Assembly (NCBI GenBank): GCA_001822835.1
Contig: MHSS01000013.1
Coordinates: 10,321 to 74,320 of the forward strand
Length of the DNA: 64,000 nucleotides
Source of the DNA: Candidatus Terrybacteria bacterium RIFCSPHIGHO2_01_FULL_48_17
Lineage (GTDB): Bacteria; Patescibacteriota; Minisyncoccia; Terrybacterales; 2-01-FULL-58-14
Reading direction: 5' to 3'
Part shown: piece after piece, positions 1-64,000 of the stretch
Layout of the letters: the number at the start of each line of letters is the position of its first letter
How positions within the stretch are numbered: position 1 is the first letter of the stretch
Notes under the pieces: generated by a model
Databases searched by the model: none
What the model was told of the DNA's origin: nothing
What the model saw: the letters and a program-made list of their open reading frames with translations, nothing else
Translations under genes and position numbers: made by a program

Positions 1-548
1 TGCGTGATCAGTTGGGGGAAAAGCTTCCCGTAGGAACGATGGCCATTGATGCGATATTTTCACCTGTACGCATGGTTAATTTTGAGGTTGAAAATATGCG
101 ATTCCGCGAACGGACCGATTACAATCGATTAAAGCTTACCATTGAAACTGACGGTTCCGTGGATCCCGAAGAGGCATTCCAAAGGGGCGTTGCGTTGTTG
201 GTTCAGCAATTCTCCTCGCTTACCGGGATTCCGACGGCTGGATTAAAACAATCCACCGTTTCTGCTTCCACTATTAAAAAGACAGAAGCAGTGACAAAAG
301 CGGCAAAAGCTTCCGTATCCCAGCCCGTTTCCAAAGCTCTTGATGGTGACATTTTGAAACAACCTATCGCTATGTTGGGTCTTCCTGGGCGCGTGGGCTC
401 GGCCTTAAAATCTGCTGGTATTCAAACAGTTGCTGGACTTGTACGGAGGCGCGCATCAGAGCTTTTAAAACTTCCCGGCATAAGCGATCGGGCAATTCAG
501 GAAATACGGACTGCGCTTGGGACAGTGCGATTAACGTTAAAAGAATAA
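1..548 (+). CDS. rpoA: DNA-directed RNA polymerase alpha subunit, C-terminal part (5' end lies outside the window)
   Basis: Frame is open to the window edge. The translation contains the alpha-CTD helix-hairpin-helix region (ELLKLPGISDRAIQEIRTALG) and is followed by rplQ, as in the conserved rpoA-rplQ arrangement. Confidence 0.85.
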   Translation, partial: RDQLGEKLPVGTMAIDAIFSPVRMVNFEVENMRFRERTDYNRLKLTIETDGSVDPEEAFQRGVALLVQQFSSLTGIPTAGLKQSTVSASTIKKTEAVTKAAKASVSQPVSKALDGDILKQPIAMLGLPGRVGSALKSAGIQTVAGLVRRRASELLKLPGISDRAIQEIRTALGTVRLTLKE

Positions 549-554
549 GCGAGT

Positions 555-902
555 ATGCGGAAACGCAAAAAGGGGAAAAAATTTGGGAGAGAACGAAGTC
601 AAAGAAAAGCGTTTTTGAGCGGGCTTGCCCGCAATCTTTTGATGCATGGGCATATTGAAACGACGCTACCGCGCGCAAAAGCGGTGCGAAAGGTAGCGGA
701 ACGCGCGATAACGGTTGGGAAAAAACAGGATCTGGCTGGTAGGCGCCGCCTTGCAGGAATGTTTTCTCAAGAAGCGGCCAGAAAGATTTTTTCGGATATT
801 GCCCCTCGTTATCAGCAAAGGGCGGGAGGATATACCAGAATACGAAAACTAGGACCAAGACACGGGGACGCAGCACCACGCGCGATCATCGAGCTTGTGT
901 GA
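555..902 (+). CDS. rplQ: 50S ribosomal protein L17
   Basis: 115-aa basic protein (MRKRKKG...TRIRKLGPRHGDAAP..IIELV) with a typical L17 C-terminus, immediately downstream of rpoA. Confidence 0.9.
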   Translation: MRKRKKGKKFGRERSQRKAFLSGLARNLLMHGHIETTLPRAKAVRKVAERAITVGKKQDLAGRRRLAGMFSQEAARKIFSDIAPRYQQRAGGYTRIRKLGPRHGDAAPRAIIELV

Positions 903-903
903 T

Positions 904-1263
904 ATGAATCAAGTGCGACACACGATTGATGCAAAAGGAAAATCACTTGGCCGTGTGGCAAGCGAGGTTGTGCGTTTATTGCAGGAGAAAGACCTTCCCA
1001 CCTTTTTACCTAACAACATTTCAAATGTTTCTGTCGTTGTTTTAAATATCCAGAAATTGCGTCCTTTTGGGAAAGGGGCAGCAACCAAAAAAATTACTCG
1101 TCATACAGGTTACCCCGGAGGTTTGCGCGTAAAATCTGTGCCGGAATTATTCAAAAAAAATCCAGCCAAGGTTTTTCGACACGCAGTTGAAGGCATGCTG
1201 CCTGCCAATAAGCTACGCAAAAGAATGCTACGGCGATTGGTGATTCACAATGATGAGGAATAA
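904..1263 (+). CDS. rplM: 50S ribosomal protein L13
   Basis: ATG at 904 (MNQVRHTIDAKGKSLGRVASEVV...). The ORF-track start at 895 is a TTG that overlaps the rplQ stop. Precedes rpsI as in the rplM-rpsI operon. Confidence 0.9.
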   Translation: MNQVRHTIDAKGKSLGRVASEVVRLLQEKDLPTFLPNNISNVSVVVLNIQKLRPFGKGAATKKITRHTGYPGGLRVKSVPELFKKNPAKVFRHAVEGMLPANKLRKRMLRRLVIHNDEE

Positions 1264-1265
1264 CT

Positions 1266-1772
1266 ATGCCCAAAGTTACGACAAAAAAATCAGCGCCCAA
1301 AAAAGCTTCTCGCCGTCCTGTTGCGAAACAAAAGGCGCAACCCCAAAGACCGATAAAACCAAGCGAGCCACGTTTTATTCCATCAAAATATGTTGAAGGC
1401 GTGGGTCGTCGTAAAACGGCTATCGCACGCGTGAGGATTTTTACGAAAGGCGATAAAGAAATAGTGGTTAATGGACGGGCGCTTGAAAACTACTTTCCGG
1501 TGGCTGGCCATCGTGATGAGGTACGTGCACCATTGCAGCGTCTTAATATTGAAGATAAGTTTCGTATTTCCGTACAAGCGCATGGCAGCGGCGTGCATGC
1601 CCAGGCTCAGGCCATACGCCATGGATTGGCACGGGCCCTTGTGCGGTTTAATCCGGACTTTCGCAAACGCCTGAAACGGGCAGGATATCTTACGCGCGAT
1701 GCCCGTATGGTTGAACGCAAAAAAGCGGGGCTGAAAAAGGCAAGAAGGGCGCCCCAATGGCAAAAACGATAG
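1266..1772 (+). CDS. rpsI: 30S ribosomal protein S9 with a Lys/Ala/Pro-rich N-terminal extension
   Basis: C-terminal S9 signature ...GSGVHAQAQAIRHGLARAL...RKRLKRAGYLTRDARMVERKK.GLKKARRAPQW.KR. Confidence 0.9.
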   Translation: MPKVTTKKSAPKKASRRPVAKQKAQPQRPIKPSEPRFIPSKYVEGVGRRKTAIARVRIFTKGDKEIVVNGRALENYFPVAGHRDEVRAPLQRLNIEDKFRISVQAHGSGVHAQAQAIRHGLARALVRFNPDFRKRLKRAGYLTRDARMVERKKAGLKKARRAPQWQKR

Positions 1773-1775
1773 TGA

Positions 1776-2010
1776 AGCTCGTGGAGGACTAATTTGCGAA
1801 ACGCAAGCCGCCCCAGCGAGACGGCTTGCTCTGTCCTCGGTTCGCTCCCGAGCACATAATGCGTTATGTGCTCGGACCATGCCCGCTCGCCTGCGGAGGT
1901 TCGCAAATCAGCCTCCACTCGCTTACCGGAGGAACGAAAATAAGGCAAGCGCTTTCGCTAAATCGCTCAGCACAAACACGCTGCGCCAGAAAGAAAAAGA
2001 AAAGATAAAA
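1776..2010 (+). ncRNA. Candidate structured RNA or 3'UTR element: about 230 nt with no ORF and four or more perfect hairpins
   Basis: Perfect stems: GCAAGCCG..CGGCTTGC; CGAGCACATAA-tgcg-TTATGTGCTCG (11 bp); GGAGG..CCTCC; CGCTTgCC..GGcAAGCG. Lies between the rpsI stop and a bidirectional terminator. Confidence 0.2.
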
Positions 2011-2014
2011 GAAT

Positions 2015-2036
2015 CCCGCACTCGGCGGGGTTTTGT
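2015..2036. terminator. Bidirectional Rho-independent terminator between convergent genes
   Basis: cccgcACTCGgcggg stem followed by gttttgtg on the + strand. A T-rich run (ttcttttatcttttctttttc) sits on the opposite strand. Confidence 0.5.
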
Positions 2037-2120
2037 GTAGATAAAAAGAGCAATGGGCGTTTCTGCGTTGTCCTTCGTCGAGCTCAGGATCCCGAGCGGC
2101 GTCGAGGGATTCTGTGATAC

Positions 2121-3500
2121 TCACAATCCAATCGCGCCTCCGATATCAATCGTTGGCCTTGTGGGAATTCGAAATCTTACCAGCCGGCCATCAGGAAACG
2201 CTACGAATAGGGATTGGATACGCAAGTCAACATCAAGAGCACCGATCGTTTCATTAAGAATCGTGGCACTATTTCTGCCACCTCGTTCATCCAACTCAAA
2301 TATACGAATATCTTGTGATGTGCTCACGATCACGTGTTCTTCGCCCGGAGCAAACGACGCATCAAGCAAGTCTCGTGAAGCACGCAATATTAGCGTTTCA
2401 TCTCCTTTTTTTCTTTGGGGTTGTTCGGGCCGTTCTTTGAGAAAATGTACCCGCACTTCATTTGGGGTGCGAAACAATATTTTTTCTCCACTGGGAGAAA
2501 ATTCAAATCCTAACACGCGTTCATGCAACTGAAGGGCTTGGGTTTGATCAGTATCCAGAAACCAGAGTGGGCCATTCTGGGCATATATTGTTATTTTGCC
2601 CTCATGCGTGATAATTTTTATCGGCGCATCTGGAGTTTTTATTGCCGAATTGGTAAGTTGCGTTTTTTCTTCCGGATTTTCCGAATTTATTCTCCAAAGA
2701 TACCCTTCTGTATCGAGGGCGATAATATGGCTAGCGTCCCATCCGAAGGCAATGACATTACGCATAAGCGTTTTTTGCGGGGCTGGGTTTAAAAGTCCCA
2801 GTACGACAAGATTTTGGCCTGAGCGCGCCGCAAGCATCTTCCCGTCGCCTCGAACGAGTGCATCAGAAAGACCGGCAGGAAGGGGGCTGATATGTGGATT
2901 TTGTTTATCCTCAAGATCGACCAATACAGTCGTTCCGTTTTCGAGTACCGTAGTTGCTTTTGGGCTTTCGTTTGCCCATACTGCCGTAACTGCCGATATG
3001 TCTTGTGTTGAAAAAAGAACAGTAAGATCCTTATCGTCGACTACCTTGAGGCCATCGTTTGAAATAAGCAAAAGAAAGCTCTGTTTTGGTGATGAAATGA
3101 TTGTTGAGGGAAAAGCCGCAGAGCGTGTCGCAATAACATCAAGCTTTTGTGGCCATAGTTGTGCAAAAGGGAACAGGAGCGTTTTTCCCGGCTCAATGGC
3201 AGCAATCTTTTTCCATGGTGTGAAACCAGCCCGCATCGCTTCGATATTTAAAGAGCCGGGGATAAGGTTTGCAAAATATGCTTTCGAAGAAATTGCTGAA
3301 GTAGTTTTGCTCCGTTTGGTTTCAACAGAAACAGTCGTTCCGTATGGAAATGGGAACACAGCAAGCGCGCCGGTTTTCACGATGGCGCCTTCTCTTAAAG
3401 ATAGCCGCCATCCCATAGCATAAAGTGCGGTAAGCGGTATTGCGATTAACGCTATAAGGATCGCCGCCCTTACTATAATTTGCCGTGTTCCTCGGCTCAT
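2121..3500 (-). CDS. Hypothetical membrane-anchored protein (N-terminal TM helix, large extracytoplasmic domain)
   Basis: 459-aa ORF with a hydrophobic N-terminus (IIVRAAILIALIAIPLTALYAMGW). I recognise no catalytic motif. Confidence 0.55.
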   Translation of the reverse strand: MSRGTRQIIVRAAILIALIAIPLTALYAMGWRLSLREGAIVKTGALAVFPFPYGTTVSVETKRSKTTSAISSKAYFANLIPGSLNIEAMRAGFTPWKKIAAIEPGKTLLFPFAQLWPQKLDVIATRSAAFPSTIISSPKQSFLLLISNDGLKVVDDKDLTVLFSTQDISAVTAVWANESPKATTVLENGTTVLVDLEDKQNPHISPLPAGLSDALVRGDGKMLAARSGQNLVVLGLLNPAPQKTLMRNVIAFGWDASHIIALDTEGYLWRINSENPEEKTQLTNSAIKTPDAPIKIITHEGKITIYAQNGPLWFLDTDQTQALQLHERVLGFEFSPSGEKILFRTPNEVRVHFLKERPEQPQRKKGDETLILRASRDLLDASFAPGEEHVIVSTSQDIRIFELDERGGRNSATILNETIGALDVDLRIQSLFVAFPDGRLVRFRIPTRPTIDIGGAIGL

Positions 3501-3582
3501 ATGCTTTAGCTTACCATATGGGCTTTCCTTGCGAGAGTAGGGCTTATAGGGTATGGTAGAATTTGCAACATATTTTATTGTT

Positions 3583-4848
3583 ATGGCGGGAAGGTTCGTT
3601 ATTAATGGGGGAAAACCGCTTTACGGCACCGTCGGGGTGGCGGGTGCTAAAAATGCTGTTTTAAAACTTATCGCAGCATGTCTTTTGACGAAAGAGTCAT
3701 GCACGCTCCATAATATTCCCGATATTTCCGACGTTTCCCAAATGCTTGCGATTTTAGAAAGCATGGGAGTGCGCGTTGAACGTCCCCAGAAAGGAACTGT
3801 TTCTATCGCTGCCGATAGGGTTGACCCCAAAAATATCGCTACCTCTCTCGTCTCAAAGCTGCGTGCATCCGTGGTGCTTTTGGGGCCGTTGCTTGTTCGT
3901 TTTGGCGAAATTCGCTTGCCTTATCCTGGGGGAGATCGTATTGGCGCACGACCACTTGATGCGCATCGCAGCATATTTGAACAATTTGGTGCAGAAATTA
4001 TTTCTTGGGATACGCTTTTGCATCTTCGTATCCCAAGAAACGGTCTTAGGCCCGGCCGGATTGTCCTTCCCGAATTTTCCGTGACTGCAACGGAAAACGC
4101 GATGCTTACTGCTTCGCTGTTGCCGGGTAAAACAATGCTTCATATCGCAGCCGCAGAACCGCACGTGCAAGATCTTGCCGCCTTGCTTGTTCGTATGGGG
4201 ATTAATATTCAGGGGGCAGGAACTCATGATCTTATCATTTTCGGGGAAAAAACGCTTTCGGGCGCTACGCACACGACCATCCCCGATCCTCTGGATGCAG
4301 CTACCTTCCTTATTTTTGGTGCCGCAACGCGCGGAGAGATAGAAATATGTGGCGCGCGCGAGGATCATCTTCTTTTAGTTCTTGAGAAGCTTAAAGAAAT
4401 GGGGGTTGGGCTTAAGGTTGATGGATCCTCTATTTCCGTTTCCGGAAAAGGGCAGCTTCGCGCAACTCGTCGCATTCAAGCAATGCCCTATCCAGGAATT
4501 CCCTCAGATCTTCAGGCGTTATTTGCGGTTCTTGCCACCCAAGCAGAAGGAGAAACCCAAATACACGATCCTCTTTTTGAAGGGCGCTTCCTCTACGTCA
4601 ATGAGCTTAAGCGCATGGGGGCGGCGGCAGAACAACATAATTCCCACGAGGCCCTTATCCGTGGCGTTACCAAGCTTTCTGGAATGAGGATCTCCTCATT
4701 TGATATTCGCGCCGGAGCTGCTATGGTACTTGCGGGGCTTATTGCTGGCGGTCAGACCATTATTGAAGGGGTAGAGCATATCGACCGCGGTTATGAGGAT
4801 CTAGATGGAAGGTTGAGAAGCTTGGGGGCAGATATTATCCGACAATGA
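3583..4848 (+). CDS. murA: UDP-N-acetylglucosamine 1-carboxyvinyltransferase (MurA)
   Basis: MAGRFVINGGKPLYGTVGVAGAKNAVLKLIAA.. matches the MurA N-terminus. The fold (EPSP synthase-like) runs the whole length. An alternative upstream ATG sits at 3553. Confidence 0.9.
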   Translation: MAGRFVINGGKPLYGTVGVAGAKNAVLKLIAACLLTKESCTLHNIPDISDVSQMLAILESMGVRVERPQKGTVSIAADRVDPKNIATSLVSKLRASVVLLGPLLVRFGEIRLPYPGGDRIGARPLDAHRSIFEQFGAEIISWDTLLHLRIPRNGLRPGRIVLPEFSVTATENAMLTASLLPGKTMLHIAAAEPHVQDLAALLVRMGINIQGAGTHDLIIFGEKTLSGATHTTIPDPLDAATFLIFGAATRGEIEICGAREDHLLLVLEKLKEMGVGLKVDGSSISVSGKGQLRATRRIQAMPYPGIPSDLQALFAVLATQAEGETQIHDPLFEGRFLYVNELKRMGAAAEQHNSHEALIRGVTKLSGMRISSFDIRAGAAMVLAGLIAGGQTIIEGVEHIDRGYEDLDGRLRSLGADIIRQ

Positions 4849-4925
4849 CCAATGCCCCAAGCTCAAATATCCAATTCGTCGAATTGGTAATTATGATTTA
4901 GACATTCATCGGACATTTATTGGAT

Positions 4926-4953
4926 ATTGGGATTTTGACATTGGGATTTTCAC
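4926..4953. repeat. Intergenic repeat family A (ATTGGGATTTTGACA x2), partial copy, 7 nt upstream of the mreB start
   Basis: attgggattttgacattgggattttcac is the reverse complement of the tandem aaatcccaatgtcaaa units at 33804-33834 and resembles 10196-10215. Confidence 0.5.
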
Positions 4954-4959
4954 AAAATT

Positions 4960-5973
4960 ATGTTCATACGCAAAATCGGCATTGATCTTGGCACCACCAA
5001 TTCTCTTGTTTTCCTTCCTCGCAAGGGCGTTGTGTTGAACGAGCCGACGGTGGTTGCCGTTTCTATTTTGGATAAAAAGGTGGTGGCTGTCGGGCATGCA
5101 GCCAAAGAGATGATCGGCAGAACTCCAGAAACGATCGTTGCGAGCCGTCCCATGAAAGACGGTGTCATCGCCGATTATCGTATTACCGAAGCAATGCTGC
5201 GGTATTTCGTTTCGCGAGCACTCGGTTCATTTCGAATTGTTCGACCTGATGTGATGATTTCGGTTCCTGCCGGAATCACTTCAACCGAGCGGAGAGCCGT
5301 TATTGAGGCGGCGCGTTCCGCAGGTGCACGCGAGGCCTATGTCGTAAAGGAGCCCATTTTGGCAGCAATTGGTGCCGGCCTTCCCATTAATGCGCCTTCC
5401 GGTTCCATGATTGTAAATTCCGGCGGCGGAACGACGGAAGTTGCAGTGTTATCACTCGGCGGACTTGTTGCGGTTTCGTCCGTGCGCGTTGCCGGAAACC
5501 GACTGGACGCTGCAATTATGGAGTTTATGAAGAGAAAATATAACGTAGCAATTGGGGAGCGCACAGCGGAGCAAATTAAAATTGCCATAGGAGCCGCCCT
5601 CCCCTTGAAAGAAAATCCAAAAATGGCGGTGAAGGGACGGGATCTTGCTGGCGGTTTGCCAAAAATTATTGAAGTGAAATCAAATGAAATTACCGATGCA
5701 ATGGCGGATCCTTTGCGGGAAATCGTGCGCGCGGTAAAGGCCGTGTTGCGGGAAACCCCCCCGGAACTTGCTGCTGATGTAATAGAAAACGGTATGGTAT
5801 TATCCGGCGGCACGGCCCTGTTGCGTCATTTGGATAGGTTATTGGAGCAAGCAACGGGAGTGCCCGCGCGTGTAGCCGACGAATCTCTCTTCTGCGTTGC
5901 AAAAGGAACAGGGGCGGCGCTTGAAAGTTTGGATGTATACAAGCAGAGCATATCTTCTCTTAGGAGACCATAA
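4960..5973 (+). CDS. mreB: Rod shape-determining protein MreB (actin homologue)
   Basis: MFIRKIGIDLGTTNSLVF...EPTVVA... is the actin/MreB phosphate-1 motif. The 337-aa length is typical. Confidence 0.92.
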   Translation: MFIRKIGIDLGTTNSLVFLPRKGVVLNEPTVVAVSILDKKVVAVGHAAKEMIGRTPETIVASRPMKDGVIADYRITEAMLRYFVSRALGSFRIVRPDVMISVPAGITSTERRAVIEAARSAGAREAYVVKEPILAAIGAGLPINAPSGSMIVNSGGGTTEVAVLSLGGLVAVSSVRVAGNRLDAAIMEFMKRKYNVAIGERTAEQIKIAIGAALPLKENPKMAVKGRDLAGGLPKIIEVKSNEITDAMADPLREIVRAVKAVLRETPPELAADVIENGMVLSGGTALLRHLDRLLEQATGVPARVADESLFCVAKGTGAALESLDVYKQSISSLRRP

Positions 5974-7058
5974 TGCAAATTGGTATTCATGCTGCAGCAT
6001 TAGTCCGCCCGCGTATCGCGGGCGTTGAACGCTACACCCGCGAGCTTTTGGGGGCGCTTTTGGCGCTTCCGGAATCTCGGAGCCATACGTTTGTCCTTTT
6101 CACACCAACACGCCCCGATTTTGACGTTTCTCAAACGCCGCATGCAAAATTCCATATCGTGCCGCAAAATATTGCTTTTACCCAATTTGGGTTAAGTAAA
6201 GCGTTCTTACGGATGAAGCTCGACTCTTTTTTTGTGCCGGCACATGTGTTGCCCCGCGTGCTGCCTGGTAAAACCGTGGTGACAGTACACGGGCTAGAAT
6301 TTGAACACGCGCCGTGGGCATATCCTAAAACCCAGCGCCTGTGGCTTCGCGTAATGACTAAGGATGCGGTGAAACGGGCGGATAAGGTGATCGCTATATC
6401 GGAGGCGACCAAGCGGGATCTTGTTGAGCGTTATCACGTACCTGAAGATAAGATTAGTGTTATTCATCACGGATTTTCTGTTCAGGAAACTCAAGACGAA
6501 ATAGCATCTAAGGCACAGGTGGGCCGAAAACCATATTTTTTATTTTTCGGACGCCTTGAGCAAAAAAAGAATATTGCCAGCATAGTGCGTGCGTTTACCA
6601 CATTTAAAACCTTAACTCGTTTTCCGCACCGGCTGTTGCTGGCGGGTGCTGCGGGTTTTGGATTTTCCCAAATTAAGAAAGAAGTTGACACAAGCCCGGC
6701 TAAAAATGATATCGTACGATTGGGTTATGTGCCCGATACGCTACGGGGGCATTTACTCAAGTATGCGGCCGCGTTTGTATTTCCATCGTGGGCAGAAGGA
6801 TTCGGTCTTCCTATTCTTGAGGCGCAAGCAGCCGGTGTGCCCGTGATTACGTCAGACACAACAGCCATGCCGGAGATTGCTGGCGGCGGGGCGCTTTTTG
6901 TGGATCCCAAAGACCCAGAAATGCTGGCACAGGCAATGCGAAAAATAGTTCAAGACCCGAAACTTCGGCAAAAGCTTATTGTTGCAGGGCTGGTAAACCT
7001 TAAACGGTTCTCGTGGGAAGAAACCGCACGACGGACTTTAGGAATACTCATAGAATAA
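5973..7058 (+). CDS. Glycosyltransferase family 4 (GT-B, glycosyl transferase group 1)
   Basis: C-terminal EGFGLPILEAQAAGVPVITSD motif (the EX7E-type region of GT4). Its start overlaps the mreB stop (ATAATG). Confidence 0.85.
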   Translation: MQIGIHAAALVRPRIAGVERYTRELLGALLALPESRSHTFVLFTPTRPDFDVSQTPHAKFHIVPQNIAFTQFGLSKAFLRMKLDSFFVPAHVLPRVLPGKTVVTVHGLEFEHAPWAYPKTQRLWLRVMTKDAVKRADKVIAISEATKRDLVERYHVPEDKISVIHHGFSVQETQDEIASKAQVGRKPYFLFFGRLEQKKNIASIVRAFTTFKTLTRFPHRLLLAGAAGFGFSQIKKEVDTSPAKNDIVRLGYVPDTLRGHLLKYAAAFVFPSWAEGFGLPILEAQAAGVPVITSDTTAMPEIAGGGALFVDPKDPEMLAQAMRKIVQDPKLRQKLIVAGLVNLKRFSWEETARRTLGILIE

Positions 7059-7109
7059 TTTTGTATTTCGAATCGTCGGTTTGGATTTTGGGTTTTGGAT
7101 TTTTTGTTT

Positions 7110-8213
7110 ATGCGCTTAGCTTTTGTTACGGAGCCACTTACGCGTTTTGGTGGGGCAGAAAAAGTGCTTCGCGTTTTGCATGAAATGTATCCTGACGCTC
7201 CGATCTACGCACCCTATTATGACCCAGTCGTGGTCGCACGGTTTTTTCCCAAGGCAGAAGTGCGTACCTCCTTTTTACAACGTTTGCCATGGCGCATGCT
7301 GGGGGCGCGCATGCTCTTGCCGCTGCTTGCAGTGGCGGTTGAGTCGTTTGATCTCCGTGATTTTGATCTAGTTGTTTCTTCAAGCTCGGCATTTGCAAAA
7401 GGGGCAGTTACGCGCTCCCATGCCCGTCACGTGGCGTACGTACATACACCACCCCGGTTTTTGTGGGAAGACCGCCATCTTTATCTTGAGGCGCTACGAA
7501 TGCCACTAATAATAAAATGGGGTATTGCCCCTCTTCTTCATTGGTTGCGCACGTGGGATCAGCATACCGCATACCGGGTTGATGGTTTTTTCGCAAATTC
7601 CAGCTATACAGCGCAAAGGGTTAAAAAATATTGGGGAAAAGATGCGCAAGTACTTTACCCTCCCGTAGATACACAATCGTACGCTGGCGATGCAAACTCC
7701 TTTCCGCAAAAACCCTATGCGCTCGCAATTTCTCGTTTTACTCCCCACAAACGTCTTGGGCTTGCGCTCGAAGCATTTCATCGGTTACCGGCACTGTCAT
7801 TGGTAATTGTCGGCGAAGGACCGCAGGAAGGGCTTTTAAAGAATCAAGCGCCGCCAAATGCCGTTTTCCTTCCCTGGCAGGAAACGGAGAACCTTCGTAC
7901 CCTTATGGCACATGCAGAATTTTTCGTAATGCCACAAGTCGAAGATTTTGGAATTACCGCGATTGAATCAATGGCAGAAGGAACTCCTGTGCTTGCATAT
8001 CGTGGTGGCGGGGCGCTTGAAACCGTGAAAGAAGGAGAGACCGGAGAATTTTTTGACGATCAGGACGTATTTTCGCTTGCTAATGGTATCCGTAGAATCC
8101 GTGAAGGGGTGCGTCGGGGCATATATAGAAAACAATTTCTACAAGAATATGTTCAGCGCTTTTCCGAAGATAAGTTTCGCAGCACTGTGGAAAACCTCAT
8201 AAGCCCCTCATAA
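7110..8213 (+). CDS. Glycosyltransferase family 4 (second copy)
   Basis: EDFGITAIESMAEGTPVLAYRGGGALETV motif. Start chosen at ATG 7110 (MRLAFVTEP) because 7095-7109 belongs to a TTTGGATTTTGGG repeat. Confidence 0.8.
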   Translation: MRLAFVTEPLTRFGGAEKVLRVLHEMYPDAPIYAPYYDPVVVARFFPKAEVRTSFLQRLPWRMLGARMLLPLLAVAVESFDLRDFDLVVSSSSAFAKGAVTRSHARHVAYVHTPPRFLWEDRHLYLEALRMPLIIKWGIAPLLHWLRTWDQHTAYRVDGFFANSSYTAQRVKKYWGKDAQVLYPPVDTQSYAGDANSFPQKPYALAISRFTPHKRLGLALEAFHRLPALSLVIVGEGPQEGLLKNQAPPNAVFLPWQETENLRTLMAHAEFFVMPQVEDFGITAIESMAEGTPVLAYRGGGALETVKEGETGEFFDDQDVFSLANGIRRIREGVRRGIYRKQFLQEYVQRFSEDKFRSTVENLISPS

Positions 8214-8237
8214 CGGGTATAGTGTTATAATAAAAAC

Positions 8238-8801
8238 ATGAACGAACAACTTTTCGCCTACGTAACAGATGGCCTTGCAAAGGGCATTAAGAAAGAAGCG
8301 CTTGAAGCCAATTTATTAAAAGCCGGATGGCAAAAAGAGGTGGTTGATCAGGCATTCGCACAAGCGGGAGGGTCTTTTCCCGGATCCTCAACCTTGTCTG
8401 GGATCCCACAAACGGCGCAAGGTGTTGTCGGAGCTGGCAATGGTTCTGGGCTTGGTTCTGCATCCGTGATCCCGCCCGGGGTTTCTGGTTGGGGATGGGG
8501 TCCGTTCCTGCTTACTTGGATTTGGGGAATTGCGCATAAGGTTTGGATAAGCTTGTTGATCTTTATTCCGTTTATTGGGTGGATTATGTGGATTATGTTG
8601 GGGGTTAAGGGGCGTGAATGGGCTTGGCGCGCACAACGCTGGGAGAGCGTTGATCATTTTAATCGCGTACAACGAAAATGGTCTATGTGGGGGGTCATTT
8701 TATCGGTGATCCCACCATTTGCAATTCTACTTATTTTTATGATTCTGGTACTTTTTGCAGGACCGTCTTCTCTTGATACAACTCCGCCTCCCATATATTA
8801 G
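8238..8801 (+). CDS. Hypothetical membrane protein (soluble N-terminal domain, Trp-rich TM C-terminal domain)
   Basis: 187 aa. WGWGPFLLTWIWGI..LIFIPFIGWIMWIMLG hydrophobic segments. No identifiable catalytic motif. Confidence 0.55.
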   Translation: MNEQLFAYVTDGLAKGIKKEALEANLLKAGWQKEVVDQAFAQAGGSFPGSSTLSGIPQTAQGVVGAGNGSGLGSASVIPPGVSGWGWGPFLLTWIWGIAHKVWISLLIFIPFIGWIMWIMLGVKGREWAWRAQRWESVDHFNRVQRKWSMWGVILSVIPPFAILLIFMILVLFAGPSSLDTTPPPIY

Positions 8802-8828
8802 GAAGATTCGATACCTTGATTCTTTACG

Positions 8829-8859
8829 CAAAAACCCGCTTTTAAAGCGGGTTTTTTAT
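8829..8859. terminator. Bidirectional Rho-independent terminator
   Basis: aaaaACCCGCttttaaaGCGGGTtttttatt, with A-run and T-run on both sides, between convergent genes. Confidence 0.6.
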
Positions 8860-9566
8860 TGAAGATTTATAGCCATTACATATGGTTTGTGCACCGAAAG
8901 ATACAGGGTGCGTTTTTTGTTTGTGCGCGCTGCCCACCAAAATTCACCATAACTGAAGTGCCACCATTCATTGGGAATTGAGGCAAACCCTACTGCCTCC
9001 ATTGTCTTTCGTAAGATTCGGCGATTGCGTAGGATATATGCGGGAAGATTTTGATAATCGCGGTATTTCTGATCTTGCCATTCGGTCGGCACGCAGCGCT
9101 TGAATGCTTTTCGCATCGGGAGCAACCGGCCGGTTTTTGCATAAGCAAGTGTAACGTCTATAGCCCCGCCTGTGGTGTGGGGCGGCGGATACGTATCGTC
9201 AGCCGGCACGGCAAACCGATCTGCTTGTTTACGCGCCTCTTCGCGGTTTTGCGCAAGCCCCAGGCGTTCAATTTGCTCTGCTTGGTTTTCGTGAATACCG
9301 GCTTGTGTTCTTGGCGCACGCCACGCGTCGCGTACCACGAGCGTGATATCTGACGGGAGATTTTTTGCGGTAGCATTAAGCAAAATCCCAATACCAAGTC
9401 GCACTACCGCACGATTGTCTTCTCTCAGTATGTTTTTTGACTGGTAAAGCCGTACCATGACGCTTGGGCATGCTTGAGCGATATCAACGAAGGGCTCCGT
9501 AGTGTCAAAGAGCTCGATCTGTTCGAGCTCCTGTTCTTTTCCGATAAGGTCTTCTGGGATTCGCAC
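8856..9566 (-). CDS. D-alanyl-D-alanine dipeptidase (VanX/DdpX-like, peptidase M15D)
   Basis: HTTGGAIDVTL (SxHxxGxAxD-type zinc site) and C-terminal EWWHFSYGE motif characteristic of VanX-type dipeptidases. Confidence 0.7.
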   Translation of the reverse strand: MRIPEDLIGKEQELEQIELFDTTEPFVDIAQACPSVMVRLYQSKNILREDNRAVVRLGIGILLNATAKNLPSDITLVVRDAWRAPRTQAGIHENQAEQIERLGLAQNREEARKQADRFAVPADDTYPPPHTTGGAIDVTLAYAKTGRLLPMRKAFKRCVPTEWQDQKYRDYQNLPAYILRNRRILRKTMEAVGFASIPNEWWHFSYGEFWWAARTNKKRTLYLSVHKPYVMAINLQ

Positions 9567-9853
9567 TAGCGTTCTCCTTGCAGCGACAGTACCTTTTCTT
9601 CAAGCTTTTGTTCGAATTGCTCCATAGCCTTAGGAAAGCCACTCCATTTTTGTGCTATTCCTTCGCGTTCTCCCATGACAAAGTAACGGGCTCGGCGTAA
9701 GAGAGAGAGGGAGGTGTGGTAAACGTCCTGGTCAAGCTCTACACATTCTGCGAGCAGAGTGGTTATGGTGTTTTCGCCGTCGCCGCGGTTTTCAAAATAT
9801 TCCAAAACGTGCATATAAAAACTAGATAGCCTCGCTTCTTTCGTGCGGTTCAT
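9566..9853 (-). CDS. Hypothetical small protein
   Basis: 95-aa ORF in an operon-like position upstream of the dipeptidase. No recognisable motif. Confidence 0.35.
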   Translation of the reverse strand: MNRTKEARLSSFYMHVLEYFENRGDGENTITTLLAECVELDQDVYHTSLSLLRRARYFVMGEREGIAQKWSGFPKAMEQFEQKLEEKVLSLQGER

Positions 9854-9951
9854 GGCCTCTCCTTTTTTGTTGTAAAAATAAACTACGGTGTCTTTCTAGC
9901 ACCGTAGCGTTTTGTTGTCAATTCTGATATCTGATCTCTGATTTCTGATTC

Positions 9952-10191
9952 TTACCTCGTGGTGTAAGGCAACAATGCCAAAAATCGTGCCCGCTTAATT
10001 GATCGTGCAAGCCGGCGTTGGTGTGTAGCGCACACGCCCGTTTTACGTGGCGGTAAAACTTTTGCTTGCGCCGATATGAATTTACGCAGAGACGGTATAT
10101 CTTTGTAGTCAATGTCTACTACGTTTTGGGTACAGAAAAAACAGTTTGCTGCAGGCAGGCGTTTTTGTCGTCTAGTAGGTTTTGGAGGCAT
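9952..10191 (-). CDS. rpsR: 30S ribosomal protein S18
   Basis: CFFCTQNVVDIDYKDIPSLRKFISAQAKVLPPRKTGVCATHQRRLARSIKRARFLALLPY matches S18 almost residue-for-residue in the conserved core. Start set at the internal ATG (MPPKPTRRQ) at 10191. Confidence 0.85.
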   Translation of the reverse strand: MPPKPTRRQKRLPAANCFFCTQNVVDIDYKDIPSLRKFISAQAKVLPPRKTGVCATHQRRLARSIKRARFLALLPYTTR

Positions 10192-10195
10192 AGCT

Positions 10196-10315
10196 ATGAA
10201 AATCCCAATGCCAAATGAAATTTCAAGTTCCAATATCAAAAACCGAACGCGCGAACCTTGGACATTATGTCATTGGGCATTTATTTGGCATTTGAGCTTG
10301 GGCATTCCGCGTGTA
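10196..10315. repeat. Intergenic repeat family A, full-length copy (about 120 bp) between ssb and rpsR
   Basis: gaaaatcccaatgccaaatg ... catttatttggcatttgagctt parallels 33804-33920 (aaatcccaatgtcaaa ... atttatttgacatttgagcttt). Confidence 0.5.
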
Positions 10316-10322
10316 GCGCGGC

Positions 10323-10802
10323 CTAGAATGGTATATCTTTAGGATCAATATCGTCAGGGGGCTTTTCATCCTCAAATGTCATCGGTGCTCCTTCTTCAAT
10401 AACGGGAATTTCCTCCTCTTTTTTCGTTTCCTCTGTTTTCGGCTCTGTGCCTTGTGCCTTGTATGCTGCTCCCTGGCCTTTTGGTCCAAGCTGCAAGCGT
10501 TCCGCCACAATTTCAGTTCGCCATCGTTTCTGGCCGTCTTGTCCTTCCCACGAGCGCGTCTGCAGCCGCCCTTCGATGAGCACGAGATTTCCTTTTTTGA
10601 GGTATTCGCGCGCAATCTCTGCGAGCCGTCCCCAGCATACCACGGTATGAAATTCGGCCTGTTGTTGTTTTTGTCCTGCTTTATCCATAAAAATGCGATT
10701 GGTTGCCATCCGGAAATTCGCAACTGGCTGTCCGCCTTGCGTCATGCGTGCTTCAACATCTATTGCGACGTTACCCAGGAGAAAGACTTTGTTTAAATTC
10801 AT
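10323..10802 (-). CDS. ssb: Single-stranded DNA-binding protein
   Basis: MNLNKVFLLGNV...FRMATN...EFHTVVCWGRLAEIA..YLKKGNLVLIEGRLQTRSWE OB-fold signature. Acidic C-terminal tail DDIDPKDIPF (the canonical tip is DDDIPF). Confidence 0.9.
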   Translation of the reverse strand: MNLNKVFLLGNVAIDVEARMTQGGQPVANFRMATNRIFMDKAGQKQQQAEFHTVVCWGRLAEIAREYLKKGNLVLIEGRLQTRSWEGQDGQKRWRTEIVAERLQLGPKGQGAAYKAQGTEPKTEETKKEEEIPVIEEGAPMTFEDEKPPDDIDPKDIPF

Positions 10803-10813
10803 AATATGTATGA

Positions 10814-11254
10814 TTATGATTGAATGGATTCGGTAGCAGCCACCGCTTCGTCTATCTTTTTATCTATTTCGCCTGGTGGCGCGGACTGCTCTTCCGGTGG
10901 GCTCGGCGGTTTTGGCGTCTGCGGCTGTATCGCGACGCGCGGTTTGGTCTCGCGTTGTTCTTCAATAATAAGCATGCGCAAAAGAACCTGATCGTGTTTC
11001 ATCCCCTCGCGGATTTTTTCTGGAGCGGTGCTTGGGCCTGTAAAAATCAACCATCCAAAAAACGCTTGTTTGTGGTGTTTGACGGGATACGAGAGAATAT
11101 GTCGTTTGGGATCTGGCATTTCGCGTATTGAGCCCTCTGCGGAACCCACCAGTGCGGAAAGCTTTTCCAACCATGTTCGTACTTCCCCTTCAGGGGTTTG
11201 GGGGCTTAAGAGATACGCCATTTCATATCCTTTGAGTTGTTTTTCGTCTTCCAT
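10814..11254 (-). CDS. rpsF: 30S ribosomal protein S6 with a Pro/Glu-rich C-terminal extension
   Basis: YEMAYLLSPQ....AEGSI....LSYPVKHHKQAFFGWLIF matches the S6 core. Sits in the classic rpsF-ssb-rpsR order. Confidence 0.85.
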   Translation of the reverse strand: MEDEKQLKGYEMAYLLSPQTPEGEVRTWLEKLSALVGSAEGSIREMPDPKRHILSYPVKHHKQAFFGWLIFTGPSTAPEKIREGMKHDQVLLRMLIIEEQRETKPRVAIQPQTPKPPSPPEEQSAPPGEIDKKIDEAVAATESIQS

Positions 11255-11261
11255 AATCGTT

Positions 11262-12284
11262 TTATATACGAAAAGTCAGGACATCGCCATCTTGCACAGT
11301 ATACTCGCGTCCCTGTGTTTCGACAAGCCCCTTCTCGCGTGCCTGTGTAAATCCTCCCGCGGCAACTAATTGGTGCCACGGCAGCGCATCGCACTTTATG
11401 AATTTTTCGGCAAAATCACTATGCACCATTGCTGCAGCTTCTACGGCCGTGGTACCTGTTTTGCAGAGCCATGATCTAATTTCGTTTCCACCGGCTGCGG
11501 TGAAAAAGGTTATAAGCGAAAGGAGTTTTTTTGCTGCCGCAATAATATCTGGGGCGCAAGATATAAAGCCAAGCTCGCGCAATTCCTCCGGAGAGAGTGA
11601 TTGGGCGTCAAGTTCCGTTTGCGCATCCAGCACACTGGCAGCAATATCTCTTGGCGAGGGTTTTGCGCCATTGAGAACAATTAGCATTGGTTTCGCAGAC
11701 AAGAGGGGAACTTCCTTCAAATAATCTACTACTGATATATTTCCTCTCACGTGTTGTTGCGCAGAGATGCCACGCCCAAATGCCTCGCGCATATCTTTCC
11801 AGACGGCAAGTGCTTGCTGCGCGGTTTTTTCTCCCGACCGGGCCATGGCCTCAAATCGTTGAACCTCCTTCTCTGCGGTTTCAAGATCTTTCATAATAAG
11901 CTCTGTCTCGAGTATAGATAAATCATCTTTTGGCTGGGGACTATCGGCAATATCTTTTGTAACAAAATTGCGGAGTACAACAATAATGACATCGGTTTCT
12001 CTGATATGCGCCAGAAATTGGTTGCCCAACCCCTCGCCTTGGTGCGCGCCTTTCACTAAGCCGGCAATATCTATTACCTCAATAGTTGCTGGGGTGCGTT
12101 TTGCGATACCGAGGATTTCTGCAAGCTTATCGAGACGTTCGTCTAAAATGGCGATCACGGCTCGGTTAGGGTCAATTGTGGTAAAAGGGTAAGGCGCAAT
12201 AGCGACAGATTGTCTAGAGAGCGCCGAAAAAAGCGTTGATTTGCCCGCGTTGGGAAGGCCGACGATACCTAGGGAATAGGGCAT
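11262..12284 (-). CDS. ychF: Ribosome-binding ATPase YchF (Obg-family GTPase with C-terminal TGS domain)
   Basis: GIVGLPNAGKSTLF Walker A, DIAGLVKGA, and C-terminal TGS (..GFIKAEV-like: FIKCDALPWHQLVAAGG...REKGLVETQGREYTVQDGDVLTFRI). Confidence 0.9.
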   Translation of the reverse strand: MPYSLGIVGLPNAGKSTLFSALSRQSVAIAPYPFTTIDPNRAVIAILDERLDKLAEILGIAKRTPATIEVIDIAGLVKGAHQGEGLGNQFLAHIRETDVIIVVLRNFVTKDIADSPQPKDDLSILETELIMKDLETAEKEVQRFEAMARSGEKTAQQALAVWKDMREAFGRGISAQQHVRGNISVVDYLKEVPLLSAKPMLIVLNGAKPSPRDIAASVLDAQTELDAQSLSPEELRELGFISCAPDIIAAAKKLLSLITFFTAAGGNEIRSWLCKTGTTAVEAAAMVHSDFAEKFIKCDALPWHQLVAAGGFTQAREKGLVETQGREYTVQDGDVLTFRI

Positions 12285-12311
12285 AGGGTACAGGGTTTAG
12301 GGTACAGGGAT
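12285..12311 (+). repeat. G-quadruplex-type motif (GGG-N4)x4, repeat family C
   Basis: aGGGtacaGGGtttaGGGtacaGGGa, directly abutting the ychF start codon (on the non-coding side) and 34 nt upstream of suhB. Confidence 0.4.
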
Positions 12312-12344
12312 TAGTTCCATAACGCAACGTGGTAGAATAAAATC

Positions 12345-13103
12345 ATGGAACGCCTCGAACTGGCAAAACAATTGGCGCAGGAAGCCGGGGAAATCGTGCT
12401 CGGATATGCGAAAAAGGGTTTTAGAACAAGCCAAAAAGACGGAGGGTCGCTGGTCACCGAAGCTGACCTTGCCGCGGAAAAGCATATTTTGGCCAAAATC
12501 AAAGAGTATTTTCCAGATGACGGGATCGTTGCAGAAGAGATGGGCGCGCAGGAAGGAAAATCTGATTTTTCGTGGCATATTGATCCCCTAGATGGCACGA
12601 CAAATTTCGCGCACGGCCTTCCTTTATATGGGGTTTCTATAGGAATTACCAAAGGAGTTATCCCATATGCCGGTGCCATTTTCCTGCCGCCGTTTGGCGA
12701 ACTTTATGAGGCCGAACGCGGACGTGGCGCACGATTAAATGGTTCTCTTTTATCAGTTTCGGGAACCGAAGAAACCTCAAGCGGTATTATTGCGCTCGCC
12801 GGGCCTCGTTTTGTCGATTCCGTACGGGACGACGAACTGCCTCTCCAAAAGATTATTTCGCGCATACGGAGAATTCGTGTGTTGGGAAGCATTGTTATGA
12901 ATCTCTGCCTCGTTGCGAAGGGCGCTGCAGATGGAGGTCTTTGCGTGCGGCAAAACTCATGGGATGCTGTTGCGGGCGTGTCGTTAGTTGAGGAAGCAGG
13001 AGGTATTGCGGTTGATTTTCTGGGAGAACCATACACGACAAAAAGTGAGAATTTACTTGTAGGAAACCCAAAGGTTGTCTCTTTTCTGCAAAAGTTAGTA
13101 TGA
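12345..13103 (+). CDS. Inositol monophosphatase family protein (SuhB/IMPase-like)
   Basis: WHIDPLDGTTNFAHGLP metal-binding motif and the AEEMG upstream motif. Confidence 0.8.
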   Translation: MERLELAKQLAQEAGEIVLGYAKKGFRTSQKDGGSLVTEADLAAEKHILAKIKEYFPDDGIVAEEMGAQEGKSDFSWHIDPLDGTTNFAHGLPLYGVSIGITKGVIPYAGAIFLPPFGELYEAERGRGARLNGSLLSVSGTEETSSGIIALAGPRFVDSVRDDELPLQKIISRIRRIRVLGSIVMNLCLVAKGAADGGLCVRQNSWDAVAGVSLVEEAGGIAVDFLGEPYTTKSENLLVGNPKVVSFLQKLV

Positions 13104-14581
13104 AAATAAACCCAACCATATTTCGTGAATACGATATTCGTGGGGTTGCTGGCGAATCTTTTACCTCTCAGGCAATTGCCGAGTATGAACGATGGTACGG
13201 CCCGTTTCCCGGCATCACCATCACTCTTGAGGCCGCAGAATACATCGGTAAAGCCTATGGAACATATATCCGTCGAGAAAAAGGCAAACGCGTGATCGTG
13301 GGAAGGGAAATTAGACCTTTTGCAAAAGAGCTTACCGAGAGTTTTGTAAAAGGAGTTTTGAGTACGGGATGCGACGTTTATGACGCCGATGAAGTACTTA
13401 CGCCGCTTGTTTATTTCGCCGTTGCTTTTTTTGGTTTTGATGGTGGCGTCAATGTTACCGGGAGCCACAATGTGTATTTCTACAATGGTTTCAAAATGAT
13501 GTCCCGAAATGTCCGTCCTATTTTTGGCGAAAAACTGCAAACCTTGCGGCAAATGGTAGAAAATGAAGATTTTGAAAAGGGAAATGGAACGTATGCTATA
13601 CAAGAAATCTATCCAGCATACGAGAAATATATCCTTGCGCAGGTTAAATTGGCGAGGTCGTTGAAAATCGTTATGGATTGTGGCAACGGAAGTAGCGGTC
13701 CTTTCGCGCCGCAATTGTTTAAAAAACTTGGATGTAAGGTAACGGGCATGTATACGGAACCGGACGCAACATTTCCAAACCATATTCCCGATCCGGAAAT
13801 GCCAAATACGCTCGTGGAACTCCAAAAGCGGGTTGTGAGAGAGCGAGCAGATTTAGGAGTGGCGTTTGATGCAGATGGCGACCGCGTTGGTTTTGTAGAT
13901 GAAAAAGGGGCGTTCATTGACGCAGATAAGTTCATCCTTATTTTGGCGCGCGATATTTTACAACGTCATCCCGGTAAAAAGATTTTATATGACGTGAAGT
14001 GCTCGCGATTGCTGCAGGAACTTATTCCGCTGTATGGGGGGGTGCCTTTTATGCATAAAACCGGCCATGGCCCCATAAAGGATACGCTTCATGCCGATTC
14101 TGATATTATTCTTGCCGGAGAAGTTTCGGGGCACCTTTATTTTGTGGAGGATTGGTTTCGTTTCGATGACGCCCTTTTTGGCGCCGCACAGATCTTAAAA
14201 CTTGTGGCCGCGCACGCCAGGCCATTTTCTTCGTTTTTCGAAGAAATACCGGTGACGGTACGTACCCCGGAACTGAAACTTCCCTGTGCTGATGAGAAGA
14301 AGTTTCAGGTAGTCGATACCATTTCCGACTTCTTCAGCTCGAGATACAAAACCATAACCATCGATGGGGTTCGTGTTTTGTTTGATGAGAAAAGCTGGGG
14401 CTTGATTCGTGCTTCAAACACCTCCGGTTATTTAACGATCCGCATTGAAGCAGATACAAAAGAGCGGCTGCTTGAAATTAAAAATATCTTTGCCGATAAA
14501 CTTGAAGAGTTTTCTGAAATTAGAGATAAGCTTAATAGACACGAAGTTTCCTCATTTACGGGCCGTCTTGGATGGGTTTGA
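13100..14581 (+). CDS. Phosphomannomutase/phosphoglucomutase (alpha-D-phosphohexomutase family)
   Basis: Active-site loop TGSHNVYFYNGFK (the TASHNP-type phosphoserine loop), about 490 aa, four-domain architecture. Confidence 0.85.
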   Translation: MKINPTIFREYDIRGVAGESFTSQAIAEYERWYGPFPGITITLEAAEYIGKAYGTYIRREKGKRVIVGREIRPFAKELTESFVKGVLSTGCDVYDADEVLTPLVYFAVAFFGFDGGVNVTGSHNVYFYNGFKMMSRNVRPIFGEKLQTLRQMVENEDFEKGNGTYAIQEIYPAYEKYILAQVKLARSLKIVMDCGNGSSGPFAPQLFKKLGCKVTGMYTEPDATFPNHIPDPEMPNTLVELQKRVVRERADLGVAFDADGDRVGFVDEKGAFIDADKFILILARDILQRHPGKKILYDVKCSRLLQELIPLYGGVPFMHKTGHGPIKDTLHADSDIILAGEVSGHLYFVEDWFRFDDALFGAAQILKLVAAHARPFSSFFEEIPVTVRTPELKLPCADEKKFQVVDTISDFFSSRYKTITIDGVRVLFDEKSWGLIRASNTSGYLTIRIEADTKERLLEIKNIFADKLEEFSEIRDKLNRHEVSSFTGRLGWV

Positions 14582-14633
14582 CGTTTCTTGGTATGGGAAG
14601 CAGGACGCCCCATAATTGTGGGGCGTTTATGTT

Positions 14634-15479
14634 TTATAGTTCTGGTTCAACTTGTATTGTTGCATCAGCCCGGAGTTTTTCTTCCAATGCCTTGCGCACC
14701 GTTTGTACGATTGGGTATGCGTTTTCAATGGTCGTGTGGGCTTTTACCCGAATGTGAAGGTCAATAAAAGGATCTTCGGCGGTTCCGCGGCTTCGAATAT
14801 GGTGGCATTCGATTACTCCGGGAATTTTTTCGACAACCGTTCGGATTTCTTGCTCGTCAAATACTTTTGCATCAATGAGTATTTGAATATTCTCCCAAAT
14901 GAGCTCGCGGACGGCAATAAAGATGATAAGCCCGGCAATCGCAAGTGCGGCAAGTGGGTCCAGAACCGATACTCCTATTTTGAGTGCGCCGTAACCTACT
15001 AAGACGGCCCCTCCGGCAAAAAGGTCGCTTACTGTGTGCGTCGCATCTGCCTTAAGCAATCGTGATTGCCAACGTTTCCCAAGGAAACGCTCGATACTGG
15101 CAATGAGGGCATTTAAAACGAGCGTTCCTACAAGTAGCCAGAAGGCGATGGGAGAGAACACAACGGCGCTTCCCGATATAAGTTTTTCAATGCCTTGCTG
15201 TGCCACCACCACTCCACCAGCGAAAACCATAAGGCCGATGATCACTACGGCGAGTGGCTCAAAACGTTTATGTCCGTACGGATGTGCTTCGTGTGCGGGA
15301 CGAGCTGCGAGCCAAATACCGAAAATTGCGACGATATTCGCCCCACTATCAGAGAACGCATGAATCGCATCGGCCAGAATACTTGAACTTCCGGTAAGCA
15401 CATGAAGCACGATTCGCGTGATTGCAACACTAAGGTTTAAAGCAAGGATAATACCAAGCGCGGTAATCTGTCGCTTCAT
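14634..15479 (-). CDS. Cation diffusion facilitator family transporter
   Basis: Six TM segments, the HAFSD-x-GANIVAI signature in TM2, and a C-terminal cytoplasmic domain (...IHHIRSRGTAEDPFIDLHIRV). Confidence 0.85.
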   Translation of the reverse strand: MKRQITALGIILALNLSVAITRIVLHVLTGSSSILADAIHAFSDSGANIVAIFGIWLAARPAHEAHPYGHKRFEPLAVVIIGLMVFAGGVVVAQQGIEKLISGSAVVFSPIAFWLLVGTLVLNALIASIERFLGKRWQSRLLKADATHTVSDLFAGGAVLVGYGALKIGVSVLDPLAALAIAGLIIFIAVRELIWENIQILIDAKVFDEQEIRTVVEKIPGVIECHHIRSRGTAEDPFIDLHIRVKAHTTIENAYPIVQTVRKALEEKLRADATIQVEPEL

Positions 15480-15594
15480 TCGTTTTCACCTCGTAAGGTT
15501 CTGTGTATTCAATTATAACCTATTTAGCGTATTTTGGCAACAATTAAAAATTCCCGCCATCCGGGAAGCACGAAAGGGGAAGCCATGGGTTAAG

Positions 15595-16575
15595 TTAGAT
15601 AAGCCCCATTTTCTCTTTTACCTCGTGTAGCGTTTTTTGGGCAATGTTGCGTGCTGCATTGCGACCCGTTTCCAAAACAGCATCAATGTATTCCGGCGTG
15701 TTTTCTAGCCGCTTTCGTTTTTGTTGGAATAAGCTAAGCTCCCTGGCAACTACTTCTCCAAGCTCTTTTTTAAAAATATCATATCCTCGGCTCCTATATT
15801 CACGAACAAGCTCTTTGGCGTCTTTTCCGGAAAAGGCACTAAATATGGTAAGTAAATTCGAAAGCGCCGGTTTTCCGTTAGGATCGTACACAATTTCGGT
15901 TCCTGAATCTGTAACAGCCCGCTTGATTTTTTTGCGGATAAGATCGGGCACATCCGAAAGCGCGATATACGAATCCTCAACATGGGACTTCGACATTTTT
16001 TTTGTCGGTTCCTTCAATGACATAATGCGCGCGCCTTGCTGCGCAAGAATCGCTTTAGGTTCTGGGAATAGGTTTCCAAAACGGGAATTAAAGCGTTTTG
16101 CAATGGTGCGCGTAAGTTCAAGATGTTGAACTTGATCTTCACCAACCGGAACACCCTCGGTTTTGTAAAGTAGGATATCCGCAGCCATAAGCACGGGGTA
16201 TAAAAGCAGCCCCGCGTTAACGCCCTGTTTTGCAAATTGTTGCGCCTTATCTTTATATTGGGTCATGCGCTCAAGTTCGCCGATTTGGGCCACCGTGGTT
16301 AAAAGCCACATAAGTTCCGTATGTTCTGGTATGTGCGACTGCACAAAGAGCGTGCAGCGCTTAGGATCAAGCCCGAGCGCTAAATAATCAAGCGCAATGT
16401 TTTTGGTACGTTGCTGCATCTCTTTCGGTTCATAGGGCTCGGTAATGGCGTGCAAGTCAACGATTAAAAACAAGCACTCGTGCTCTTGTTGCAGTTCAAT
16501 CCATTGTTTAATCGCCCCCAAGTAGTTTCCAATATGGAGGGTACCGGATGGTTGAATGCCGGAGAGGATACGCAT
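15595..16575 (-). CDS. trpS: Tryptophan--tRNA ligase
   Basis: MRILSGIQPSGTLHIGNYLGAI (HIGH motif region) and KMSKS. Confidence 0.92.
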   Translation of the reverse strand: MRILSGIQPSGTLHIGNYLGAIKQWIELQQEHECLFLIVDLHAITEPYEPKEMQQRTKNIALDYLALGLDPKRCTLFVQSHIPEHTELMWLLTTVAQIGELERMTQYKDKAQQFAKQGVNAGLLLYPVLMAADILLYKTEGVPVGEDQVQHLELTRTIAKRFNSRFGNLFPEPKAILAQQGARIMSLKEPTKKMSKSHVEDSYIALSDVPDLIRKKIKRAVTDSGTEIVYDPNGKPALSNLLTIFSAFSGKDAKELVREYRSRGYDIFKKELGEVVARELSLFQQKRKRLENTPEYIDAVLETGRNAARNIAQKTLHEVKEKMGLI

Positions 16576-16681
16576 AAAACGAGGGAATAGGAACCAGGGA
16601 ACAGGGAATAGCGGAATTGACTCTTTATTTTGATTCTGTTATCATTCTAGCGAAGTTGTTTGACAAAGGAAAGGAATAGAA

Positions 16682-17128
16682 ATGATTGTTGCGCCTGGTA
16701 TGTTTGCGACTGTTGTTATGTGTGTGGCCGTGTTGGGGTTGGCGTGTTTTTTGATTGGACGCACGAAAGAAAAAGGTTGGGAATTCTTTATCGGCGCTGG
16801 AGCGTTTATACTATTTGGGTTGGTTGTGTTTTCGATAGCTCTCTACGGCGGCATTGCGCGCGATAACGGTTTTGGCAATCCTCAAACCTCTCTTGAGCCG
16901 GGAGTGTATGAGATTTATGGAAAAAGATTGGGAAACGAAGTGCTTTATCTTTTAGCGGCGGAAGTGCGCCCGCAATCTACGACAGAGCCAAATTTCGTAA
17001 AACTTGCCTATAAGGATGTCGAACGATCGCCTACGCAGCCGGGAACTTTCATGGTAGTTAGGGTTACGCGCTGTTTCACAGTAACTGATTGCCTCACAAA
17101 ATTAGATTTTGTTTTTGTAGGAGAATAA
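16682..17128 (+). CDS. Hypothetical membrane protein
   Basis: Two N-terminal TM helices, then a soluble domain. No motif recognised. Confidence 0.45.
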   Translation: MIVAPGMFATVVMCVAVLGLACFLIGRTKEKGWEFFIGAGAFILFGLVVFSIALYGGIARDNGFGNPQTSLEPGVYEIYGKRLGNEVLYLLAAEVRPQSTTEPNFVKLAYKDVERSPTQPGTFMVVRVTRCFTVTDCLTKLDFVFVGE

Positions 17129-17142
17129 ACCAATACACTTTT

Positions 17143-17176
17143 CCTCGGCGCGAGCCGAGGAATTTCTTTTTTTCTT
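17143..17176 (+). terminator. Rho-independent terminator
   Basis: CCTCGGCgcgaGCCGAGG followed by aatttctttttttcttcc. Confidence 0.55.
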
Positions 17177-17424
17177 CCCTCTTTTCTTTCTGCGAGCGAG
17201 ACCGTTTTCTTTCTAAAATGCGATCCCAATCTACGAATAGCATCCGAATGCTCCGAATATTGACGTTGCGCAAGTGGCGTGGCTGCGAGCGGGTTACGAG
17301 CGCGGAACGGGCATGGTTCGAGCGGAGTCGCGTTTGACGCGACGGAGCGAGAGAGTGAAGCGCGAGTCCCCGAGCTCGCCACGCTGGGGCGAGCAAGGAA
17401 AGCGAGCAACCATGCCATCGCGCC

Positions 17425-19215
17425 TTACACCTCTATAATAACGGGTAAAACCATGGGTCTTCGCTGCGTCTTCTCAAACAAAAACCTGCCCAGCTCCTCT
17501 TTGATGCTCTCTTTGACATGCATCCAATTTGGCTGTTGCTGTGCTCGTTGTGCATGCCCCTCAATATTATTACGTACCAAATCGCGCGCCTCCCGTAGCA
17601 ATTGTTGTGATTCTTTCAGATATACAAATCCCCGCGAAATAACATCCGGGCTTCCTTTTACTTTTCCTGCATGCGTATCAACGACCGCAATAATCACAAA
17701 CATGCCGTCCCCGGCCATTTGTTGCCGATCCCGAAGCACTATTTCTTTCACATCCCCAACGCCAAGGCCGTCTACAAAAACATACTGTGCCGGCGCCTTT
17801 TCCCTCCGTACCTGTATTTTGTCATGGCCCACCTCAATAATTGCGCCATTGAATCCCACAGCTACGTTCTCTCGGGGTATGCCCATGGTTTCTGCAAGCT
17901 CGGCGTGCGTTTTCAGCATTGAATACTGGCCGTGGATGGGTACCAAAAACCTTGGTTTCACCAGCGCAAGCATGAGTTTCAGATCTTCGGCATACGCATG
18001 GCCTGAAGCGTGAATATCCATCATGCGATAGTGGAATACATGGGCTCCTTGCCGCATAACCGCATCTTTTAGATACTGCACTTGCCGTTCGTTTCCCGGA
18101 ACGATTGATGAGGAGAAAATGACCGTATCGTTTGGATGTAGCGTTATAAACCTATGTTCGCGGTTTGCAATGCGCATGAGTACCGCCCGCGCTTCGCCCT
18201 GCGCCCCGGTACAGAAAACCGCAACGCGTTTTGGGTCTATTTTTTCGGCATCCCTAACGTCCACGAGCATTCCTTGAGGAATTTTAAGGTGTCCAAGCGC
18301 GCGTGCTACTTCAACATTTGCTTTCATGCTGTAGCCATCAATAGCAACTTTACGGCCATATTTTTCGGCCAATAAGAATCCTTGTTGTAGCCGCCCGATG
18401 AGCGATGCAAACGTTGCCATGATAACGCGCCCCTCGGCATTTTTAAAAATAGGGTCGAGGTTTTCCATAATGACGGATTCTGAAAGCGAGTAGCCTGGGT
18501 GTTCGGCTCCTGTTGAATCCGACAGCAGGCATAACACACCTCGAGAGCCGATTTCCGCAATTTTTTGCAAGTCCGCCGGCTCATCTCCAACGGGCTTGAA
18601 ATCGAACTTGAAATCGCAGGTATGCACGATGGTGCCGATGGGCGTTTTAATGGCAAGGCCAATGGAATCTGGAATATTATGGTTTACGTGAAAGTGCTCA
18701 ATGATGAATGGGTCCAAACGCATTGGCGTGGGGTCGCCTTTTTTGAGCAGGTGGATTTGGGGTTTTGGTGAGTCGGGGAAATCCTCCTGGCGTTTTAAAA
18801 TCATGCCGCGCGTGAGCGCCGTGGTATAGACCGGCGGGTTGCCTAGATCTCTGAGAAGATAGGGTAGAGCTCCCATGTGGTCGTAGTGGCCGTGGGTGAT
18901 AAAGATGCCGTGGATAGTTTTCTCTTTGCCGCGCAAATACGAGATATTGGGAATGATAAAGTCAATGCCCGGCGTATCTTCTTCCGGAAAACGCAGGCCG
19001 ATATCAATAATAAGGCGGTCATCGCCGTACTCGATAACCATCATGTTGCGGCCGACTTCTTCAAAGCCGCCCAACGGGATAACACGAACGGCTTTTTGGG
19101 TCGGTTTGGGCATTTCCAGACGCTGTTCTTCGGGATAGCGTCTGCGCCTATGCGGCTGCATGTGGCGCGGTTGCCGCGGCGTCCTGCGACGTGCAGATAG
19201 TGGAGATGTCATCAT
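17425..19215 (-). CDS. rnj: Ribonuclease J (metallo-beta-lactamase/beta-CASP RNase) with an Arg-rich N-terminal extension
   Basis: VRVIPLGGFEEVGRNMMVIEYGDDRLIIDIGL...ITHGHYDHMGALPYLL (HxHxDH). About 560-aa core. An alternative start is MPKPTQ at about 19113. Confidence 0.88.
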   Translation of the reverse strand: MMTSPLSARRRTPRQPRHMQPHRRRRYPEEQRLEMPKPTQKAVRVIPLGGFEEVGRNMMVIEYGDDRLIIDIGLRFPEEDTPGIDFIIPNISYLRGKEKTIHGIFITHGHYDHMGALPYLLRDLGNPPVYTTALTRGMILKRQEDFPDSPKPQIHLLKKGDPTPMRLDPFIIEHFHVNHNIPDSIGLAIKTPIGTIVHTCDFKFDFKPVGDEPADLQKIAEIGSRGVLCLLSDSTGAEHPGYSLSESVIMENLDPIFKNAEGRVIMATFASLIGRLQQGFLLAEKYGRKVAIDGYSMKANVEVARALGHLKIPQGMLVDVRDAEKIDPKRVAVFCTGAQGEARAVLMRIANREHRFITLHPNDTVIFSSSIVPGNERQVQYLKDAVMRQGAHVFHYRMMDIHASGHAYAEDLKLMLALVKPRFLVPIHGQYSMLKTHAELAETMGIPRENVAVGFNGAIIEVGHDKIQVRREKAPAQYVFVDGLGVGDVKEIVLRDRQQMAGDGMFVIIAVVDTHAGKVKGSPDVISRGFVYLKESQQLLREARDLVRNNIEGHAQRAQQQPNWMHVKESIKEELGRFLFEKTQRRPMVLPVIIEV

Positions 19216-19296
19216 AATAAAAGATAGGACTATTGTAATTTTTTAGATGTATGATATAAAAGATGTTGTTGTTCTTTGAGAAAGGAAGGTGTTTTG

Positions 19297-19464
19297 ATGG
19301 TGCAATTGCTGCTAAAGTTTTTGCCCAATATCCAAGGTCGAATGGCGTGCCCTATGTGCAATGGCCGTGGGGCTCATGTCATTGGCGGTTTGCTTATTTC
19401 AGAGTGTATGCTTTGCAGGGGGTTGCGTTTTGTTGACGTAAATCCCTCTGCGGAAACCACATAA
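19297..19464 (+). CDS. Small zinc-ribbon protein (CPMC...CMLC)
   Basis: 55 aa from an ATG preceded by GGAAGG. Two CxxC knuckles 15 residues apart. Followed by a terminator. Confidence 0.35.
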   Translation: MVQLLLKFLPNIQGRMACPMCNGRGAHVIGGLLISECMLCRGLRFVDVNPSAETT

Positions 19465-19470
19465 TAAAAT

Positions 19471-19497
19471 CCTCGCCTCAGCGCGAGGCGTTTGTTA
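19471..19497 (+). terminator. Rho-independent terminator
   Basis: CCTCGCctcaGCGCGAGG then cgtttgtt. Confidence 0.5.
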
Positions 19498-19560
19498 TAG
19501 TTGAAGAGAGAAACAATATTGGTATGGTGTCATTATAGCACGGGTTTCTTTTTTGCACAA

Positions 19561-19644
19561 GCCCGGGTGGCGGAATTGGCAGACGCGCTAGCTTCAGGAG
19601 CTAGTGGGAGCAATCTCGTGGGAGTTCGAATCTCCCCCCGGGCA
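19561..19644 (+). tRNA. tRNA-Leu (anticodon CAG), class II with long variable arm
   Basis: GCCCGGG acceptor / CCCGGGC, D-arm GCGGAATTGGCAGACGC, anticodon stem-loop CTAGC-TTCAGGA-GCTAG, T-arm GGAGTTCGAATCTCC. CCA is not encoded. Confidence 0.9.
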
Positions 19645-19774
19645 TATCACTCGTTACCGTCGTGGGTTTTCGCGCCTCCATCTATTTTTTCTTTATTGAT
19701 CCCACTGCCAACCCGATGAAAACCCGCGACGGTAACTCGCTTACGGGAGGAAATATATGCCCATAGGTATTAAA

Positions 19775-20818
19775 CTAATGGGCAAGTTTTTTCTTGAGGT
19801 CTTCGATAATATTGACGGCAATAGCATCAAGCATAAGGCGTTCCGCAAGAGCGGAAGAGAAGGCGAGCCCCAGCACATACATGTAAAATATACGAACAAG
19901 CTCTGTTTCCCCTTTTGCTTTTATCACGCGAAAAGGGATATGAGCTCTTTTTATAAATGTCGTCGTAATACGCATTCGCTTTTTAATACGTGTATGTTCC
20001 CGTGGGTCTTGCAGAATAAAAGCCGTAAGGATGTCGTGGTAAGCGCGCTGCCTGTTTGAAAGGTTATCATATATATTTACCTCGTTGTGATTGAGTTCCG
20101 GAAACGCATGCATAAACGCCGGAATTTTTGCGTTTTCATTAATATTTGTTTTCCAGGAATATGCAACGGCTTCCATTCGTGAAGATCCAAGAATCATGGG
20201 AATGCGTCCATCAACCAGGCGGGCAAGCTTTTTCCCTTCTACAATCAGGGTTTCTATATTAAGTTGCCTTTCCAGCGCGGCAATCTGTCGTGGGAGAGAT
20301 GTAGGCGCAAGGCCAAGTTTCGTAAGTACCATCGCAAACGCTCCAAATTGTACTCCGGTTGCAAATCGCGGGGGGATGCCGGTCGGTATTTGCGCAAGAG
20401 GCACGCCATCTCGCCTGGCGCGTTCCGCGAGCTTTCCTCCCGATGCTATGGCTACAATGTGTAATTGTCTTTTTCGTGCTTCATCATACGCAGAAAGCGC
20501 CTCTTCGGTATTTCCTGAATATGAGATCACGAGAACAAGAGAACGTGCCTTTTGGGGGAAATGGGGTAATCCGTAATCGCGATGAATGGCAATCGGCACT
20601 TTAATGCCATAGCCCGTATCACGCAATCCCTCAAAAATTGAAGCAGCCAAGGCAGAGCCCCCCATGCCGCAGACGATAACATGAGTTACCTCATGTGGTA
20701 TTTTTCTCACATTTGACGCCCTTCCTGCGGCAAGGCCTTGGGAAAATTGTGCAGGAAAACCGCGGATAAGCTTCCACGCCTCCTTCGCTGGCTTATTTGT
20801 CTGTATTCGTTTTCTCAT
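19775..20818 (-). CDS. Bifunctional phosphoglucose/phosphomannose isomerase (archaeal-type, SIS domains)
   Basis: Two SIS domains. VIVCGMGGSALAA and LVLVISYSGNTEE motifs. About 345 aa, typical of the PGI/PMI family. Confidence 0.8.
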   Translation of the reverse strand: MRKRIQTNKPAKEAWKLIRGFPAQFSQGLAAGRASNVRKIPHEVTHVIVCGMGGSALAASIFEGLRDTGYGIKVPIAIHRDYGLPHFPQKARSLVLVISYSGNTEEALSAYDEARKRQLHIVAIASGGKLAERARRDGVPLAQIPTGIPPRFATGVQFGAFAMVLTKLGLAPTSLPRQIAALERQLNIETLIVEGKKLARLVDGRIPMILGSSRMEAVAYSWKTNINENAKIPAFMHAFPELNHNEVNIYDNLSNRQRAYHDILTAFILQDPREHTRIKKRMRITTTFIKRAHIPFRVIKAKGETELVRIFYMYVLGLAFSSALAERLMLDAIAVNIIEDLKKKLAH

Positions 20819-20833
20819 TTGTGTTGATTCACA

Positions 20834-22666
20834 TTACTTTGGCACGCGCTTGGTAACCACGTACCACTTTTCTATAGTAGCAAATCGGTGCTGGGATGCG
20901 GGTAAAAATTCAATTGTAACCTCTTTAACCCGGTTATCAACGATATAGTGGAAGCGCTCGCTCCACAAGAAAATAGCCGGAAGATCTTGTGCAATAAGTT
21001 GCTGCACTTTTTGTGCAACACCTTGACGCATATCGGGATCTTGCAGTTTGCGTCCCTCTTGTAAAAGATCATCAACATTGTCGTTATCATAGAGCGCGAG
21101 ATTTCTTCCCGGGTCGAATTTTTGGGAGGAATGAAATAGCGTAAAAAGATCCGGATCCGGAAAAATATCCACACCAACAAGTAATGCCGTGTAGCTTCGC
21201 TGCTCGATCGTATCTCGAAGCTCTGCCGCGGGTAACACCTGAATGTCCACCCCAACGCCAACAGCCCGCCATTGCTCCGCAATCGTTTGTGCTACATTTT
21301 CAAGCTCGCCCTCCGTGGTAGTTATGGTAACGCGAAGCTCAATCACATTTGGTTCTTCCCCTTTGCGACGCATACGCGGCGTTTCTCCCTCGGTATTGTC
21401 GCTGGTATTTTCCTCGGGGAAGGCCCACCCATCTGCCTCTAAGATATTGCGGCTATGTTCCGGCGCGTAATCATATACGGGAAGTTCGTTTGTAAAACCC
21501 TTCACTTTTTTGGGTAAAGGGCCATTAAGAACTTCACCCGCTTCTTGTCCTCCCAGCGTCTCTAGAATCTTATTTTTGTCTGTGGCATAGGCCAGAGCTT
21601 TTCGGACTACGGAATCAGCCAGAGCTTTAGACAGGGTTTGGTTAAAATAGACCGCAAATATGCGTGGCATTGGAGGGCGCATGACATGAGTTCCTGGTGT
21701 GAGGGTTATATCATTAAGCATGCTTTCAGAAATCCCCGACACCGCATCTAATTCTTGCCGGGTAAATGCGGAAAGCGCATCTTGGGGTGTCTCGAAGAGT
21801 CGCAGTATTACCGAGTCGATATATGGTTGTCGACGCGAGGACTCGTTGCGTTCGAGGGTAAATGATATAAATACCCCCTCGCGTGTACGTTCAAATTTTG
21901 CAAGTCGATACGGTCCAAGCCCAACCGGTTTAAGATTAAGCTCTGAAAGCGAAATATTTTCCGGCTCAACGTCTTGCCAAAGGTGTTTGGGCAGGATTCC
22001 AAGGGTCGTCGCATGCAGCAAAGGCGCGAATGGTGCGGGAAGCGTAAACCGAACCGTACGCTCATCCATCGCTTCTGCTTCTACCCCGAGCCATTGAGTA
22101 AAGAAAGGGGAGCGCACAGCAGGATTTTGTACAAGCTGAACAGTAAAAATGACGTCTTCTGCCGTTACTTTTTCTCCGTCAGGCCATTTAAGATCGTTTT
22201 TGAGAGTAAATTCGATAACCTTCCCAAACTCGCCTAAAGCATATTGTTCTGCAATATCTGGTTCGAGTTCCCCCTCGGCGTTATAACGCATAAGCCCGGC
22301 ATAGGTGAGTACAACCAAGTCGCGATCAGCCGTGGTCGCGGGAATTACAGGGTTGATAAAGAGCACTTGGCCGGAAACTCCCTCGGTAAAAGTACCGCCG
22401 CGCGCGGAAACCGTTACGGTTTCACGCACGTATAATACCGATCCGATGAGTATCAGTCCTGCCAGAGTCAGGGCAATGCCTGTGCTCAATGCTACGCGTT
22501 CGCGAAACGTGAGGGATCGCGGAAATGCAAAAAGCTGCCGCAAGGCAGGCAGTTTCCGTGTTGATTGTTTCCAGCCAGGAAAGTTGAGTGCTTGAGAAAG
22601 AAAAAGAGCGGTACGCCTCTTAAGCGAGAACGCCGCCTTTTTAAGGGCTTGAAATACGGGGGGCAT
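20834..22666 (-). CDS. ABC transporter substrate-binding protein, family 5 (peptide/nickel type), membrane anchored
   Basis: About 600 aa, N-terminal TM anchor, conserved family-5 segments (VLTYAGLMRYNAEGELEPDIAEQY, DGEKVTAEDVIFT). Start moved to the internal ATG at 22666 to avoid secG. Confidence 0.75.
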   Translation of the reverse strand: MPPVFQALKKAAFSLKRRTALFLSQALNFPGWKQSTRKLPALRQLFAFPRSLTFRERVALSTGIALTLAGLILIGSVLYVRETVTVSARGGTFTEGVSGQVLFINPVIPATTADRDLVVLTYAGLMRYNAEGELEPDIAEQYALGEFGKVIEFTLKNDLKWPDGEKVTAEDVIFTVQLVQNPAVRSPFFTQWLGVEAEAMDERTVRFTLPAPFAPLLHATTLGILPKHLWQDVEPENISLSELNLKPVGLGPYRLAKFERTREGVFISFTLERNESSRRQPYIDSVILRLFETPQDALSAFTRQELDAVSGISESMLNDITLTPGTHVMRPPMPRIFAVYFNQTLSKALADSVVRKALAYATDKNKILETLGGQEAGEVLNGPLPKKVKGFTNELPVYDYAPEHSRNILEADGWAFPEENTSDNTEGETPRMRRKGEEPNVIELRVTITTTEGELENVAQTIAEQWRAVGVGVDIQVLPAAELRDTIEQRSYTALLVGVDIFPDPDLFTLFHSSQKFDPGRNLALYDNDNVDDLLQEGRKLQDPDMRQGVAQKVQQLIAQDLPAIFLWSERFHYIVDNRVKEVTIEFLPASQHRFATIEKWYVVTKRVPK

Positions 22667-22682
22667 GGAAAAAAGCCGCACT

Positions 22683-22904
22683 TTAAGAGAACAAGAGATT
22701 TGCAACGGCAATTGCTAAAAATCCGATTGCGAGTGCGATTGTTGCGCGAAAGAGGAGCTTTTCAACCCCGCGACGAGAAGCAAATACATTTCCTTCGCCG
22801 CCAAAGGCAGACCCAAGACCGGTTCCGCGTTGTTGCAACAAGATCGTACTGATAAGCAAAACCGCGAAGACGATTTGTAGGATATTCAGAATTAAATTCA
22901 GCAT
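22683..22904 (-). CDS. secG: Preprotein translocase subunit SecG
   Basis: 73 aa, two TM helices, central LLQQRGTGLGSAFGGEG and RRGVEKLLFRAT, diagnostic of SecG. Confidence 0.8.
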   Translation of the reverse strand: MLNLILNILQIVFAVLLISTILLQQRGTGLGSAFGGEGNVFASRRGVEKLLFRATIALAIGFLAIAVANLLFS

Positions 22905-22910
22905 ATCTAG

Positions 22911-23288
22911 TTATATAAGGAAGTGTACCACTCCTAACATAAGCGAGGTAAGCACAAGCGGTAGGATACCATTGATGGTAAGCTGCGGCAAGAGAAGGTC
23001 CAAAAACCAAAGCATCCCAAGGTTTATCACGATGCCAAAAAGGCCTGCGGTAAGGATCAATAAGGGAAATGACAACAGTTTTACCAGTGGCTTCATCAGC
23101 GCGTTGATAACGCCAAGAACGAGTCCGGCAATCACAAGCTCATATCCCTCGCCGGTCCATTCAATAGAGTTGGGGAAGTATTGGGGTAGGAGCCATACGG
23201 CAAGCCATAGACCCAATGTGTTTTCGAGTATGGTTATAGCAAAAACCATGGGTGTTTTTATGGTAGCATTTTTGGATGGCGGCAACAC
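22911..23288 (-). CDS. DUF360-like four-TM membrane protein (phage holin IV-like superfamily)
   Basis: Small polytopic protein with a PLVKLLSFPLLILTAGLFGIVINLGMLWFL hydrophobic pattern. Confidence 0.5.
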   Translation of the reverse strand: MLPPSKNATIKTPMVFAITILENTLGLWLAVWLLPQYFPNSIEWTGEGYELVIAGLVLGVINALMKPLVKLLSFPLLILTAGLFGIVINLGMLWFLDLLLPQLTINGILPLVLTSLMLGVVHFLI

Positions 23289-23350
23289 CCTTGACAGAAG
23301 CGTCTTACAATGCTAACCTCTTATTAGCTGTTTTACAGAAGGGAGAAGAG

Positions 23351-23596
23351 ATGGAATCTCAAGCCGAATTCCTGCAGTTTGTGTTGGCGTCGCTGGGGGC
23401 AGGGTTTGCTTCCATTGTTGCTTTTGTTTGTGGGATAGTATCCGCTGTTCAAATGGTGCGCGCGACCGATGAATGGGATCGTAACAGGGATGCATGGCCC
23501 GATGCGCGTTGGTCGATTTTGTTCTTTGTGATTGCTTGTTTGATGGCCAGCGCAGCCGCAACATTAAGCGTTGTTGCGTGGTACCTCCAGAATTAG
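23351..23596 (+). CDS. Hypothetical small membrane protein
   Basis: Two TM helices. Start at ATG 23351 (MESQAEF). Confidence 0.35.
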   Translation: MESQAEFLQFVLASLGAGFASIVAFVCGIVSAVQMVRATDEWDRNRDAWPDARWSILFFVIACLMASAAATLSVVAWYLQN

Positions 23597-23604
23597 CAAA
23601 ATAC

Positions 23605-23634
23605 GCGCCCCAGAGGGCGCGTTCTTATTTTATT
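23605..23634. terminator. Bidirectional Rho-independent terminator
   Basis: aaatacGCGCCCcagaGGGCGCgttcttatttt. Confidence 0.55.
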
Positions 23635-24947
23635 TCACGCAGCTTATGATGATAAGCGCGCGCGAATCTGTGCGCCTCATCGCGTACGTGCATGAGAAGT
23701 AAGCGGAAGGGGTGATTTTGGGGGAGCCCGATGGGTTCTTTTTTGTCCGGCACGTAAATCTCTTCGTGTTTTTTGGCTAGTGCAAGCACGAGCGGTTTTT
23801 TCTGTACTCGGTACCTCAAACCCTGCAACGCCACTAGAGCAGTGTTAAGCTGCGGCTTTCCGCCATCAATGAGGATTATATCGGGCAAAGCCCACTCGGT
23901 ATGCCGTATGCGTCGCATAAGCACTTCCTTTATCATTGCTACATCATTCGCACCAACCACTGTTTTGATCCGAAATTTCCGATATTCGTTTTTGTTAGGC
24001 GTAAGATATTTGTGTAAATTCGTTTTCCCATTTGTATTAATTCGTGTGCCATCAAATACCACCATTGAAGCCGTTGCGGCAGTGCCTTGAATATTTGAAA
24101 TATCATACCCCTCGATTCTCCATGTCGTAGGTTCGTTTTGAGGAAGTATGCTATGCAGTCCGGGGGGCAACCCCCCCAGTAATTTTGTATCTCGTGTTTT
24201 GTATCTTGTATGGTGGGCTTCAAGCACCGTTTTGTGCTCGAATATTCTCGCGAGGCCGTAAATTTCATCTCTTATGTTTGCCGCTTTCTCAAAATCTTCT
24301 TTGTAAGCGGTCTCTCCCATTTCTTTTTCCAGTTTTTTCAAAAGATCTGTTTTTTGGCCTCGAAGCACCGCTTGAATGTTTTCTATATTTCGTCGATATC
24401 TTTTCTTAAGCGTTGATAACTGATCCTTGTTTTCTGGCAACTTATAGGGAATAGGACAGAGACCAAGATCGTACCATAAACAATGTTTCGGTATGCCTTT
24501 GTGGGCAGCATAGGGAAAGATCCGGCGAAGCAGGCGGAGCGTTTTTTTAAGCGCCGCGGCATCGGTGAACGGCCCGATTATCGTTTCAAGCCCCTCTGTA
24601 TTTCGGCGGACATATACAACCCGCGGGAATTCTTCTTTGGTAAAACCAACAGAAAGGTATGTTTTATCGTCGCGCAAGAGCACGTTGTATGGCGGGCGAT
24701 TTTTTTTGATAAGTTTCGCTTCCAAAATCAATGCCTCAATTTCGGATTCTGTACCTTGTACCCTAAACCCCGCTATCTTGTTGACCATTGCCCGCTTAAC
24801 CGGTTCAAGCTCCGCATTTTTTCTAAAATACGATTGCAGTCGGCTTCTCAAATTTGTTGCTTTTCCGATATATAAAATCTTTCCCTTGCGGTCGAGGAAA
24901 AAATATACTCCCGGGGTTTGCGGTGCTTTAGAAACGTTGACTGCCAT
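23625..24947 (-). CDS. uvrC: Excinuclease ABC subunit C, short form (GIY-YIG + UvrBC + RNase H-like; no C-terminal HhH2 domain)
   Basis: PGVYFFLDRKGKILYIGKATNLRSR (GIY-YIG). C-terminus IRDEAHRFARAYHHKLR (RNase H-like endonuclease domain). The ORF ends at 440 aa without helix-hairpin-helix repeats. Confidence 0.85.
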   Translation of the reverse strand: MAVNVSKAPQTPGVYFFLDRKGKILYIGKATNLRSRLQSYFRKNAELEPVKRAMVNKIAGFRVQGTESEIEALILEAKLIKKNRPPYNVLLRDDKTYLSVGFTKEEFPRVVYVRRNTEGLETIIGPFTDAAALKKTLRLLRRIFPYAAHKGIPKHCLWYDLGLCPIPYKLPENKDQLSTLKKRYRRNIENIQAVLRGQKTDLLKKLEKEMGETAYKEDFEKAANIRDEIYGLARIFEHKTVLEAHHTRYKTRDTKLLGGLPPGLHSILPQNEPTTWRIEGYDISNIQGTAATASMVVFDGTRINTNGKTNLHKYLTPNKNEYRKFRIKTVVGANDVAMIKEVLMRRIRHTEWALPDIILIDGGKPQLNTALVALQGLRYRVQKKPLVLALAKKHEEIYVPDKKEPIGLPQNHPFRLLLMHVRDEAHRFARAYHHKLREIK

Positions 24948-25004
24948 AATACTCTATGGTATAGGTAAGGCGTGTTTTTTTACAAGCGAAAGGGAGGGTA
25001 ATCT

Positions 25005-25454
25005 ATGGACGTACGCGAGATTCCGAGAATGCTTTTTAAAGAGTTTGCTTGTGGCATTCATGAAAAACCGCACCCGCGCCTATCACAGCATGCAGCATTG
25101 GTAGGCGCGATTTCGGGATTGGAACATGGGGTAATTGCGCTTGAGGAATCTGTTTTTGGAAACATTACGGTTTCGCTTTATGCTTTCGAGGAAGATGTGC
25201 ACGAATGGCATCGCCGCATTTTTGAGATTCGTGCAGGCACGTCTGATGCTGGTCACTGGGCATATGGAAGCGGAAATCTTATGGAGGAGAATATCTGGTT
25301 CTCGGTTAAGAATGAGCATCCTCTTGGGAGTGCGACTGCGCTTATGGCAAAGATGCTCACACGAGCATCCGAGCTTGCGCTTTCGGTGGCAATAGAAAAA
25401 ACAGGATTCTGGGAATGTGATCGTAACCCTGAAGGTGATTATTCAAAACCTTGA
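25005..25454 (+). CDS. Hypothetical protein
   Basis: 149-aa ORF, no recognised motif. Confidence 0.4.
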   Translation: MDVREIPRMLFKEFACGIHEKPHPRLSQHAALVGAISGLEHGVIALEESVFGNITVSLYAFEEDVHEWHRRIFEIRAGTSDAGHWAYGSGNLMEENIWFSVKNEHPLGSATALMAKMLTRASELALSVAIEKTGFWECDRNPEGDYSKP

Positions 25455-25472
25455 TAGTAAGAAGGAGGTCTA

Positions 25473-25706
25473 GTGGTGATAACAGCGATCGTTACAGCAA
25501 TTATCGCGTTCGTGCTTTTGATCTGGGTCGCTTCTGGGATGAATTATCACTATTTAATAGTTCTACTGAAGGCCGATTTACGCGGAATGCCATTGTGGTT
25601 TGCGCTGTTGTTGTTCGTGCCCGCGGTCTTACTCGGGCCTTTTGCGGGGCGGGTGATTGAACCGCTTCTAGATCGCCATTACCCCTACCCGGAAGATGAG
25701 CAGTGA
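25473..25706 (+). CDS. Hypothetical small membrane protein
   Basis: 77 aa, two TM helices, followed by a terminator at 25738. Confidence 0.4.
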   Translation: MVITAIVTAIIAFVLLIWVASGMNYHYLIVLLKADLRGMPLWFALLLFVPAVLLGPFAGRVIEPLLDRHYPYPEDEQ

Positions 25707-25737
25707 GAGAAGACCGAAACCGAATAACGGGTAACAC

Positions 25738-25763
25738 GAGCCCTCACTGGGCTCTTTTTGTTT
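25738..25763 (+). terminator. Rho-independent terminator
   Basis: GAGCCCtcactGGGCTC tttttgttt. Confidence 0.5.
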
Positions 25764-25777
25764 GTGCACCATCAGGG

Positions 25778-25806
25778 TTGCGCAGGGCTTGACACGGCCG
25801 TATAAT
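25778..25806 (+). promoter_or_regulatory. Sigma-70-type promoter upstream of uvrA (TTGCGC-17-TATAAT)
   Basis: -35 TTGCGC (25778-25783), 17-nt spacer, -10 TATAAT (25801-25806). Confidence 0.4.
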
Positions 25807-25944
25807 AAGTAACTATGCCCCGTTAGAGGATTGCGGGGCGATGATGGATGGTGTCGTAAAACCATTATCTATATCTTGAAAGACGTCGTAAAAGTCCGAG
25901 GACCTTTACGACCATTCGCGATAGCGGTAATTCTCTAACAGGGT

Positions 25945-28821
25945 ATGCCCGAACCAGACGTAATTCGTATCAAAGGTGCCCGCGTCCATAATCTCAAAAA
26001 CGTGGATGTGGACATTCCGCGCAATAAGCTCGTGGTGATCACGGGCATTTCTGGTTCGGGAAAGTCGTCGTTGGCGTTTGATACATTGTATGCGGACGGC
26101 CAGCGCAGATACGTTGAATCGTTGTCTGCCTACGCGCGCCAATTTTTGGGCGCCATGGAAAAGCCGGACGTGGACACCATTGAAGGGATTTCACCCGCAA
26201 TCGCCATTGACCAAAAAAGCGTGTTGCGCAATCCGCGCTCCACGGTAGGCACCATTACCGAAATTTACGATTACTTGCGGCTTTTGTTTGCACGCGTAGG
26301 AACGCCGCATTGTCCTGAATGCGGACGCGGGGTATCTGCACAAACGCCAACGCAGATCGTGCGACAAATCTTGGCTTTGCCCAAAAAAACAGAAATTTCT
26401 CTTTTGGCTCCTATCGTCCGTGAACGGAAAGGAGAGTATCGCTCACTTCTTGAAGAGATTGGCCGTGCTGGGTTCCGCCGTCTGCGCCTTGATAGCGAGA
26501 CCTTGCCGCTGGAAGAAGCACTAGAAAGGAAGCTTGAGCGCTACAAAGCCCACTCTATTGAAGTTGTGATTGATCGTCTAACGGTCGGGGGTTCAAAAGA
26601 TGACAAACTGCGCATTTCCTCATCAGTAGAGACGGCCCTGAAAATGGGTAAAGGAATACTCATTGTTAATAAATCCAAAGCTCAAAGCACAAAATCTAAA
26701 AACGATACCGAGGATTTATTGTTTTCGGAGGCGTTAGCGTGTGAACACTGCGGGATTAATCTTCCGCCCATTGAGCCGCGCACTTTCTCATTTAATTCTC
26801 CGCATGGCGCATGCCCCGTATGTACCGGCATCGGCTATAAATTGGAGGTTGACTCAAAATTGGTTATACCAAACCCGCGTCTCTCAATTGCCGAGGGCGC
26901 GATTAAAGCGTGGATGTCTGCATCACATCGGGTAGGAAGGCAATCGTGGTACTGGTGGATGCTCGAGGAGCTTGCCCAAAAACTTGGATTTGATGTAAAT
27001 ACGCCATGGGAGAAGCTTTCCGCCAAAGTGCAAAAAGTGGTGCTCTATGGAGAAGAACAGGATACGGGGGAAAGGATACAGGGGACAGATGGCACCGACG
27101 GGAGATTCGAAGGGGTGATCCCAAACTTAATGCGGAGATGGAAGGAAACGGATTCTGATTGGACGCGCGGCGAGATTGAAAAATATATGCGCATTCGGAT
27201 ATGCGAGGCCTGCCAAGGGAAACGCCTTCGGCCTGAAGCGCTTGCCGTTAAAATCCACGGCCATACTATTGATGAAGTAACAGCGCTGAGCATTGAAGCT
27301 CTCGATGCTTTTTTCCGTACGTTTCTTTTCGGAAAAGAAAAATTAAGCGCAAACGAAGCAAAAATCGCAAAACCAATCGTAAAAGAGGTATTAAATCGTC
27401 TTAAGTTTTTATTAGAGGTTGGGTTGCCGTATCTTGCGCTTGATCGTTCGTCGACCACATTAGCAGGCGGCGAAGCACAACGGATACGGCTCGCAACGCA
27501 AATTGGCACGCGTCTGACGGGGGTGCTTTATATTTTGGATGAACCCTCCATCGGGCTTCATGCGCGCGACCAGGAGCGACTCATCGAAACGCTGAAGGAA
27601 TTACGCGACTTGGGCAATACGGTTGTAGTGGTTGAGCACGACCCACAGACGATCAGGGCGGCAGATTGGGTTATTGATGTCGGTCCCGGAGCAGGGAAGC
27701 ATGGCGGCCGGATTACGTTTTCCGGAACACCAAAAGAGCTTTTTCGATCAAAAACGTTAACCGGTGAGTATCTTTCGGGAAAGAGAAAAATCGCTGTTCT
27801 TCCAACAGGAAAACAGAAAGAAAAAGGAGAAACGAAGTATTTGGTTGTGAAGGGCGCGCGCGAACACAACCTGAAACATATTGATGTTTCGATTCCGCTT
27901 GGAAAATTTGTGTGTGTTTCTGGCGTTTCCGGATCGGGCAAGTCATCTTTGGTCAACGATATTTTGGGTCGGGCTCTCATAAGATATTTTTGGAAGGCAA
28001 AAGATGAGCCGGGAGCGCACGCCAGTTTGGAGGGTCTTGAATATTTGAATAAAGCAATCATTGTTGACCAATCACCCATAGGTCGCACACCACGTTCAAA
28101 TCCGGCAACATATACGGGTGCATTTACGCCCATTCGCGACCTTTTTGCATCAACGAAAGAAGCGAAGGTGCGTGGTTATGGCGCCGGCCGTTTTTCATTT
28201 AATGTAAAGGGCGGCAGATGCGAAACGTGTCAAGGTGAGGGAATGCAAAAAATCGAGATGCAGTTTTTGCCGGACGTGTGGGTTGAGTGCGAAGAGTGCA
28301 ACGGCACGCGTTATACCAAAGAGGCGCTTGAGATTGAATGGCATGGAAAAAACATCGCCGAAGTTCTGACTATGACGATTGAGGAAGCAGCAGCATTTTT
28401 TTCCTCGATTTCATCAGTATCTACAAAATTGCAGACCCTTACGGACGTAGGGTTAGGTTATATGCAGCTTGGACAGCCAGCCACCACGCTTTCCGGTGGT
28501 GAGGCGCAACGGGTGAAACTTGCGACAGAGCTTGCGCGGAAAGCAACCGGCAAAACGCTCTATATTTTGGACGAACCGACAACGGGCTTGCACTTTTCCG
28601 ATATCGAAAAATTATTGAAACTTTTGCGCGGCCTGGTCGAAAAGGGTAATACTGTTTTGGTGATCGAACACAACCTTGATGTCATCGCTAATGCCGATTG
28701 GGTGATTGATTTAGGGCCCGAAGGGGGAGAGGGTGGAGGGCACATTATTGCCAGCGGGAGGCCTTTGGATCTTATAAAAAATAGCAAAAGCTACACAGGT
28801 CAGTTTTTGAGAAAAAGGTGA
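25945..28821 (+). CDS. uvrA: Excinuclease ABC subunit A
   Basis: Two ABC ATPase modules ([17 protein letters not shown]; [13 protein letters not shown]), zinc-finger Cys clusters (CEHCG...; CETCQGEG...CEECNGTRY), 958 aa. Confidence 0.95.
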
Positions 28822-28897
28822 GTATTTTCGATTGCGTTTGTGCTATACTAGAAGGGTCGAGATGGTCAGCAAATAATCGAGGTATCTTTTTATTGTT

Positions 28898-29407
28898 ATG
28901 AATCAAAAAATGCTTTTCATAATACTCGGATTGCTCGTGGTAGTGGCGGTAGGCGGGATTGTATGGTGGGTGGCGCAACCTCAATCTGTTCCTTCAACGC
29001 CTGAAAATCAGCCCGAAGAATCGTCCGAGGAGGTAAGCGACCAGCCGCCGCCGGAATATACCGATGAGCCCGGCATTGTGTTATTTACCGAACACACCAC
29101 CGCAACGGTGAGCCAAGAACTTGAGTTCGCTTGGTTGCTGAATGGTCCCGAAGGAAGCACGTCCATGCACACCGCAATACACTGGGGCGACATATCCCAT
29201 CCGGGATCGTTTGGTTCCGATGTTGCTCCTTCGCAGTCGGGATATCCCAATTTAACGAGCGATTTTGCAAACGGTGAGTTTGCTGTTCCTGAATTATTCA
29301 CCACAAAACTCTCATTTACGAAAGCCGGAACGTATTACTACCGCGTGCATGCTATCGTCGACGGACAAAATTACTGGACCTTTGAATATACGCTTGTAGT
29401 GGAATAA
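28898..29407 (+). CDS. Hypothetical secreted/membrane-anchored protein
   Basis: N-terminal signal-anchor MLFIILGLLVVVAVGGIVWWVA, then a Pro/Glu-rich linker and a beta-rich domain. Confidence 0.5.
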   Translation: MNQKMLFIILGLLVVVAVGGIVWWVAQPQSVPSTPENQPEESSEEVSDQPPPEYTDEPGIVLFTEHTTATVSQELEFAWLLNGPEGSTSMHTAIHWGDISHPGSFGSDVAPSQSGYPNLTSDFANGEFAVPELFTTKLSFTKAGTYYYRVHAIVDGQNYWTFEYTLVVE

Positions 29408-29520
29408 CAACAACATTGGAGCAAGGCCATGTGAACGTATTGGCAAAATAATAACGGATCGCTGGGCGATCCGTTATTCCTTTTCAGGGTATGAGAAATG
29501 GGCGAAAATGAAAGGGCGTT

Positions 29521-30528
29521 ATGTTCTCCCCCCTTGTTTTTGTCGCAGCTCTTGCTATTTTCCCGGCCCTTTTTTGGTTTTGGTTTTATTTCGTCTATCT
29601 TGCACGAACCGAGAAAGGAATAAGGAAAATAGGGATGGGCCTTTTTGTCGCGGGGCTAATTACCTCGGCTGCCGCATATGTTATCGAGCGTGCGGGTTTT
29701 GATCTGCTTCCTTCTTTCGGTGGCATTGGGGAATCGCTTCTTTTTATTTTCCGCGGAGGAACCCCAAGGGAAACTTCCGATATTTTGTGGTTGGCGCTGT
29801 ATAGTTTTCTTTTTGTTGCCCTTGTCGAAGAAGGAGTAAAATATATCGGCATTCGTCTTTTCGTGTTTCCTTCTCTTAAAGTTGACCGCGTGGTCGATAT
29901 GATCCGGGGCGGTGTTGCGATCGGTCTTGGTTTCGCGACCGCAGAAAACATTCTCTATTTTTTCGGGGCATTGGAAGGCGGAGGATTAGGGGAGCTTGCG
30001 GAGGTATTTTTTCTACGTTTTGCGTTGTCCACCTTTGCGCATACTCTCTATTCGGCAATCATGGCATATTATCTTGGAATCGCGAAATTTCATGTTCTGT
30101 ACCGCGCGCAATTTTTACGGTCAGCTCTTTTGCTGCCCGTGATAGTGCACGGGATATTTAATTTTTTTATTATTTTGGGAATAAACGTTGTCTCGCTTTT
30201 GGCATTAGCCATTGTGTTTGTGGTGTTACTTGGATGGTTTTCTTCTCGCATAAATTTTCAGGCATTTTTGCCGGCAGCCGAGGCCAAAAGAGCATTGCTT
30301 CCTCTTTTTCCGAATCGTAAAGAGTTTGAGGCATTCGTTTCTCATGAGAGAGTAACGTATGAGGTTATTCGAAAACTTGGGTTTTGCCCGTTTTGTCTGG
30401 CAAAAAAAGAATTTGCCGATCAGGAAACGTGTAAAAATTGCAATGCCAGGTTGCGACCCCCAAAAAGTACTAAACCAGAATTAATTTCAAAAAAAATTGA
30501 GGTATCGCCCGCCGATGTAGGAGAGTAA
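29521..30528 (+). CDS. PrsW-family intramembrane metalloprotease with C-terminal zinc ribbon
   Basis: LVEEGVKY (EExxK), FATAENILY, FAHTLYSAIMAYY (HxxxB) motifs of PrsW/CPBP-type proteases. C-terminal CPFC...CKNC. Confidence 0.7.
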   Translation: MFSPLVFVAALAIFPALFWFWFYFVYLARTEKGIRKIGMGLFVAGLITSAAAYVIERAGFDLLPSFGGIGESLLFIFRGGTPRETSDILWLALYSFLFVALVEEGVKYIGIRLFVFPSLKVDRVVDMIRGGVAIGLGFATAENILYFFGALEGGGLGELAEVFFLRFALSTFAHTLYSAIMAYYLGIAKFHVLYRAQFLRSALLLPVIVHGIFNFFIILGINVVSLLALAIVFVVLLGWFSSRINFQAFLPAAEAKRALLPLFPNRKEFEAFVSHERVTYEVIRKLGFCPFCLAKKEFADQETCKNCNARLRPPKSTKPELISKKIEVSPADVGE

Positions 30529-30556
30529 GCCGTTAAGCTAAAAGCATAAAATTCAA

Positions 30557-31540
30557 ATGCTAAAACATATTTTATCCCAATCAATTCTTGCGACGGTGGC
30601 GTATGCGGATGCGCTAAACATGCCGCTTACCGCAATGGAGGTATGGCGGGGATTGGTTGGGGTACAGGGCACAGGGTACAGGGGACAGGGAATAGAGAAT
30701 AGGGCAAAGAACGCTTCGAGTTTTTCAGAGATTTTCTTTATGCTCAAATTACTAAAAGAGCAAAAGAAAATCTCGGAGCAGCGCGGCTTTTATTTTTTGC
30801 CAGGGAAAGAGGATTTGGTTGCGGAGCGCTTGTGGCGCATGCGGGTGGCGGACGAAAAATGGAAAAAACTGATGGGTATTGTGCGGTGGTTGCGCGCGGT
30901 TCCTTTTTTGCGGGCGGTTTTTGTTACCGGTTCTTTGGCGTTAAATAACACGCGCGAAAATAGCGACTACGATATTTTTTTGGTAAGCGCTCCCGGCCGC
31001 ATTTTTACTGTACGGTTTTTTGTAACACTTATGTTAAAAATGTTTGGCATGTATCGTTCGGATGCATGTGTAGCGGATCACGTCTGTCCCAACCACTATG
31101 TTACCGAGCGAAGTTTAGCGATTCCGTTCCATTCGCTCTACACCGCCCATATTTTTGCAACATGCGTGCGCACATGGAGCGTTGACCAAGATATCAAGGA
31201 ACGGTTCATGCATGTAAATAACTGGATACATGACTATATACAAATAGCGCCAGAAATCCCTCGCGCAAATCGGCATACGCTTCCGGATATATGGGTTGCG
31301 AAAATAATACGCGGTATTGGCGAGGTTACGTTGGGCCCGCCCGTGGGCGGGGTATTGGAAGGGATGGCTCGCTTCCTCCAGCTTGTCAAAATCCGCGCAA
31401 ATCCCAAAACAAAGTATCCTGGCAGCGGACACGTGGTCGCAAACGATGAGATGTTGGCATTTCATCCAAGCTCACCCGAATTCGGGGTACTTGACAAATA
31501 TCATACTAATATGCTACAATATAAAACGTCAGTAGATTGA
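30557..31540 (+). CDS. Pol-beta-superfamily nucleotidyltransferase domain protein (hypothetical)
   Basis: GSLALNNTRENSDYDIFLV fits the hG[GS]-x10-DxD minimal NTase motif. An alternative start at ATG 30740 lies downstream of a GGGTACAGGG repeat tract. Confidence 0.55.
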   Translation: MLKHILSQSILATVAYADALNMPLTAMEVWRGLVGVQGTGYRGQGIENRAKNASSFSEIFFMLKLLKEQKKISEQRGFYFLPGKEDLVAERLWRMRVADEKWKKLMGIVRWLRAVPFLRAVFVTGSLALNNTRENSDYDIFLVSAPGRIFTVRFFVTLMLKMFGMYRSDACVADHVCPNHYVTERSLAIPFHSLYTAHIFATCVRTWSVDQDIKERFMHVNNWIHDYIQIAPEIPRANRHTLPDIWVAKIIRGIGEVTLGPPVGGVLEGMARFLQLVKIRANPKTKYPGSGHVVANDEMLAFHPSSPEFGVLDKYHTNMLQYKTSVD

Positions 31541-33340
31541 GAAAGAAGGAATCCAAAAGAGAGGCGAAAACGGCTGTGGCCTGCGAAGGGATGAGGGCTA
31601 CGGTTCCCACGGTCTATGTTTTGCGGAGCCTGCGATGCGCGGAAGGACGAGCGGGGTGGAATAGCTCGTTTCTGGGGCGCCATCCTATCGCAATCTCCGT
31701 CCCCAAGCCGCTGGGCCAAAGAGGAAGAGCCGCGCCTCTCAAGGGCGATGGGATTGCCTAACACAATCCTTCGCTTCTCTTTTGGGTTTCTTATAGAGCC
31801 CCCTTGACAATGATGGTCGAGTTGTGCTAAGAGGAGTATACGATTTTAAAGATTAAATTGAGGTTCCTTCGGTTCTCTCCCTGCATTTATCATTCATCAT
31901 TAAGAATTATCACAAGACGAATGCAGAGAGAGGGCCGGATGGGCTCTCTTCTGATGAAATCCAGACGGCTGATCACCGTCTGGTCGGGTCCCAACCGTTG
32001 TTGCGCCCAAAAGGGGCATGCCCCGCCATCTTGCGGGGAGGAGCTATCCAAATCGCCCCTCGTCGGGTTTGCCTGGCGAGTATAAGCGAAGAGGAAGAGT
32101 TCTGCGGCAGCGGGGAGGCTGTGCCCGTTTATCGCCCTGTTGGCGATGGCGGGATCCCGCCCCGACGCTCTTGGGGACGCTCAAGAGAAGAAGGGGAAAT
32201 GCCTGATTGATCTGTCAAACAGTGGGGGCAAGCCGGACTTTCTTTCTGTCCCCCCTAAAGCAGCAGGGAGCGCAAGCGCTTGTGCGCAACGCTCGTCACG
32301 GCCCGGCGGTGGTCGAGAAGTTCTCTGCTGCAATTTAAGCACCTTTTCAAAAGAACGGATCCGAGGGAAACGATAACCTCGGAGCCCTCTCCCTGAACCA
32401 GTTTCATTTTCTGAACTCTGTACCCTGATGTCTGTACCCTGTTAACTGATTCAGAGAGAGGGACGCCCGTCTCTGCCGGTCTGGCTGGCACGTGTGGTGC
32501 CGGAAATGCTGGCTCCCGCCCGGCTCGATTGGAGCCGAGGGGCCTCTACGGGCGACCTCGCGCGATGGCGGCTAACCCGAGCCCTTTCCCGGGGCAAGCC
32601 CCGTCCGCGGCGGGGTGTGCAGGTTTCGGGCGATGCCGCAAAAAAGGTAGAATCATCTGAGGAGCGTGGAACCATTAAGGTTCCCGGGAAACTTGTGGGA
32701 AAGCGCTCCTCGGCCGGTCATAGTTCTTTGTTAGGGGATAAGCCCATTCGAGCCGATAAGTTCGGCTCTCCCTCCCTACATTTTTTTTCGAAAGCTTACG
32801 TGAAGAGCAGAAAGCGCCAACTATCTTTTTTTAACGCTTCTCTCTTATCACTTATTACTTTAAAGAATGTAGAGAGGGGGAGGATCTCTTTGCCGCAAGC
32901 TTCGGCGGAGAGGGTAGGGCCCGGGAATTCCTGCCCGAGTGCTACGAAAACGGCGCTCGAAAGCCTCGACCCCGCTTAATGAGGGTCGCTCCAGGGGGCT
33001 GCACAAACGCGGTCACTAAGTGCGGCGGTCAGTTACCGTCGCCGGAGCGGTCCAGCTCTTATTGCCGGAGCATCATAATCTCCGGCACCCCTCTCTGCAT
33101 TTATCATTCTTCATTTGTCATTGATAAATACAGAGAGGGGTTCTCACAACCCCATATTTTTACCCAGGGTCCGCCTGTAAAAAGGTGGCAAATGCCTAAA
33201 GGGCCCTAATGGTGTTTATACGCCCCGGTGTTGGCTCCAAGAGTCGATGCCGGGTCTTTCTTTATATACGAACTATGGGGGTCCGACCCCCATAGTATTT
33301 TTAGAAAAGCCTGCCGAAGAGTTTATCTGGGCTGGCTGAA
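31541..33340. other. 1.8-kb ORF-poor, GC-rich non-coding region with three related hairpins (CTCTCTG/CAGAGAG stems)
   Basis: No ORF over 161 aa on either strand, and none with recognisable motifs. Hairpins at 31866-31925, 32450-32474 and 33085-33137 (19-bp stem). Two hairpin loops begin CATTTATCATTC(A/T)TCATT. Confidence 0.4.
33274..33303 (+). terminator. Rho-independent terminator closing the ORF-poor region
   Basis: CTATGGGGGTCcgaCCCCCATAG tattttta. Confidence 0.55.
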
Positions 33341-33344
33341 GGGC

Positions 33345-33371
33345 TTGACAAGCCCTTTTGCTTTGTATAAA
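33345..33371 (+). promoter_or_regulatory. Sigma-70-type promoter for groES-groEL (TTGACA-15/16-TATAAA)
   Basis: TTGACA at 33345-33350, TATAAAT at 33366-33372, immediately upstream of CIRCE. Confidence 0.5.
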
Positions 33372-33387
33372 TAGATAAGTGGCGGCA

Positions 33388-33414
33388 TTAGCAGTAAACA
33401 CGTCGGACTGCTAA
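33388..33414 (+). promoter_or_regulatory. CIRCE operator (HrcA binding site)
   Basis: TTAGCAGTA-N9-GACTGCTAA is the 9-9-9 CIRCE architecture (consensus TTAGCACTC-N9-GAGTGCTAA), 100 nt upstream of groES. Confidence 0.8.
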
Positions 33415-33515
33415 TGAGAGAAGCCGATACGCGCCGATAGCCACGCTGATTTACGCTTAAGCTTATATCCGCGCAAATCCGCGTTGCAATCCGTGTTAAT
33501 TCATTTCTACAAATT

Positions 33516-33803
33516 ATGATAAAAATTAAACCTCTCGGTGACCGCGTGGTATTGGAGGCGGTCACGGAAGAGCAAAAGACAAAGTCGGGCATTTATCTTC
33601 CCGATACTGCAGATAAGGAAAAGCCGGAGCAAGGGAAAGTTGTTGCCGTGGGTCCCGGTAAAATGGAAGAAGGCAAGCGCATCCCGCTTGAGGTGAAAGT
33701 CGGGGATACGGTGCTTTTCACGAAATACGGACCCAATGAGGTAAAGGTCGATAATAAAGAATACCTTATTGCAAGGGAAGAAGACATCTTAGCTGTATTA
33801 GAA

Positions 33804-33806
<3 letters not shown>
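33516..33806 (+). CDS. groES: Co-chaperonin GroES
   Basis: [14 protein letters not shown]...[24 protein letters not shown] 96 aa. Confidence 0.93.
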
Positions 33807-35568
<1,762 letters not shown>

Positions 35569-35608
35569 AACAGGGTTTAAGGTATAGATATCAGGGGACA
35601 GACACATG

Positions 35609-35641
35609 CCCCGGTGTACGCACACCGGGGCGCCCTCTTTT
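35609..35641 (+). terminator. Rho-independent terminator after groEL
   Basis: CCCCGGTGTacgcACACCGGGG cgccctctttt. Confidence 0.6.
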
Positions 35642-35649
35642 CCAATAGT

Positions 35650-36216
35650 ATGGTATACTATCTATATATGTTTACTATTTTTATCGTCGCTCTAGCGCTT
35701 TTGTTCTTTTTCGTCATATATCTTTATAATCGTTTGGTTGGTTTGCGGGTTCGTGTCAAGGAGGCATGGTCGGATATTGAGGTGCAGCTCAAACGCCGGC
35801 ATAACCTTATTCCTAATCTAGTCGAAACCGTAAAGGGATATGCAGGGCATGAAAAGGGCGTATTCGAGAAAGTCACCGAGGCGCGCGCAAAAGCACTTAA
35901 TGCGCAAACACCAAAAGAGCTGGGTGCGGCAGAAAATATGCTGACCGGGGCGCTCAAATCTCTGTTTGCGGTTGCAGAAGCATACCCAGACCTTAAAGCG
36001 TCATCTAATTTCGTTGAGTTGCAGCGCGAGTTGACGGATACCGAAGACAAAATCCAGGCAGCGCGGCGTTTTTATAATGCCAACGTGCGCGACTATAACA
36101 CCGCTATTGCCCTTTTCCCCGCAAACATGATGGCACAAATGTTTGGGTTTAAGGCGTCCGAATTTTTCGAAGTCGAGGAGGAAGAAGTGAGGTCAGTACC
36201 CGTAGTGAAATTCTAA
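35650..36216 (+). CDS. lemA: LemA family protein
   Basis: Single N-terminal TM then [44 protein letters not shown] ... [27 protein letters not shown]. Paired with htpX as is common. Confidence 0.8.
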
Positions 36217-36221
36217 AAAGA

Positions 36222-36355
36222 TACAATCACCAAGATACAAGGCACAAACAAATTTCAATAATCAACCTTCAAGAAACAAACGGGGTTTCGGTTATTGGGA
36301 TTTGAGATTTGTTTGGTTATTGTCTCTTGTATCTTGTTTCTTGTGGCGACGCTTT
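36222..36355. repeat. Intergenic repeat family B (about 130 bp, CAAGATACAAG / CTTGTATCTTG inverted termini)
   Basis: aagatacaatcaccaagatacaagg...cacaaaca...ggttattg..tttgtttggttattgtctcttgtatcttgtt. Second copy at 56878-56990. Confidence 0.5.
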
Positions 36356-36396
36356 ACACCCATCGTTCTTCAAACATCACCAAAACATTCGTGCTG

Positions 36397-37236
36397 ATGT
36401 TTACGTTTATTGTACTACTTGGCGTAATCGGGGCTGCTTTTTCGGCGTACTTTGAAACGCCGACTATTTTTTATATGGTGCTCGCGTTTTCCGTGCTCAC
36501 CACCTTTTTCTCTTATTGGTTTTCCGATAGGGTGGTGATCGCGCTTTCGGGTGCCAAACCCATTCAAAAACAGGATGATCCGCCATTATGGCGCATGATC
36601 GAAAACCTATCGATTACCGCAGGCCTTCCGATGCCAAAAGTGTATGTGGTGGAGGATCCAAGCCCCAATGCTTTTGCAACCGGGAGGGATCCAAAACATT
36701 CTGTTATTGCGGTAACTACCGGTTTGCGCCGGATGTTGGACGAATCGGAGCTTGAGGGAGTATTGGCGCACGAGCTTTCGCATATTGGTAACCGCGACAT
36801 GCTTGTCGCAACCATTGCCGCGGTGCTCGCCGGAATCATTGTGACCATCGTGCATATTTTTGTCCGTATGACGTTACGGGGAGGGCTTGGAGGGAATCGA
36901 CGGGGAAATGCTGGCGCCATTGCCTTAGTTGGTCTTATCGCCGCTCTTATTCTGGGGCCACTTGCCGCAACTTTGTTGCGCCTTGCGATATCCCGCAGCC
37001 GCGAGTTTTTGGCAGATGCGTCGGGTGCATTGCTTACGCGTTATCCGGACGGTCTTGCGCGCGCATTGGAAAAAATTGGCAACGCGCGGATTCCCATGCG
37101 GCATCGTTCAGACGCCATTGCGCATCTTTGGCTTTCTGATCCCCAAATTGAGGAACGCAAAACCTCATGGTTTGCAAAAATGTTTATGACCCATCCACCC
37201 ATGGAGGAGCGTATCCGCGCCCTTCGTCAACAGTAA
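36397..37236 (+). CDS. htpX: Zinc metalloprotease HtpX (peptidase M48)
   Basis: HELSHIGNRD (HExxH) and a downstream E in ...FLADASGALLT. Four TM segments. Start placed at ATG 36397 because 36295-36355 is repeat family B sequence. Confidence 0.82.
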   Translation: MFTFIVLLGVIGAAFSAYFETPTIFYMVLAFSVLTTFFSYWFSDRVVIALSGAKPIQKQDDPPLWRMIENLSITAGLPMPKVYVVEDPSPNAFATGRDPKHSVIAVTTGLRRMLDESELEGVLAHELSHIGNRDMLVATIAAVLAGIIVTIVHIFVRMTLRGGLGGNRRGNAGAIALVGLIAALILGPLAATLLRLAISRSREFLADASGALLTRYPDGLARALEKIGNARIPMRHRSDAIAHLWLSDPQIEERKTSWFAKMFMTHPPMEERIRALRQQ

Positions 37237-37299
37237 TCTACTACCTTTAATCTATCGCAACCCGGTTGCGATAGATTGCCGTAGATTACCGGACTACTT

Positions 37300-38301
37300 A
37301 TGCCGCCGACCTTTTCTCAAAGTTCCGATCCGAATATACCCTACTCGTCTCCTGCGTCCCTGCCGGGGGTGCCTCCCGAGCCACCAAAACTGAAATCGTT
37401 TGGGGTGTTTTTTTCCGAGGCGCTTCGAGAAATAAAGGAAATATCTTATGTATTAGTTCCATTGGGGCTTTTACTTTTTTTGCTTCAGGCAGTGTTGCCC
37501 GCGTTTTTAGGGTTTTTGCCGCAAGCCATTGATGCAATTCTTTCGTTCCCTGTTGCGCTTGCAAGTTTTTTATTCTATTTCCTTGCACCAATCATAATTT
37601 TACAGACAATTGCACTAAACCAATCCGGCGGCCGTCTTGAATTTCGCGAGGCAATAAACAGGGGATTTGGCGTGCTCTTTCCATACGGCATTGTTCTTTT
37701 CATTGCAGGGATAATCCGCTTTGGTGCTTTTGTTCCTTTTATTATTCCCGGAATTATTGTTGCTGTTTTTTTGGCATTGGTTGAGCCGGCTGCCGCCATT
37801 GAGGGGAGGCGTGGGTTTGATGCGCTCGCGCGTTCCTGGGCGTTAGTGCGCGGATCTGGGTGGAGCGTTTTTGGACGTCTTTTGCTGCTCTGGCTTATAT
37901 TAATTGCGGTTGCGGTCTTACTCGTCCTGCCGGTATTTTTGGTGACTATTGGCTTGACCCTTTGGGGAGGATATCAGGCAACACAGGAATCTGGTGGCGT
38001 TATGGACGAAACCACGTTTTTTCAACAATTTGAAGGGCAATTGGCATTTCCGCAACTTATTTTTAACACGTGGGCTTCCGCAGTGGGCATTGCGGTGCTC
38101 TTTTTTACATTTGCATTCGATTTTGTTCTTTTCCGAAATCTTGTTGCAATAAAAGGCGACGTTGTGGATGTGAAGAAAGGAAAGTTTTATGCGCTTTTGG
38201 TGTGGGGCATTATTGCCGGAATCATTTTGGTGGCCTTATTTTTGCTTCTGATCGTATTCGCTATAATGCAAACAAGCAATCCTTCATTTTTTGCAAACTA
38301 A
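37300..38301 (+). CDS. Hypothetical polytopic membrane protein
   Basis: Pro-rich N-terminus then six or more TM helices. No motif recognised. Confidence 0.5.
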   Translation: MPPTFSQSSDPNIPYSSPASLPGVPPEPPKLKSFGVFFSEALREIKEISYVLVPLGLLLFLLQAVLPAFLGFLPQAIDAILSFPVALASFLFYFLAPIIILQTIALNQSGGRLEFREAINRGFGVLFPYGIVLFIAGIIRFGAFVPFIIPGIIVAVFLALVEPAAAIEGRRGFDALARSWALVRGSGWSVFGRLLLLWLILIAVAVLLVLPVFLVTIGLTLWGGYQATQESGGVMDETTFFQQFEGQLAFPQLIFNTWASAVGIAVLFFTFAFDFVLFRNLVAIKGDVVDVKKGKFYALLVWGIIAGIILVALFLLLIVFAIMQTSNPSFFAN

Positions 38302-38312
38302 TTTTATTTGTT

Positions 38313-39893
38313 ATGCAAACCTTACCACCAACGGTTCCGCCACCCCCAAGTGCGGAGCAACCACCAAGTATTGGTTCCTTCGAATCTTTTGGGGCAAGCA
38401 CCAGCGGGTCGCGAAAACAGATATTTTCAACGCCAACGCTTCTTAAGTTTGCAGTCGTACTGCTTGCGCTGTTGCTTTTGGGCGGCGGGGGACTCTACGC
38501 ATATTTTTCTCTTATTCGTCCTCCGGCCGATGTGTTAGAGCGCGTTATTACCAATTTCTCAAAACTAGAAACGTATCATTTTGATTTAACCTTATCGGGC
38601 AACGTTAATGAGAGTACCTCGTCGGCAATTCCTTTGTTTAGGTTTATGGCTTCTGCCTTGCCATTGGGTCGATCGTTTAATCCTACAGCAGCCCAATTTT
38701 CCGAAGGTATACCATTTGAAGAACAACCGGAGCGTGAACAATTTAATCTTCCTGATTCGGAGACGACTATGGTTCCCGCATTTGCCGGCGCTTTGACATT
38801 TCAGATTGGCGGGGATGTGCGTACAACCAAAGGAAATGAAGCTATCGCGATTGTACCTTCAATTGAGTTTGGGGACGCGACCGCAAAATTGAACGCGGGT
38901 GGACAGCTTCGGGTTTTCGCGCCCTCAAAAAAACTTTTCGTAAAAATTGATCGACTGGAAGGTTTGGGAGAGTTGTTTGAGCTGCCGCCAGACATTCAGG
39001 GTCAGTGGCTTGTGGCTGATGAATCAACGCTTGAACAAATGGGCATTGATCTTGAGGAATTGACGAAAAAGCTTGAGCAACAAGAAGAGCAGCCTACGTC
39101 CGAAGATCAGGAACTTGAGCAGGATTTAGAACGTGCTTTTGCAAACTCATTTACGTTAACATATGAGGGAACCCAAGAATTAAATGGACAAAGCGCATTC
39201 CATTACAAGACCGCGTTTGATTTTGCAGCGTTTAAGACCGAAATACTTACCCTACGCGAGAAATATAAAAATCGGCTCGACGAGCCAACCCTTAGTTTTT
39301 TGAAAGACCTGACCCCTGAATCGTTAGATGAGTTTGGTAGGGTATTGAAGCGCATGGAGGGCGAAGCGTGGATTTTGAAACAAAAACTCCTTCCGTTGAA
39401 AGCAACGTTTGTAATCGAGCTTGCCGATGACAACCTTGGCCAAACTGCTGCCTTGAATCTTGAGCTTTCGTTCTCAAAATTTGATGAAGAGATTGTCATT
39501 GAAGAACCGCAAGGAGCAAGAAATCTGATGGATTTGATGGGGCCGCTTACCGGCTCTCAAAATCTGGATGCCCCAATGCCTTTTGGGGAAGCGAGCGAAA
39601 AGGATCGGCAAAGAAGCAGAGATCTCACATATGCCATGGTTGCTCTTTTGCTTTACCAAAATACTAGCGGTTCTTTTCCTTCAACACAAAACGAGCTGAA
39701 TCGGGGATTGCCGTGCGCGGAGCTAGCGCTTACGGAGTGCCCGCAAGATCCCACAGGCCCGCCCGCATTTTACGGATATCGTTCGGATGGCGAGACCTTC
39801 GAGCTCACTGCGATCCTCGATGATCCCGAATGCGATCTCGGTGGCGCTGTACGCGAGGATGCCTTGTGTGTTTTCCGCGTGAAAGGCCCTTAA
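38313..39893 (+). CDS. Hypothetical membrane-anchored extracytoplasmic protein with Cys-containing C-terminal domain
   Basis: Start at ATG 38313 (MQTLPPTVPPPP...). The 38070 extension overlaps the previous gene. Signal-anchor, then about 450-aa domain. The C-terminus has four Cys. Confidence 0.5.
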   Translation: MQTLPPTVPPPPSAEQPPSIGSFESFGASTSGSRKQIFSTPTLLKFAVVLLALLLLGGGGLYAYFSLIRPPADVLERVITNFSKLETYHFDLTLSGNVNESTSSAIPLFRFMASALPLGRSFNPTAAQFSEGIPFEEQPEREQFNLPDSETTMVPAFAGALTFQIGGDVRTTKGNEAIAIVPSIEFGDATAKLNAGGQLRVFAPSKKLFVKIDRLEGLGELFELPPDIQGQWLVADESTLEQMGIDLEELTKKLEQQEEQPTSEDQELEQDLERAFANSFTLTYEGTQELNGQSAFHYKTAFDFAAFKTEILTLREKYKNRLDEPTLSFLKDLTPESLDEFGRVLKRMEGEAWILKQKLLPLKATFVIELADDNLGQTAALNLELSFSKFDEEIVIEEPQGARNLMDLMGPLTGSQNLDAPMPFGEASEKDRQRSRDLTYAMVALLLYQNTSGSFPSTQNELNRGLPCAELALTECPQDPTGPPAFYGYRSDGETFELTAILDDPECDLGGAVREDALCVFRVKGP

Positions 39894-39898
39894 GAGAT

Positions 39899-40429
39899 AT
39901 GAAATGCCCCTCTTGTAAATCACAACTGGAAACCATTGATTTCAAAAGCGTGAAAGTGGAGCGCTGCCCTTCGTGCGGCGGACTGTGGTTTGACGATCAC
40001 GAACTGCATAAGGCCCAACGAACAGAGGATCCGTTTTTGGGATTTTTGCATGTGGATCCGTGGGAAAATCCAGACAAATTTAAGCTTGCGCCGGGAAGCC
40101 GCGTATGCCCGAAAGATCAATTGCCGCTTTATCGTGCAACGTACGACGGGTCTGACATTACTGTGGATGTGTGCCAAGACGAACATGGCATGTGGCTTGA
40201 TCAGGACGATTGGCGTGCCATTCTTGATTGGGCGCACGCGCATCTGGCGCAGGATTCATTTGGGGGCTACCTGAAACATCTTGGCGAAGAGTTTGCCGAG
40301 GTGTTTTCCGGCCACGGAACCCCAGCTCAGGAAGCAAAAGACATTTGGGTGGTAACGAAACTGATATCGTATAAATTTCTTTCCAAAGCCCCGATACTTG
40401 GACGGATGATTTCGCAACTTCCGACATAA
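39899..40429 (+). CDS. Zinc-ribbon domain protein (hypothetical)
   Basis: MKCPSCKSQLETIDFKSVKVERCPSCGGLWFD: CPxC-x15-CPxCGG zinc ribbon at the N-terminus. Confidence 0.5.
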   Translation: MKCPSCKSQLETIDFKSVKVERCPSCGGLWFDDHELHKAQRTEDPFLGFLHVDPWENPDKFKLAPGSRVCPKDQLPLYRATYDGSDITVDVCQDEHGMWLDQDDWRAILDWAHAHLAQDSFGGYLKHLGEEFAEVFSGHGTPAQEAKDIWVVTKLISYKFLSKAPILGRMISQLPT

Positions 40430-40472
40430 CGAGAAGATGGGAGAGAGAAGATGGAATGTGGGAAAGCGCGCC

Positions 40473-40500
40473 TTGCGAAGGCGCGTGCGTTCATTATAAT
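40473..40500 (+). promoter_or_regulatory. Candidate promoter for tRNA-Ser (TTGCGA-16-TATAAT)
   Basis: TTGCGA 40473-40478, TATAAT 40495-40500. The -35 is embedded in a GCGCGCC..GGCGCGtGC hairpin. Confidence 0.35.
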
Positions 40501-40607
40501 GGGAGACGAAAGGAGGGTTCGCATAGTGGCCTAGTGCGGTTGCTTGTTCCCGATTTGTCCAAAGAGCCTACAGGCGATTGGTAACAAATCGCAATCCCGT
40601 GGAACGG

Positions 40608-40694
40608 CGGTGGGGTGCCAGAGTGGCCGAATGGGTCTGCTTGGAGAGCAGATATACGGGAAACCGTATCGCGAGTTCGAATCTCGCCCCCACC
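40608..40694 (+). tRNA. tRNA-Ser (anticodon GGA), class II
   Basis: GGTGGGG/CCCCACC acceptor, D-loop GTGGCCGAATGG, anticodon stem-loop TCTGC-TTGGAGA-GCAGA, long variable arm TATACGGGAAACCGTATC, T-arm GCGAGTTCGAATCTCGC, discriminator G. Confidence 0.88.
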
Positions 40695-40845
40695 GCCGTG
40701 CTTCGGGAGAGAGCAACTATAGGGAGAAGATAAGTTCGCCCGCCTTCGCTAAAGCTTCGGCGGGTAAAAATCTCGCCCCCTCCGTATGATCGAGCGCTCT
40801 TGTTGGCAGTACGCTTCGTACGAGTGATCTTAAACAAATCTATCT

Positions 40846-41253
40846 ATGCCAAAATCTGATCAAGAACTGAAACAGTATTATCAGGCATTTTTAGATAATA
40901 ATGGACTTATTCATGTGGTATTTGCAGTCCCTGCGAAGGATTCGCAAGATAACATGCGCAAGGCCGAACTGATCGAGCACGATATTCTTGCCTTGTACAA
41001 AACGCATCCGGGAAAACGATTTCGAATGCTCGTTGACCTAGTACCATTGGGAGAAAACCACTTTATTCCTGAAGGAGCCCGCGAAGTATATTTCCGTATC
41101 GCTTCCAACCCGCAGCTTGAGAAAATGGCAGTGGTTGGTCTTAACCCGCATCTTAAGGGAACCATTCAGTTTTTGGCTCAGGTGAGCAGCGGAGAGGGTC
41201 GTATCCAGTGGTTTGAAGATGAGGTAAAGGCCCTGGAATGGCTTATGGCATAA
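40846..41253 (+). CDS. Hypothetical protein (possible STAS-like fold)
   Basis: 135 aa. No catalytic motif. The STAS call comes only from the hydrophobic periodicity. Confidence 0.45.
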   Translation: MPKSDQELKQYYQAFLDNNGLIHVVFAVPAKDSQDNMRKAELIEHDILALYKTHPGKRFRMLVDLVPLGENHFIPEGAREVYFRIASNPQLEKMAVVGLNPHLKGTIQFLAQVSSGEGRIQWFEDEVKALEWLMA

Positions 41254-41463
41254 TGGCTTGCAGTACAGTCCAATCCGTTCCATACTAAAGAGAAGATGGT
41301 TGGGAAAGTAAGGCGTTGGTATCAATCGCTTCCGCCGCGCAAACAACGTGCTGTGCGGCTTTTTCTCCTTGGATTTATCCTCCTTGTGATAAGTATGTTG
41401 GGTTTGTGGGGTTCGCTGCCATATTATCAGTCGATAAATCCATAGGCCCGTTTTTAATTTTTT

Positions 41464-43224
41464 ATGCTCACGCCTGTTGAAGAAATTAAAGCGCGGCTCG
41501 ATATTGCTGATGTCGTGCAGGGTTATATAAAACTGCAGAGAGCCGGGGCAAATTTTAAAGCCACATGCCCCTTTCACGCCGAAAAAACACCATCCTTTTT
41601 TGTCTCACCGGAGCGGCAAACCTGGCATTGTTTTGGGTGTAATATCGGTGGCGATATGTTCAGCTTCGTCGAGCGTATCGAGGGAGTTGAATTTAAAGAT
41701 GCGCTGCGGCTGTTAGCACGGCGTGCGGGCGTAACACTTACCCCTCCGACGCCTGAAGCAAAAAAATCATCTGAAGCAAAAACGCGTATTGCCGAGGCCA
41801 ATGAACTTTCCTGCCAGTTTTTTGAAACGCAGCTTGCGCGCTCACGTCAAGGGAATGCGGCAAAGGTCTATCTTAAATCGCGCGGCGTGAACGAAGAAAC
41901 TATCCGAACCTTTCGTATCGGGTTTGCCCCTTATACGCCAGATGGGCTGACCAGTTTTCTTCGCACGAGAGGATATTTGGAGAATGAAATGGTAAGTGCC
42001 GGCCTCGCGATAGCCGATAAGGGTTACGGGATAAAAGATAGGTTCCGCGGCCGGATTATGTTTCCGATTTCGGATCGTGCAGGGCGCGTGCTTGGTTTTT
42101 CCGGTCGCATTTTCGGGCGTCAGGAGCAGGAATACGATCCTAAATACTTAAATACTTCTCAAACTCCGCTTTTTGATAAAAGCCGGGTGCTTTTTGGGTT
42201 GGCTCAGGCAACGCCGCATATCCGTCCCAAAAATACCGTGATTTTAGTGGAAGGACAGATGGATTGTGTTTTATCCCATCAAGTAGGCGTGGCCAATACT
42301 GTTGCGACATCCGGCACGGCGCTTACCTCTTTTCAGTTGCGTTTATTGAAGCGCCTGGCAGATACTCTGGTGATGGCATTTGATGCCGATAGCGCCGGCG
42401 AGGCAGCTGCGCGCCGCGGGGTGGACTTGGCGTTGCAAGAAGGTTTTATGGTTAAAGCAGTCGCTATTGATGCCGGTAAAGACCCTGCAGATTTTATCCG
42501 TCAGGATCCCGATTTGTGGAAAAAGCGGGTCGAAGAACCCATGCCTGTAATTTTATTTTTTCTGGATCGTCTTATTTCCCATAACGATGTTTCAACGGCC
42601 GAAGGCAAGCGTCTGGTGGGAAAAGAAATTTTGCCTCTGGTTGCGCAAATAAGTAACGCCATTGAGCGAGGCCATTTGGTTTCAGAGATTGCGCGACGAC
42701 TTCATGTGCGGGAGGAAACTATATGGGAAGAATTGTCGCGGCTTGTAAAAGAAAAAAAACATACGGCACCATCTCGTGTTACACCAGAAAATGCTCCCAT
42801 AATCTCTTCAAGGCGCGAGAAGCTTGAGGTGCGGCTGTTGGCAACGCTTTTATTGGTGCCGCAAGCACCCGAAGAAGTGAATTCTTTTGAGTTTTCGCAT
42901 GGGGCGCTTCAGGAACTCGCGGCAGCTCTTCAGCAAAATCGCGGCAATGTTCCCGAACATTTAGGCCTTGTGTTTGAACCCGTTTTGTTTCTTGCAGAGG
43001 AGTTAAAATCCGGAGAGATTGATGCCGCACAAGAGCTTCTGACCTGTCTGCGGGAACTTAATGCCCTTGTGGTGCGCGAACGTTTAGAAACACTGACAAC
43101 TGAATTGGAAGATGCGGAGCATGCCGGGGATATTGCGCGCATTGAAAAACTTGGCTTGGAAGTGCAGGAGCACTCCCGGAAATTGGGAAATATTTTGGGC
43201 AAGAATCTTAAATCGGTTGCTTAG
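41464..43224 (+). CDS. dnaG: DNA primase
   Basis: [35 protein letters not shown] (CHC2 zinc-binding domain). TOPRIM segment [14 protein letters not shown]...AFDADSAG. Confidence 0.9.
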
Positions 43225-43238
43225 TTTTTATACACATT

Positions 43239-44477
43239 ATGCGAAAGACCATAAAGTCCAAAAGGGGCCGCGCAAAGGCAAAACAAATACGAAAAACGCG
43301 TCTCGCAAAGAGGGGCAAAAAGAAAAGCGCGTCCATTAAAAAACCCAGGCGCAAACGTACAGTAAACGTCGGCATTACTCCCGAGGTGGTTTCTGAATTG
43401 ATTCGTCGCGGCAGGCAACGAGGATTCGTTACTTTCAACGAAATCGCAACACTGATCCCTCATATCGAGCAGGACATTGAGGGGCTTGAACGCTTATATC
43501 ACGATCTGGCACAGGAGAATCTTGAAATCGTTGAGCCAAAAGGATATTTGGAGGTGGATAAAGACAAGGAAGAGGAAGAAGAACCAAAAGACCTTAAACG
43601 TGTTTTGTCGCGCCGGCCAAAACACATCCCGACGCCGGGTGACTACGATTCGGTTCAGCTGTATTTGCGTGAAATAGGCCGCGAACGATTTTTAACGGCA
43701 GATGAGGAAAAGGATCTTTCCCGTCGCATTGAAAAAGGGGATCGCGAGGCATGGCGGAAATTGGTTGTGGCAAACCTACGGCTGGTTGTATCCATTGCAA
43801 AACGATATGTGGGGCGCTCACCCAATCTCACATTGCTTGATCTTGTGCAAGAAGGAAATTTGGGGCTTTTCCGCGCGGTCGATAAATTTGACTTTCGTCG
43901 CGGTTATAAATTTTCAACCTACGCTACTTGGTGGATCAGGCAAGCAATAACGAGGGCACTGGCTGATCAGGCACGTACCATTCGTATCCCGGTGCATATG
44001 GTAGAAACGATTTCCAAATATACACAGGTGAAACGACGGCTTTTACAAGACCTCGGCCGCGAACCCCTTGCAGAAGAGATTGCATCGGAACTTAATATAC
44101 AAGTTGATAAAGTGCATCATATTCAGCGAATCTCCCAAGATACGGTCTCGTTGGAAACGCCGGTTGGGGACGACGAGGAAGATTCGTTGTTGGGAGAATT
44201 TGTCGAAGACGAAAAACAATTAAATCCTCATGAAATAACAACGCGCGAGATCGTTCGAGATGAAATAAAAGCTATTCTCGGGGATTTGACACCGCGAGAA
44301 CAAAAGATTTTAAAAATGCGGTTTGGGCTTGATGAATACCAAGGGCAAACCCATACACTTGAGGAAGTGGGGGCAGAGTTTGGCGTAACGCGCGAGCGCA
44401 TCCGCCAAATTGAAGCGAAAGCGCTTGAAAAGATCAGGCAACATCACGCGGCGCGCAAGCTTGCAAGTACTTCGTAG
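43239..44477 (+). CDS. rpoD: RNA polymerase sigma factor RpoD (sigma-70) with basic N-terminal extension
   Basis: Region 2.4 [17 protein letters not shown]; region 4.2 [24 protein letters not shown]. In a dnaG-rpoD operon. Confidence 0.93.
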
Positions 44478-44499
44478 GTGAGCGTGCTACCATAAAATT

Positions 44500-44841
44500 A
44501 TGGGACGAGGTCCTGAAAGAATTCCCACACGATTTTTTAAAGAACAGGTGGCGGAGAGAATAGGCCGCGGCCCCGGTCGCCTTCCCTTGAATAGGGCTGA
44601 ACGAAAACGGATGCTTGGCACGTCGGTGAGTCCCAAACGTGCTTTAATTAGCGAGCGTCGATATGGTAGAGAAATGAGCCGGCGCGATTTTAAGAAATTT
44701 TTTGATCTCACACAACGTCCTTTGCCAGGAAGAGAAAAACCCCGTATTCGAGAACGAGTCGCGGATCGCCTCCAGCGTTATTTACGGCGCGGAAAATTTA
44801 AATCGCGCCCGCCGAAGGGATGGACGCCTTCAAAGATCTAG
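44500..44841 (+). CDS. Hypothetical highly basic protein (Arg/Lys-rich)
   Basis: 113-aa ORF. Overlaps the ORF-track model at 44702, so coding status is uncertain. Confidence 0.3.
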   Translation: MGRGPERIPTRFFKEQVAERIGRGPGRLPLNRAERKRMLGTSVSPKRALISERRYGREMSRRDFKKFFDLTQRPLPGREKPRIRERVADRLQRYLRRGKFKSRPPKGWTPSKI

Positions 44842-44866
44842 GATAGTATTGGTGTGTTCGCTATCT

Positions 44867-45178
44867 ATGCTTAATCTTTCACGCGATCAGGTCCGAAAAA
44901 TTCTGGAATACCTTGAAGCAGAAACCAATATTACACAGAAACAACTGTGGCGCGTACTTGAGAAGCACGGCGGTATTTTGCGCGATGGCGTTGATACAGC
45001 CGAGGAACGGAAGTTCGGACATCAAATACGTCCGCAAGAACGCGGTGACTTCTTTGACGAAATTGCAAAAGAAATGCATTTGACCCACGAGCAGCAACGA
45101 AAACTAAGGTATGCTATAAGTCCGCAGCATATTCGAGAGACGCTGCGCAGGATTGAAAAAGAAGCAAAGAATAACTAA
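44867..45178 (+). CDS. Hypothetical protein
   Basis: Start at ATG 44867 (MLNLSRDQVRKILEYLE). The upstream extension to 44702 would overlap the previous ORF. Confidence 0.4.
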   Translation: MLNLSRDQVRKILEYLEAETNITQKQLWRVLEKHGGILRDGVDTAEERKFGHQIRPQERGDFFDEIAKEMHLTHEQQRKLRYAISPQHIRETLRRIEKEAKNN

Positions 45179-45206
45179 TCTTGGCGCCATCTGAAACGGT
45201 TCATAT

Positions 45207-45524
45207 ATGGTAGATAAAAGAAGATATCGTGACCGTGCTGAATATAACAAACAGGCAGTTGCTAAACGAAGACGGAAATTGAAATTGCTTGCGATTGAAT
45301 ATCTCGGCGGAAAGTGTTTGGCATGTGGCTATACGCGATGCGCCGCTGCATTTGATATTCATCATCGCAATCCGCAAAAAAAAGAATTTGGTCTTTCGAC
45401 GAAAGGATTGACACGCAGTTGGGCACGTATTAAAAATGAGTTAGAGAAATGCATTTTGCTCTGCGCGAATTGTCATCGTGAGATACATGTAGGATTTCGT
45501 AATCTTCCCAAACATTTACATTAA
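45207..45524 (+). CDS. HNH endonuclease (YajD-like), ends 10 nt before the intron-containing tRNA-Asn
   Basis: CLACGY...FDIHHRNP...LLCANCHREIH: an HNH beta-beta-alpha metal finger flanked by two Cys pairs. Confidence 0.7.
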   Translation: MVDKRRYRDRAEYNKQAVAKRRRKLKLLAIEYLGGKCLACGYTRCAAAFDIHHRNPQKKEFGLSTKGLTRSWARIKNELEKCILLCANCHREIHVGFRNLPKHLH

Positions 45525-45534
45525 CAATTTGTAT

Positions 45535-45848
45535 TCCGGGGTAGCTCAATGGTAGAGCAGCTCCCTGTCTTAAGGCAGCTTTTGGGGGAAACCCCAAATG
45601 AAAAATTTCGGGATAACGGTGAACCCTTCGATCGGCATAGGACAAGCGTACCTAACGGTAAAGGCAACACCGTGGGAACCCCCGCCACCCCTTTTTATTT
45701 TATGGAAGGCGGGGGGCGCCGTAGAGACTAGATACCGAAACGCCTACCGTCGATTTTTTCGATCATGGCGATGATATAGTCCACCCTCGCAAGAAACTGC
45801 GAGATTCGTGTAAGGAGTTGGTTGTCGGTTCGAATCCGACCCCCGGAG
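45535..45848 (+). tRNA. tRNA-Asn (anticodon GUU) interrupted by a 242-nt group I intron in the anticodon loop
   Basis: 5' exon TCCGGGGTAGCTCAATGGTAGAGCAGCTCCCTGT; 3' exon TAAGGAGTTGGTTGTCGGTTCGAATCCGACCCCCGGAG. The acceptor TCCGGGG pairs with CCCCGGA. Spliced loop is CTGTTAA, U1 and discriminator G73 as in tRNA-Asn. Confidence 0.8.
45569..45810 (+). ncRNA. Group I self-splicing intron (no internal ORF)
   Basis: The 5' exon ends in U paired to G of the internal guide GCAG (45574-45577). The intron ends in G. Conserved-core elements are present: R-like CGTAGAGACTAGATACCG and S-like GATGATATAGTCCACC. Confidence 0.75.
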
Positions 45849-45851
45849 CAG
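45835..45851 (+). repeat. 17-bp direct repeat, copy 1 (3' end of tRNA-Asn): TCCGACCCCCGGAGCAG
   Basis: Identical 17-mer recurs at 46876-46892. Confidence 0.6.
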
Positions 45852-46130
45852 ATCTCGTGATTTAGGGTCAGAAACCATAAATCGTGAGAATGGAGACGTT
45901 TTGCGCGCCGCGGCAGAGACGCCGTAGCAAGCCATCGTTCGTGAGAGGACCTATTCCCTTTGGCGTAACCTTGATGCGCGGACCCTCCACCACGACGGCC
46001 TAGCGTATTGATTCTCTGGCGCCGTCATGTCCCTGTGTATAATCTTCGCGCTTGCCAGCTTCGCTTGCTCGTGCTACGAAGGAGATACAAACGCCTCACC
46101 CAGCCGAAAGGTCCGGTGAGGTCTTGTTAT

Positions 46131-46745
46131 ATGCAAACCGTCCTCTTTATCGACGGGAGAAATTTCCTCGGCAAGCTCAAGCAGGTATTTAAGGCAGCAC
46201 ACCGGCCGATGCCCTCATGGGCCACGTTTGACTTCCGCGGTCTGGTCGATCACGTCCTTAAAGGCGTTGCGGTAGACGAGCGGAGGATCTATTTCGCGCG
46301 CCTTGTCTTTCATCCCCAGACCGCCGATAAATCCCGCGCGCTTATCGAGGAGCGCAGACACCTAAAACGCCACCTTGAATCGACCGGATTTACATATATC
46401 GTGAGCGGGCATGTGCGCGCCAATGTCGTGAAGGACGCGTACGGGCATGAGGCCCTCGCGTTTAAGGAAAAGGGTGTCGATACCAAGATTGTCACGGATC
46501 TCGTGGTGGCTGCGTGCGATCGCAAGGTGAAAACCGCCATCATCGCAAGCTCCGATTCCGATTTGCAGCCCGCGGTCAAGGAGCTTAAGTTGCGCCGTAT
46601 AGAGCAGATCTACCTTGGCTTTGAGATCGAACCCAACAAAGGGCTCACCTACACGACCGACCGCACCATCCTCATCCGGAACGCAGAAGTACTACAATTT
46701 ATGGGCACGTCTACGTTGCCCTTCGAATCCAAAGAAGCTGCCTAG
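46131..46745 (+). CDS. NYN-domain (LabA/PIN-like) ribonuclease family protein
   Basis: LFIDGRNF (DG-N motif), VSGHV, ASSDSD acidic motif typical of NYN/LabA. Start at ATG 46131. Confidence 0.7.
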   Translation: MQTVLFIDGRNFLGKLKQVFKAAHRPMPSWATFDFRGLVDHVLKGVAVDERRIYFARLVFHPQTADKSRALIEERRHLKRHLESTGFTYIVSGHVRANVVKDAYGHEALAFKEKGVDTKIVTDLVVAACDRKVKTAIIASSDSDLQPAVKELKLRRIEQIYLGFEIEPNKGLTYTTDRTILIRNAEVLQFMGTSTLPFESKEAA

Positions 46746-46875
46746 CGGCGACAACGAAACGGACACGGTGAACACCGTGAACAGTAGTGAACACTTCTAC
46801 CAGGTATGGACCAAGGCGAAGGGGTTTGTGACGAGCATCTGACAAGAGGTTCCCTGGCCGGGCAGGCTAACTTCG

Positions 46876-46892
46876 TCCGACCCCCGGAGCAG
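46876..46892 (+). repeat. 17-bp direct repeat, copy 2: TCCGACCCCCGGAGCAG
   Basis: Exact match to the tRNA-Asn 3' end. Confidence 0.6.
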
Positions 46893-47051
46893 TATCGGGC
46901 ATCGAGCATATGAATACTCGATGCGTCCTTTTTATAGGGTACCGACCAATTCTTGGATTCGATCATTTTTTCAAACGGGTATCTCCGTAATCCTAAATCG
47001 AGCGCCAATACGATGAGCGCTCGATTTGGCTCGATACGGTACAATACTTCT

Positions 47052-47672
47052 ATGAGATATTTTCGATCCTCGACTCTGCTTGCGATCGTAGCGTTTATCG
47101 CGGCAAATGCCATGCCGTTTGTCTTTGGCGAAAACCTTAATCTTTTCTCGCTCCTCTTGTTCTACTGGCTTGAGACGGCAGTCATCGGCTGTTATAACAT
47201 CATGAAGCTTGCAATCATTAAGGAGTCCTATGCCGCTAAGGCGGTAAGGAATTTTGCGGCGTCGTGGATCATCGCACTAGGCCTTTATTTTATCTTCCTG
47301 ATGGTATTTACGCAGCTCATTCCTGGTCTTGAGCGCGAATTTCCCACATTGAAAGTAACACTATTGATATTTTTCTCGTATGCGGGGAGCCACGGCGTTT
47401 CGTTTTGGCAAAATTTCATAGGCAAACGCGAATATAAGTCCACAACGGCGAAGGAACAAATCAAGGCACCCGCCGGACGGCTCCTTGTGCTCCACTTTGC
47501 AATTGTCATTGGAGCGCTGGTCTTTGGCGGTCGTCTCTCCTCTACAATTGCCCTGCGACTATTCATCACCTTAAAAACACTTATTGACCTTGACGCGCAC
47601 TTTAAAGAACATGCCGTAGCGGCAAAACGATCACAACGCGATTTCAATGCGCCGCGAAGCGATAAGGGGTAG
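47052..47672 (+). CDS. Hypothetical polytopic membrane protein
   Basis: Five or six TM helices. Start set at the internal ATG 47052 (MRYFRSSTLLAIVAF). Confidence 0.45.
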   Translation: MRYFRSSTLLAIVAFIAANAMPFVFGENLNLFSLLLFYWLETAVIGCYNIMKLAIIKESYAAKAVRNFAASWIIALGLYFIFLMVFTQLIPGLEREFPTLKVTLLIFFSYAGSHGVSFWQNFIGKREYKSTTAKEQIKAPAGRLLVLHFAIVIGALVFGGRLSSTIALRLFITLKTLIDLDAHFKEHAVAAKRSQRDFNAPRSDKG

Positions 47673-47699
47673 GAGATCTCATATGGTATAATAAAAATA

Positions 47700-48860
47700 A
47701 TGGGCGCAAACCGCGGCTTCACGCTCCTGGAGCTCATTATCGTTATCGCAATCCTTGCGATTTTGGCGGTGATTATTACATTAGCATTGAACCCCGCGGA
47801 ATTACTGGCTCGATCTAGAGATGCGCAGCGGCTTTCTGATTCGCGAACCCTCTCCACGGCGCTTCAGCTTTATACGGCAGAGGGCTCCAATCCCGATTTA
47901 GACGGCTCCATTTTAAACAATTGCGAGAACGGGGTAAGCCCTAACGCTTCTATTTTTATAAGTGGTGACGGACAAGCAGGGAATGATATTACAGACACCA
48001 CCTTTTCGGGGAGGGGCACTCCTGACGTCTTGGTGGCAAATCAGGATAATATGAGCATAAATGGATCGGGATGGATTCCAGTCGATTTCGCGACCGCACA
48101 TAGCGGTCTTGCTAATCTTCCTCTCGATCCTCGGTTTTCCGTGGCGAATCTAGCAGATGTAACCGAAGATGATTTTTTATATCTCTATGGTTGCGGGGAA
48201 AACCCTTTGGTATTTGAACTGAATACAAACATGGAATCCGATAAATTCTCCAATGGCGGCTCCGAAGATAAGGAATCCAAGGACGGCGGCAACACATCTA
48301 ATCTTTATGAAATAGGTACTGACTTATCTGTTATTGGGGGAGGCGGGGGCGCGGTGAGTTATAAAGTATTCATAACCTCCCAACAATATTATGGGAATGC
48401 TATGGGAGGGATAAGCGGGGCAGATTCTAAATGTCAAGCACGCGCCAACGCGGTAGGCCTTGGTGGAGTTACATGGAAAGCGTGGATTGTCGCAGATGGT
48501 TCGAGTCCGTCTAGTGCTTTTGTACACTTTGCCACGCCGATCTATCGGATCGATGGAGCACAAGTAGTAGATAACTGGGCAGATCTTATAGATGGAACAA
48601 TTGTTAACCCTATTAATGTTACGGAAAACGGGTCTTCGATCGGCAATGTGCAGGTTTGGACTGGTGATGACGGAAATACTATTGGGGAAGTTCCAGATAC
48701 AGTCAGGTCTTGTGCAACCAATTGGGATAATGCCACCGGCGCCTCAACGGGCTGGTACGGCCTTTCCGGATCTACCAATAGCCAATGGGTAGGAGGGAAT
48801 TTCGGAAATTGTAGTAGTTGGAATTTTCGGCTTTACTGTTTTTCGCAATCACCCTATTGA
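47700..48860 (+). CDS. Type IV pilin-like protein (prepilin-type N-terminal cleavage/methylation domain), 386 aa
   Basis: MGANRG|FTLLELIIVIAILAILA is the class III signal peptide with G-1, F+1, E+5. Large Gly/Ser/Asn-rich C-terminal domain. Confidence 0.75.
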   Translation: MGANRGFTLLELIIVIAILAILAVIITLALNPAELLARSRDAQRLSDSRTLSTALQLYTAEGSNPDLDGSILNNCENGVSPNASIFISGDGQAGNDITDTTFSGRGTPDVLVANQDNMSINGSGWIPVDFATAHSGLANLPLDPRFSVANLADVTEDDFLYLYGCGENPLVFELNTNMESDKFSNGGSEDKESKDGGNTSNLYEIGTDLSVIGGGGGAVSYKVFITSQQYYGNAMGGISGADSKCQARANAVGLGGVTWKAWIVADGSSPSSAFVHFATPIYRIDGAQVVDNWADLIDGTIVNPINVTENGSSIGNVQVWTGDDGNTIGEVPDTVRSCATNWDNATGASTGWYGLSGSTNSQWVGGNFGNCSSWNFRLYCFSQSPY

Positions 48861-48910
48861 GATTTCTCATTTTTCAATAACTTCGGATGGCTATGGTCGA
48901 ATAGATAATA

Positions 48911-48943
48911 TAAAAATCCCCGCAAGAACTTGCGGGGATTTAT
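48911..48943. terminator. Bidirectional Rho-independent terminator
   Basis: aaaaATCCCCGCaagaactGCGGGGATttat. Confidence 0.6.
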
Positions 48944-48950
48944 GCGCCTC

Positions 48951-49349
48951 TTATTCTTTAAGCAATAGATCGGCATCCGAAAACTTCGGATATTCCCATA
49001 TTTTTGTTCCCTGAAAGACAATCACTTGGTCGCCTAGCGCATAGGAATGGAGTAACGTCCATCCGTCGATAAAGCATTGTTTGCAAAGAGCGACTTTAAT
49101 TATTCCAAGAAATTTGTCCCATTGTTCCCGACCCGTCCCTAACTTTCCTTCAAACCGCGGAACAGACCAAATGCCGTAATACAATGTAGATGTCTTGCAG
49201 CGGATGCACGATGCGACATTTCTGTTTTTCCAACAGAAAGAACAAGTATCATCAGGAATGTCATAAAATTTCGTTCCGGGACGGCAGCGCGCCGCACACT
49301 CGTCGCAAATGGGGTCAACATTTCCCATGCCGGTATAAATTGCCCTCAT
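48951..49349 (-). CDS. Cys-rich hypothetical protein (multiple CxxC pairs; probable zinc-binding)
   Basis: CDECAARC...CSFC...CIRC...CKQC. 132 aa. Confidence 0.45.
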   Translation of the reverse strand: MRAIYTGMGNVDPICDECAARCRPGTKFYDIPDDTCSFCWKNRNVASCIRCKTSTLYYGIWSVPRFEGKLGTGREQWDKFLGIIKVALCKQCFIDGWTLLHSYALGDQVIVFQGTKIWEYPKFSDADLLLKE

Positions 49350-49449
49350 TAAAGGCCTCCTCTTTATTTATGATAATGAACGAGTTTACCCTAGCATTAT
49401 TTTTGTGTATGATCAACAAAAACGAAAACCCTTGCCGAAGCAAGGGTTA

Positions 49450-50022
49450 TTATAATGGCGCAAGATCTATAAGGGTTATCTTTCCATCGTTGTTTATATT
49501 TCGGAAATTGATTTCTGTGACGCGTCCGCTTTTTTGCTGCGCGAAATCAGCAAACATATCCGCAAGAAATTGTTCCGCTTCTTCCCAGCTCACAAGAGCA
49601 TGTCCTCCTCCCTCTTTATTTTTTTCTAAGTGCACTGCTCCAAAAACAAAGTGCTTGTAGGGGAAGAGTCGGACATGGAAACGACTATTTTGGATATCAG
49701 GATATGCAAATTGGGCGGAAGTTTTTACGCGCTCGTTGGCGATATAGAGAAATTGAGGCGTTCCTGAAGTCCGCGTCCAGCCGTTTTCTTGTAGGCGCGT
49801 TCCAATTTTCCCGACGGTTGCGTGAACAAAAACTATATTGACCGGATCGGTGATACGCTCTTTAGGGAAGGGTAGAGACTCTTCGCGCCATACTGTGTAT
49901 GGAGAGAAGAGAATATCGCTTTCCTCTATGTTGAGCATAACGCGTTGTTGCGACGGAAGAGGAAACTGGAACGCAACCAGTAGTATAGCAATTGTCAAAA
50001 AACCAATAGCGGTTCGTATCAC
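49450..50022 (-). CDS. Hypothetical secreted protein
   Basis: N-terminal signal/anchor IGFLTIAILLVAF. 190 aa. No recognised motif. Confidence 0.45.
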   Translation of the reverse strand: MIRTAIGFLTIAILLVAFQFPLPSQQRVMLNIEESDILFSPYTVWREESLPFPKERITDPVNIVFVHATVGKIGTRLQENGWTRTSGTPQFLYIANERVKTSAQFAYPDIQNSRFHVRLFPYKHFVFGAVHLEKNKEGGGHALVSWEEAEQFLADMFADFAQQKSGRVTEINFRNINNDGKITLIDLAPL

Positions 50023-50163
50023 GCCATTTCTCCTGCTTGAATTTTAATTATTATACCACTCTAATTTTTGTATGTCAATTTTGTTGAACGTACGACCAAG
50101 GATTTATTTTCTTGCGAGCTTAGCACGGAACGGATACGCTACATATAGATAGCTTTATATCAA

Positions 50164-51399
50164 ATGGCATCACGCCCTTTAATATCAAATGCATTATTTG
50201 GGCGCGCACAACAAGAAGCGCGTAATACCATTCATGCCTGCGTGCACCGTTTGGGCTTTAAAGCATCGGCACACGCTGTTTTGGGGTACCCGCACGTATG
50301 GGCGCGCGACAGCATGATAACCTCTCTTGGTGCGCTGGCCTCTCAAGACCCTGTTCTTATTTCTTCTGTTGAGGCGAGTTTGGAAACGTTAGCAAAACAT
50401 CAAACCGCATTGGGCGCTATTCCTACCAACGTAGATACGCGATCCCAAAAACCGGAACCCCACAACCAAACACAGGTTGATTCTTCGCCATGGTATATCA
50501 TTGGGCTTGAAGCGTTCGTGCGTTCGCAGAAACCAGGGTTGTTATTTATACGTAGGCGCTTTTCGCACGTAGAGGGAGCATTGGGATGGCTCTTTTTCCA
50601 AGATCAAAATAACGATGGGCTTTTGGAAATACAGGAAGCATGGGATTGGGAAGACCTTTTTGCGGTGCGCGGCACAGGTCTTTACATCAATGTATTGTGG
50701 CACGAGGCGCTAAAAAAAGGCGCAGCGCTTGCCAGTAAGGTGGGCAAAGAGACGTTAGCGCGAGCGTGGCGCAGGGAAGCCGTGTTCGTAAAGGAGCGCA
50801 TCAATGCTCGTTTGTGGGATGCGTTTCCGCCGGCGGAATCCCCCAAAAAGGGGGAATGGAGTTTTGCGCGTATGCGTAAGGGACGGCGCGGTCCATTTTA
50901 TTTTCCTTACTATACGTTTTGGCGGTTTGGCCGCTGGTGTGATGCGCTTGGAAATCTGTTGGCGATTCTTTGTGGGGTCGCGAGCGCTTCGCAAACGCGG
51001 ATCATTCTTGATTATATGGCGCGAGCGGGGATTGCGCATCCGTATCCTACAAAAGCGATTACTCCTTCTATTACGCCACACAATAGCGACTGGCGAAACT
51101 ACTATCGGAAATATCGCTTGAATTTGCCAAACCAATATCATAACGGCGGCATTTGGCCTTTTATTGGAGGACTCCATGTGGCGGCATTAGTGAAAGCAGG
51201 AAGGCAGAAAAAGGCGGAAGCGTTATTGGTTAAGTTGATGCAGGCGAATCAGAAAGGGAAGAAAAGCAAATGGGAGTTTAACGAATGGCTGCACGGAAAG
51301 ACAGGTAGGCCCTTGGGTATGGCAAAGCAGGCATGGAGCGCAGGCATGTTTTTATATGCGCTTGAAGCGGTAAGGCGGAAAAACAATTTATTCTTTTAG
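50164..51399 (+). CDS. Six-hairpin (alpha/alpha)6 glycoside hydrolase, GH100/GH63-like (neutral invertase / amylo-alpha-1,6-glucosidase family)
   Basis: GYPHVWARDSMIT and ..NDGLLEIQEAWDWED.. patterns resemble the neutral invertase/GDB1 C-domain. Family assignment is approximate. Confidence 0.55.
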   Translation: MASRPLISNALFGRAQQEARNTIHACVHRLGFKASAHAVLGYPHVWARDSMITSLGALASQDPVLISSVEASLETLAKHQTALGAIPTNVDTRSQKPEPHNQTQVDSSPWYIIGLEAFVRSQKPGLLFIRRRFSHVEGALGWLFFQDQNNDGLLEIQEAWDWEDLFAVRGTGLYINVLWHEALKKGAALASKVGKETLARAWRREAVFVKERINARLWDAFPPAESPKKGEWSFARMRKGRRGPFYFPYYTFWRFGRWCDALGNLLAILCGVASASQTRIILDYMARAGIAHPYPTKAITPSITPHNSDWRNYYRKYRLNLPNQYHNGGIWPFIGGLHVAALVKAGRQKKAEALLVKLMQANQKGKKSKWEFNEWLHGKTGRPLGMAKQAWSAGMFLYALEAVRRKNNLFF

Positions 51400-51500
51400 G
51401 AGACGAAAAGATAGTCGGCATCTCCCGCGCGAGTGTCTTTAAAGCACGGCTTGTGGTATAATAAAGCAAAGGGCGATTTCACATAGCTTTTTCTATTTTT

Positions 51501-52259
51501 ATGTTTTTATCAATCTTTTTTGTTCCAGTTGTCATTTTTCTCTTTTTCCTTTTCGCAGGCATCCGTATTGTCAACCAGTACGAGCGCGGTGTGGTGCTAA
51601 CGTTTGGGCGCTATAGTACTACCCTTGGGCCGGGGCTCAAATGGATTTTTCCCATTGTGCAGTCGATGCTTCGGGTAGATATTCGTGTGGCCACCGTAGA
51701 TATTCCGCAGCAGGAGGTAATTACAAGAGATAACGTTCCCGTGGGCATTAATGCCGTTGTTTATTTCCAAGTGGAGAGGGCAGAAGACGCCGTATTGAAA
51801 GTGCAAAACTATGTTTTTGCAATAGCTCAATACGCGCAGGGAGTGTTGCGCGATGTCATAGGCAATGTGGAACTTGACACGTTGCTCACCGAGCGCGAAA
51901 AGATCGCAGAAGAAATCAAAAAAATCGTGGATGAGGCAACAGCTGCATGGGGTGTGAATGTAACATATATCAAGATTCAAGATATTGAGTTGCCTGCAGA
52001 TATGAAGCGCGCCATGGCAAAGCAGGCGGAATCGGAACGCGAGCGTCGTGGTGTTATCATCAAGGCGGAAGGAGAGCTTGGTGCTGCGGAAAACTTAAAA
52101 AAAGCAGCCGCACTTTTATCAGAAACCTCCGGCGGTTTGACTCTGCGGACGCTTGAGACGATTGAGAAGATAAACCCCGACCCCTCAAAGACCGTAGTAT
52201 TCCTCTTGCCCGTAGAGATCATGGAGGGAATCAAAAATCTATTTGGGAAAAAGGAGTAA
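51501..52259 (+). CDS. SPFH/band 7 (stomatin/prohibitin-like) membrane protein
   Basis: N-terminal TM, then IRIVNQYERGVVLTFGRY...RVDIRVATVDIPQQEVITRDNVPVGINAVVYFQV (band-7 core). Confidence 0.85.
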   Translation: MFLSIFFVPVVIFLFFLFAGIRIVNQYERGVVLTFGRYSTTLGPGLKWIFPIVQSMLRVDIRVATVDIPQQEVITRDNVPVGINAVVYFQVERAEDAVLKVQNYVFAIAQYAQGVLRDVIGNVELDTLLTEREKIAEEIKKIVDEATAAWGVNVTYIKIQDIELPADMKRAMAKQAESERERRGVIIKAEGELGAAENLKKAAALLSETSGGLTLRTLETIEKINPDPSKTVVFLLPVEIMEGIKNLFGKKE

Positions 52260-52292
52260 CGCTTTTGTTGTTGGAAAATCAAAGCTAAACAA

Positions 52293-52314
52293 CCGGCGTA
52301 TGCCGGCTGTTTTA
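52293..52314. terminator. Rho-independent terminator (between convergent genes)
   Basis: CCGGCgtatGCCGG ctgtttt. Confidence 0.5.
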
Positions 52315-52352
52315 CTTTCATCGTCCTCGATTCATATGCTGACTATTGGCGG

Positions 52353-52751
52353 TTATGGCGATGTATTCAATTTTTTGGGAAATGCTAAGGCCATTCCGAT
52401 TAGGGACAATGCGCTCAAAAGCCACATGATCTTAATTTCCCCTCCAAGAAAAAAGAATACCAATCCAAGGATCGCAATGGCTTCTGCCAACGCAAGAGAT
52501 ATCACAAAGAGAGCTTGTTGTTTTTGCGGTGTTATTGGAAGAGCAGATTCGCGTAGCGGTGCCGAAAGTCGATAAATGACAACAAGATCGCCAAAGGCAA
52601 GAAAGAGCATACCATAGAAGAAAATACGAGGTACCGCAAAATCGATTTCAAAAACGGTTCCTGAGGCATGAATCGCAAATGCAATAAGATTGTATATAAC
52701 GATGGCACCGACAAAGGCAAACCAGAGAACTTTTTGGGTTTTTTGCGGCAT
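52353..52751 (-). CDS. Hypothetical membrane protein (four TM)
   Basis: 132-aa hydrophobic ORF. No motif. Confidence 0.45.
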   Translation of the reverse strand: MPQKTQKVLWFAFVGAIVIYNLIAFAIHASGTVFEIDFAVPRIFFYGMLFLAFGDLVVIYRLSAPLRESALPITPQKQQALFVISLALAEAIAILGLVFFFLGGEIKIMWLLSALSLIGMALAFPKKLNTSP

Positions 52752-52759
52752 ATGTTTGT

Positions 52760-53583
52760 TTACTTTATTTGTTTTAAAAATTCATCGGCGAGCTGCCCGG
52801 TTTCGCTTGAATGCTGGAAGAACGATTTCCATACCACGACGATATCAATGTCGTTAAATACGGCCCGCTGAACCTCGCGGATGGTGTCGCCTCCTGCCAT
52901 GGCAAGTAAGATCCCGTAATTTCCTTTGATGCGGTGGATTTCGTGGTGCGGGAGCCGCTTTTCGCGGTTGAACGTTTCTTCGTCTACCCCTCGGTGCAAT
53001 ACCACAACATCGGGGGGCTTTTTTAATGCGCGAAGGACAGAGAGGGGGAATTCAATATTCATCGTATCAATCATAGAATCGAGGCCGCGCGCTTCACATT
53101 GTTGGATAAAGGCATTAAGTGTTTCTGTCGGAGCTGCGGCAGAGGCAATTGCTCCGGATGCTCCTGCGTCTGCCGCAATGTCAACTTCGGTGGCGCCCCG
53201 GTCAAATGTTTTTAAATCCGCAACCACATAGGGAATTGTGGGGGTTGGCGTGATGGGCTCGCCCGTATGCGACGTTGCAACGCGTGAGGTGCGTATCCCC
53301 TTACCCATTCCTGCCAATAAGCGCATAGCCATTTCTCCTAGAGGAGAAAGCTGGGGTCTTGTGTCTGCAAACGCGGGGACGAACGATCCCCCCTGCAGAT
53401 GTGTCGTCCACCACCAGACAATCGTGCGAATCCCTTGTATGCCATATCGTTTAATAAGGGGTGTACCTGCTTCGATAATAATTCGGTCGTTCCTTGGAAG
53501 CACTGCAATAATTTCCCTAGCTTCCTCAAGCGTTGAGTTAAGCGCAATTTGCAAATACCGCTGTTTTCGTGAGAGCTTTGGCA
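52760..53583 (-). CDS. 3-hexulose-6-phosphate synthase-like (OMP decarboxylase fold; RuMP pathway)
   Basis: YLQIALNSTLEEAREIIAVLPRNDRIIIEAGTPLIKRYG matches the HPS N-terminal signature (LQVALD...IEVGTPLI). The long N-terminal extension in the ORF track (to 53827) was discarded as Cys-rich junk. Confidence 0.65.
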
Positions 53584-53611
53584 TTATTTTTATTGTACCA
53601 TAGATACATCT

Positions 53612-54055
53612 ATGAAGATTAAGGGGGCAGATATTACGAAAATGAAAGTTGATGCGATTATAAACGCCGCAGATACATATTTGCAGCATGGCGGGGGAGT
53701 GGCTGCTGCAATCGTAAATGCAGGCGGACCCAGAATACAGGAGGAAAGCAATCGGGTTGGATTTTGTCCTATCGGTGGGGCATGCGTTACGGGGGCAGGG
53801 ACACTCCATGCAAGACATGTTATCCATGTTCCTACGATTGATTGGGAAAGCGGGCAGCGCGCTGACGCAGAAGATATTTTTGCCGGCGCAAAAGCTGCGC
53901 TTAAGATGGCGCAGTCGTTGGGGTTAAAAAGCGTTGCTTTTCCGCTTTTGGGAGCCGGCGTTGTAGGCATTCCCGAAGAAATCGCCGAAGAACAAATTGC
54001 TAAAGCCGCAGACCTTTTCCCTGACATGCAAATAACGCTTTGCGTAAGGGAATAA
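53612..54055 (+). CDS. Macro domain protein (ADP-ribose / O-acetyl-ADP-ribose binding)
   Basis: VDAIINAADTYLQHGGGVAAAIVNAGG (macro-domain nucleotide-binding loop). 147 aa. Confidence 0.8.
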   Translation: MKIKGADITKMKVDAIINAADTYLQHGGGVAAAIVNAGGPRIQEESNRVGFCPIGGACVTGAGTLHARHVIHVPTIDWESGQRADAEDIFAGAKAALKMAQSLGLKSVAFPLLGAGVVGIPEEIAEEQIAKAADLFPDMQITLCVRE

Positions 54056-54077
54056 CTACAAGGTATGATAGTAACAT

Positions 54078-55439
54078 ATGGAAGAATTTGACGTTATTGT
54101 GATCGGCGCAGGATCGGGTTTGCAGGTTTCTGCTGCAGCCAGCCGCAAGGGCATGAAAGTTGCTGTGGTTGAAGAGGGACCCATGGGTGGAACCTGCCTT
54201 AACCGCGGCTGCATTCCTTCAAAAATGTTGATTCACGCTGCGGAGATTGCACAGACCGTACAAAACGCGGCAAAATTTGGTATTGATGCTGAATTGAAAG
54301 GTATTCGTTTTGCAGAGATTACGAAAAGAGTGGCTGCAACAGTTGACGAAGAGGCAACAGATATTGAAGAAGCCAACAAGAAAAATCCAAATATTACCTT
54401 GTTTAAGGCACGCGGGAAGTTTGTCGGTGAAAAAACGCTTGAGATTGAGGGGAAGCAAATCAAAGGGGAAACCATTGTGATTGCAGCCGGAACCCGTCCG
54501 GTGGCGCCCCCGATTCCCGGGCTTGATCACGTAGAATATCTTACCAGCGACAACGGCCTTCGGCTTGAAAAACTGCCAAAAAGCATGGTGATGGTAGGCG
54601 GCGGCTATATTGCTTCCGAGCTTGCACACTTTTTCGGGTCGTTGGGAACGGAAATGACTATTATTGAAATGGCACCGAAGCTGTTAGGCAGATCAGACAG
54701 CGATATCGCCAATACCTTTACCGAAGCATTTTCACAACGCTTTAACGTGTTGCTTGAACACAAGGTTATTAAAGTTGCAAAAGGCGGCGAGGGCGTCATA
54801 GTGACGGTGCAGGACAAGGACGGGAAGGAGAAAACCGTTTCGGGCGAGACGCTCTTTTTGGCAGTAGGCCGCAGGCCCAACACCGATGTTTTGGATTTGG
54901 AAAAAACTGGAGTTGAACTAACAGACAAGGGGTATGTAAAAACAAACGAATATCTTGAAACGAACATGCCCGGCATTTGGGCATTGGGCGACATTGCCGG
55001 CAAATGGTTTTTCAAACACTCGGCAAACCTTGAGGCAGAGTATGTGTGGCGCAATGCGTTATTGGGAGAAAAAGCGCCAGTTGATTATTCTGCCATACCC
55101 CATTCGGTCTTTACCGACCCTCAAATTGCGGGAGTCGGCGCGACAGAAGACGAATTGAAAACTGCCGGAACGCCGTATAAAAAAGGAGTGTATAAGTACC
55201 GCCATACCGGCATGGGGCAGGCAATGATGGAGCTTCACGGCTTCGTGAAAGCGCTGGCAGACGGGAAAGGAGAAAAAATCCTCGGCTGCCAAATTTTAGG
55301 GCCCGATGCATCAACGCTTATTCATGAGGTAGCCGTTGCAATGAAAAATGGGTTAACCGTACAGCAACTTGCCAAAACCGTGCATGCGCACCCCGCGCTT
55401 TCAGAGGTAGTGCAGCGTGCGTTTTTAGCGATTCGATAA
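54078..55439 (+). CDS. lpdA: Dihydrolipoyl dehydrogenase family pyridine nucleotide-disulfide oxidoreductase
   Basis: GAGSGL FAD motif, redox-active GGTCLNRGCIPSK, NAD motif VGGGYIASELA, C-terminal dimerisation domain with HAHP. Confidence 0.85.
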   Translation: MEEFDVIVIGAGSGLQVSAAASRKGMKVAVVEEGPMGGTCLNRGCIPSKMLIHAAEIAQTVQNAAKFGIDAELKGIRFAEITKRVAATVDEEATDIEEANKKNPNITLFKARGKFVGEKTLEIEGKQIKGETIVIAAGTRPVAPPIPGLDHVEYLTSDNGLRLEKLPKSMVMVGGGYIASELAHFFGSLGTEMTIIEMAPKLLGRSDSDIANTFTEAFSQRFNVLLEHKVIKVAKGGEGVIVTVQDKDGKEKTVSGETLFLAVGRRPNTDVLDLEKTGVELTDKGYVKTNEYLETNMPGIWALGDIAGKWFFKHSANLEAEYVWRNALLGEKAPVDYSAIPHSVFTDPQIAGVGATEDELKTAGTPYKKGVYKYRHTGMGQAMMELHGFVKALADGKGEKILGCQILGPDASTLIHEVAVAMKNGLTVQQLAKTVHAHPALSEVVQRAFLAIR

Positions 55440-55480
55440 AAAGAATTCCCGTTGAGCGTGGGAATAATATATAAGTTTAC

Positions 55481-55506
55481 AACCCGTTTTTGAGCGGGTT
55501 TTCTTG
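55481..55506 (+). terminator. Rho-independent terminator
   Basis: AACCCGtttttgaGCGGGTT ttcttg. Confidence 0.6.
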
Positions 55507-55568
55507 ACAAAGAAGGGGACGTTGGCGCATTATGGGAAGACGATATTTTACAAACAAAAAAGGAGCAT

Positions 55569-56270
55569 TTGATGGAAAAGGAAGATCAGAAGGATCCGCG
55601 AGTGATACTTGCAGGTCTTATTGTCATCGTTTGGGTGTTGGGACTTATCGGATTTTTTATCTGGGCGTGGGCCTTTAACGGCGCTTCCCATTTTATCCCT
55701 CATGTGATTGGGGTTGCTTTTGCAGGAAGCTCCGTTGCCTCCGAAAGATTTACGCTGGAAGCAGTTAAAGAATCGTTGCTAAGCTTTTTGGGTGCAGAAA
55801 TGTTAGTCGGTTTTCTTATGGCCGCAGCGATTCTTGTGCTCACGAGACGCCCCACCACGCTTCATCCGACATTGCATCGTCCCTCGGTTTCTGTTTCTTT
55901 GTTGGGCTTTAGCTTTAATCTACTTGGAGCTGCCCTTCGCGAGGAAGTAGTATTTCGTTGGTTGCCCTTGGTAGCCATCGCGGCCATTTTGCCCGATACT
56001 GTCTCTGTTACGACCAGTTTAATTCTTGGTTCCTCTGTAATTTTCGCATTGGAGCATTTGAGGAATTTCGATCCGGAAGATCGGCACTGGATTATGGTGG
56101 TGTCTCATTTTGTAAGCGGCCTTTTCTTCGTATACGCATTTTTACGATGGGGATTTGCAGGAGCTGTTTTTGTGCATTACTTCCATAACTTTTTTGTGAT
56201 GATAGGGCCGGTAGCAGCATTTAGAGCATATCCCAAGGCACTATCTTTCCTTGAATTGCGGAAACCATAA
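55569..56270 (+). CDS. CPBP family intramembrane metalloprotease (CAAX protease/Abi-like)
   Basis: EEVVFRWLPL (EExxxR), FALEHL (FxxxH), HYFHNF (HxxxN/D) in successive TM helices. Confidence 0.75.
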   Translation: MMEKEDQKDPRVILAGLIVIVWVLGLIGFFIWAWAFNGASHFIPHVIGVAFAGSSVASERFTLEAVKESLLSFLGAEMLVGFLMAAAILVLTRRPTTLHPTLHRPSVSVSLLGFSFNLLGAALREEVVFRWLPLVAIAAILPDTVSVTTSLILGSSVIFALEHLRNFDPEDRHWIMVVSHFVSGLFFVYAFLRWGFAGAVFVHYFHNFFVMIGPVAAFRAYPKALSFLELRKP

Positions 56271-56276
56271 AAAGAA

Positions 56277-56301
56277 CCCGCCACACGGCGGGATTTTTAT
56301 T
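56277..56301 (+). terminator. Rho-independent terminator
   Basis: CCCGCCacacGGCGGG atttttatt. Confidence 0.55.
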
Positions 56302-56420
56302 ATGTGATAATATGTTCACGAGATTAAGCAGGTCATGCTCTTTTTTAATATGCTATATCCTATTTTTCATATTCTTATTGGCTTGTCTAGCTCCTAATGC
56401 GTTTGTTATAGTACGAGCAT

Positions 56421-56876
56421 ATGAAAAAACCATTCTCCTTTATTTTTCGAGCTCTTGATCGCTTAGCCCCGCCGCAGCGTGCCTATGCGCATTGCGATGT
56501 GCCCTGCGGCATTTATACGCCGGAGCCCGCACAAACCGCGGCCGATACCGTTGCCAAGATGGTTGAAAAGATACAGGCGCTTCCGAAAGAGAACCCGCCG
56601 ACAGAGGACACGCGAAATTCTTTCGTGCGCATGGTTGTGACAAAAGAAGAACATGCGGAAAAATGCAAGCGGGAATTGTTAATTCTGTGGACCGATTTTT
56701 TCAAACAGGAACATCTTGCCATGTTCCCCGATTTGCACCAAACGTTTTGGAAAGCAGCAAAGCTTTGCTCAAAAAACAAACAATCAGTAGATGCTGAGGC
56801 AGCAAAGCAATTGCAAGAAGCGGTTGCGCATATTGCCGAGATATTTGCAAAGGCGAAAGCAGCAGTAAGCAAATAA
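56421..56876 (+). CDS. sodN: Nickel superoxide dismutase precursor (NiSOD)
   Basis: Leader MKKPFSFIFRALDRLAPPQRAYA followed by HCDVPCGIYTPEPAQ (the His-Cys-x-x-Pro-Cys-Gly-x-Tyr Ni-hook) and ILWTDFFKQEHLAMFPDLHQ four-helix core. Confidence 0.85.
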   Translation: MKKPFSFIFRALDRLAPPQRAYAHCDVPCGIYTPEPAQTAADTVAKMVEKIQALPKENPPTEDTRNSFVRMVVTKEEHAEKCKRELLILWTDFFKQEHLAMFPDLHQTFWKAAKLCSKNKQSVDAEAAKQLQEAVAHIAEIFAKAKAAVSK

Positions 56877-56877
56877 C

Positions 56878-56990
56878 CAAGGAACAAGATACAAGATAAC
56901 AAACAAGATACAAATACCAAGACACAAACACCGCGCGAGTTTGGTTATTGATTATTGGAGCTTGTTTGGTTATTGTTTCTTGTATCTTAT
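56878..56990. repeat. Intergenic repeat family B, second copy (between sodN and sodX)
   Basis: aacaagatacaagataacaaacaagatacaaa...cacaaaca...tttggttattg...tttgtttggttattgtttcttgtatctt. Confidence 0.5.
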
Positions 56991-57270
56991 GAATATGTTT
57001 CGCCGTTTCATTATTGAAGGCATGAGCATGTTTCCGGCTTTTCGGCCTGGCGATCGAGTTGTAGCTTTGCGCAAGGCCGCATATCAGGCCGGGGACGCTG
57101 TGGTGGTTAAAGATCCCCGCGATGGGAGGATGTTGTTAAAACGCGTGCGCGCACACCGGGAAAATTCCTATTTTTTGGTGGGGGATAACCATGAGCAAAG
57201 CACTGATAGCCGTATGTTTGGCAGTGTTTCAAAAAACGCTATTTTAGGAAAGATTGTCGTAAGATATTAG
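56989..57270 (+). CDS. sodX: NiSOD maturation peptidase (signal peptidase I/S26-like)
   Basis: IIEGMSMFPAFRPGDRVV (catalytic Ser in a GxSMxP-type box), VVKDPRDG, LVGDNHEQSTDSRMFG (SPase box E-like). Start at ATG 56989 because upstream codons are repeat sequence. Confidence 0.7.
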   Translation: MNMFRRFIIEGMSMFPAFRPGDRVVALRKAAYQAGDAVVVKDPRDGRMLLKRVRAHRENSYFLVGDNHEQSTDSRMFGSVSKNAILGKIVVRY

Positions 57271-57411
57271 AGGTATTATTCGCAATGGTTTTGTAGCATA
57301 ATACCCGTAAAGCGTGTGGCTTGCGATAACGAGTGCCGTTCCTTTAGGGACGGAATTTTCTTTTAAGGCCATTCGTGTAAAGGTGAAAAAAATGGTACAA
57401 TAAAAGAAAGA

Positions 57412-59085
57412 ATGCCTGTTCCAATAGATCAGCTGAAAAAAGTATTGCAGTCAGGAAAATTCATTTCCGACGCTGATTTAACGCGGGCAGAAGGCCTTAC
57501 CAAGACCCGCAAAAAACCTTTTGAGCAGATCTTGGTTGAGGAAAATCTTATTGCCGATGAGCATCTTGGAAAGTTGGTTGCCGACATTCTTGGCGTCCCT
57601 TTTGTGAATTTAAGGGAAGTGGAAATTGATCCCGGAGTGCTGCGAATCGTTCCCGAAGTTGTTGCGCGTTCACAAAATGCTATTGCCTTTGAGCGTACTA
57701 AAGACGGCCTCAAAATCGCCATGGCCGATCCAAAACAGCTTGAATTTATCAGCAATCTTGAAAAGAAAGTCGGTGAGAACACAGGGGTGTATTATGCAAC
57801 ATTGCATGATATCCATGCGGCCTTTGGCCGCTATAAAAAAGAAGTAGGCGAGGCCTTTCAGGAAATTCTGGAACGCGAGCGGGCCAGTCGCACAAAAGCC
57901 ACAGAAGACAAAGAGGCGGTAGGAGTCAAAATTGTTGATTCACTCCTCGCTTATGGGTATGAAAATCGTGCCTCTGATATCCATCTTGAGCCGCAGGACG
58001 AGCGGGTGATAGTTCGATTTCGTATCGACGGAGTGTTACATGATGTTACGGAACTTCCCAAAGATTTACATGAACTTGTGGTCGCGCGCATTAAAGTGAT
58101 GAGTCGGCTACGTACGGATGAGCATCGTTTGCCGCAAGACGGAAAACTTTCCTTCAGTCAGGAAGGGGATCGTGTGGATGTGCGCGTGTCGATCGTGCCT
58201 ATTGTTGAGGGTGAAAAAGTAGTATTGCGCCTATTGGCTGAGGGGGCACGGCAATTTTCGCTTGAGAATCTTGGATTTTCTGAAAAAAATCTTGAGCTTG
58301 TGCGAGCGGCAGCCCAAAAGCCACACGGGATGATTTTAGTCACCGGCCCTACCGGTTCGGGCAAAACGACAACGCTGTACGCGGTGCTTAAAATGTTGAA
58401 CCGTCGGGAAGTAAATATCGCAACCATCGAAGATCCCGTTGAATATGATATTGAGGGTGTTAATCAGATACAGGCCAATCCCGCAATCGGTATTACCTTC
58501 GCAAACGGTTTGCGCTCAATTGTTCGGCAGGACCCCGATATCATTATGGTGGGAGAGATTCGGGATCAAGAAACGGCAGACATTGCAATAAACGCTGCGT
58601 TGACGGGCCACTTGGTACTTTCGACCTTTCATACTAATGACGCAGCCACTGCCTTACCGCGTCTTTTGGAAATGGAAATTGAGCCATATCTTGTTGCCTC
58701 TACCGTTATTGTGGTCGTTGCGCAACGATTGATACGAAGGATTTGTAACCGTTGCGTGGAGAGCCATATGATATCTCCCGAAGAGCTTGAGAAGATAGTG
58801 CCGCAAGAAGCCCGTTCTGTTTCGTTACAACAACCTCTCCGTTTTTTTAGCGGTAAGGGGTGTAATGCGTGCGGGGGGACTGGTTTTATTGGTCGAGTTG
58901 GGATTTTTGAGGTTTTGACGATGACCGATGCAATTCGAGATTTGGTATTGAGGCGAGCACCGAGCGGCGAAATTGAGCAAGAAGCCAAGAAAGAGGGAAT
59001 GATAACCATGTTCGAAGATGGATTTGCAAAAGCACAGGCGGGCATCACCACGATAGACGAAATCCTTCGTGTGACCCGTGCCTAA
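57412..59085 (+). CDS. pilB: Type IV pilus assembly ATPase PilB (GspE family)
   Basis: N-terminal GSPII domain. Walker A LVTGPTGSGKTTTLYA. Asp/His boxes. Tetracysteine CNRC...CNACGGTGF. Confidence 0.9.
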   Translation: MPVPIDQLKKVLQSGKFISDADLTRAEGLTKTRKKPFEQILVEENLIADEHLGKLVADILGVPFVNLREVEIDPGVLRIVPEVVARSQNAIAFERTKDGLKIAMADPKQLEFISNLEKKVGENTGVYYATLHDIHAAFGRYKKEVGEAFQEILERERASRTKATEDKEAVGVKIVDSLLAYGYENRASDIHLEPQDERVIVRFRIDGVLHDVTELPKDLHELVVARIKVMSRLRTDEHRLPQDGKLSFSQEGDRVDVRVSIVPIVEGEKVVLRLLAEGARQFSLENLGFSEKNLELVRAAAQKPHGMILVTGPTGSGKTTTLYAVLKMLNRREVNIATIEDPVEYDIEGVNQIQANPAIGITFANGLRSIVRQDPDIIMVGEIRDQETADIAINAALTGHLVLSTFHTNDAATALPRLLEMEIEPYLVASTVIVVVAQRLIRRICNRCVESHMISPEELEKIVPQEARSVSLQQPLRFFSGKGCNACGGTGFIGRVGIFEVLTMTDAIRDLVLRRAPSGEIEQEAKKEGMITMFEDGFAKAQAGITTIDEILRVTRA

Positions 59086-60157
59086 TTTACACACTATGCG
59101 TATCCTTATTCCATTTACGGGGGTCTCCCACACGGAGCTTTTGCTTTCCACAAAGCATCTTGCCATGATGCTTAAAGCTGGCGTTCCTTTATTTGAAGCG
59201 CTGGAGGCGTTGGCTGAGGCATCGCGCGGAAAACTTGCAAAAGTATTTGCAGCGGTTCAAAAAAAGGTGGAACAAGGCGAGCAGCTATCGCGCGCGTTGG
59301 CTGTGTACCCGGATATTTTCCCTTCGTTTTACGTGAAGCTGGTGGCTATTGGAGAGTCGTCCGGGACGCTTTCCCAGAACCTTCAAGAAATTGTGACCTA
59401 CTTGGCACGCGAGCAAGAGCTTCGGTCACGTATACGGGGGGCCATGATGTATCCTGTTTTGGTATTGGTTGTGTTTGTTTTGGTTTTTATGGCGGTTGCG
59501 ATGTTTGTTTTGCCGAATTTGACACGGGTTTTTCGTGTGTTGCATGGCGACATCCCATTTATGACCCAAGTCGTTATTGCGATTGCGGATTTTTTCAAGG
59601 CATATGGGAGCATTGCGGTTCCAGCGTTTGGTTTTGCGATGTTGGCATTCTGGGTGTTGTTAATGCAGCCCTTTATCCATCCCGTAACACATCGGATGTT
59701 CCTTTCTATTCCGCTTATTGGCAATATTGCGCGCCAAGTAAGCATTGCTCGCTTTTCCCGGAATCTTTCGTTGTTGTTATCAGCGGGCATTTCTTTACAC
59801 GAAGCTCTTACTATCGCATCCAATGCTGCGACAAACGTGGTGTATCAAAACGCCATAAAAAAAGTTGCTGTTCCTGTAATGCAGGGAGAAGGATTGGCTG
59901 CAGGTCTTCTGGCACACCCCTCGCTCTTTCCCGGATTTTTCGTGCGCATTGTTTCGGTTGGGGAGCGTTCGGGCAAATTGGACGAGGCCTTAGCGTTTAT
60001 TGCGTCGTTTTACGACCAAGAAGTAGAAGCAACTACCCAAAACTTAACTACGTTGCTTGAGCCGCTTTTATTGGTGGTGGTCGCAATTTTTGTTGGGGGA
60101 TTTGCTCTTGCAGTTATTACTCCCATTTATGAAATCACCGGTCAGCTTCGGCGCTAA
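59078..60157 (+). CDS. pilC: Type IV pilus inner-membrane platform protein PilC (GspF family)
   Basis: Two GspF repeats. About 360 aa. Overlaps the pilB stop. Confidence 0.88.
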   Translation: MPNLHTMRILIPFTGVSHTELLLSTKHLAMMLKAGVPLFEALEALAEASRGKLAKVFAAVQKKVEQGEQLSRALAVYPDIFPSFYVKLVAIGESSGTLSQNLQEIVTYLAREQELRSRIRGAMMYPVLVLVVFVLVFMAVAMFVLPNLTRVFRVLHGDIPFMTQVVIAIADFFKAYGSIAVPAFGFAMLAFWVLLMQPFIHPVTHRMFLSIPLIGNIARQVSIARFSRNLSLLLSAGISLHEALTIASNAATNVVYQNAIKKVAVPVMQGEGLAAGLLAHPSLFPGFFVRIVSVGERSGKLDEALAFIASFYDQEVEATTQNLTTLLEPLLLVVVAIFVGGFALAVITPIYEITGQLRR

Positions 60158-60593
60158 GCAGGGCTTTACGTTCATTGAAGTCCTTCTCGTAAGTTTTATT
60201 CTGGTTATGCTGGTAGGGGTTGCTGCTCCCTTCTTCCGGGATTTTCTTGTAGGCAATGATCTTGAAACAGCAAGCATTGAGATGCTTGCCATGGTGCGGC
60301 GGGCGCGAACGCTTGCCGAAGCCGGAAGGCATAATCAACCTTTTGGCATAGCGGTTAATGCCGGAGGGCGGAGCGTAACGCTTTTTGCGGGATCAAGTTT
60401 CGCCAGCCGCGACCCCCAATTTGATGAGGCGATGACTTTTCCGGGAACCCTTACTGTTTCGGGTCTTTCCGAATTCACTTTTCTTTATCAAAGCGGCTTA
60501 CCCACACAAACGGGAATTATTACCTTTACTGCGCCGGCGCTTGGCGAGAGCCGCGCTATTTTTGTTAATGCACAAGGACTCTCTTCGTTTTAA
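60129..60593 (+). CDS. Prepilin-type pseudopilin (minor pilin)
   Basis: MKSPVSFGAKQG|FTFIEVLLVSFILVML is the class III leader with G-1/F+1/E+5. Start overlaps the pilC 3' end. Confidence 0.7.
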   Translation: MKSPVSFGAKQGFTFIEVLLVSFILVMLVGVAAPFFRDFLVGNDLETASIEMLAMVRRARTLAEAGRHNQPFGIAVNAGGRSVTLFAGSSFASRDPQFDEAMTFPGTLTVSGLSEFTFLYQSGLPTQTGIITFTAPALGESRAIFVNAQGLSSF

Positions 60594-62028
60594 AAAGAAT
60601 GGGCAGTCGGTCGTTGAGATTATTCTTGCGGTTGCGGTATTTTCAATTATCGCCAGCGGCGTTGTCGTGCTTGGGGTCGGAACCTTGCAGGGATATTTGC
60701 GCACTCAAGACGAATCCCGCGCGATTGAAATAGTGCAGGAGGGAATGGATGCTGTTCGATCAATCCGTGACCGTAATTGGAGTTCGTTATCCGTGGGTTC
60801 CCACGGATTATCCGATACGGGGGGGCTGTGGGTTTTTTCCGGTGTTTCAGAAATTGTCGGCAAATACACAAGAACCGTCACCGTAAATTCTGTATCGCGC
60901 AATACCCTGTGCGGCGATCCGGGCAGCGGCACCACTCAAGATCCCGACTCTCGGGGCATAGATGTTTCTGTGATATGGCAGGGACTCGACGGTAATCAGC
61001 GGACCATTTCGACAAACGGCGAACTTACAAGATGGCCAAGCCCAAAGTTTGCAACGTGCGGAGGCCGCGGCTGGAGAAATCCTTTTCAAGAAGTAAGTAT
61101 TGATATTTCAGGAACTCAAGACGGTCGAGCCATCCGGATCCAGGGCGACTATGCCTATATGGTACTTAGTGGAGGAGCACCCAATTTTTTTGTTATAGAT
61201 ACCGCAAACACACAAAACCCTTCTATCGTCGGCTCGTTAAACCTTTCTGGAAATCCCAGGAGTATTTGGGTGTCGGGGGATTATGCATACGTTGCCTCAT
61301 CTCATAACAACCAGGAGCTGCAGATTGTGGATATTACTGTTCCTTCTTCGCCAACACAGGTCGGAAGTTTTGATGCCACGGGTGCCACGGATGCCCTCGG
61401 TGTTTTTTCTGTCGGGACTAGTGCATATTTGGTGCGAGCTTCCAGCAATCAAAACGAATTTTTCGTTATTAATGTAAGTATCCCTTCAGCTCCTTCGTTA
61501 GTGGGTTCGCTTGATTTAGGCGCAAACGCGAATGATGTTACGGTTGTTGGCACCTATGCATTTATTGCCTCATCTCATAACAGCCAAGAATTGCAGGTAG
61601 TGAGTATAAGCGCGCCAACAACGCCCACGCTCGCCGGCTCCTTGAATCTTGCAGGGAATGCAGACGGATTAGCAATTGCATATTTTAGTAATAAGATTGT
61701 CTTAGGGCGAGCTTCCGGCGGTGGCCTTGTGGCGATTGATGTTACATTCCCCACAAGCCCCGGCCTTTTGGGATTGTTGGCAAATACCGCAAATATTGAT
61801 GGCGTATCCTTAGACGCGGCCAATAGCTTAGCGTTTTTGGCGACAGACGCAGGTACTAGCGAATTTCAAGTTATTGATATTTCAAACCCCGCAAGTCCTC
61901 AATTATTCGGGTCGCTTGACGCAAACGCCCGTTTATTTGGAGTGGCGTATCACTCAGGAAAAGATAGGGCATTTGCCGCGGGCATCTCCGATACCGAAGA
62001 GTTTATTGTTGCAGCACCCGAGCCATGA
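60568..62028 (+). CDS. Prepilin-type pilin with LVIVD-repeat beta-propeller domain (putative pilus-tip adhesin)
   Basis: Leader ...RFKKNG|QSVVEIILAVAVF (E+5). At least six repeats of the form GDYAYVASSHNNQELQIVDITVPSSPTQVGS (the LVIVD motif). Confidence 0.7.
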   Translation: MHKDSLRFKKNGQSVVEIILAVAVFSIIASGVVVLGVGTLQGYLRTQDESRAIEIVQEGMDAVRSIRDRNWSSLSVGSHGLSDTGGLWVFSGVSEIVGKYTRTVTVNSVSRNTLCGDPGSGTTQDPDSRGIDVSVIWQGLDGNQRTISTNGELTRWPSPKFATCGGRGWRNPFQEVSIDISGTQDGRAIRIQGDYAYMVLSGGAPNFFVIDTANTQNPSIVGSLNLSGNPRSIWVSGDYAYVASSHNNQELQIVDITVPSSPTQVGSFDATGATDALGVFSVGTSAYLVRASSNQNEFFVINVSIPSAPSLVGSLDLGANANDVTVVGTYAFIASSHNSQELQVVSISAPTTPTLAGSLNLAGNADGLAIAYFSNKIVLGRASGGGLVAIDVTFPTSPGLLGLLANTANIDGVSLDAANSLAFLATDAGTSEFQVIDISNPASPQLFGSLDANARLFGVAYHSGKDRAFAAGISDTEEFIVAAPEP

Positions 62029-62603
62029 CAACGAAGAAGTTTCTTCCAAACGGCTCCTTGGAGTCAAAGGGCGGCTTCACACTGATTGAGGCATTATTGT
62101 ATATCGCCTTGCTTGCTATGGTAATTACATCCGCCGTGGGGGTCACTTTTATGGTATTGGGGAATAGGGAAAAGGGTATTAGTGTGGCAGAAGCGCAAGA
62201 AAATGCCTCACTAGTGTATGCAAGAATTTCCCAAAACGTGCGAGCATCAGATTTCGTTGTGCGAAGCGGCGGAACTAGAACCTTATTTGATATCAATCCA
62301 GGAAGATTATCGCTTCAAATGCCAAGCGGACAAGTTACCATCGATACATATACAAAGGAAGTTCTGTTGGGAAACCGTACCTTTACCATTCGAAAATTGC
62401 GTTTTGACGACGGCTCCCAAGTTGTTGACCTTACTTCGGATTTGGTTGACGTGACACAGTTTGTTATCCGCGACCGCAGACAAGGTACGGAGCCCGATAC
62501 CATAAAAGTGGAATTTACGGTTCAGTATTTTAATCCCGACCAAATATCGCTTTATGATGCCCAGGTCCTAAGAATCTTTACCGTAAACAGAAGAAAGAAT
62601 TAA
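62025..62603 (+). CDS. Prepilin-type pseudopilin
   Basis: ...SKGG|FTLIEALLYIALLAMVI leader motif. 192 aa. Confidence 0.7.
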   Translation: MTTKKFLPNGSLESKGGFTLIEALLYIALLAMVITSAVGVTFMVLGNREKGISVAEAQENASLVYARISQNVRASDFVVRSGGTRTLFDINPGRLSLQMPSGQVTIDTYTKEVLLGNRTFTIRKLRFDDGSQVVDLTSDLVDVTQFVIRDRRQGTEPDTIKVEFTVQYFNPDQISLYDAQVLRIFTVNRRKN

Positions 62604-62604
62604 T

Positions 62605-62985
62605 ATGCAAAAGCAATTACGCGATTCTCACCAAGGAGCTGCGGCCTTAATAAGCGTTTTTATTATGGGCGCGGTGCTGATTTTAGTCGCGGTAACATTA
62701 TCTTTGGTTTCTGTAAGCGCCTTGGATACGACCACAGGATCGCGTGATGGCGCGCGTGCATTTGCTGCTGCAGAGGCCTGTTTGGACGAAGCATTGTTGC
62801 GTTTGATACGCGATGCCACGTTTCCCGGCGTTTCGCTTTCCGGCTGCAGCGTAACGGTTTCTGGAGCGGGGAATACCCGTACCCTTCGTGCAAGTGCTAA
62901 TGTTGCGCAATCGACAAGAACCATTGAGGCGGATTTTGATATCGGTATTCGAAGAATTACCCGATGGATTGAACCGACACTATGA
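62605..62985 (+). CDS. PilX-like pilus assembly/pseudopilin protein
   Basis: HQGAAALISVFIMGAVLILV hydrophobic N-terminus typical of the PilX N-domain. No G-F-xxx-E cleavage site. Confidence 0.45.
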   Translation: MQKQLRDSHQGAAALISVFIMGAVLILVAVTLSLVSVSALDTTTGSRDGARAFAAAEACLDEALLRLIRDATFPGVSLSGCSVTVSGAGNTRTLRASANVAQSTRTIEADFDIGIRRITRWIEPTL

Positions 62986-63986
62986 AACATATTGCCATTG
63001 GTATAGACATTAACGATTCCGCGCTTAACGTGGTTGTTTTGGCTGAAACACCAGAACAGCCGCTCATACAACTTAAGCGCCATATTGCATTACAAGAAGG
63101 TTTGGTTAAAAACGGGGCGGTGGTAAAAGAACAGGACCTTGCTGCGATCATCAGTAGGGAATTGGAGGCACTTTCCGATGCCAAGCAGGGAACTTCGTAT
63201 ACGATAGTGGGGGTTGCTGATAATGAAGTTTTTCCACATCTGGTGGATGTTCCCGCGCAAGGCAACGTGGTAAAATGGAAACAGGAAGCTTTTCGTAGGG
63301 CATTTTCTGCAGTTCCATTTGGCCCACAGGAGCTTACTGCAGATCTTGAAGATTTAGGTATCGAGAAAAAAGGGAAGCGCGCGTTATTATTTGTGGCAGC
63401 GCGAAAGCAAGTAATTGACGGACTTGACCGAGCGATACGCCATGCCGGGCTTGAGCCGCAGGTGTTTGAAATGGCTTCTGTTGCCCTTGCGCGGGCACTG
63501 GTTCCCGAAGCATTTCAAGATAAGAAAAATACCGTGTTGTTGAATATCGGGTTAGCATTTGCAAATATTGCGCTTTTTTGGGAAGGAAGTTTGCGTTTTG
63601 CCGAAAGCTTGCCTTTGCCAAAAAACGGCGAATTGAGCCAATCAACTCTTGCGATGCTTGCCGAGCATATTGAGCGCGCGATGCAGTTTTCTGGTGTACC
63701 GTTTGCGCAATTGGTTTTTACGGGCGATCTTGCTTTTGAGCCAGCGCTTCGTACGAGCTTGCAGAATAATTTTCCGAGAATTCCCCTTAGGGTGGGAGCT
63801 GATAACAAAGAAGACATGGCTATTGCAACTGCGAGGGGCCTTGCAATGCGTGGGCTTGAGGTCGACCCCACGAAGCGAGGCATGAATTTATTACCCACAA
63901 AACAAGAAGCGTCACCCCCGAGGGTATTGGCACCGATCGTATTTATATACCGCCGCGTGCTTGATATTCTCGGGAAAAACAAGTAA
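62982..63986 (+). CDS. pilM: Type IV pilus assembly protein PilM (actin-like ATPase fold)
   Basis: IAIGIDINDSALNVVVL N-terminus (actin-fold phosphate-1 region). About 330 aa. Position right after the pilin genes. Confidence 0.65.
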   Translation: MKHIAIGIDINDSALNVVVLAETPEQPLIQLKRHIALQEGLVKNGAVVKEQDLAAIISRELEALSDAKQGTSYTIVGVADNEVFPHLVDVPAQGNVVKWKQEAFRRAFSAVPFGPQELTADLEDLGIEKKGKRALLFVAARKQVIDGLDRAIRHAGLEPQVFEMASVALARALVPEAFQDKKNTVLLNIGLAFANIALFWEGSLRFAESLPLPKNGELSQSTLAMLAEHIERAMQFSGVPFAQLVFTGDLAFEPALRTSLQNNFPRIPLRVGADNKEDMAIATARGLAMRGLEVDPTKRGMNLLPTKQEASPPRVLAPIVFIYRRVLDILGKNK

Positions 63987-64000
63987 CATATTTTTTATGC

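Follow-up and report, generated by a model that had tools for sequence, protein, structure and literature searches.

The sequence considered here is a stretch of 64,000 nucleotides (the window) from Candidatus Terrybacteria bacterium RIFCSPHIGHO2_01_FULL_48_17, an uncultured CPR/Parcubacteria genome from Rifle aquifer groundwater. Near its beginning lies an operon with the gene order rpoA, rplQ, rplM and rpsI on the plus strand, where the window starts inside rpoA. The stop codon TAG of rpsI, at 1770-1772, is immediately followed by an in-frame TGA. Converging on rpsI is a minus-strand gene (2121-3500) for a protein of 459 amino acids, which is membrane-anchored, is without a Pfam domain and has only three homologues in a collection of 5.8 billion proteins. 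Ribosomal protein S9 has a lysine/proline-rich N-terminal extension of about 40 amino acids within its 168 amino acids in total, and the NCBI protein for the same genome (P0001) is 131 amino acids long and annotated from an internal start. The locus is found in identical copies across several Rifle metagenome assemblies. As these same-species contigs are identical across the whole of the element described below, they are uninformative for its conservation. Two of them, from independent metagenomes, break inside a 28-nt palindrome in the element, at window positions 1872 (L084) and 1866 (L087), and two others (L085 and L090) end just past rpsI in poly-C junk; the palindrome appears to disturb assembly.

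A preliminary description, made from the letters of the sequence, had singled out the gap between the rpsI stop codon and a bidirectional terminator as unusually structured, and the folding calculations agree. The 271 nt from 1770 to 2040 fold with -102.6 kcal/mol (z = -3.9), and one in 200 shuffled sequences folds as well. For the core of 154 nt (1773-1926) the energy is -71.6 kcal/mol (z = -4.9), and none of 200 shuffled sequences reaches it. The structured part, here called element W, is about 150 nt long and begins 2 nt after the rpsI stop codon. Its components are listed in Table 1, together with those of a second element, K, to which we return below.

Table 1. Positions in the window of elements W and K, their parts and the genes and signals next to them.
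Feature	Position	Strand	Basis
rpsI (S9, 168 aa; last cistron of rpoA-rplQ-rplM-rpsI)	1266-1772	+	Pfam labels on identical contigs; 99% identity to Terrybacteria S9
Element W, closed multibranch domain in the rpsI 3' UTR	1775-1924	+	Fold z = -4.9; models R1 and R2 match the L219 orthologue
P1, 5' strand, with symmetric UC/UC internal loop within GCUCG	1775-1800	+	Inverted repeats I4, I5
P2, perfect 8-bp hairpin (1803-1810/1822-1829), conserved loop CCCCAGCGAGA	1803-1829	+	Repeat I10
J2/3, pyrimidine-rich junction, conserved UCGCUC at its end	1830-1847	+	Invariant columns T74-C79 of A7
P3, perfect 12+4+12 palindrome of 28 nt (1848-1859/1864-1875)	1848-1875	+	Repeat I2
J3/1, with conserved block ACCAUGCCCGCUC and weak P4 (1883-1886/1893-1896)	1876-1899	+	Invariant columns 115-127 of A7
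P1, 3' strand	1900-1924	+	Inverted-repeat and fold analysis
Weakly structured spacer	1925-1986	+	MFE fold shows small hairpins only; 49% identity to L091
Purine-rich tract CAGAAAGAAAAAGAAAAGAUAAAAGAAU	1987-2014	+	Sequence; analogous tract after K and in relatives
Bidirectional intrinsic terminator, CCCGC ACUCG GCGGG (2015-2029), then UUUUG	2015-2035	both	Fold; 93% identical in L091
Purine tract (17192-17161) and hairpin (17160-17143) downstream of K	17143-17192	-	Sequence
Element K, diverged paralogue, onset 1 nt past the TAA stop of the RNase J gene	17268-17423	-	R2, 22.3 bits
Parts of K: P1 17423-17402/17290-17268; P2 17394-17374, loop CCCAGCGUG; P3 17343-17327	17268-17423	-	Fold
Core of K, GAACCAUGCCCGUUC	17319-17305	-	Sequence coordinates
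RNase J gene (rnj), 596 aa, upstream of K	17425-19215	-	Pfam RNase_J_b_CASP 2.4e-42, RNase_J_C 1.3e-28

Element W is closed by a long-range helix, P1, of 21-26 bp (21 pairs over 26 nt), which encloses P2 and P3 and which had been overlooked in the preliminary description. Where four consecutive perfect hairpins of 8-11 bp had been reported, there are two perfect local hairpins, of 8 bp and 12 bp, plus the hairpin of the terminator. The palindrome reported there is real and perfect, but its length is 28 nt and not 26 nt, and the sequence quoted for it had 24 nt. Nor do hairpins fill the whole gap, since 1925-2014 is weakly structured and ends in the purine-rich tract; the bidirectional terminator said to lie downstream is present. 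On the opposite strand, the purine-rich tract provides the terminator of the convergent gene with its U/C tract. P1 itself was considered as an intrinsic terminator and rejected, as it is followed by ACCGGAGG with no U tract, and the terminator stands apart from it.

A density of stems atypical for a passive spacer had also been put forward as an argument in itself. The structure is real, but an inverted-repeat scan and a GC-corrected MFE scan of the window show other spacers of the same genome to be equally hairpin-rich, and stem density alone is therefore not decisive. (The MFE scan was a regression on GC content, and its 50-nt frames split element W.) Among the most stable folds of the window is a region of about 2 kb without a convincing open reading frame (31541-33515), between a gene for 327 amino acids and groES, with a GC content up to 0.63. 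Found in it are a closing inverted repeat of 23 nt (31546-31568/31770-31792) and three long, related hairpins that share CTCTC(C)CTGCATTTATCATTC (at about 31877-31935, 32770-32885 and 33087-33141), and Rfam gave only noise on it. The tRNA-Ser gene (40609-40697) lies inside a 21-bp stem formed by the acceptor stem and its flanks (40595-40708), and the tRNA-Leu gene (19561-19644) is directly followed by a hairpin of 19 bp with 95% complementarity (19653-19736); these stems may point to stem-directed processing of the precursors.

The preliminary description had proposed a 6S-like or SRP-like small RNA, and a comparison with Rfam by cmscan. The comparison gave no family match. With Rfam 15, the whole window contains two tRNAs at the gathering threshold and no rRNA; on either strand of 1600-2250 there is only 14-bit noise at E <= 10, the region of K gives no match at the same limit, and ARAGORN detects neither tmRNA nor tRNA at element W. 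From this follows that W is not a recognisable 6S, SRP, RNase P, tmRNA or 5S RNA, nor a recognisable ribozyme, riboswitch or ribosomal leader, and its multibranch shape does not suit 6S or SRP RNA. An autoregulatory leader of a ribosomal protein was rejected also on position, because such a leader precedes the cistron that it regulates and overlaps its ribosome-binding site, whereas W comes after the last cistron and is followed by a convergent gene. A search of the literature on structured RNAs in CPR bacteria found nothing relevant.

Roles for short parts of the element were rejected as well. A XerC/D dif site has two 11-bp arms around a 6-bp centre, and the spacing in E. coli dif is 6 bp; in the 28-nt palindrome CATAA and TTATG are 4 bp apart, and the orthologous hairpin of the relative L219, described next, is neither palindromic nor dif-like. 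An operator is disfavoured by unsuitable spacing and by the lack of conservation of the palindrome in L219. CGCAGAA and GTCGARGG, considered as genome-wide 3'-UTR signals, are not enriched.

In the protein collection the clade has only two other species-level relatives, with RpsI proteins that are 73% (P0002) and 65% (P0003) identical to that of the window; among the genome contigs searched with RpsI there was no close relative, the best match having 48% identity. Consider the relative with 65% identity, whose locus is L219. The region right after its rpsI gene takes the same architecture (z = -5.4), and a covariance model made from the window sequence alone (R1) matches it over its full length and on the same strand, with 42 bits and E = 5e-8. 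The preliminary description had proposed to look for conservation of the hairpins in related genomes, and in this one the structure is kept. MAFFT alignments lost the register of the stems, and alignments guided by the models and padded with N were used instead: A6 with W and L219, and A7 with W, L219 and K, where the loop insertions of K were removed and N served as gap filler. In A6 all 39 pairs are kept and 20 of them have changed on both sides, compared with 0-3 in slid controls with the partners shifted by 1-3 columns. Pair counts from A6 and A7 are inflated, since both alignments were adjusted to the structure, by model as well as manually. The unpaired columns are 61% conserved, as against 46% for the paired ones, and three unpaired blocks are conserved, namely CCCCAGCGAG in the loop of P2, UCGCUC in J2/3 and ACC(A/G)UGCCCGCUCG in J3/1. 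The gene after rpsI in L219 is co-directional, which means that the element travels with rpsI.

The relative closest by RpsI (73%, locus L091) is fully syntenic with the window and keeps P1 at the same spot, in a form that is homologous to P1 of L219 with compensatory changes. Its interior is rebuilt: there is an extra helix of about 25 bp (z = -6.3), while P3 and the ACCAUGCCCG block are missing. The identity between window and L091 is 44% over the element and 68% in rpsI, and the score of a further model, R3, for L091 is only 9.3 bits. The interior of the element is thus not strictly required. None of R1, R2 (a model from W and L219, built without K) and R3 has a significant match to L091, L096 or L220-L225. 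In distant Terrybacteria (L096, L220, L221 and L224) there are loosely similar hairpins or none, with partial resemblance in L096 and L220 and a simple hairpin plus terminator after rpsI in L224. In L097 (2251-2940) and L223 (2237-2935) the structured spacer is replaced by a gene for a PD-(D/E)XK or Cas4-like nuclease directly after rpsI. L220 has a 24-bp closing inverted repeat (3058-3160) in which two CAGCGCC partners compete for one GGCGCUG, and at about 3185-3215 a string CUGAUGAG...GAAA like a hammerhead core, probably by chance.

The comparison with L091 brings out another stretch of the locus. The part of the locus with the highest conservation, from 2010 to 2120, comprises the terminator (93% identity) and the 80 nt that follow it up to the stop codon of the 459-aa gene (90%), with 68% in rpsI and 58% in the 459-aa gene. 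This conserved stretch is modular, with TTCTGCG repeats and short hairpins; L091 carries insertions of 12 and 43 nt, and similar modules follow the stop codon of the orthologue of the 459-aa gene in L218. For 2040-2120 a coding function was rejected because the frame, read by eye, differs between window and L091, and a structured RNA because z is -0.4. Rfam has no match here.

By BLAST, W is single-copy in the 64 kb. With the covariance models, a second, highly diverged occurrence of the element is found in the window itself, behind the RNase J gene. Although built without K, model R2 matches it at 17273-17419 on the minus strand with 22.3 bits (E = 0.004 filtered and 0.0004 unfiltered). The next-best score in the window is 10.8 bits. 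As decoys served 0.89 Mb of viral contigs with both conserved blocks at the right spacing, collected in an earlier scan that gave chance matches only; their maximum is 13.4 bits, and the best score outside the family in 0.57 Mb of window and rpsI loci, mostly from other phyla, is 15.8 bits. In K, P1 has 19 pairs, two of which are G-U on the sense strand, CUCUCGCUCC stands in J2/3 and P3 has 6 bp. When the three sequences W, L219 and K are compared in A7, double-sided changes affect 27 of 43 pairs, compared with 1-5 in the slid controls, and 92% of the cells are paired, with the inflation already mentioned for such counts. Changes on both sides are found in 15 of 24 pairs in P1 and in 7 of 9 in P2, the loop of which is invariant. 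The length of P3 varies, from the 12 bp of W to 7 bp with a 21-nt loop in L219 and the 6 bp of K, and 5 of its 7 shared pairs have changed on both sides; P4 shows no covariation on A7.

The two copies in the window are also alike in motif content and layout. Only two sites in the 64 kb reach a density of at least five CTCG per 150 nt, namely W on the plus strand and K on the minus strand, and GCTCG is 19-fold enriched at both. In each case the order is stop codon, 1-2 nt, element, spacer, purine tract and hairpin. Downstream of K, the hairpin lacks a U tract in the sense direction; on the plus strand, purine tract and hairpin make up the terminator of a convergent 148-aa gene. The confident members of the family are thus three only (W, L219 and K), plus the remodelled L091; a metagenome scan with the P1 arm pattern GTGGAGG-N3-4-ATTTGCGAA gave 120 chance matches, none of them related.

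These comparisons bear on the suggestion that W might not be a passive spacer, which they uphold: the structure recurs with compensatory changes and conserved loops in a relative and in the copy after the RNase J gene. They bear equally on whether the recurrence is one of DNA rather than of RNA. A palindromic repeat without specific RNA function (REP-, MITE- or Correia-like, or an inverted duplication by template switching), persisting in the spacers at gene ends, would have stems that are nearly all Watson-Crick, so that both strands fold, as they do here; P1 is like a 26-bp terminal inverted repeat, the two copies in 64 kb are both at convergent gene ends, which are typical REP sites, the interior of L091 looks as if remodelled by inverted duplication, and the genome is rich in long inverted repeats. 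A repeat of this kind is nevertheless quite unlikely. At the level of BLAST, the similarity between W and K amounts to one 16-nt match at most. Position and orientation after rpsI are the same in L091 and in L219 at 65% RpsI identity, the arms diverge yet stay complementary, and the loops are conserved. Furthermore, the motif content is strand-asymmetric, and no direct repeat is visible on the flanks of 1775-1924.

Conservation at the nucleotide level could also reflect a protein. A small basic protein might start at a conserved AUG or GUG, in the window at 1879-2040 with 53 amino acids (MPARLRRF...), and the first 11 or so codons of W, L219 and L096 do resemble one another: at one position there are three different Arg codons, and a 3-nt indel occurs. 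Against this, two 1-nt indels explain the nucleotide similarity equally well, the open reading frames have 53, 39 and 6 codons in W, L219 and K with unrelated C-termini and with similarity limited to some 4-11 codons at the N-terminus, that of the window crosses the terminator hairpin, and a Pfam match is absent. Such a protein is hardly credible.

If the element acts as RNA, then one has to ask from which strand it is read. Its orientation is that of the upstream gene at the rpsI, rnj and L219 loci, and G-U pairs on the sense strand are present in K, L091 and L224. In W and L219 the pairing is nearly pure Watson-Crick, with a sense-strand G-U pair in 1 of 84 cells. The operon terminator stands downstream of element W, and no promoter-like site was found on either strand of 1500-2400. 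On these sequence features we lean towards the sense strand of the upstream gene for the functional RNA. The opposite strand (minus at rpsI) would yield an antisense RNA or one made by read-through of the convergent gene. The consensus fold of W and L219 is indeed more stable as reverse complement (-76.9 versus -63.0 kcal/mol), with eight G-U cells instead of one; C-A oppositions in the P2 loop and in P4 become G-U pairs there, and one P4 substitution between W and L219 is pairing-neutral on that strand only. The antisense strand is G-richer, however, and folds better by composition alone, the z values being similar (-3.9 and -4.2). The terminator of the convergent gene precedes the element on the minus strand, and L219 has no convergent gene. 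At rpsI and at rnj alike, the CUCG and GCUCG enrichment and the orientation of the copies agree with the coding direction of the gene upstream, and the G-U pairs of K are on the sense strand. An opposite-strand RNA is therefore improbable.

Transcribed in the sense direction, the region could also act in termination. In a Rho-loading (rut-like) or other termination region, C-rich and G-poor single strands with repeated YC motifs (CUCG), lying open just past the stop codon, would recruit a termination factor. The GC skew over the element is negative, the junctions are pyrimidine-rich, UC-containing motifs are enriched and the hairpin downstream of K lacks a sense-strand U tract, all of which would fit. 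The element is mostly tightly paired, however, which is unfavourable for Rho, and an intrinsic terminator is already present at the rpsI locus; we regard such a region as decidedly improbable.

Alternatively, the domain could leave the mRNA. A stable small RNA, excised from the 3' UTR at P1 or made from its own promoter, could act in trans or as part of a particle with protein. Precursors of rRNA and tRNA are cut at long flanking stems, and the extended 21-bp stem around tRNA-Ser suggests stem-directed processing in the same genome. Such an RNA would agree with the compactness of the closed 150-nt domain, with its conserved loops and with the presence of two paralogous copies. On the other hand, there is neither a promoter-like site nor a terminator belonging to P1, the interior is rebuilt in L091 and a Rfam relative is absent; the fixed distance of 1-5 nt from the stop codon at two unrelated genes argues for a role in cis. 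We consider a free small RNA unlikely.

Element W is, then, real, conserved, narrowly distributed and in no known RNA family. The stems drift while compensating, the loops are conserved, the position next to the stop codon is fixed and there are two paralogues, both behind genes for translation or RNA decay. Set against the alternatives of a passive spacer, of a mobile repeat of recent date and of a protein gene, a cis-acting RNA in the 3' UTR is the better fit. That 1775-1924 is a member of a new, lineage-restricted family of such elements is a proposal in which we have even confidence. The plan of the family consists of P1 starting 1-5 nt past the stop codon, a hairpin whose CCCCAGCG(A/U)G loop is conserved, a variable hairpin, and junctions of pyrimidine-rich single strands with repeated GCUCG and the block ACCAUGCCCG(C/U)UC. 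Of the functions raised in the preliminary description, a processing site or a regulatory element acting from the 3' side is consistent with the recurrence, whereas autoregulation specific for S9 or L13 is less likely, because the second copy stands behind rnj.

To see how a cis-acting 3'-UTR element could work, assume that in each transcript the element forms the first part of the 3' UTR of the upstream gene, rpsI or the RNase J gene. After a cut in the purine-rich spacer downstream, the domain closed by P1 would be a structured 3' end that 3'-exonucleases could not pass. Alternatively or in addition, the P1 duplex, with its approximately two turns, would be a putative processing site for a double-strand-specific enzyme of RNase III type. 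P1 has about the length of near-continuous double-stranded RNA in RNase III substrates (some 20 bp or more), with 21 pairs in W, 25 in L219 and 19 in K. The conserved unpaired GCUCG-rich motifs are candidate binding sites for a protein factor. Since P1 abuts the stop codon, a terminating ribosome would have to melt its outer half, and from this follows that folding would be coupled to translation of the upstream gene. The element is in this way probably a regulatory or stabilising tail of the rpsI and rnj mRNAs, possibly a stability or processing module to which a factor binds.

A more far-reaching version, which we think unlikely, is that the element belongs to a small post-transcriptional regulon of CPR bacteria, in which the shared RNA next to the stop codon senses translation termination, recruits a nuclease or binding protein through its GCUCG-rich loops and thereby co-regulates ribosomal-protein and RNase J mRNAs, possibly under feedback control by RNase J or RNase III themselves. 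If true, it would add to bacteria a type of 3'-UTR cis-regulator that has not been described before. Structured cis elements are rare in bacterial 3' UTRs, and next to nothing is known of regulation at the RNA level in the CPR/Patescibacteria, which are uncultured and have reduced genomes. An element that adjoins the stop codon and is common to a ribosomal-protein operon and the gene of a major ribonuclease would give a testable entry to the control of mRNA stability in them. If the element is merely a stabilising cluster of hairpins, it is an ordinary feature with a narrow distribution.

It remains to relate the element to systems already described. Like the autoregulatory leaders of ribosomal proteins, W is structured and linked to a ribosomal-protein operon; unlike them, it is 3' of the last cistron and has a copy behind rnj. 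The processing stems of RNase III, known from rRNA and tRNA precursors and from the leader hairpins of rpsO-pnp and rnc, are found in 5' leaders or on the flanks of stable RNAs. P1 resembles them in its length of about two turns, its small internal loops and its proximity to genes of translation and RNA decay, cleavage being putative, but W comes directly after a stop codon, and its conserved internal hairpins and loops have no counterpart there. REP/BIME and Correia repeats occur in 3' UTRs, often between convergent genes, in many nearly identical copies per genome, and their stable stem-loops can shield the mRNA in front of them against 3' exonucleases or serve as cleavage sites for RNase III. 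The closing helix of W is like their terminal inverted repeats of about 26 bp, whereas W and K have diverged strongly, the element occupies orthologous positions in different species, and the stems covary around conserved loops.

The closest described analogue of W is the L17 downstream element (RF01708). This candidate RNA structure comes after the last gene of the rpoA-rplQ ribosomal-protein operon, in what is potentially a 3' UTR, and in many cases no gene follows directly; a cis role in the 3' UTR was proposed for it and termed 'highly unusual in bacteria' (Weinberg et al. 2010, PMC2864571). Both are found at the 3' end of the alpha ribosomal-protein operon, although W does not follow rplQ itself. 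The L17 downstream element belongs to Lactobacillales and Listeria, whereas W belongs to Terrybacteria of the CPR, and the RF01708 covariance model has no match to it at E <= 10. In comparison, the closing helix of W is much longer and its G-U pairs are few; the operon of W continues through rplM and rpsI, and the copy behind the RNase J gene means that it is not tied to a single ribosomal protein.

Follow-up and report, generated by a model that had tools for sequence, protein, structure and literature searches.

The DNA analysed here (the window) is a 64-kb stretch of a Candidatus Terrybacteria (CPR) genome that originates from the Rifle aquifer metagenomes. Within it the genes ychF and suhB, the latter encoding a product that matches Pfam Inositol_P (5e-53), lie divergently on either side of a 60-nt spacer, most of which is occupied by a G-rich tract. 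Related tracts are found upstream of trpS (tRNA-synt_1b, 1e-80), inside an open reading frame (ORF) for a nucleotidyltransferase (NTase)-like protein and within a gene-free stretch. These features, together with the suhB start and a weaker stretch of the same kind, are as follows.

12272-12313, plus strand: G-rich array 1, GGGAATA GGGCATA GGGTACA GGGTTTA GGGTACA GGGATTA; six units with an AGGG core
12330-12347, plus strand: suhB start, with its ATG at 12345; an extended -10-like element, TGgTAGAAT, then 6 nt
16583-16610, plus strand: G/A-rich array 2, GGGAATA GGAACCA GGGAACA GGGAATA; antisense to trpS
27058-27088, plus strand: weak related period-14 stretch, GGATACGGGGGAAAGGATACAGGGGACAG, inside uvrA
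30660-30708, plus strand: G-rich array 3, GGGTACA GGGCACA GGGTACA GGGGACA GGGAATA GAGAATA GGGCAAA; seven units
32416-32441, minus strand: partial array 4, CAGGGTA CAGACAT CAGGGTA CAG; in the loop of hairpin H2, within the gene-free stretch

The GGG tracts are heptanucleotide tandem repeats with the unit YAGGGNN (GGGTACA, GGGAATA and GGGAACA). Array 1 contains six GGG runs at a spacing of exactly 7 nt; the original prediction had placed four GGG-N4 units between ychF and suhB, and these are present in a tract that is longer than was claimed. Array 1 crosses the start codon of ychF (ATG at 12284-12282 on the minus strand) and its first two units fall within codons 1-5, on the strand opposite to the gene, the first five codons being themselves heptads. 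From the elements that precede the suhB ATG we infer a promoter and a leaderless-type start, which would place array 1 upstream of the -35 position of the putative suhB promoter. Array 2 ends 7 nt upstream of the trpS ATG (16575, minus strand). A variant with 3.5 G-runs had been predicted there; the site is correct and the number of runs is not, since only three GGG runs are present. The tract predicted at 30660 is confirmed as array 3, which lies within ORF 30557-31540 (nucleotidyltransferase-like) with the G-rich strand as the sense strand, and which encodes VQGTGYRGQGIENRAK in a loop of variable length among homologues. In the relative L130, whose protein is 64% identical to that of this ORF, a decayed copy of the array is found at the same position. 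The inverted partial copy expected in the gene-free stretch exists as array 4, with only two G-runs, 14 nt apart; its segment 32416-32442 forms an inverted pair with segment 30671-30697 of array 3, 1.7 kb away. The expectation that the arrays stand beside gene starts holds for two of them (ychF and trpS), where the G-runs are antisense, and fails for the other two. G-rich heptamer arrays amount to four to five copies in the 64 kb of the window. The similarity among their loci is limited to the heptads, and no marks of a mobile repeat (MITE/REP) were seen there in the form of shared flanks, terminal inverted repeats or target-site duplications.

Exact matches to GGGN4GGGN4GGGN4GGG were found five times in the window (overlapping matches) against 0.003 expected. 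The motif GGGTACAGGG, with at most one mismatch, gave 11 matches against 1.63 expected and a maximum of 5 in 100 shuffles, and canonical regions of four G3+ runs with N1-7 spacers numbered 6 against 1.03 +/- 1.01, a figure that none of 300 dinucleotide shuffles reached. Counts so far above those of shuffles, together with the shared AATA and TACA spacers, uphold the claim that these tracts are a repeat family and not chance G-runs. The premise that G-quadruplex (G4) motifs should be rare here because of a low GC content was wrong, the GC content of the window being about 48% (range 44-51%). Some other motifs were also considered. A match to GGGTACAAGG at 24754-24763 falls in the part of uvrC that encodes the conserved GIY-YIG core, and it probably arose by chance; KOPS (GGGNAGGG) and Chi-type polar motifs were rejected because their spacing does not fit. 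HIP1 is present in the window as a single copy, so that the host is not a cyanobacterium.

Period-7 repeats in the window and in other genomes

A scan of the window for periods of 2-21 gave 0-5 arrays at every period except 7, which had 16, and 14, which had 15, and TRF lists the heptamer arrays too, at periods 7 and 14. The G-rich arrays are one subfamily of this period-7/period-14 repeat population, which is called genome-wide here on the basis of the 64-kb window; the other members of the population are incapable of G4 formation. Most of the sibling arrays have no G-runs (TTCTGAT, CTTGTAT and TGACATTGGGATTT) and they occupy the same contexts as the G arrays. Non-coding DNA, which makes up 13% of the window, contains 13 of 21 arrays (p = 3e-7). 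The siblings and the heptad hairpin elements are listed below.

4916-4954, plus strand: TTGGATA TTGGGAT TTTGACA TTGGGAT TTT, directly upstream of the mreB ATG at 4960
7080-7105, plus strand: (TTTGGAT)n, directly upstream of a glycosyltransferase ATG at 7110
9922-9950, plus strand: (TTCTGAT)4, between rpsR and the next gene, adjoining a terminator-like hairpin
32831-32864, plus strand: CTTCTCT CTTATCA CTTATTA CTTTAAA, in the loop of hairpin H3
24184, 36217-36349 and 56871-56990: CTTGTAT / ACAAGAT arrays
4916, 10199-10310 and 33805-33920: TGACATTGGGATTT arrays
10199-10310: hairpin element X, copy 1, in the ssb-rpsR spacer; one heptad arm is rich in A/C and the other in G/T
33805-33920: hairpin element X, copy 2, which takes up the groES-groEL spacer; z -3.40
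36217-36349: hairpin element Y, copy 1, upstream of an M48 peptidase gene; ACAAGAT / CTTGTAT heptads, z -4.02
56871-56990: hairpin element Y, copy 2, upstream of a signal peptidase gene; z -4.03

Inverted pairs of arrays give rise to long predicted hairpins in the groES-groEL, M48 and signal peptidase spacers (z -3.4 to -4.0). Copy 1 of element X is 76-83% identical to copy 2, and its predicted fold is no better than those of shuffles (z -0.08). The array in the mreB leader is 94% complementary to 33805-33838. Elements X and Y are dispersed and 110-130 nt in length; the first arm is rich in A/C and the second in G/T. A similar element is found between atpD and atpC in a distant CPR relative (L199, about 1100-1200) and shares the 17-nt string TTTGAACTTTGGATTTT. 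Heptad arrays were also seen inside coding regions, in uvrC (24184-24212), in uvrA (27058-27088) and in the relative L131 (1890-1928), at positions that are non-orthologous.

The gene-free stretch of about 2 kb (31541-33515) lies between the NTase-like gene and groES, and was also observed in L131 (6934-8807), L132 and L133. It contains four strong, related hairpins, H1 (about 31869-31933), H2 (32383-32462), H3 (32764-32886) and H4 (33084-33137), with z of -3.5 to -7.9 and with stems of the form CTCTCCCTGCA...TGCAGAGAGAG. As minus-strand RNA, H2 has a predicted energy of -39.7 kcal/mol (z -5.25). The hairpin loops differ among relatives. Colinear patches (31547-31570, 31726-31792, 31929-32002, 32864-32914 and 33148-33207) retain 75-100% nucleotide identity with relatives in which the identity of the NTase-like protein is only 52%. 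An Rfam search of 31400-34000 by E-value returned only chance miRNA-like matches, and an Rfam search of the whole window at the gathering thresholds matched only two tRNAs. The gene-free stretch is a candidate for a large structured non-coding RNA. Elsewhere in the window the 3' end of tRNA-Ser (40671-40695) is repeated with 80% identity 89 nt downstream (40760-40784), possibly as a scar left by integration.

Arrays of the same kind are found well outside this genome. When 185,579 species genomes were scanned for GGGTACAGGGNNNNGGGTACAGGG, at least 119 loci matched, where by our own estimate roughly one would be expected. The matches listed include Acidobacteriaceae, Chloroflexales, Bacteroidota, Cyanobacteria, Omnitrophota, Syntrophaceae and Parcubacteria, and the genome from which the window comes is not among them. 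In 778 kb around the listed GGGTACA arrays, with the seeds masked, there were 108 arrays of period 7 and 62 of period 14, with 0-20 at other periods. The mode of array size is four units (45 of the 119 listed), the search pattern itself setting a floor of 3.4 units. For comparison within the CPR, 80 loci (667 kb) were fetched via a protein and are hence unselected for repeats; these contain 89 arrays of period 7 and 53 of period 14, with 3-34 at other periods, and the units are similar to the ones found in the window. An ATG follows within 30 nt at only 14 of 99 arrays in these relatives. The units AAATCCC, AATGTCA and TTTGAACTTTGGATTTT recur at several loci of the window and in distant CPR relatives. 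The notion that GGGTACA is a uniquely favoured unit was rejected, as in viral contigs it was found 5 times, the permuted GGGATCA 56 times, GGGCATA once and GGGAATC 6 times.

The G arrays showed no length variation in 10-17 independent assemblies from different samples, in which their surroundings are likewise identical and colinear. A regulatory role or a function as recombination hot-spots had been suggested for the tracts; no evidence for either was found. All four G arrays are identical in these assemblies; ychF and trpS are covered by 10 of those compared, and the 30660 region by 10. At one sibling array, assembly L281 lacks exactly 14 nt (CTTCTCT CTTATCA, two units, at 32837-32850), and the youngest duplications within the G arrays are 14-nt blocks with 94% matches (TRF). 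These are consistent with footprints of whole-unit slippage or unequal exchange. L281 further departs from the window at 33 positions clustered within groES (33656-33749) and by a 4-nt ATAA indel at 33375-33378, with the flanking 20 kb nearly identical; this could represent a recombination tract or an assembly chimera.

Gene starts, strand orientation and quadruplex potential

Most genes of the window have no Shine-Dalgarno sequence, and at many the ATG is preceded, at a distance of 6-10 nt, by a TGnTAnnAT-like element (for example at 2121 on the minus strand, 8238, 12345, 44500, 47700 and 57412). The architecture of the suhB start is common to the starts at 8238, 47700, 57412 and 2121. Since TGnTAnnAT-like elements precede many ATGs, the sequence suggests that leaderless mRNAs are widespread in this Terrybacteria genome. 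A promoter and terminator scan of 4000-18000 gave counts no higher than those of shuffles, and in the same scan no ychF or trpS promoter was found within the arrays; to regard TACCCT or GATTTT as -10 elements is speculation.

Neither a Shine-Dalgarno sequence nor a leaderless-type signal is seen at ychF, trpS, mreB, groEL, rpsR and the gene at 7110, and at all six the ATG has a heptad array in front of it that ends 0-9 nt away. For ychF and trpS the G-rich strand is the antisense one and the distance from array to ATG is 0 nt and 7 nt respectively, so that the mRNAs would carry C-rich CCCUGUA-like repeats directly before the ATG. Both of these leader RNAs are predicted to be unstructured (z -0.46 and +0.75). 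In the set of at least 119 GGGTACA arrays the C-rich strand is the sense strand in 32 cases and the G-rich strand in 10 (p = 0.0009), counting arrays that lie at most 50 nt before an ATG-led long ORF. This test is symmetric for both strands and was used because greedy ORF picking is unusable in high-GC genomes. After stop codons the same listed arrays show no orientation bias (33 vs 29), and the second half of the strand rule of Rehm (2015), by which the G strand is the coding strand directly behind a stop codon, is therefore not reproduced.

Quadruplex formation had been claimed for the tracts in general. It is predicted for arrays 1 and 3, each of which has at least four GGG runs, and the claim does not extend to the trpS array, which has three, or to the copy in the gene-free stretch, which has two, so that no three-tetrad intramolecular G4 is possible at either. 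With G4 energies included, ViennaRNA predicts a three-layer G4 for array 1 (-12.8 vs -5.5 kcal/mol) and for array 3 (-10.2 vs -3.9 kcal/mol) and none for the trpS array. The G4Hunter score is 1.36 for the tract at 12270-12311 and 1.88 for the array at 30660, and scores of at least 1.2 are also reached by 55 other segments of the G-skewed strand in the window.

Within the three main arrays, G positions have changed in 2 of 51 cases and spacer positions in 17 of 64 (p = 0.0009). A recount of the same arrays by column gives 18 of 68 for the spacers and shows that the A before GGG is invariant (17/17). Across phyla, in 327 flanking units of the matches listed, conservation is 77-83% for the core CAGGG and 57-67% for the remaining two positions. 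Since the loop bases C and A are conserved as well as G, the quadruplex alone is no sufficient explanation. The conservation of the CAGGG core points to constraint or to a sequence-specific process, and quadruplex capacity would appear to be a real by-product for two of the arrays and not the defining trait of the family.

Origin and possible roles of the arrays

On balance we lean slightly towards reading the arrays as heptamer simple sequence repeats (SSRs) made by slippage and kept where constraint is low, with G-rich leaders filtered out and with quadruplexes incidental. The observed ground of this best explanation is the existence of the arrays, their non-randomness and periodicity, their enrichment in non-coding DNA, the orientation bias and the whole-unit indel. 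Arrays would arise and be resized via slipped-strand mispairing or unequal exchange, in steps of 7 or 14 nt, and would persist in places of low constraint, among them short spacers, the beginning of the ychF coding sequence, a protein loop of variable length and the loops of hairpins. An orientation filter would then purge G-rich copies from mRNA leaders, since the ribosome would be kept from initiating by an RNA quadruplex or other G-rich structure at its entry site. A dedicated regulatory or recombination role is not needed to explain the arrays. The presence of the same units at several loci and in distant CPR relatives is, however, not predicted by purely local slippage, and as this recurrence, the CAGGG core and the four-unit mode are left unexplained by the slippage model, two rival explanations stay alive.

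One of these, which we regard as rather unlikely, is that the heptads provide a platform with a 7-nt register for a single-strand-binding protein of the Csp, S1 or KH type, which would bind at leaders or at promoter DNA and act in initiation; the leaders concerned would be those that have no Shine-Dalgarno sequence and are not leaderless. A single cold-shock domain spans some 6-7 nt of a pyrimidine-rich strand. The six leaders that lack either signal and have an array 0-9 nt before the ATG are consistent with such binding, although no array is found at many other genes of the window without a Shine-Dalgarno sequence. The leaders of ychF and trpS, both C-rich, are predicted to lack structure. 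The composition of the sense strand varies between arrays, being U/G-rich at mreB and groEL and C/U-rich at ychF and trpS. The orientation bias before start codons (32 vs 10 of the listed arrays) can be set against the presence of arrays after stop codons, in ORFs and in hairpin loops, and against the CPR relatives, where only 14 of 99 arrays lie within 30 nt of an ATG. Conservation of the CAGGG/CCCTG core across phyla extends to two loop positions for which a G4 would have no use, and the same idea has been proposed for the TAACTGA repeats of Beggiatoaceae (PMC4679880). A tblastn search for CspA, CspB, Hfq and CsrA found none in the window, 64 kb being an uninformative size for such a search. 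In a bolder form, the CAGGG/CCCTG and U/G-rich heptads would constitute a Shine-Dalgarno-independent initiation or regulatory code, read in a 7-nt register by a single-strand-binding protein. This would explain the same units at many loci and across phyla, and the code would then be widespread in bacteria rich in leaderless mRNAs, CPR included; we consider it distinctly improbable.

The other is that the arrays are DNA G4/i-motif regulatory elements that tune divergent transcription, acting from the template strand of ychF and trpS and from the non-template strand upstream of the suhB promoter. Two arrays with at least four GGG runs, 4-nt loops and a predicted G4 would suit this role, but the trpS array has three GGG runs and the copy in the gene-free stretch two, and the G4Hunter score of the ychF tract is only 1.36. 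The G positions are better conserved than the spacers, although the loop positions C and A are conserved like the G positions. The four-unit mode across phyla would be expected if G4 capacity mattered; siblings without G-runs nevertheless occupy the same places, and viral contigs contain ten times as many loci of the permuted GGGATCA as of GGGTACA. It has been shown that G3N4 oligonucleotides of the same design (GGGAATC x4) form G4 in vitro, yet the repeats in that study had no regulatory role found for them and are under-represented between divergent ORFs, which is where both intergenic arrays lie here (PMC4692102). Taken together these data make a role of this kind quite unlikely. It has also to be considered whether the arrays are hypermutable contingency loci or recombination hot-spots, at which a change in unit number would switch genes and inverted copies would drive rearrangement. 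A two-unit 14-nt indel does distinguish assemblies at a sibling array, slippage of a 7-nt unit within an ORF would shift the frame, and the inverted pair 30671-30697 / 32416-32442 lies 1.7 kb apart. Against this, the 10-17 assemblies are identical and colinear with one another at the four G arrays and around them, only the sibling array varies, the flanking genes (ychF, suhB and trpS) are housekeeping genes, and the repeats described by Rehm show greater, not lesser, local stability (PMC4692102). We judge this last explanation to be very improbable indeed.

Comparison with known heptamer repeats

In bacteria, tandem repeats of heptamers have been on record since 1990, and they form the commonest class of long SSR. 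The present work extends them to a CPR (Terrybacteria) genome, in which many units coexist and the G4-capable arrays form a single subfamily. An independent cross-phylum sample again has the C-rich strand as the sense strand ahead of start codons, which reproduces the known rule, and a whole-unit indel is documented in a natural population. As the host is uncultivated, the functional question is not opened to experiment by this case alone.

Heptamers as the commonest long SSRs of prokaryotes, with polymerase slippage proposed as their origin, were described by Mrazek 2007, as summarised in PMC4679880. The arrays of the window fall within the heptanucleotide class of long SSRs, being longer than chance and with 7-nt units dominating. 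So far as that summary of Mrazek, Guo and Shah 2007 goes (PMC4679880), the likeness consists in the dominance of period 7, the patchy phylogenetic distribution and the proposal of slippage; the 2007 survey predates CPR genomes, whereas here unit families recur and pair as inverted, hairpin-forming arrays.

TAACTGA heptamers lie just before start codons in marine Beggiatoaceae, cyanobacteria and Bacteroidetes (MacGregor 2015, PMC4679880). They resemble the present arrays in that 2-6 direct copies stand a few nt upstream of starts in place of a Shine-Dalgarno sequence (PMC4679880), in the housekeeping genes among those downstream and in occasional copies within ORFs. A forward repeat that ends a few nt before the start, with no Shine-Dalgarno sequence, is likewise found at ychF, trpS, mreB, groEL, rpsR and 7110. 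The sense repeat here is CCCTGTA-like and many units coexist, whereas TAACTGA is nearly the sole repeated heptamer in the BOGUAY draft; no TAACTGA unit was found among the arrays of the window. The STRR heptamers of cyanobacteria (Calothrix, Anabaena), which PMC4692102 also cites, are intergenic tandem heptanucleotides with no known function; their units and hosts differ from those described here, and cyanobacterial arrays are often longer. In Geobacter metallireducens, GGGACCG x4 is present at 49 sites and MTYCTGA x5 at 15 sites, both annotated as putative regulatory (PMC2700814). These too are arrays of 4-5 tandem heptamers, both intergenic and intragenic, with one G-rich family, and the MTYCTGA family resembles the TTCTGAT array at 9922-9950, although units and host differ from those here. 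A literature search for the unit strings found no paper on a GGGTACA/CCCTGTA unit in bacteria.

The closest known system is that of the G4-capable GGGNATC heptamers of Xanthomonas and Nostoc (PMC4692102). These repeats (GGGAATC and GGGGA(C/T)T) are enriched in non-coding DNA, prefer four units and have no identified function (Rehm 2015, PMC4692102). Where they lie at most 50 bp upstream of an ORF, their G strand is the non-coding one; they are under-represented between divergent ORFs with greater stability of the surrounding DNA, and GGGAATC x4 oligonucleotides form G4 in vitro while the C strand forms an i-motif (PMC4692102). The units are not the same, being GGGNATC or GGGGAYT there and GGGTACA, GGGAATA, GGGAACA and GGGCACA here. 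The present host is a CPR bacterium with a small genome, both intergenic arrays lie between divergent genes and a further array has its G-rich strand in the sense orientation within an ORF; a G4 was demonstrated in vitro there and is the prediction of an energy model here. Both systems consist of short arrays of tandem 7-nt units with a G3-4 tract, 4-nt spacers and a four-unit mode, and in both the dispersed copies, mostly non-coding and occasionally inverted, have housekeeping genes as neighbours. In both, arrays up to 50 bp ahead of an ORF have their G strand on the non-coding side, as is seen here at ychF and trpS.

Follow-up and report, generated by a model that had tools for sequence, protein, structure and literature searches.

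Several large structured RNAs, among them OLE, GOLLD, ROOL, raiA and HEARO, occupy long ORF-free, GC-enriched intergenic stretches with a promoter and terminator of their own, and display many stable helices, conserved sequence islands and a narrow phylogenetic range. The locus described here, from a 64,000-nucleotide stretch of Candidatus Terrybacteria bacterium RIFCSPHIGHO2_01_FULL_48_17 (hereafter the window), is alike in all these respects. It differs in giving no covariance-model match, in an unfixed order of domains, in internal promoters and in the repetition of one hairpin motif. A search of the literature showed no description of such a locus.

Processed precursors, e.g. rRNA operons cut by RNase III, tRNA arrays and CRISPR pre-crRNA, resemble the locus in that several RNAs are carried per unit together with a recurring structured signal. 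Stems of 16–22 bp fall in the size range of RNase III substrates, and the units of the locus are flanked, as in RNase III-processed precursors, by double-stranded stems of about two helical turns (16–22 bp). However, the units are not rRNA, tRNA or crRNA, there are no cas genes and cleavage is here a prediction. The "repeats" would be hairpins of 51–124 nt with variable loops and the "spacers" structured domains of 80–450 nt. The locus is not a CRISPR array, as periodic direct repeats of about 23–47 nt are absent and the array units measure 80–450 nt.

Integron arrays and CALINs also consist of exchangeable units delimited by imperfect hairpins of 50–125 nt; they vary by strain, and some units are ORF-free. 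CALINs do not require a nearby integrase. In contrast to these systems, the locus lacks the attC core sites RYYYAAC / GTTRRRY (hairpin bases read CCCCTCTCTGCATT ... AATRCAGAGAGGGG on either strand, without AAC/GTT cores), no integrase is found within about 10 kb, the units show covariation of their own, and in one lineage of the locus the hairpins rely on G-U pairs of the transcribed strand. REP/BIME/REPIN and MITE/PATE elements share with it imperfect palindromes with a conserved stem, short non-coding segments flanked by these, and local rearrangement, but here all copies in the 64 kb lie in one locus, the internal segments are unrelated and no RAYT/TnpA is seen nearby. Bacterial Y RNAs, whose genes stand in tandem beside rsr, are modular RNAs closed by stems and lying side by side, with a conserved terminal helix comparable to the 20-bp closing stem of module A (below). 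The locus matches no Y RNA of Rfam, lacks a tRNA-like domain and has no neighbouring Ro60/TROVE gene.

Setting, signals and coding potential

The locus, at positions 31541–33340, is by far the longest ORF-free stretch in the 64 kb. It is situated between a Pol-beta-type nucleotidyltransferase gene and groES, to which it is directly upstream. An earlier note, made from the sequence of the window, had placed it between the nucleotidyltransferase gene and the groESL promoter, and had described it as GC-rich and devoid of a credible ORF; these points all hold. The GC content is 0.58 compared with about 0.48 (0.578 for positions 32001–33000, compared with about 0.44–0.54 elsewhere); GC-rich modules have 0.57–0.63 GC and the hairpin stretches 0.41–0.52. 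The statement that spacers are otherwise under 150 bp was too strong, since other ORF-free gaps of 200–600 nt are present, some of which hold tRNAs, but the present gap is the longest. The features of the locus are as follows.

31491–31520, + strand: promoter P1, TTGACA, 18-nt spacer, TG-extended TACAAT
31546–31792, + strand: module A, about 250 nt, GC-rich, 22-bp closing stem pairing 31546–31567 with 31771–31792
31804–31833, + strand: putative internal promoter P2, TTGACA, 18 nt, TGC-TAAGAG, read from the sequence
31868–31939, + strand: hairpin H1, stem CUCUCCCUGCAUU / AAUGCAGAGAGAG, AT-rich loop of CAUUNNN heptads
31940–32384, + strand: module B, GC-rich domain of 445 nt
32385–32462, + strand: hairpin H2, stem CCCUCUCCCUGAACC / GAUUCAGAGAGAGGG, loop of CUGNNNN heptads
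32463–32768, + strand: module C, 306 nt, GC 0.63
32769–32879, + strand: hairpin H3, about 111 nt, stem CUCCCUCCCUACAUU / AAUGUAGAGAGGGGGAG, 85-nt loop ending in CUUNNNN heptads
32880–33086, + strand: module D, with a conserved three-helix core at 32987–33049
33087–33141, + strand: hairpin H4, 20-bp stem with 95% complementarity, loop of CAUUNNN heptads
33142–33223, + strand: module E, core helix pairing 33166–33172 with 33201–33207, sequence ACCCAGGGYCCGCCUGUAAAARGGUGGC...GCCUAAAGGGCCC
33224–33254, + strand: terminator 1, intrinsic, running through 33263 with the U-rich tail TCTTTCTTTA
33272–33296, + strand: terminator 2, intrinsic, followed by ATTTTT, through 33303

Promoters and terminators were assigned as consensus matches only. 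P1 matches 11 of 12 positions in a consensus scan, with the TG present. It sits within the last codons of the nucleotidyltransferase gene and gives a predicted start at about 31527–31530. A promoter at the same position is found in the homologous arrays L012, L013 and L036 and is absent from relatives without the array. P2 was missed by the scanner because position 6 of its −10 element is not T, but the TTGACA, the spacing and the TGnTAA layout are kept in L011/L036 and in L012/L013/L014. At the 3′ side, the strong terminator that the earlier note saw at the end of the region is confirmed as terminator 2 with its T-run, and terminator 1 is a second one; both fold in the whole-transcript minimum free energy (MFE) structure. 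Terminator 1 is kept in L036, where further terminator-like hairpins can be read in the sequence ahead of the groES promoter. In L012/L031 the terminator 1 hairpin carries an insertion of roughly 120 nt, there is no U-tract and the array runs on. The layout of promoters and terminators seen in the window is also found in L036, L012 and L031. The locus appears to be strongly promoted and, in the reading favoured below, would be highly expressed.

The position immediately upstream of groES, which is the same in three lineages, and a terminator directly after module E, as in a riboswitch-type expression platform, would suit a long 5′ leader of groESL or a regulatory RNA acting on it, such as a thermosensor or attenuator. 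This is very unlikely, as at least two terminator-like hairpins are followed by a separate TTGACA promoter of groES (33345–33373) and then by a CIRCE-like inverted repeat (33388–33414), and the same groESL arrangement is found in relatives without the array. A length of 1.8 kb is also too long; we know of no leader that approaches it.

There is no conserved protein-coding potential in the locus. The longest ORF of the region is 161 aa (32494–32979), and gene-calling programs give it as a protein of 157 or 229 aa, which could suggest a decayed protein gene, as the earlier note had proposed, or a set of small protein genes. Pfam gave zero matches at E ≤ 1 for 10 ORFs of the region. A search of the 161-aa ORF against 1.84 billion protein representatives showed no protein family, only copies of itself and one repeat artefact (P0134, E = 4e-56, made up of 42 weak matches to a repeat protein of 4728 aa). 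Neither search revealed the collinear protein fragments by which the note would have recognised a pseudogene. Neither L036 nor L012 conserves the ORF; the longest ORF of the L036 array is 77 aa, and that of L012 is 149 aa and on the opposite strand. Indels are blind to frame, with 32 of 41 gaps in the window–L036 alignment not multiples of 3, and mismatches are spread evenly over the codon positions (27/29/27). In one strain (L001) a deletion of 14 nt, or two heptads, in the H3 loop alters the length of the ORF. A coding origin is rejected on these grounds, and its likelihood is close to nil. Small ORFs led by Shine-Dalgarno sequences after the purine arms were also considered, and dropped as they are not conserved in L036.

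The Pfam domains annotated over about 10 kb to either side are PGI, SBP, SecG, UvrC, UvrA, PrsW, Cpn10/60, LemA, M48 and DnaG, none of them a recombinase. A structural model of the nucleotidyltransferase (pLDDT 85.5) resembles MNT/ANT/HalB-type cores with a winged-helix-like N-terminus, at an E-value of only about 1e-3. A functional tie between this gene and the array is unsupported, its orthologues in Yanofskybacteria, Azambacteria and L040 being found without any array. A replication origin at the locus was dropped as well, the cumulative GC skew climbing monotonically.

Hairpin family and folded modules

The four hairpins belong to one family, and a regular expression for the hairpin pair finds these four sites only in the window. 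The earlier note had recognised the CTCTCTG/CAGAGAG family, which is real, but counted three members; H3 was missed, and what was given as the second hairpin (32450–32474) is only the 3′ arm of H2. The full H2 is conserved in L036, and the whole-transcript MFE structure retains it together with H1, H3, H4 and the closing stem of module A. The motif CAGAGAGRGG, with at most one mismatch, occurs 10 times in the 64 kb, 7 of these in the locus, compared with 3.35 expected, and none of 100 shuffles reaches 10. The loop start that the note saw shared between two hairpins is confirmed as well: positions 31877–31901 and 33091–33115, 1214 nt apart, show 92% identity. The H1 and H4 loops match each other; otherwise the modules are not paralogous among themselves.

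In the arms shared by the family, the 5′ side is rich in pyrimidines (CCCUCUCUGCAUU) and the 3′ side in purines (AAUGYAGAGAGGGG); the loops are AT-rich and slippage-prone. Stem lengths are 22 bp for the module A closing stem, 20 bp for H4 and 16–20 bp with one mismatch for H1–H3. A five-hairpin alignment displays compensatory double changes in 11 of 21 pairs. The H3 loop and arms are conserved in L036, and L012/L013/L031 carry the 3′ arm unchanged. A count over 12 hairpins gives 40 G-U pairs on the + strand and 25 on the − strand, and hairpins of the L012 type are far more stable on the + strand, e.g. the L012 orthologue of H1 has 17 bp including 5 G-U pairs and E = −27.1 on the + strand compared with −8.8 on the − strand. 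However, window H2–H4 are slightly more stable on the minus strand, and a C.A mismatch that recurs at one stem position is a G-U pair on the other strand, so that the window hairpins alone do not identify the strand.

Module A folds with z = −4.2 on the + strand and −3.0 on the − strand. In four sequences of two lineages (window; L012/L013/L014), 18 of 20 pairs of its closing stem are invariant. The fold is 95.6% paired and has 9 double-change pairs compared with 2.7 in shuffles (0 of 500 reach 9), or 0–2 when the partners are slid, although related sequences can exceed shuffle controls even when they have no structure. Module B gives z = −5.1 (+) and −3.0 (−), and its terminal hairpin shows compensatory changes. 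A direct repeat, CAGAGAGAGGG, is present at both bounds of module B plus the H2 loop. Module C is the weakest, with a fold z of only −1.7, little better than shuffles; its 3′ half is 73% identical to L036. Module D gives z = −2.8 (+) and −0.1 (−). Its core is common to the window, L036 and L031 and is 94.7% paired, with 3 double-change pairs compared with 1.0 in shuffles (14 of 500); one 8-bp helix occurs in three different sequences with a G-U pair kept at the same position. Module E is the most conserved block, 88–96% identical to L036 and L012, and shows little covariation since the sequence is nearly invariant. The region 33137–33305, which contains it, gives z = −5.9 (+) and −1.7 (−). Four of five coding controls had z between +0.5 and −1.1 but the fifth reached −5.4, and a single z-score is for this reason weak evidence. 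Compensatory changes in module A, the D core and the hairpins, drawn from 3–5 sequences of three lineages, all from related groundwater metagenomes, give modest support to a conserved structure.

A search of the 64-kb window with Rfam 15 (4227 families) at gathering thresholds showed only two tRNAs, both outside the locus. At E ≤ 10 the region gave only miRNA-like hairpin matches of 17–25 bits, compared with cut-offs of 40–171, and the homologous arrays of L011–L014, L031 and L036 had no match. None of the families named in the earlier note (GOLLD, ROOL, OLE, raiA, group II intron, RNase P, tmRNA, 6S) matches, nor do HEARO, SRP, group I introns or riboswitches. ARAGORN showed no tRNA or tmRNA in the locus. 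A hammerhead ribozyme, suggested by CUGAUGA at 31950, was rejected: the motif is not kept in L012, and Rfam gives no ribozyme match. As an RNA family, the locus matches no described one, and its organisation is unusual.

Module turnover among relatives

Homologous arrays between the same two genes are found in only three Terrybacteria lineages, and more distant relatives with the same synteny lack the array. A scan of metagenome contigs with a 19-mer of the H3 arm showed two real loci (L030, the same as L013, and L031) plus three chance matches from an unrelated organism of 56% GC. A scan of genome contigs with the E-core 19-mer CCGCCTGTAAAAAGGTGGC showed nine loci, every one of them from Desulfotignum or other unrelated bacteria and attributable to chance. 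A GroEL match on a 292-kb contig (P0011) belongs to an actinobacterium and is irrelevant.

The content and order of modules vary between lineages and even between near-identical strains, often with breakpoints at the hairpin arms. The order in the window is A, H1, B, H2, C, H3, D, H4, E, and that in L036 is H1, C, H3, D, H4, X, H2, Y, E; modules A (also absent in L011) and B are missing and the H2 homologue sits after H4. The 5′ and 3′ parts of module B are kept in L012/L013/L014/L031, and the window has a central insertion of roughly 230 nt. Between L012 and L031 the common modules are 91–99% identical, there is a clean indel of about 200 nt, and a replaced block begins exactly at the 3′ arm of H3; module D is partly replaced in L012. 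In several assemblies contigs end inside the array; for the species of the window, three contigs obtained from different samples stop at 31982–31992.

This turnover bears on whether the locus encodes one large multi-domain RNA of 1.7–2.5 kb, a single particle or scaffold like OLE, GOLLD or ROOL in which the hairpins are uncut spacers. In favour of such an RNA, the stretch as a whole is bounded by a single promoter pair and a single terminator pair, all domains are on one strand, GC-rich and stable, and every lineage has a nearly invariant 3′ block E. But the unfixed order, with A and B missing and H2 moved in L036 and D partly replaced in L012, is hard to fit to one tertiary fold. Internal promoters exist, including an inserted, perfect TTGACA-17-TATAAT in L014, and no Rfam model of a large RNA matches. 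A single large RNA is considered unlikely.

The same breakpoints raise the question of a feature at the DNA level, a hotspot of foldback or MITE-like cassettes in which the arms are sites of recombination or transposition and the RNA structure is incidental. All modules have the same inverted repeat on both sides, indels and replacements break at the arms, presence or absence varies by strain, assemblies break repeatedly at the locus, and window H2–H4 fold equally well or better on the minus strand. The eroded mobile element proposed in the earlier note finds no positive support and is improbable, although indel breakpoints do coincide with hairpin arms. The locus compared with the rest of the window gave only chance 12–18-mers and no other copies of arms or modules; phages and plasmids gave no match (blastn "distant"), and a scan of viral contigs with a 19-mer of the A stem and an 18-mer of the H3 arm showed nothing. 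No transposase, integrase or reverse transcriptase is found within about 10 kb, and the arms lack the attC cores noted above. The module interiors display compensatory changes and conserved + strand G-U pairs, and the three lineages share one chromosomal position for the array. A hotspot with incidental RNA structure is on this evidence distinctly improbable, less favoured than a single large RNA.

Proposed organisation and significance

The locus is probably a transcribed, structured non-coding RNA locus, judging from its sequence features. The large structured non-coding RNA suggested in the earlier note fits in outline, with signals on one strand, stable modules and compensatory changes, but the modules are separable and do not make one fixed RNA. 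Relatives vary in module content and order, and for this reason the locus is better seen as several separable modules in a row, with two or more promoters. The reading we favour, at a probability of roughly 0.6, is a multi-module non-coding RNA locus on the + strand, whose hairpins would serve as insulators or processing sites, and as recombination points.

Transcription would start at P1, and at P2 after module A, and would stop at the two terminators before the groES promoter and CIRCE. The product would consist of independently folding GC-rich domains A–E, 80–450 nt in length, set apart by the four hairpins, with no single fixed fold. The 16–22-bp stems may insulate adjacent domains while these fold. 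They would also be the likeliest cut sites for a double-strand-specific endonuclease of the RNase III type, releasing separate stable RNAs; we infer this cleavage purely from stem length, and processing into separate RNAs is a tentative proposal, with the odds somewhat against it. Since the arm sequence is common to all the hairpins, each released domain would keep complementary ends, which could zip into a terminal helix. Such a helix is present in module A and, in relatives, in A2, and the complementary module ends appear as the inverted repeats I12, I8 and I11. At the DNA level the repeated arms may act as short homologies leading to deletion, insertion and reordering of modules.

A more speculative extension, which we doubt on balance, is an RNA-gene cassette system in which each unit is an independent structured RNA and the hairpin is both a signal for processing and end protection and a point of DNA recombination. 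Such a system would explain the assembly breaks at the locus. It would allow episymbiotic, genome-reduced strains to gain, lose and reshuffle RNA modules, and would be an RNA-gene analogue of integron and CRISPR arrays, possibly under diversifying selection. If transcription is absent, the locus would be a peculiar recombination hotspot of foldback repeats.

Genomes of the Candidate Phyla Radiation are about 1 Mb and have little non-coding DNA. A strongly promoted, protein-free structured sequence of 1.5–2.5 kb in such small genomes therefore implies a worthwhile function. To our knowledge, no bacterial RNA genes have been described in which domains are strung between identical hairpins and reshuffled by strain. 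If the modules are real RNAs, they would form a new RNA family, and probably several, in a part of the tree for which we know of almost no described non-coding RNAs.

An ORF-free locus between a nucleotidyltransferase gene and groES

Of all ORF-free gaps in the 64 kb, the longest runs from the stop codon that ends a 327-aa gene (30557–31540) to groES (33516–33806); the others are 200–600 nt. The array, the ORF-free locus in this gap, is GC-rich as the earlier note described, with a GC content of 0.578 at 32001–33000 vs 0.43–0.54 in every other 1-kb bin of the window. Its sole sizeable open reading frame is 161 aa long (32494–32979), with nine smaller ones besides, and none of the ten gave a Pfam match at E ≤ 1. 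A search of 1.84 billion protein representatives with the 161-aa sequence found copies of itself only, plus an artefactual match to a 4728-aa repeat protein. When the array is aligned with that of the relative L036 (653 columns, 77% identity), 32 of the 41 gaps have a length not divisible by three, and mismatches inside the 161-aa frame are spread 27/29/27 over codon positions 1/2/3. No conserved open reading frame is found among homologous arrays. The absence of a credible ORF thus stands, and a decayed gene, also a candidate in the earlier note, is rejected: there is no Pfam match, no homologue and no ORF conservation, codon-position mismatches are even, and gaps ignore the frame.

The upstream gene product consists of a winged-helix-like N-terminus and an MNT/ANT/HalB-like Pol-beta core, with the GS...DxD Pol-beta motif and invariant C177, N179 and H180. 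It belongs to a small CPR-restricted family, with only 7 homologues in 5.8 billion clusters.

Hairpins, modules and transcription signals

Five GC-rich segments, or modules, A to E, are set apart by hairpins H1 to H4, in the order P1, A, P2, H1, B, H2, C, H3, D, H4, E, terminators.

Predicted features of the array and its groES flank
31491–31520, + strand: promoter P1, near-consensus TTGACA-18-TG-TACAAT, within the end of the upstream gene
31546–31792: module A, closed by its own 22-bp stem (inverted repeat and whole-transcript MFE)
31804–31833, + strand: promoter-like site P2, TTGACA-18-TGC-TAAGAG, conserved
31868–31939: hairpin H1
32385–32462: hairpin H2
32769–32879: hairpin H3
33087–33141: hairpin H4
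33224–33254, + strand: intrinsic terminator 1
33272–33296, + strand: intrinsic terminator 2
33345–33373: separate groES promoter, TTGACA-17-TAAATA, downstream of the terminators, read from the sequence
33388–33414: CIRCE-like inverted repeat of groES, TTAGCAGTA-N9-GGACTGCTAA, likewise read from the sequence

The hairpin family with a shared stem is real, but it has four members and not the three listed earlier, of which the second (32450–32474) covers no more than the 3′ arm of H2. All use the same pyrimidine-rich 5′ arm and purine-rich 3′ arm. With at most one mismatch, the motif CAGAGAGRGG is found at 10 sites in the window against 3.35 expected, and 7 of these sites lie in the array. A paired-arm pattern matched H1–H4 and no other site in the 64 kb; in the other loci compared, such pairs are confined to homologous arrays, a few chance matches on one strand aside. 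Every loop is AT-rich and made of imperfect 7-nt repeats (CATTNNN, CTGNNNN, CTTNNNN), and H1 and H4 do share the near-identical loop start noticed before, CATTTATCATTC(A/T)TCATT. One strain (L001, 12210–12308) displays a 14-nt deletion of two heptads in the H3 loop (about 32836–32849 of the window), which shifts the frame and turns a spurious 157-aa ORF call into one of 229 aa. The groES-groEL spacer (33805–33859) also carries tandem repeats, of 14 nt (AAATCCCAATGTCA x2.1) and 7 nt (AAAATCC x3.4), thus short AT-rich heptad/14-mer slippage is not unique to hairpin loops here.

An alignment of five hairpins shows compensatory changes in 11 of 21 pairs. Hairpins of the L012 type, from a second related lineage, rely on G-U pairs present only on the + strand; their H1 gives −27.1 kcal/mol on + vs −8.8 on −, and G-U pairs summed over 12 hairpins number 40 on + vs 25 on −. 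The window's own H2–H4 fold slightly better on the minus strand, with a recurrent C.A mismatch at one stem position, and so leave the strand undecided.

The GC-rich modules are folded more stably than dinucleotide shuffles, the + strand more so than the −: fold z-scores on the + and − strands are −4.2 and −3.0 for A, −5.1 and −3.0 for B, −2.8 and −0.1 for D, and −5.9 and −1.7 for E, with C weak (z = −1.7), and these are supportive only, since one of five coding controls (36400–36700, 300 nt within the M48 peptidase gene) also folds far more stably than its shuffles (z = −5.4). Of the 83 predicted pairs of module A, 95.6% are formed, and nine are changed on both sides vs 2.7 in shuffles (0/500) and 0–2 with partners slid. 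The D core (32987–33049) consists of three helices, and its 8-bp helix has three spellings in three lineages with a G-U held at the same position. The covariation analysis suggested in the earlier note has found compensatory changes in module A, the D core and the hairpins. A CUGAUGA box at 31950–31956 with a conserved hairpin behind it, CCAGACGG...CCGUCUGG, is reminiscent of the core of a hammerhead or of a C-box; a hammerhead was rejected, as the box is not kept in L012 and Rfam gave no matching ribozyme.

The strong terminator noted earlier at the region's end is present as terminator 2, with terminator 1 as an additional one. That the array forms a groESL leader is disfavoured by these terminators, followed as they are by a separate groES promoter and operator; the CIRCE-like element is also seen in L031, L036, L040 and L041. 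In the GenBank scaffold the CIRCE region, right behind the array, falls in an N-gap.

Relatives and modular turnover

Near-identical copies are found in several Rifle-type groundwater assemblies, and diverged homologous arrays in two further lineages, between orthologous nucleotidyltransferase and groES genes. In the first (L036/L011/L037) GroEL is 92% identical and the complete array is 1.46 kb. In the second (L012/L013/L014/L015/L031) the nucleotidyltransferase is 51–53% identical and the array is longer than the window's, about 1.9 kb up to the contig end in L012 and running on to groES in L031. Conservation in relatives, which the earlier note proposed to check, holds for these lineages but not for more distant ones with the synteny kept: the array is missing from L040 (GroEL 74% identical), from an Azambacteria contig (GroEL 71% identical) and at the upstream gene's Yanofskybacteria orthologue. 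The distribution is narrow. In L040 the same intergenic position (3730–3990) contains two small CxxC...CxxC zinc-ribbon-like ORFs. The Rfam search proposed earlier matched no family to the window region or to any homologous array, ARAGORN found nothing in the region, and phage, plasmid and viral collections contain nothing similar to the array.

The L036 order is P1, P2, H1, C, H3, D, H4, X, H2, Y, E, terminators (X and Y being segments of that array); A and B are missing and an H2-type hairpin is found at a different place. L012 has A and, in addition, a module A2 that is likewise closed by a stem and is present twice in L013; its B is shorter, its D differs in part, and its 3′ end is extended by a long stretch. 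L014 has an additional perfect promoter. Common modules of L012 and L031 are 91–99% identical, yet the two differ in a replaced block, whose start coincides precisely with the end of the 3′ arm of H3, and in a clean indel, about 200 nt long. In the window, B and the H2 loop are flanked by the direct repeat CAGAGAGAGGG, made by two 3′ arms. Modules within one array show no similarity to each other. In L014 (2025–2513) and L015 (1437–1925) the nucleotidyltransferase gene and module A are separated by an inserted 162-aa ORF without a Pfam match; the insert carries its own terminator-like hairpin, and module A there has a TTGACA-17-TATACT promoter to itself.

Contigs of many independent metagenome assemblies end within the array or at its edge (L011–L014 ends, L038/L039 starts), three of them from the window species and different samples at 31982–31992, within 10 nt. 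This suggests population heterogeneity.

A hotspot of foldback cassettes acting at the DNA level only would fit the breakpoints and the strain variation, but there are no dispersed copies in the 64 kb, no mobility genes within about 10 kb and no attC-type cores, and covariation inside modules is left unexplained. The mobile-element remnant considered in the earlier note likewise keeps its breakpoints at arms, but, over the same stretches, not dispersed copies or mobility genes, nor a phage or plasmid match. For a large structured non-coding RNA, the non-coding character, + strand folding and compensatory changes hold up; a string of modules describes the locus better than a single fixed RNA, as module order varies, and with internal promoters this disfavours a single large RNA particle.

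A predicted multi-module RNA locus

The array is most likely a multi-module non-coding RNA locus, predicted to be highly expressed. Because every hairpin has the same arms, the 3′ arm of one is complementary to the next 5′ arm (inverted repeats I8, I11 and I12), and arms can thus form local hairpins or module-closing terminal helices. Local hairpins are preferred in the whole-transcript MFE; terminal closing helices are already present in A and A2. Stems of 16–22 bp fall within the length range known for RNase III substrates. From stem size and alternative arm pairing, the hairpins may insulate domains and, when cut, would release separate, end-protected RNAs. The repeated arms may also serve as short homologies for module loss, gain and reordering. 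A partner protein for the RNAs is not evident, and the adjoining nucleotidyltransferase also exists without the array.

In its mode of working the array would come closest to a polycistronic precursor of stable RNAs, and it resembles in look the large GC-rich orphan RNAs of intergenic regions; the resemblance to integron or CRISPR arrays, in cassette-like turnover about a common hairpin, is one of analogy only. It belongs to none of the curated families that it was tested against, and is rated here as a predicted new family of structured RNA whose modular organisation is unusual.

Follow-up and report, generated by a model that had tools for sequence, protein, structure and literature searches.

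Heptamer-array hairpins in two operon spacers of a Candidatus Terrybacteria genome as probable ORF-less members of a widespread IVS-like family

Two intergenic repeats of Candidatus Terrybacteria bacterium RIFCSPHIGHO2_01_FULL_48_17 (CPR/Patescibacteria) are probably miniature, open reading frame (ORF)-less representatives of a hairpin-element family that is widespread and resembles the intervening sequences (IVSs) of rRNA genes. The repeats, termed copy 1 and copy 2, are situated in the lemA-htpX and sodN-sodX spacers of the 64,000 bp stretch of DNA analysed here (the window). Relatives in other genomes have the same arms but carry an ORF between them, and on this ground the window copies are read as a miniature, non-autonomous derivative, one that may have lost the gene or may never have had it. 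Any specific mechanism of action or movement is put forward with much lower confidence than this identity.

Copy 1 (36218..36342, + strand) occupies the lemA-htpX spacer. Its 5′ arm (36218..36281, +) consists of A/C-rich degenerate heptamers in the CAA phase, with the units AAGATAC AATCACC AAGATAC AAGGCAC AAACAAA and so on; CAA-phase chains are found at 36224-36283. A GGGG loop (36282-36285) leads into the 3′ arm (36286..36342, +), a run of T/G-rich heptamers in the TTG phase that terminates in the core shared across phyla, GGTTATTGTCTCTTGTATCTT GTTTCTT. The lemA stop codon TAA (36214..36216, +), which closes an ORF at 35614..36216 recognised by LemA homology with relatives, lies 1 nt 5′ of the element, and the htpX start codon GTG (36343..36345, +) directly follows the final heptamer, with no Shine-Dalgarno sequence. 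Copy 2 (56872..56988, + strand) occupies the sodN-sodX spacer. Its 5′ arm (56872..56929, +) reads AATAACC AAGGAAC AAGATAC AAGATAA CAAACAAGATAC and onward, the loop is at 56930-56939, and the 3′ arm (56940..56988, +) terminates in GGTTATTGTTTCTTGTATCTT, after which the ATG of sodX follows at once. The sodN stop codon TAA (56874-56876) is contained in the first heptamer of copy 2. Both copies are non-coding, 117-125 nt in length, and reach the neighbouring stop and start codons with no more than 0-1 nt in between. They are delimited by sequence, predicted fold and profile match, and the two repeats reported in the initial annotation are confirmed, with their boundaries refined to the positions given here.

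The element opens with degenerate CAAnnnn heptamers arrayed as a 5′ arm, continues through a short loop (4-10 nt in the window copies) and closes with a 3′ arm of TTGnnnn heptamers. The 7-nt periodicity is strict, and the high-scoring periodic stretches of the whole window have periods of 7 and 14 only. The consensus can be written as AATAACC AATAACC AAGAAAC AAGATAC AAACAA, a loop, and TTGTTT GGTTATT GTTTCTT GTATCTT GGTTATT; from 34 aligned elements it is AATAACCAATAACCAAGAnACAAGATACAAACAA ... CAAAC-loop-GTTTG ... ATTGTTTGGTTATTGTTTCTTGTATCTTGGTTATT. Individual units differ (AATAACC, AAGATAC, AAGAAAC, AAACAAT and others), yet their order is conserved over ~130 nt. The periodicity, and the reach of the family beyond the host genome, had not been noticed when the two repeats were first described.

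The inverted blocks that had been taken for the termini of the repeats are present in both copies, but as internal heptamer units. CAAGATACAAG is exact at 36231-36241 in copy 1, with its complement at 36326-36336, and exact at 56885-56895 in copy 2, where the complement at 56979-56989 has one mismatch; at one mismatch or fewer the window contains 10 matches against 0.71 expected. CAAGATACAAG and CTTGTATCTTG represent two neighbouring sub-terminal units inside the arms. As to the internal blocks said to be shared, CACAAACA is indeed common to both copies, but the 16-mer tttgtttggttattgt is exact in copy 1 only, copy 2 having cttgtttggttattgt in its place. The 3′ block common to both copies is TTGTTTGGTTATTGTYTCTTGTATCTT, with agreement at 26 of 27 positions.

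The arms of the element are 73-80% complementary, and the outer modules AATAACC...GGTTATT are conserved. The predicted fold of copy 1 has a free energy of -36.7 kcal/mol (z = -3.4 relative to dinucleotide shuffles) and that of copy 2 -29.6 kcal/mol (z = -4.3, likewise). The reading as a dispersed, non-coding hairpin repeat with inverted ends is supported. An extended stem-loop is also predicted for ~80 other family members. Pairing was assessed by tests of own partners against non-partners rather than by an RNAalifold consensus structure; RNAalifold on a MAFFT alignment gave no useful consensus, the variable inner arms being aligned out of register. In the pairing tests copy-specific complementarity is absent, since arms taken from other copies pair with a given arm at least as well as its own partner does. 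Hairpin formation thus follows generically from the complementarity of the two lexicons. Most mismatches in the stem are transversion types, A.A or T.T, and G-U versus A-C mismatches display no significant strand bias (75 G-U and 63 A-C in the sense orientation). With neither copy-wise covariation nor a G-U strand bias, there is no sign of selection for RNA structure on the transcribed strand. A search of Rfam gave no family at the gathering score, nor any at E values of 10 or less apart from microRNA and snoRNA matches without meaning.

The family extends far beyond the host. In a 596-Gb genome collection the 20-base core of the 3′ arm, GGTTATTGTNTCTTGTATCTT, matched more than 118 stretches, a lower bound, against ~1 expected by chance; many further copies thus exist in other genomes. 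The metagenome-assembled genomes (MAGs) with core matches are labelled, within the Patescibacteria, as Parcubacteria, Moran-, Kaiser-, Yanofsky-, Falkow-, Nealson-, Berkel- and Saccharibacteria, and elsewhere as Omnitrophota, Planctomycetia (including Scalindua rubra), Dehalococcoidia/Chloroflexi and Ratteibacteria. Because the taxonomy assigned to MAG contigs can be wrong, this range of phyla may be inflated, although many independent MAGs stand behind each of CPR, Omnitrophota and Dehalococcoidia. A profile of the family, here termed family B, was built from 32 elements of other genomes with the window sequences left out. It matches copy 1 at 36218-36341 (E=6.9e-27, model positions 1-132) and copy 2 from end to end (E=2.1e-22). 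The 5′ arm, although outside the search pattern, is conserved in the alignment of 34 elements from many phyla. In the viral collection there was one chance coding match (in one phage, nine times) and one single-arm match, a result that calibrates the background of the core search. Carriage by phage as a vector was considered and receives no support from this viral scan.

These matches bear on the notion that there is no family at all, that is, that independent heptamer simple-sequence arrays arose by replication slippage and are alike by chance. Many spacers of the window do display a strong 7-nt periodicity with several different units, heptamers are the commonest class of long simple-sequence repeats in bacteria (Mrazek 2007, cited in PMC4679880), and the generic pairing of the arms would suit such an origin. 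Against it stand the conserved order of degenerate units over ~130 nt, with profile E values of 1e-22 to 1e-27, and the exact core in over a hundred stretches where about one is expected. CAA-phase arrays of at least 4 units number 310 in 816 kb of matched loci and 0 in shuffles. The polarity is also fixed, with the CAA arm 5′ and the TTG arm 3′, and the arrays go with a single ORF family. Coincidental slippage is thus a very improbable explanation.

A second possibility, raised in the initial annotation, is that the two loci represent an ancestral duplication of one spacer within the host genome. Copy 1 and copy 2 are 83.5% identical over 109 aligned bases, and their 3′ arms 80% identical over 49 nt. 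The flanking genes, however, are unrelated, and each copy is closer to copies in genomes of other phyla (L099 and L053) than to its partner in the window. As each has its closest relatives among foreign copies, duplication of a single spacer is for practical purposes excluded, and we give it next to no credence.

The identity proposed here also draws on the ORF-carrying form. Family-B arms flank, with a gap of ~350 nt, an ORF of 115 amino acids in Omnitrophota (L025), Yanofskybacteria (L050), Parcubacteria (L116, L079 and L080) and Moranbacteria (L101). The translated sequence belongs to PF05635, '23S rRNA-intervening sequence protein' (E=5e-17 and 1e-18), and to TIGR02436, 'four helix bundle protein', and is 62-82% identical across phyla. 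In a metagenome scan with the 115-amino-acid protein at least 572 loci were confirmed among the first 600 matching stretches. Among the 70 best loci with enough flanking sequence, 51 are preceded by a CAA array and followed by a TTG array, 65 show at least one of these arrays, and the reversed arrangement is absent from all. The ORF is co-directional with the flanking long ORFs, as in leuC-[ORF]-leuD. A more distant PF05635 ORF is found in L017 between arms of the family-A type, described below, which hints that arm lexicon and PF05635 clade go together. Between family-B arms, every ORF found encodes a PF05635 protein and none a transposase, and the 64-kb window itself has no transposase, nuclease or PF05635 gene.

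We know of no enzymatic activity of PF05635 proteins, and the protein may be cargo rather than driver. IVSs that carry an S23p (23S_rRNA_IVP) ORF occur in Leptospira, Coxiella and Xanthomonas, and in rRNA insertions of CPR bacteria. PF05635 is homologous to Avd, the accessory protein of diversity-generating retroelements (DGRs) (PMC10053308), and PF05635 ORFs are also present within CPR rRNA insertions (PMC11270868). An rRNA IVS is a selfish element that folds into a stem-loop, bears inverted repeats at its termini and is excised by RNase III without ligation; IVSs are sporadic in distribution and are thought to be horizontally transferred (PMC4990558). Some carry an S23p/PF05635 ORF (PMC4990558; PMC11270868). 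Knowledge of both IVSs and these ORFs goes back to the early 1990s, while their function and mechanism of spread have not been found (PMC4990558).

The family resembles IVSs in several respects. Its members are likewise read as selfish insertions; they have complementary ends and form a long stem-loop, some (relatives elsewhere, not the window copies) with a PF05635 ORF in the loop, and many others are ORF-less hairpins of ~100-150 nt. The distribution is sporadic and suggests transfer, with empty and replaced lemA-htpX sites and near-identical copies in different phyla. The product of the host gene is left undestroyed, as with IVSs (PMC4990558; PMC11270868). There are also differences. IVSs are inserted in helix 9, 25 or 45 of 23S rRNA or in 16S rRNA, whereas the window copies lie between protein genes, and none of 20 PF05635 loci checked had an rRNA match. 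Instead of a simple 28-bp stem, the family has long arms composed of arrayed degenerate heptamers, and a single sequence family is shared by several phyla.

The genomic setting is distinctive. Where neighbouring genes could be called, core matches lie between 72 co-directional, 6 convergent and 6 divergent pairs; the family settles in the spacers of co-directional genes, often reaching from stop codon to start codon. Judged by the 3′ core, 50 elements are antisense and 22 sense. Occupancy of a given spacer differs between genomes. In lemA-htpX, family B is present in the window and in L111, reversed family B in L118 and another heptamer hairpin in L039; in groES-groEL, the window has family A, L039 family B, L067 reversed family B and L118 yet another type. 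The lemA-htpX spacer of Terrybacteria RIFCSPLOWO2_01_FULL_58_14 is empty, 30 nt in length, and contains a Shine-Dalgarno sequence. That of another Terrybacteria relative, with HtpX 89% identical, contains instead a gene of 126 amino acids with a GxxExxY/PDDEXK_3 nuclease fold, bounded by different inverted arms of CA and TG type. GxxExxY genes in L097 and L061 are likewise found between inverted arrays that span stop to start codon. The sodN-sodX spacer with copy 2 is identical in 10 contigs from different samples, and this set is uninformative on gain and loss.

The closeness of each window copy to copies in other phyla reflects horizontal spread of the family between phyla. Multiplication within genomes is also seen: one MAG has three copies at three loci with 93-95% identity over 152 nt, another has copies at contig ends with 94-98% identity, and several copies per genome occur in other MAGs. 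In the host, two family-B copies are present in ~83 kb (the 64-kb window plus 19 kb), the 19 kb beyond the window having no further copy.

The reading of the repeats as MITE-like, given in the initial annotation, is partly supported. Like Correia/NEMIS, ERIC, RPE and Nezha elements, the window copies are small, non-coding, intergenic members of a multi-copy family with inverted ends, and as a MITE stands beside its IS they stand as a miniature beside a longer ORF-carrying form. MITEs are often co-transcribed with neighbouring genes. In the classical case a MITE is a deletion derivative of a transposase-encoding IS, mobilised in trans through its terminal inverted repeats with the formation of target-site duplications, and the near-identical copies found within single genomes would also fit. 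Target-site duplications, however, are absent from the flanks of all 79 copies inspected, and the full-length relative has no recognisable transposase, PF05635 being the only kind of ORF between the arms. In addition, the inner part is modular and varies among the copies of one genome, while the outer modules (AATAACCAATAACCAAGA ... GTATCTTGGTTATT) stay constant, which is unlike descent from one master element. A classical MITE is accordingly an improbable identity, with little chance of being correct; judged from sequence comparison, the parent would be an IVS-like element and not a transposase-encoding IS.

Lack of target duplications is less of a difficulty for a REPIN-like element, an inverted doublet with a hairpin fold in single-stranded DNA, mobilised by a RAYT or an IS200-IS605-type tyrosine (Y1) transposase, a route that needs neither classical terminal inverted repeats nor target duplications. 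The family shares with REPINs and REP-BIME elements extragenic hairpin doublets, occurrence in both orientations, lack of target duplications and multiplication within genomes (PMC3116915), and the conserved transversion-type mismatches of the stem would suit recognition of an imperfect hairpin. On the other hand, no RAYT or other Y1 transposase was noticed on casual inspection beside copies or in the window, and the ORF that goes with the family is PF05635. In place of GC-rich palindromes of 20-40 nt, the arms consist of AT-rich heptamer arrays of 50-60 nt, and REPIN families are lineage-specific, whereas the present one crosses phyla. We regard a REPIN-like origin as quite unlikely.

Several other hairpins of the window are relevant to a further alternative. 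A distant heptamer hairpin of family A, with AAATCCC/CAATGTC units, occupies the groES-groEL spacer (33807..33923, + strand) and ends at the groEL ATG at 33924; the family-B profile matches it with E=2.8e-5. Two more of family-A type are situated in the aroA-mreB spacer (4849..4959, + strand; E=1.2e-4) and downstream of ssb (10198..10308, - strand; E=1.5e-5), and a hairpin of like build with another unit lexicon is found in the rpmJ-rpsM spacer just upstream of the window. The profile matches such other-lexicon hairpins weakly, at E = 1e-5 to 1e-3, and by sequence they look like sister families of family B. All the heptamer hairpins of the window span stop to start codon, and the genes downstream of them are without a Shine-Dalgarno sequence, which other window genes have.

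This arrangement could point to a cis-acting operon RNA of the host, one that couples translation, protects the upstream mRNA or serves as a U-rich leader that binds S1 or Csp proteins in place of a Shine-Dalgarno sequence. The presence of such hairpins in the groES-groEL and lemA-htpX spacers of several CPR genomes is in keeping with it, and a proposal made for Beggiatoaceae treats heptamer repeats before starts lacking a Shine-Dalgarno sequence as translational signals (PMC4679880). The element, however, occurs in both orientations with the sense orientation in the minority, one relative has an empty lemA-htpX site, and cross-phylum near-identity with sporadic presence fits spread and not inheritance; nor is there a strand-specific G-U excess. 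Genomes of the Omnitrophota type, moreover, keep a normal Shine-Dalgarno sequence (GGAGG), which follows the element and precedes the start codon. A role of the element as substitute for the ribosome-binding site was considered; it suits the CPR examples but, failing in these genomes, is not general. A host regulatory RNA is thus a rather unlikely explanation of the family.

If the window copies are ORF-less IVS-like hairpins, a possible course of events can be outlined. The element would be transcribed within the lemA-htpX and sodN-sodX messages and fold into a hairpin of ~45-55 bp. Co-transcription of lemA and htpX is suggested by their spacer, in which no promoter-like or terminator-like site is found. 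RNase III excision has been demonstrated for rRNA IVSs, and by analogy the heptamer stem would probably be cut by the same enzyme; such cutting would allow the insertion to be tolerated inside operons. The htpX and sodX genes, with no Shine-Dalgarno sequence, may then be read from the very short leader left by cleavage. Alternatively, ribosomes may re-initiate after the stop codon, which the stem would bring beside the start codon.

A more speculative proposal, one that we consider doubtful, concerns the heptamer arrays themselves, which might act as a binding lattice for a pentameric, Avd-like PF05635 protein. Arms and protein would together constitute a new mobile unit that inserts precisely between the stop and start codons of operons and spreads between phyla, harmless through RNase III removal or through stem-aided re-initiation at a start without a Shine-Dalgarno sequence. 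If true, this would give the '23S rRNA IVS protein' family a function, and rRNA IVSs would be just one landing site of a far larger class of elements. Apart from this proposal, CPR, Omnitrophota, Chloroflexota and Planctomycetota have the PF05635 ORF family with heptamer-array arms in their ordinary operons, where gene-less hairpins that would derive from the PF05635 form, or host its gene, are common. The question of what IVSs do and how they spread is now open to test, with a consensus of 130 nt, with sites that are filled, empty or replaced among close relatives, and with a defined pair of protein and DNA or RNA.

Keyword and sequence-string searches of a literature collection that is itself incomplete found no description of the element. 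The nearest published phenomena are rRNA IVSs, REPINs, MITEs and heptamer arrays such as TAACTGA. The last are direct repeats of Beggiatoaceae, Cyanobacteria and Bacteroidetes with a patchy distribution that suggests horizontal transfer (PMC4679880). Cyanobacterial STRR sequences and TAACTGA arrays share with the present family the 7-nt period, the intergenic position, the frequent location right before starts without a ribosome-binding site and the patchy occurrence across lineages. They differ in being tandem arrays of an identical unit with no paired arms; family B has degenerate ordered units, a hairpin and a tie to PF05635. The unit TTGGTCA, common in family-B arms, is presumably the STRR2 unit. 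BOX elements of Streptococcus pneumoniae are also intergenic, with conserved terminal modules, internal modules in variable number and strong secondary structure; their sequences are unrelated to family B, the modules are ~45-59 nt and not 7 nt in length, and they are confined to one genus.

Integron attC sites were considered and rejected: these are defined by RYYYAAC ... GTTRRRY, promoterless cassettes and intI, whereas the present ends are AATAACC...GGTTATT and the neighbours are housekeeping operons (groES-groEL, lemA-htpX and leuC-leuD). Along with attC, DNA uptake sequences, DGR template repeats and phase-variable heptamer simple-sequence repeats do not fit the order of units, the strictly intergenic position and the link to PF05635.

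The arms also present a hazard for annotation, as they yield spurious N-terminal extensions and mask starts that lack a Shine-Dalgarno sequence, as in htpX and sodX. In the mechanical ORF list, the ORFs at 36295..37236 and 56941..57270 open inside the 3′ arms of copies 1 and 2; the initial annotation had correctly noted that the repeats run into these htpX and sodX frames. For sodX, gene callers are divided between the ATG at 56989 and a second ATG at 56995. For htpX, the GTG start at 36343 is placed by homology, VATLYTHRSSN aligning with MATLYTH or MPTLYTH of homologues whose starts are unambiguous. One HtpX homologue of 297 amino acids is annotated with the same N-terminus, and the NCBI annotation of HtpX in the host is 18 residues too short.

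The hairpin architecture of family B, with inverted arms around a loop, is not confined to elements carrying the ~115-amino-acid PF05635 reading frame, whose family is known as 23S rRNA intervening-sequence proteins. GxxExxY/PDDEXK_3 genes (PF13366, TIGR04256) of ~126 amino acids are found in intercistronic spacers of other genomes, i.e., in the relative with an 89%-identical HtpX (L145/L146/L147) and at loci L097 and L061. Each gene lies between two arrays of short repeats in inverted orientation, which occupy the spacer from stop codon to start codon. GxxExxY is a second small open reading frame family housed in a hairpin cassette built like that of the PF05635 elements.

The arms themselves contain smaller structures. 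Mini-hairpins of ~20 nt, e.g., GCCTGCCTGCCGGTAGGCAGG, are present within family B 3′ arms of several genomes (L031, L085, L089, L111 and L122) and share one insertion point, between TTTGTTT and GGTTATT. Further small GC-rich hairpins are nested in arms or loops, and L047, L011 and L107 also belong to the loci with small hairpins of these kinds. Together, these suggest nested insertion of still smaller elements.

Family A hairpins, built of AAATCCC, CAATGTC and CCAAAT units, are found at 4849-4959, 10198-10308 and 33807-33923, and in the rpmJ-rpsM spacer just upstream of the window (L142, 6480-6643). Arms at 4916-4949 and 33805-33838 are 94% complementary. All of the hairpins extend from a stop codon to a start codon that lacks a Shine-Dalgarno sequence (mreB, groEL, rpsM). 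At locus L017 of another genome, a distant PF05635 open reading frame lies between family A-type arms.

A third set of heptamers, nnnAGGG/CCCTnnn (e.g., GGGTACAGGGCACAGGGTACAGGGGACAGGG), is also present in the window, at 12258-12314, 16582-16611, 27059-27088, 30646-30710, 32406-32442 and 35570-35600. Two minus-strand genes without a Shine-Dalgarno sequence, at 12284 and 16575, have arrays of these units immediately 5′ of their start codons. Segments 30660-30693 and 32406-32439 form a 34-nt inverted match separated by 1.7 kb. Single-arm arrays without a partner are found at 7059-7109, where TTTGGAT/TTTGGGT units immediately precede the ATG at 7110, and at 9854-9951, where AATCAGA units follow a minus-strand stop codon, with an ordinary terminator and a Shine-Dalgarno-led gene coming after them.

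The NCBI HtpX of this genome (P0001) has 279 amino acids. By homology, the true start is the GTG at 36343 (gene 36343-37236), 18 residues before the NCBI start. The gene caller was probably misled to this short call by the hairpin and the absence of a Shine-Dalgarno sequence before the GTG.

A plus-strand group I intron match is at 45555-45803 (46.5 bits against a gathering score of 50, E=2.7e-10). The surrounding sequence, 45525-46007, reads like a split tRNA gene with the match inside; the 5′ half starts GGGGTAGCTCAATGGTAGAGCAGC and the 3′ half ends GGTTCGAATCCGACCCCCGGAGCA. ARAGORN makes no call for this tRNA-like gene.

The G + C-rich stretch 31765-33515 (~1.75 kb) displays one weak open reading frame only, 32494-32979, and an Rfam search gave no match at E≤0.01. 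Two copies of CTCYCTGCATTTATCATTCWTCATT, 92% identical, are present (31877 and 33091), each within a strong hairpin. The stretch could be one or several unannotated structured RNAs.
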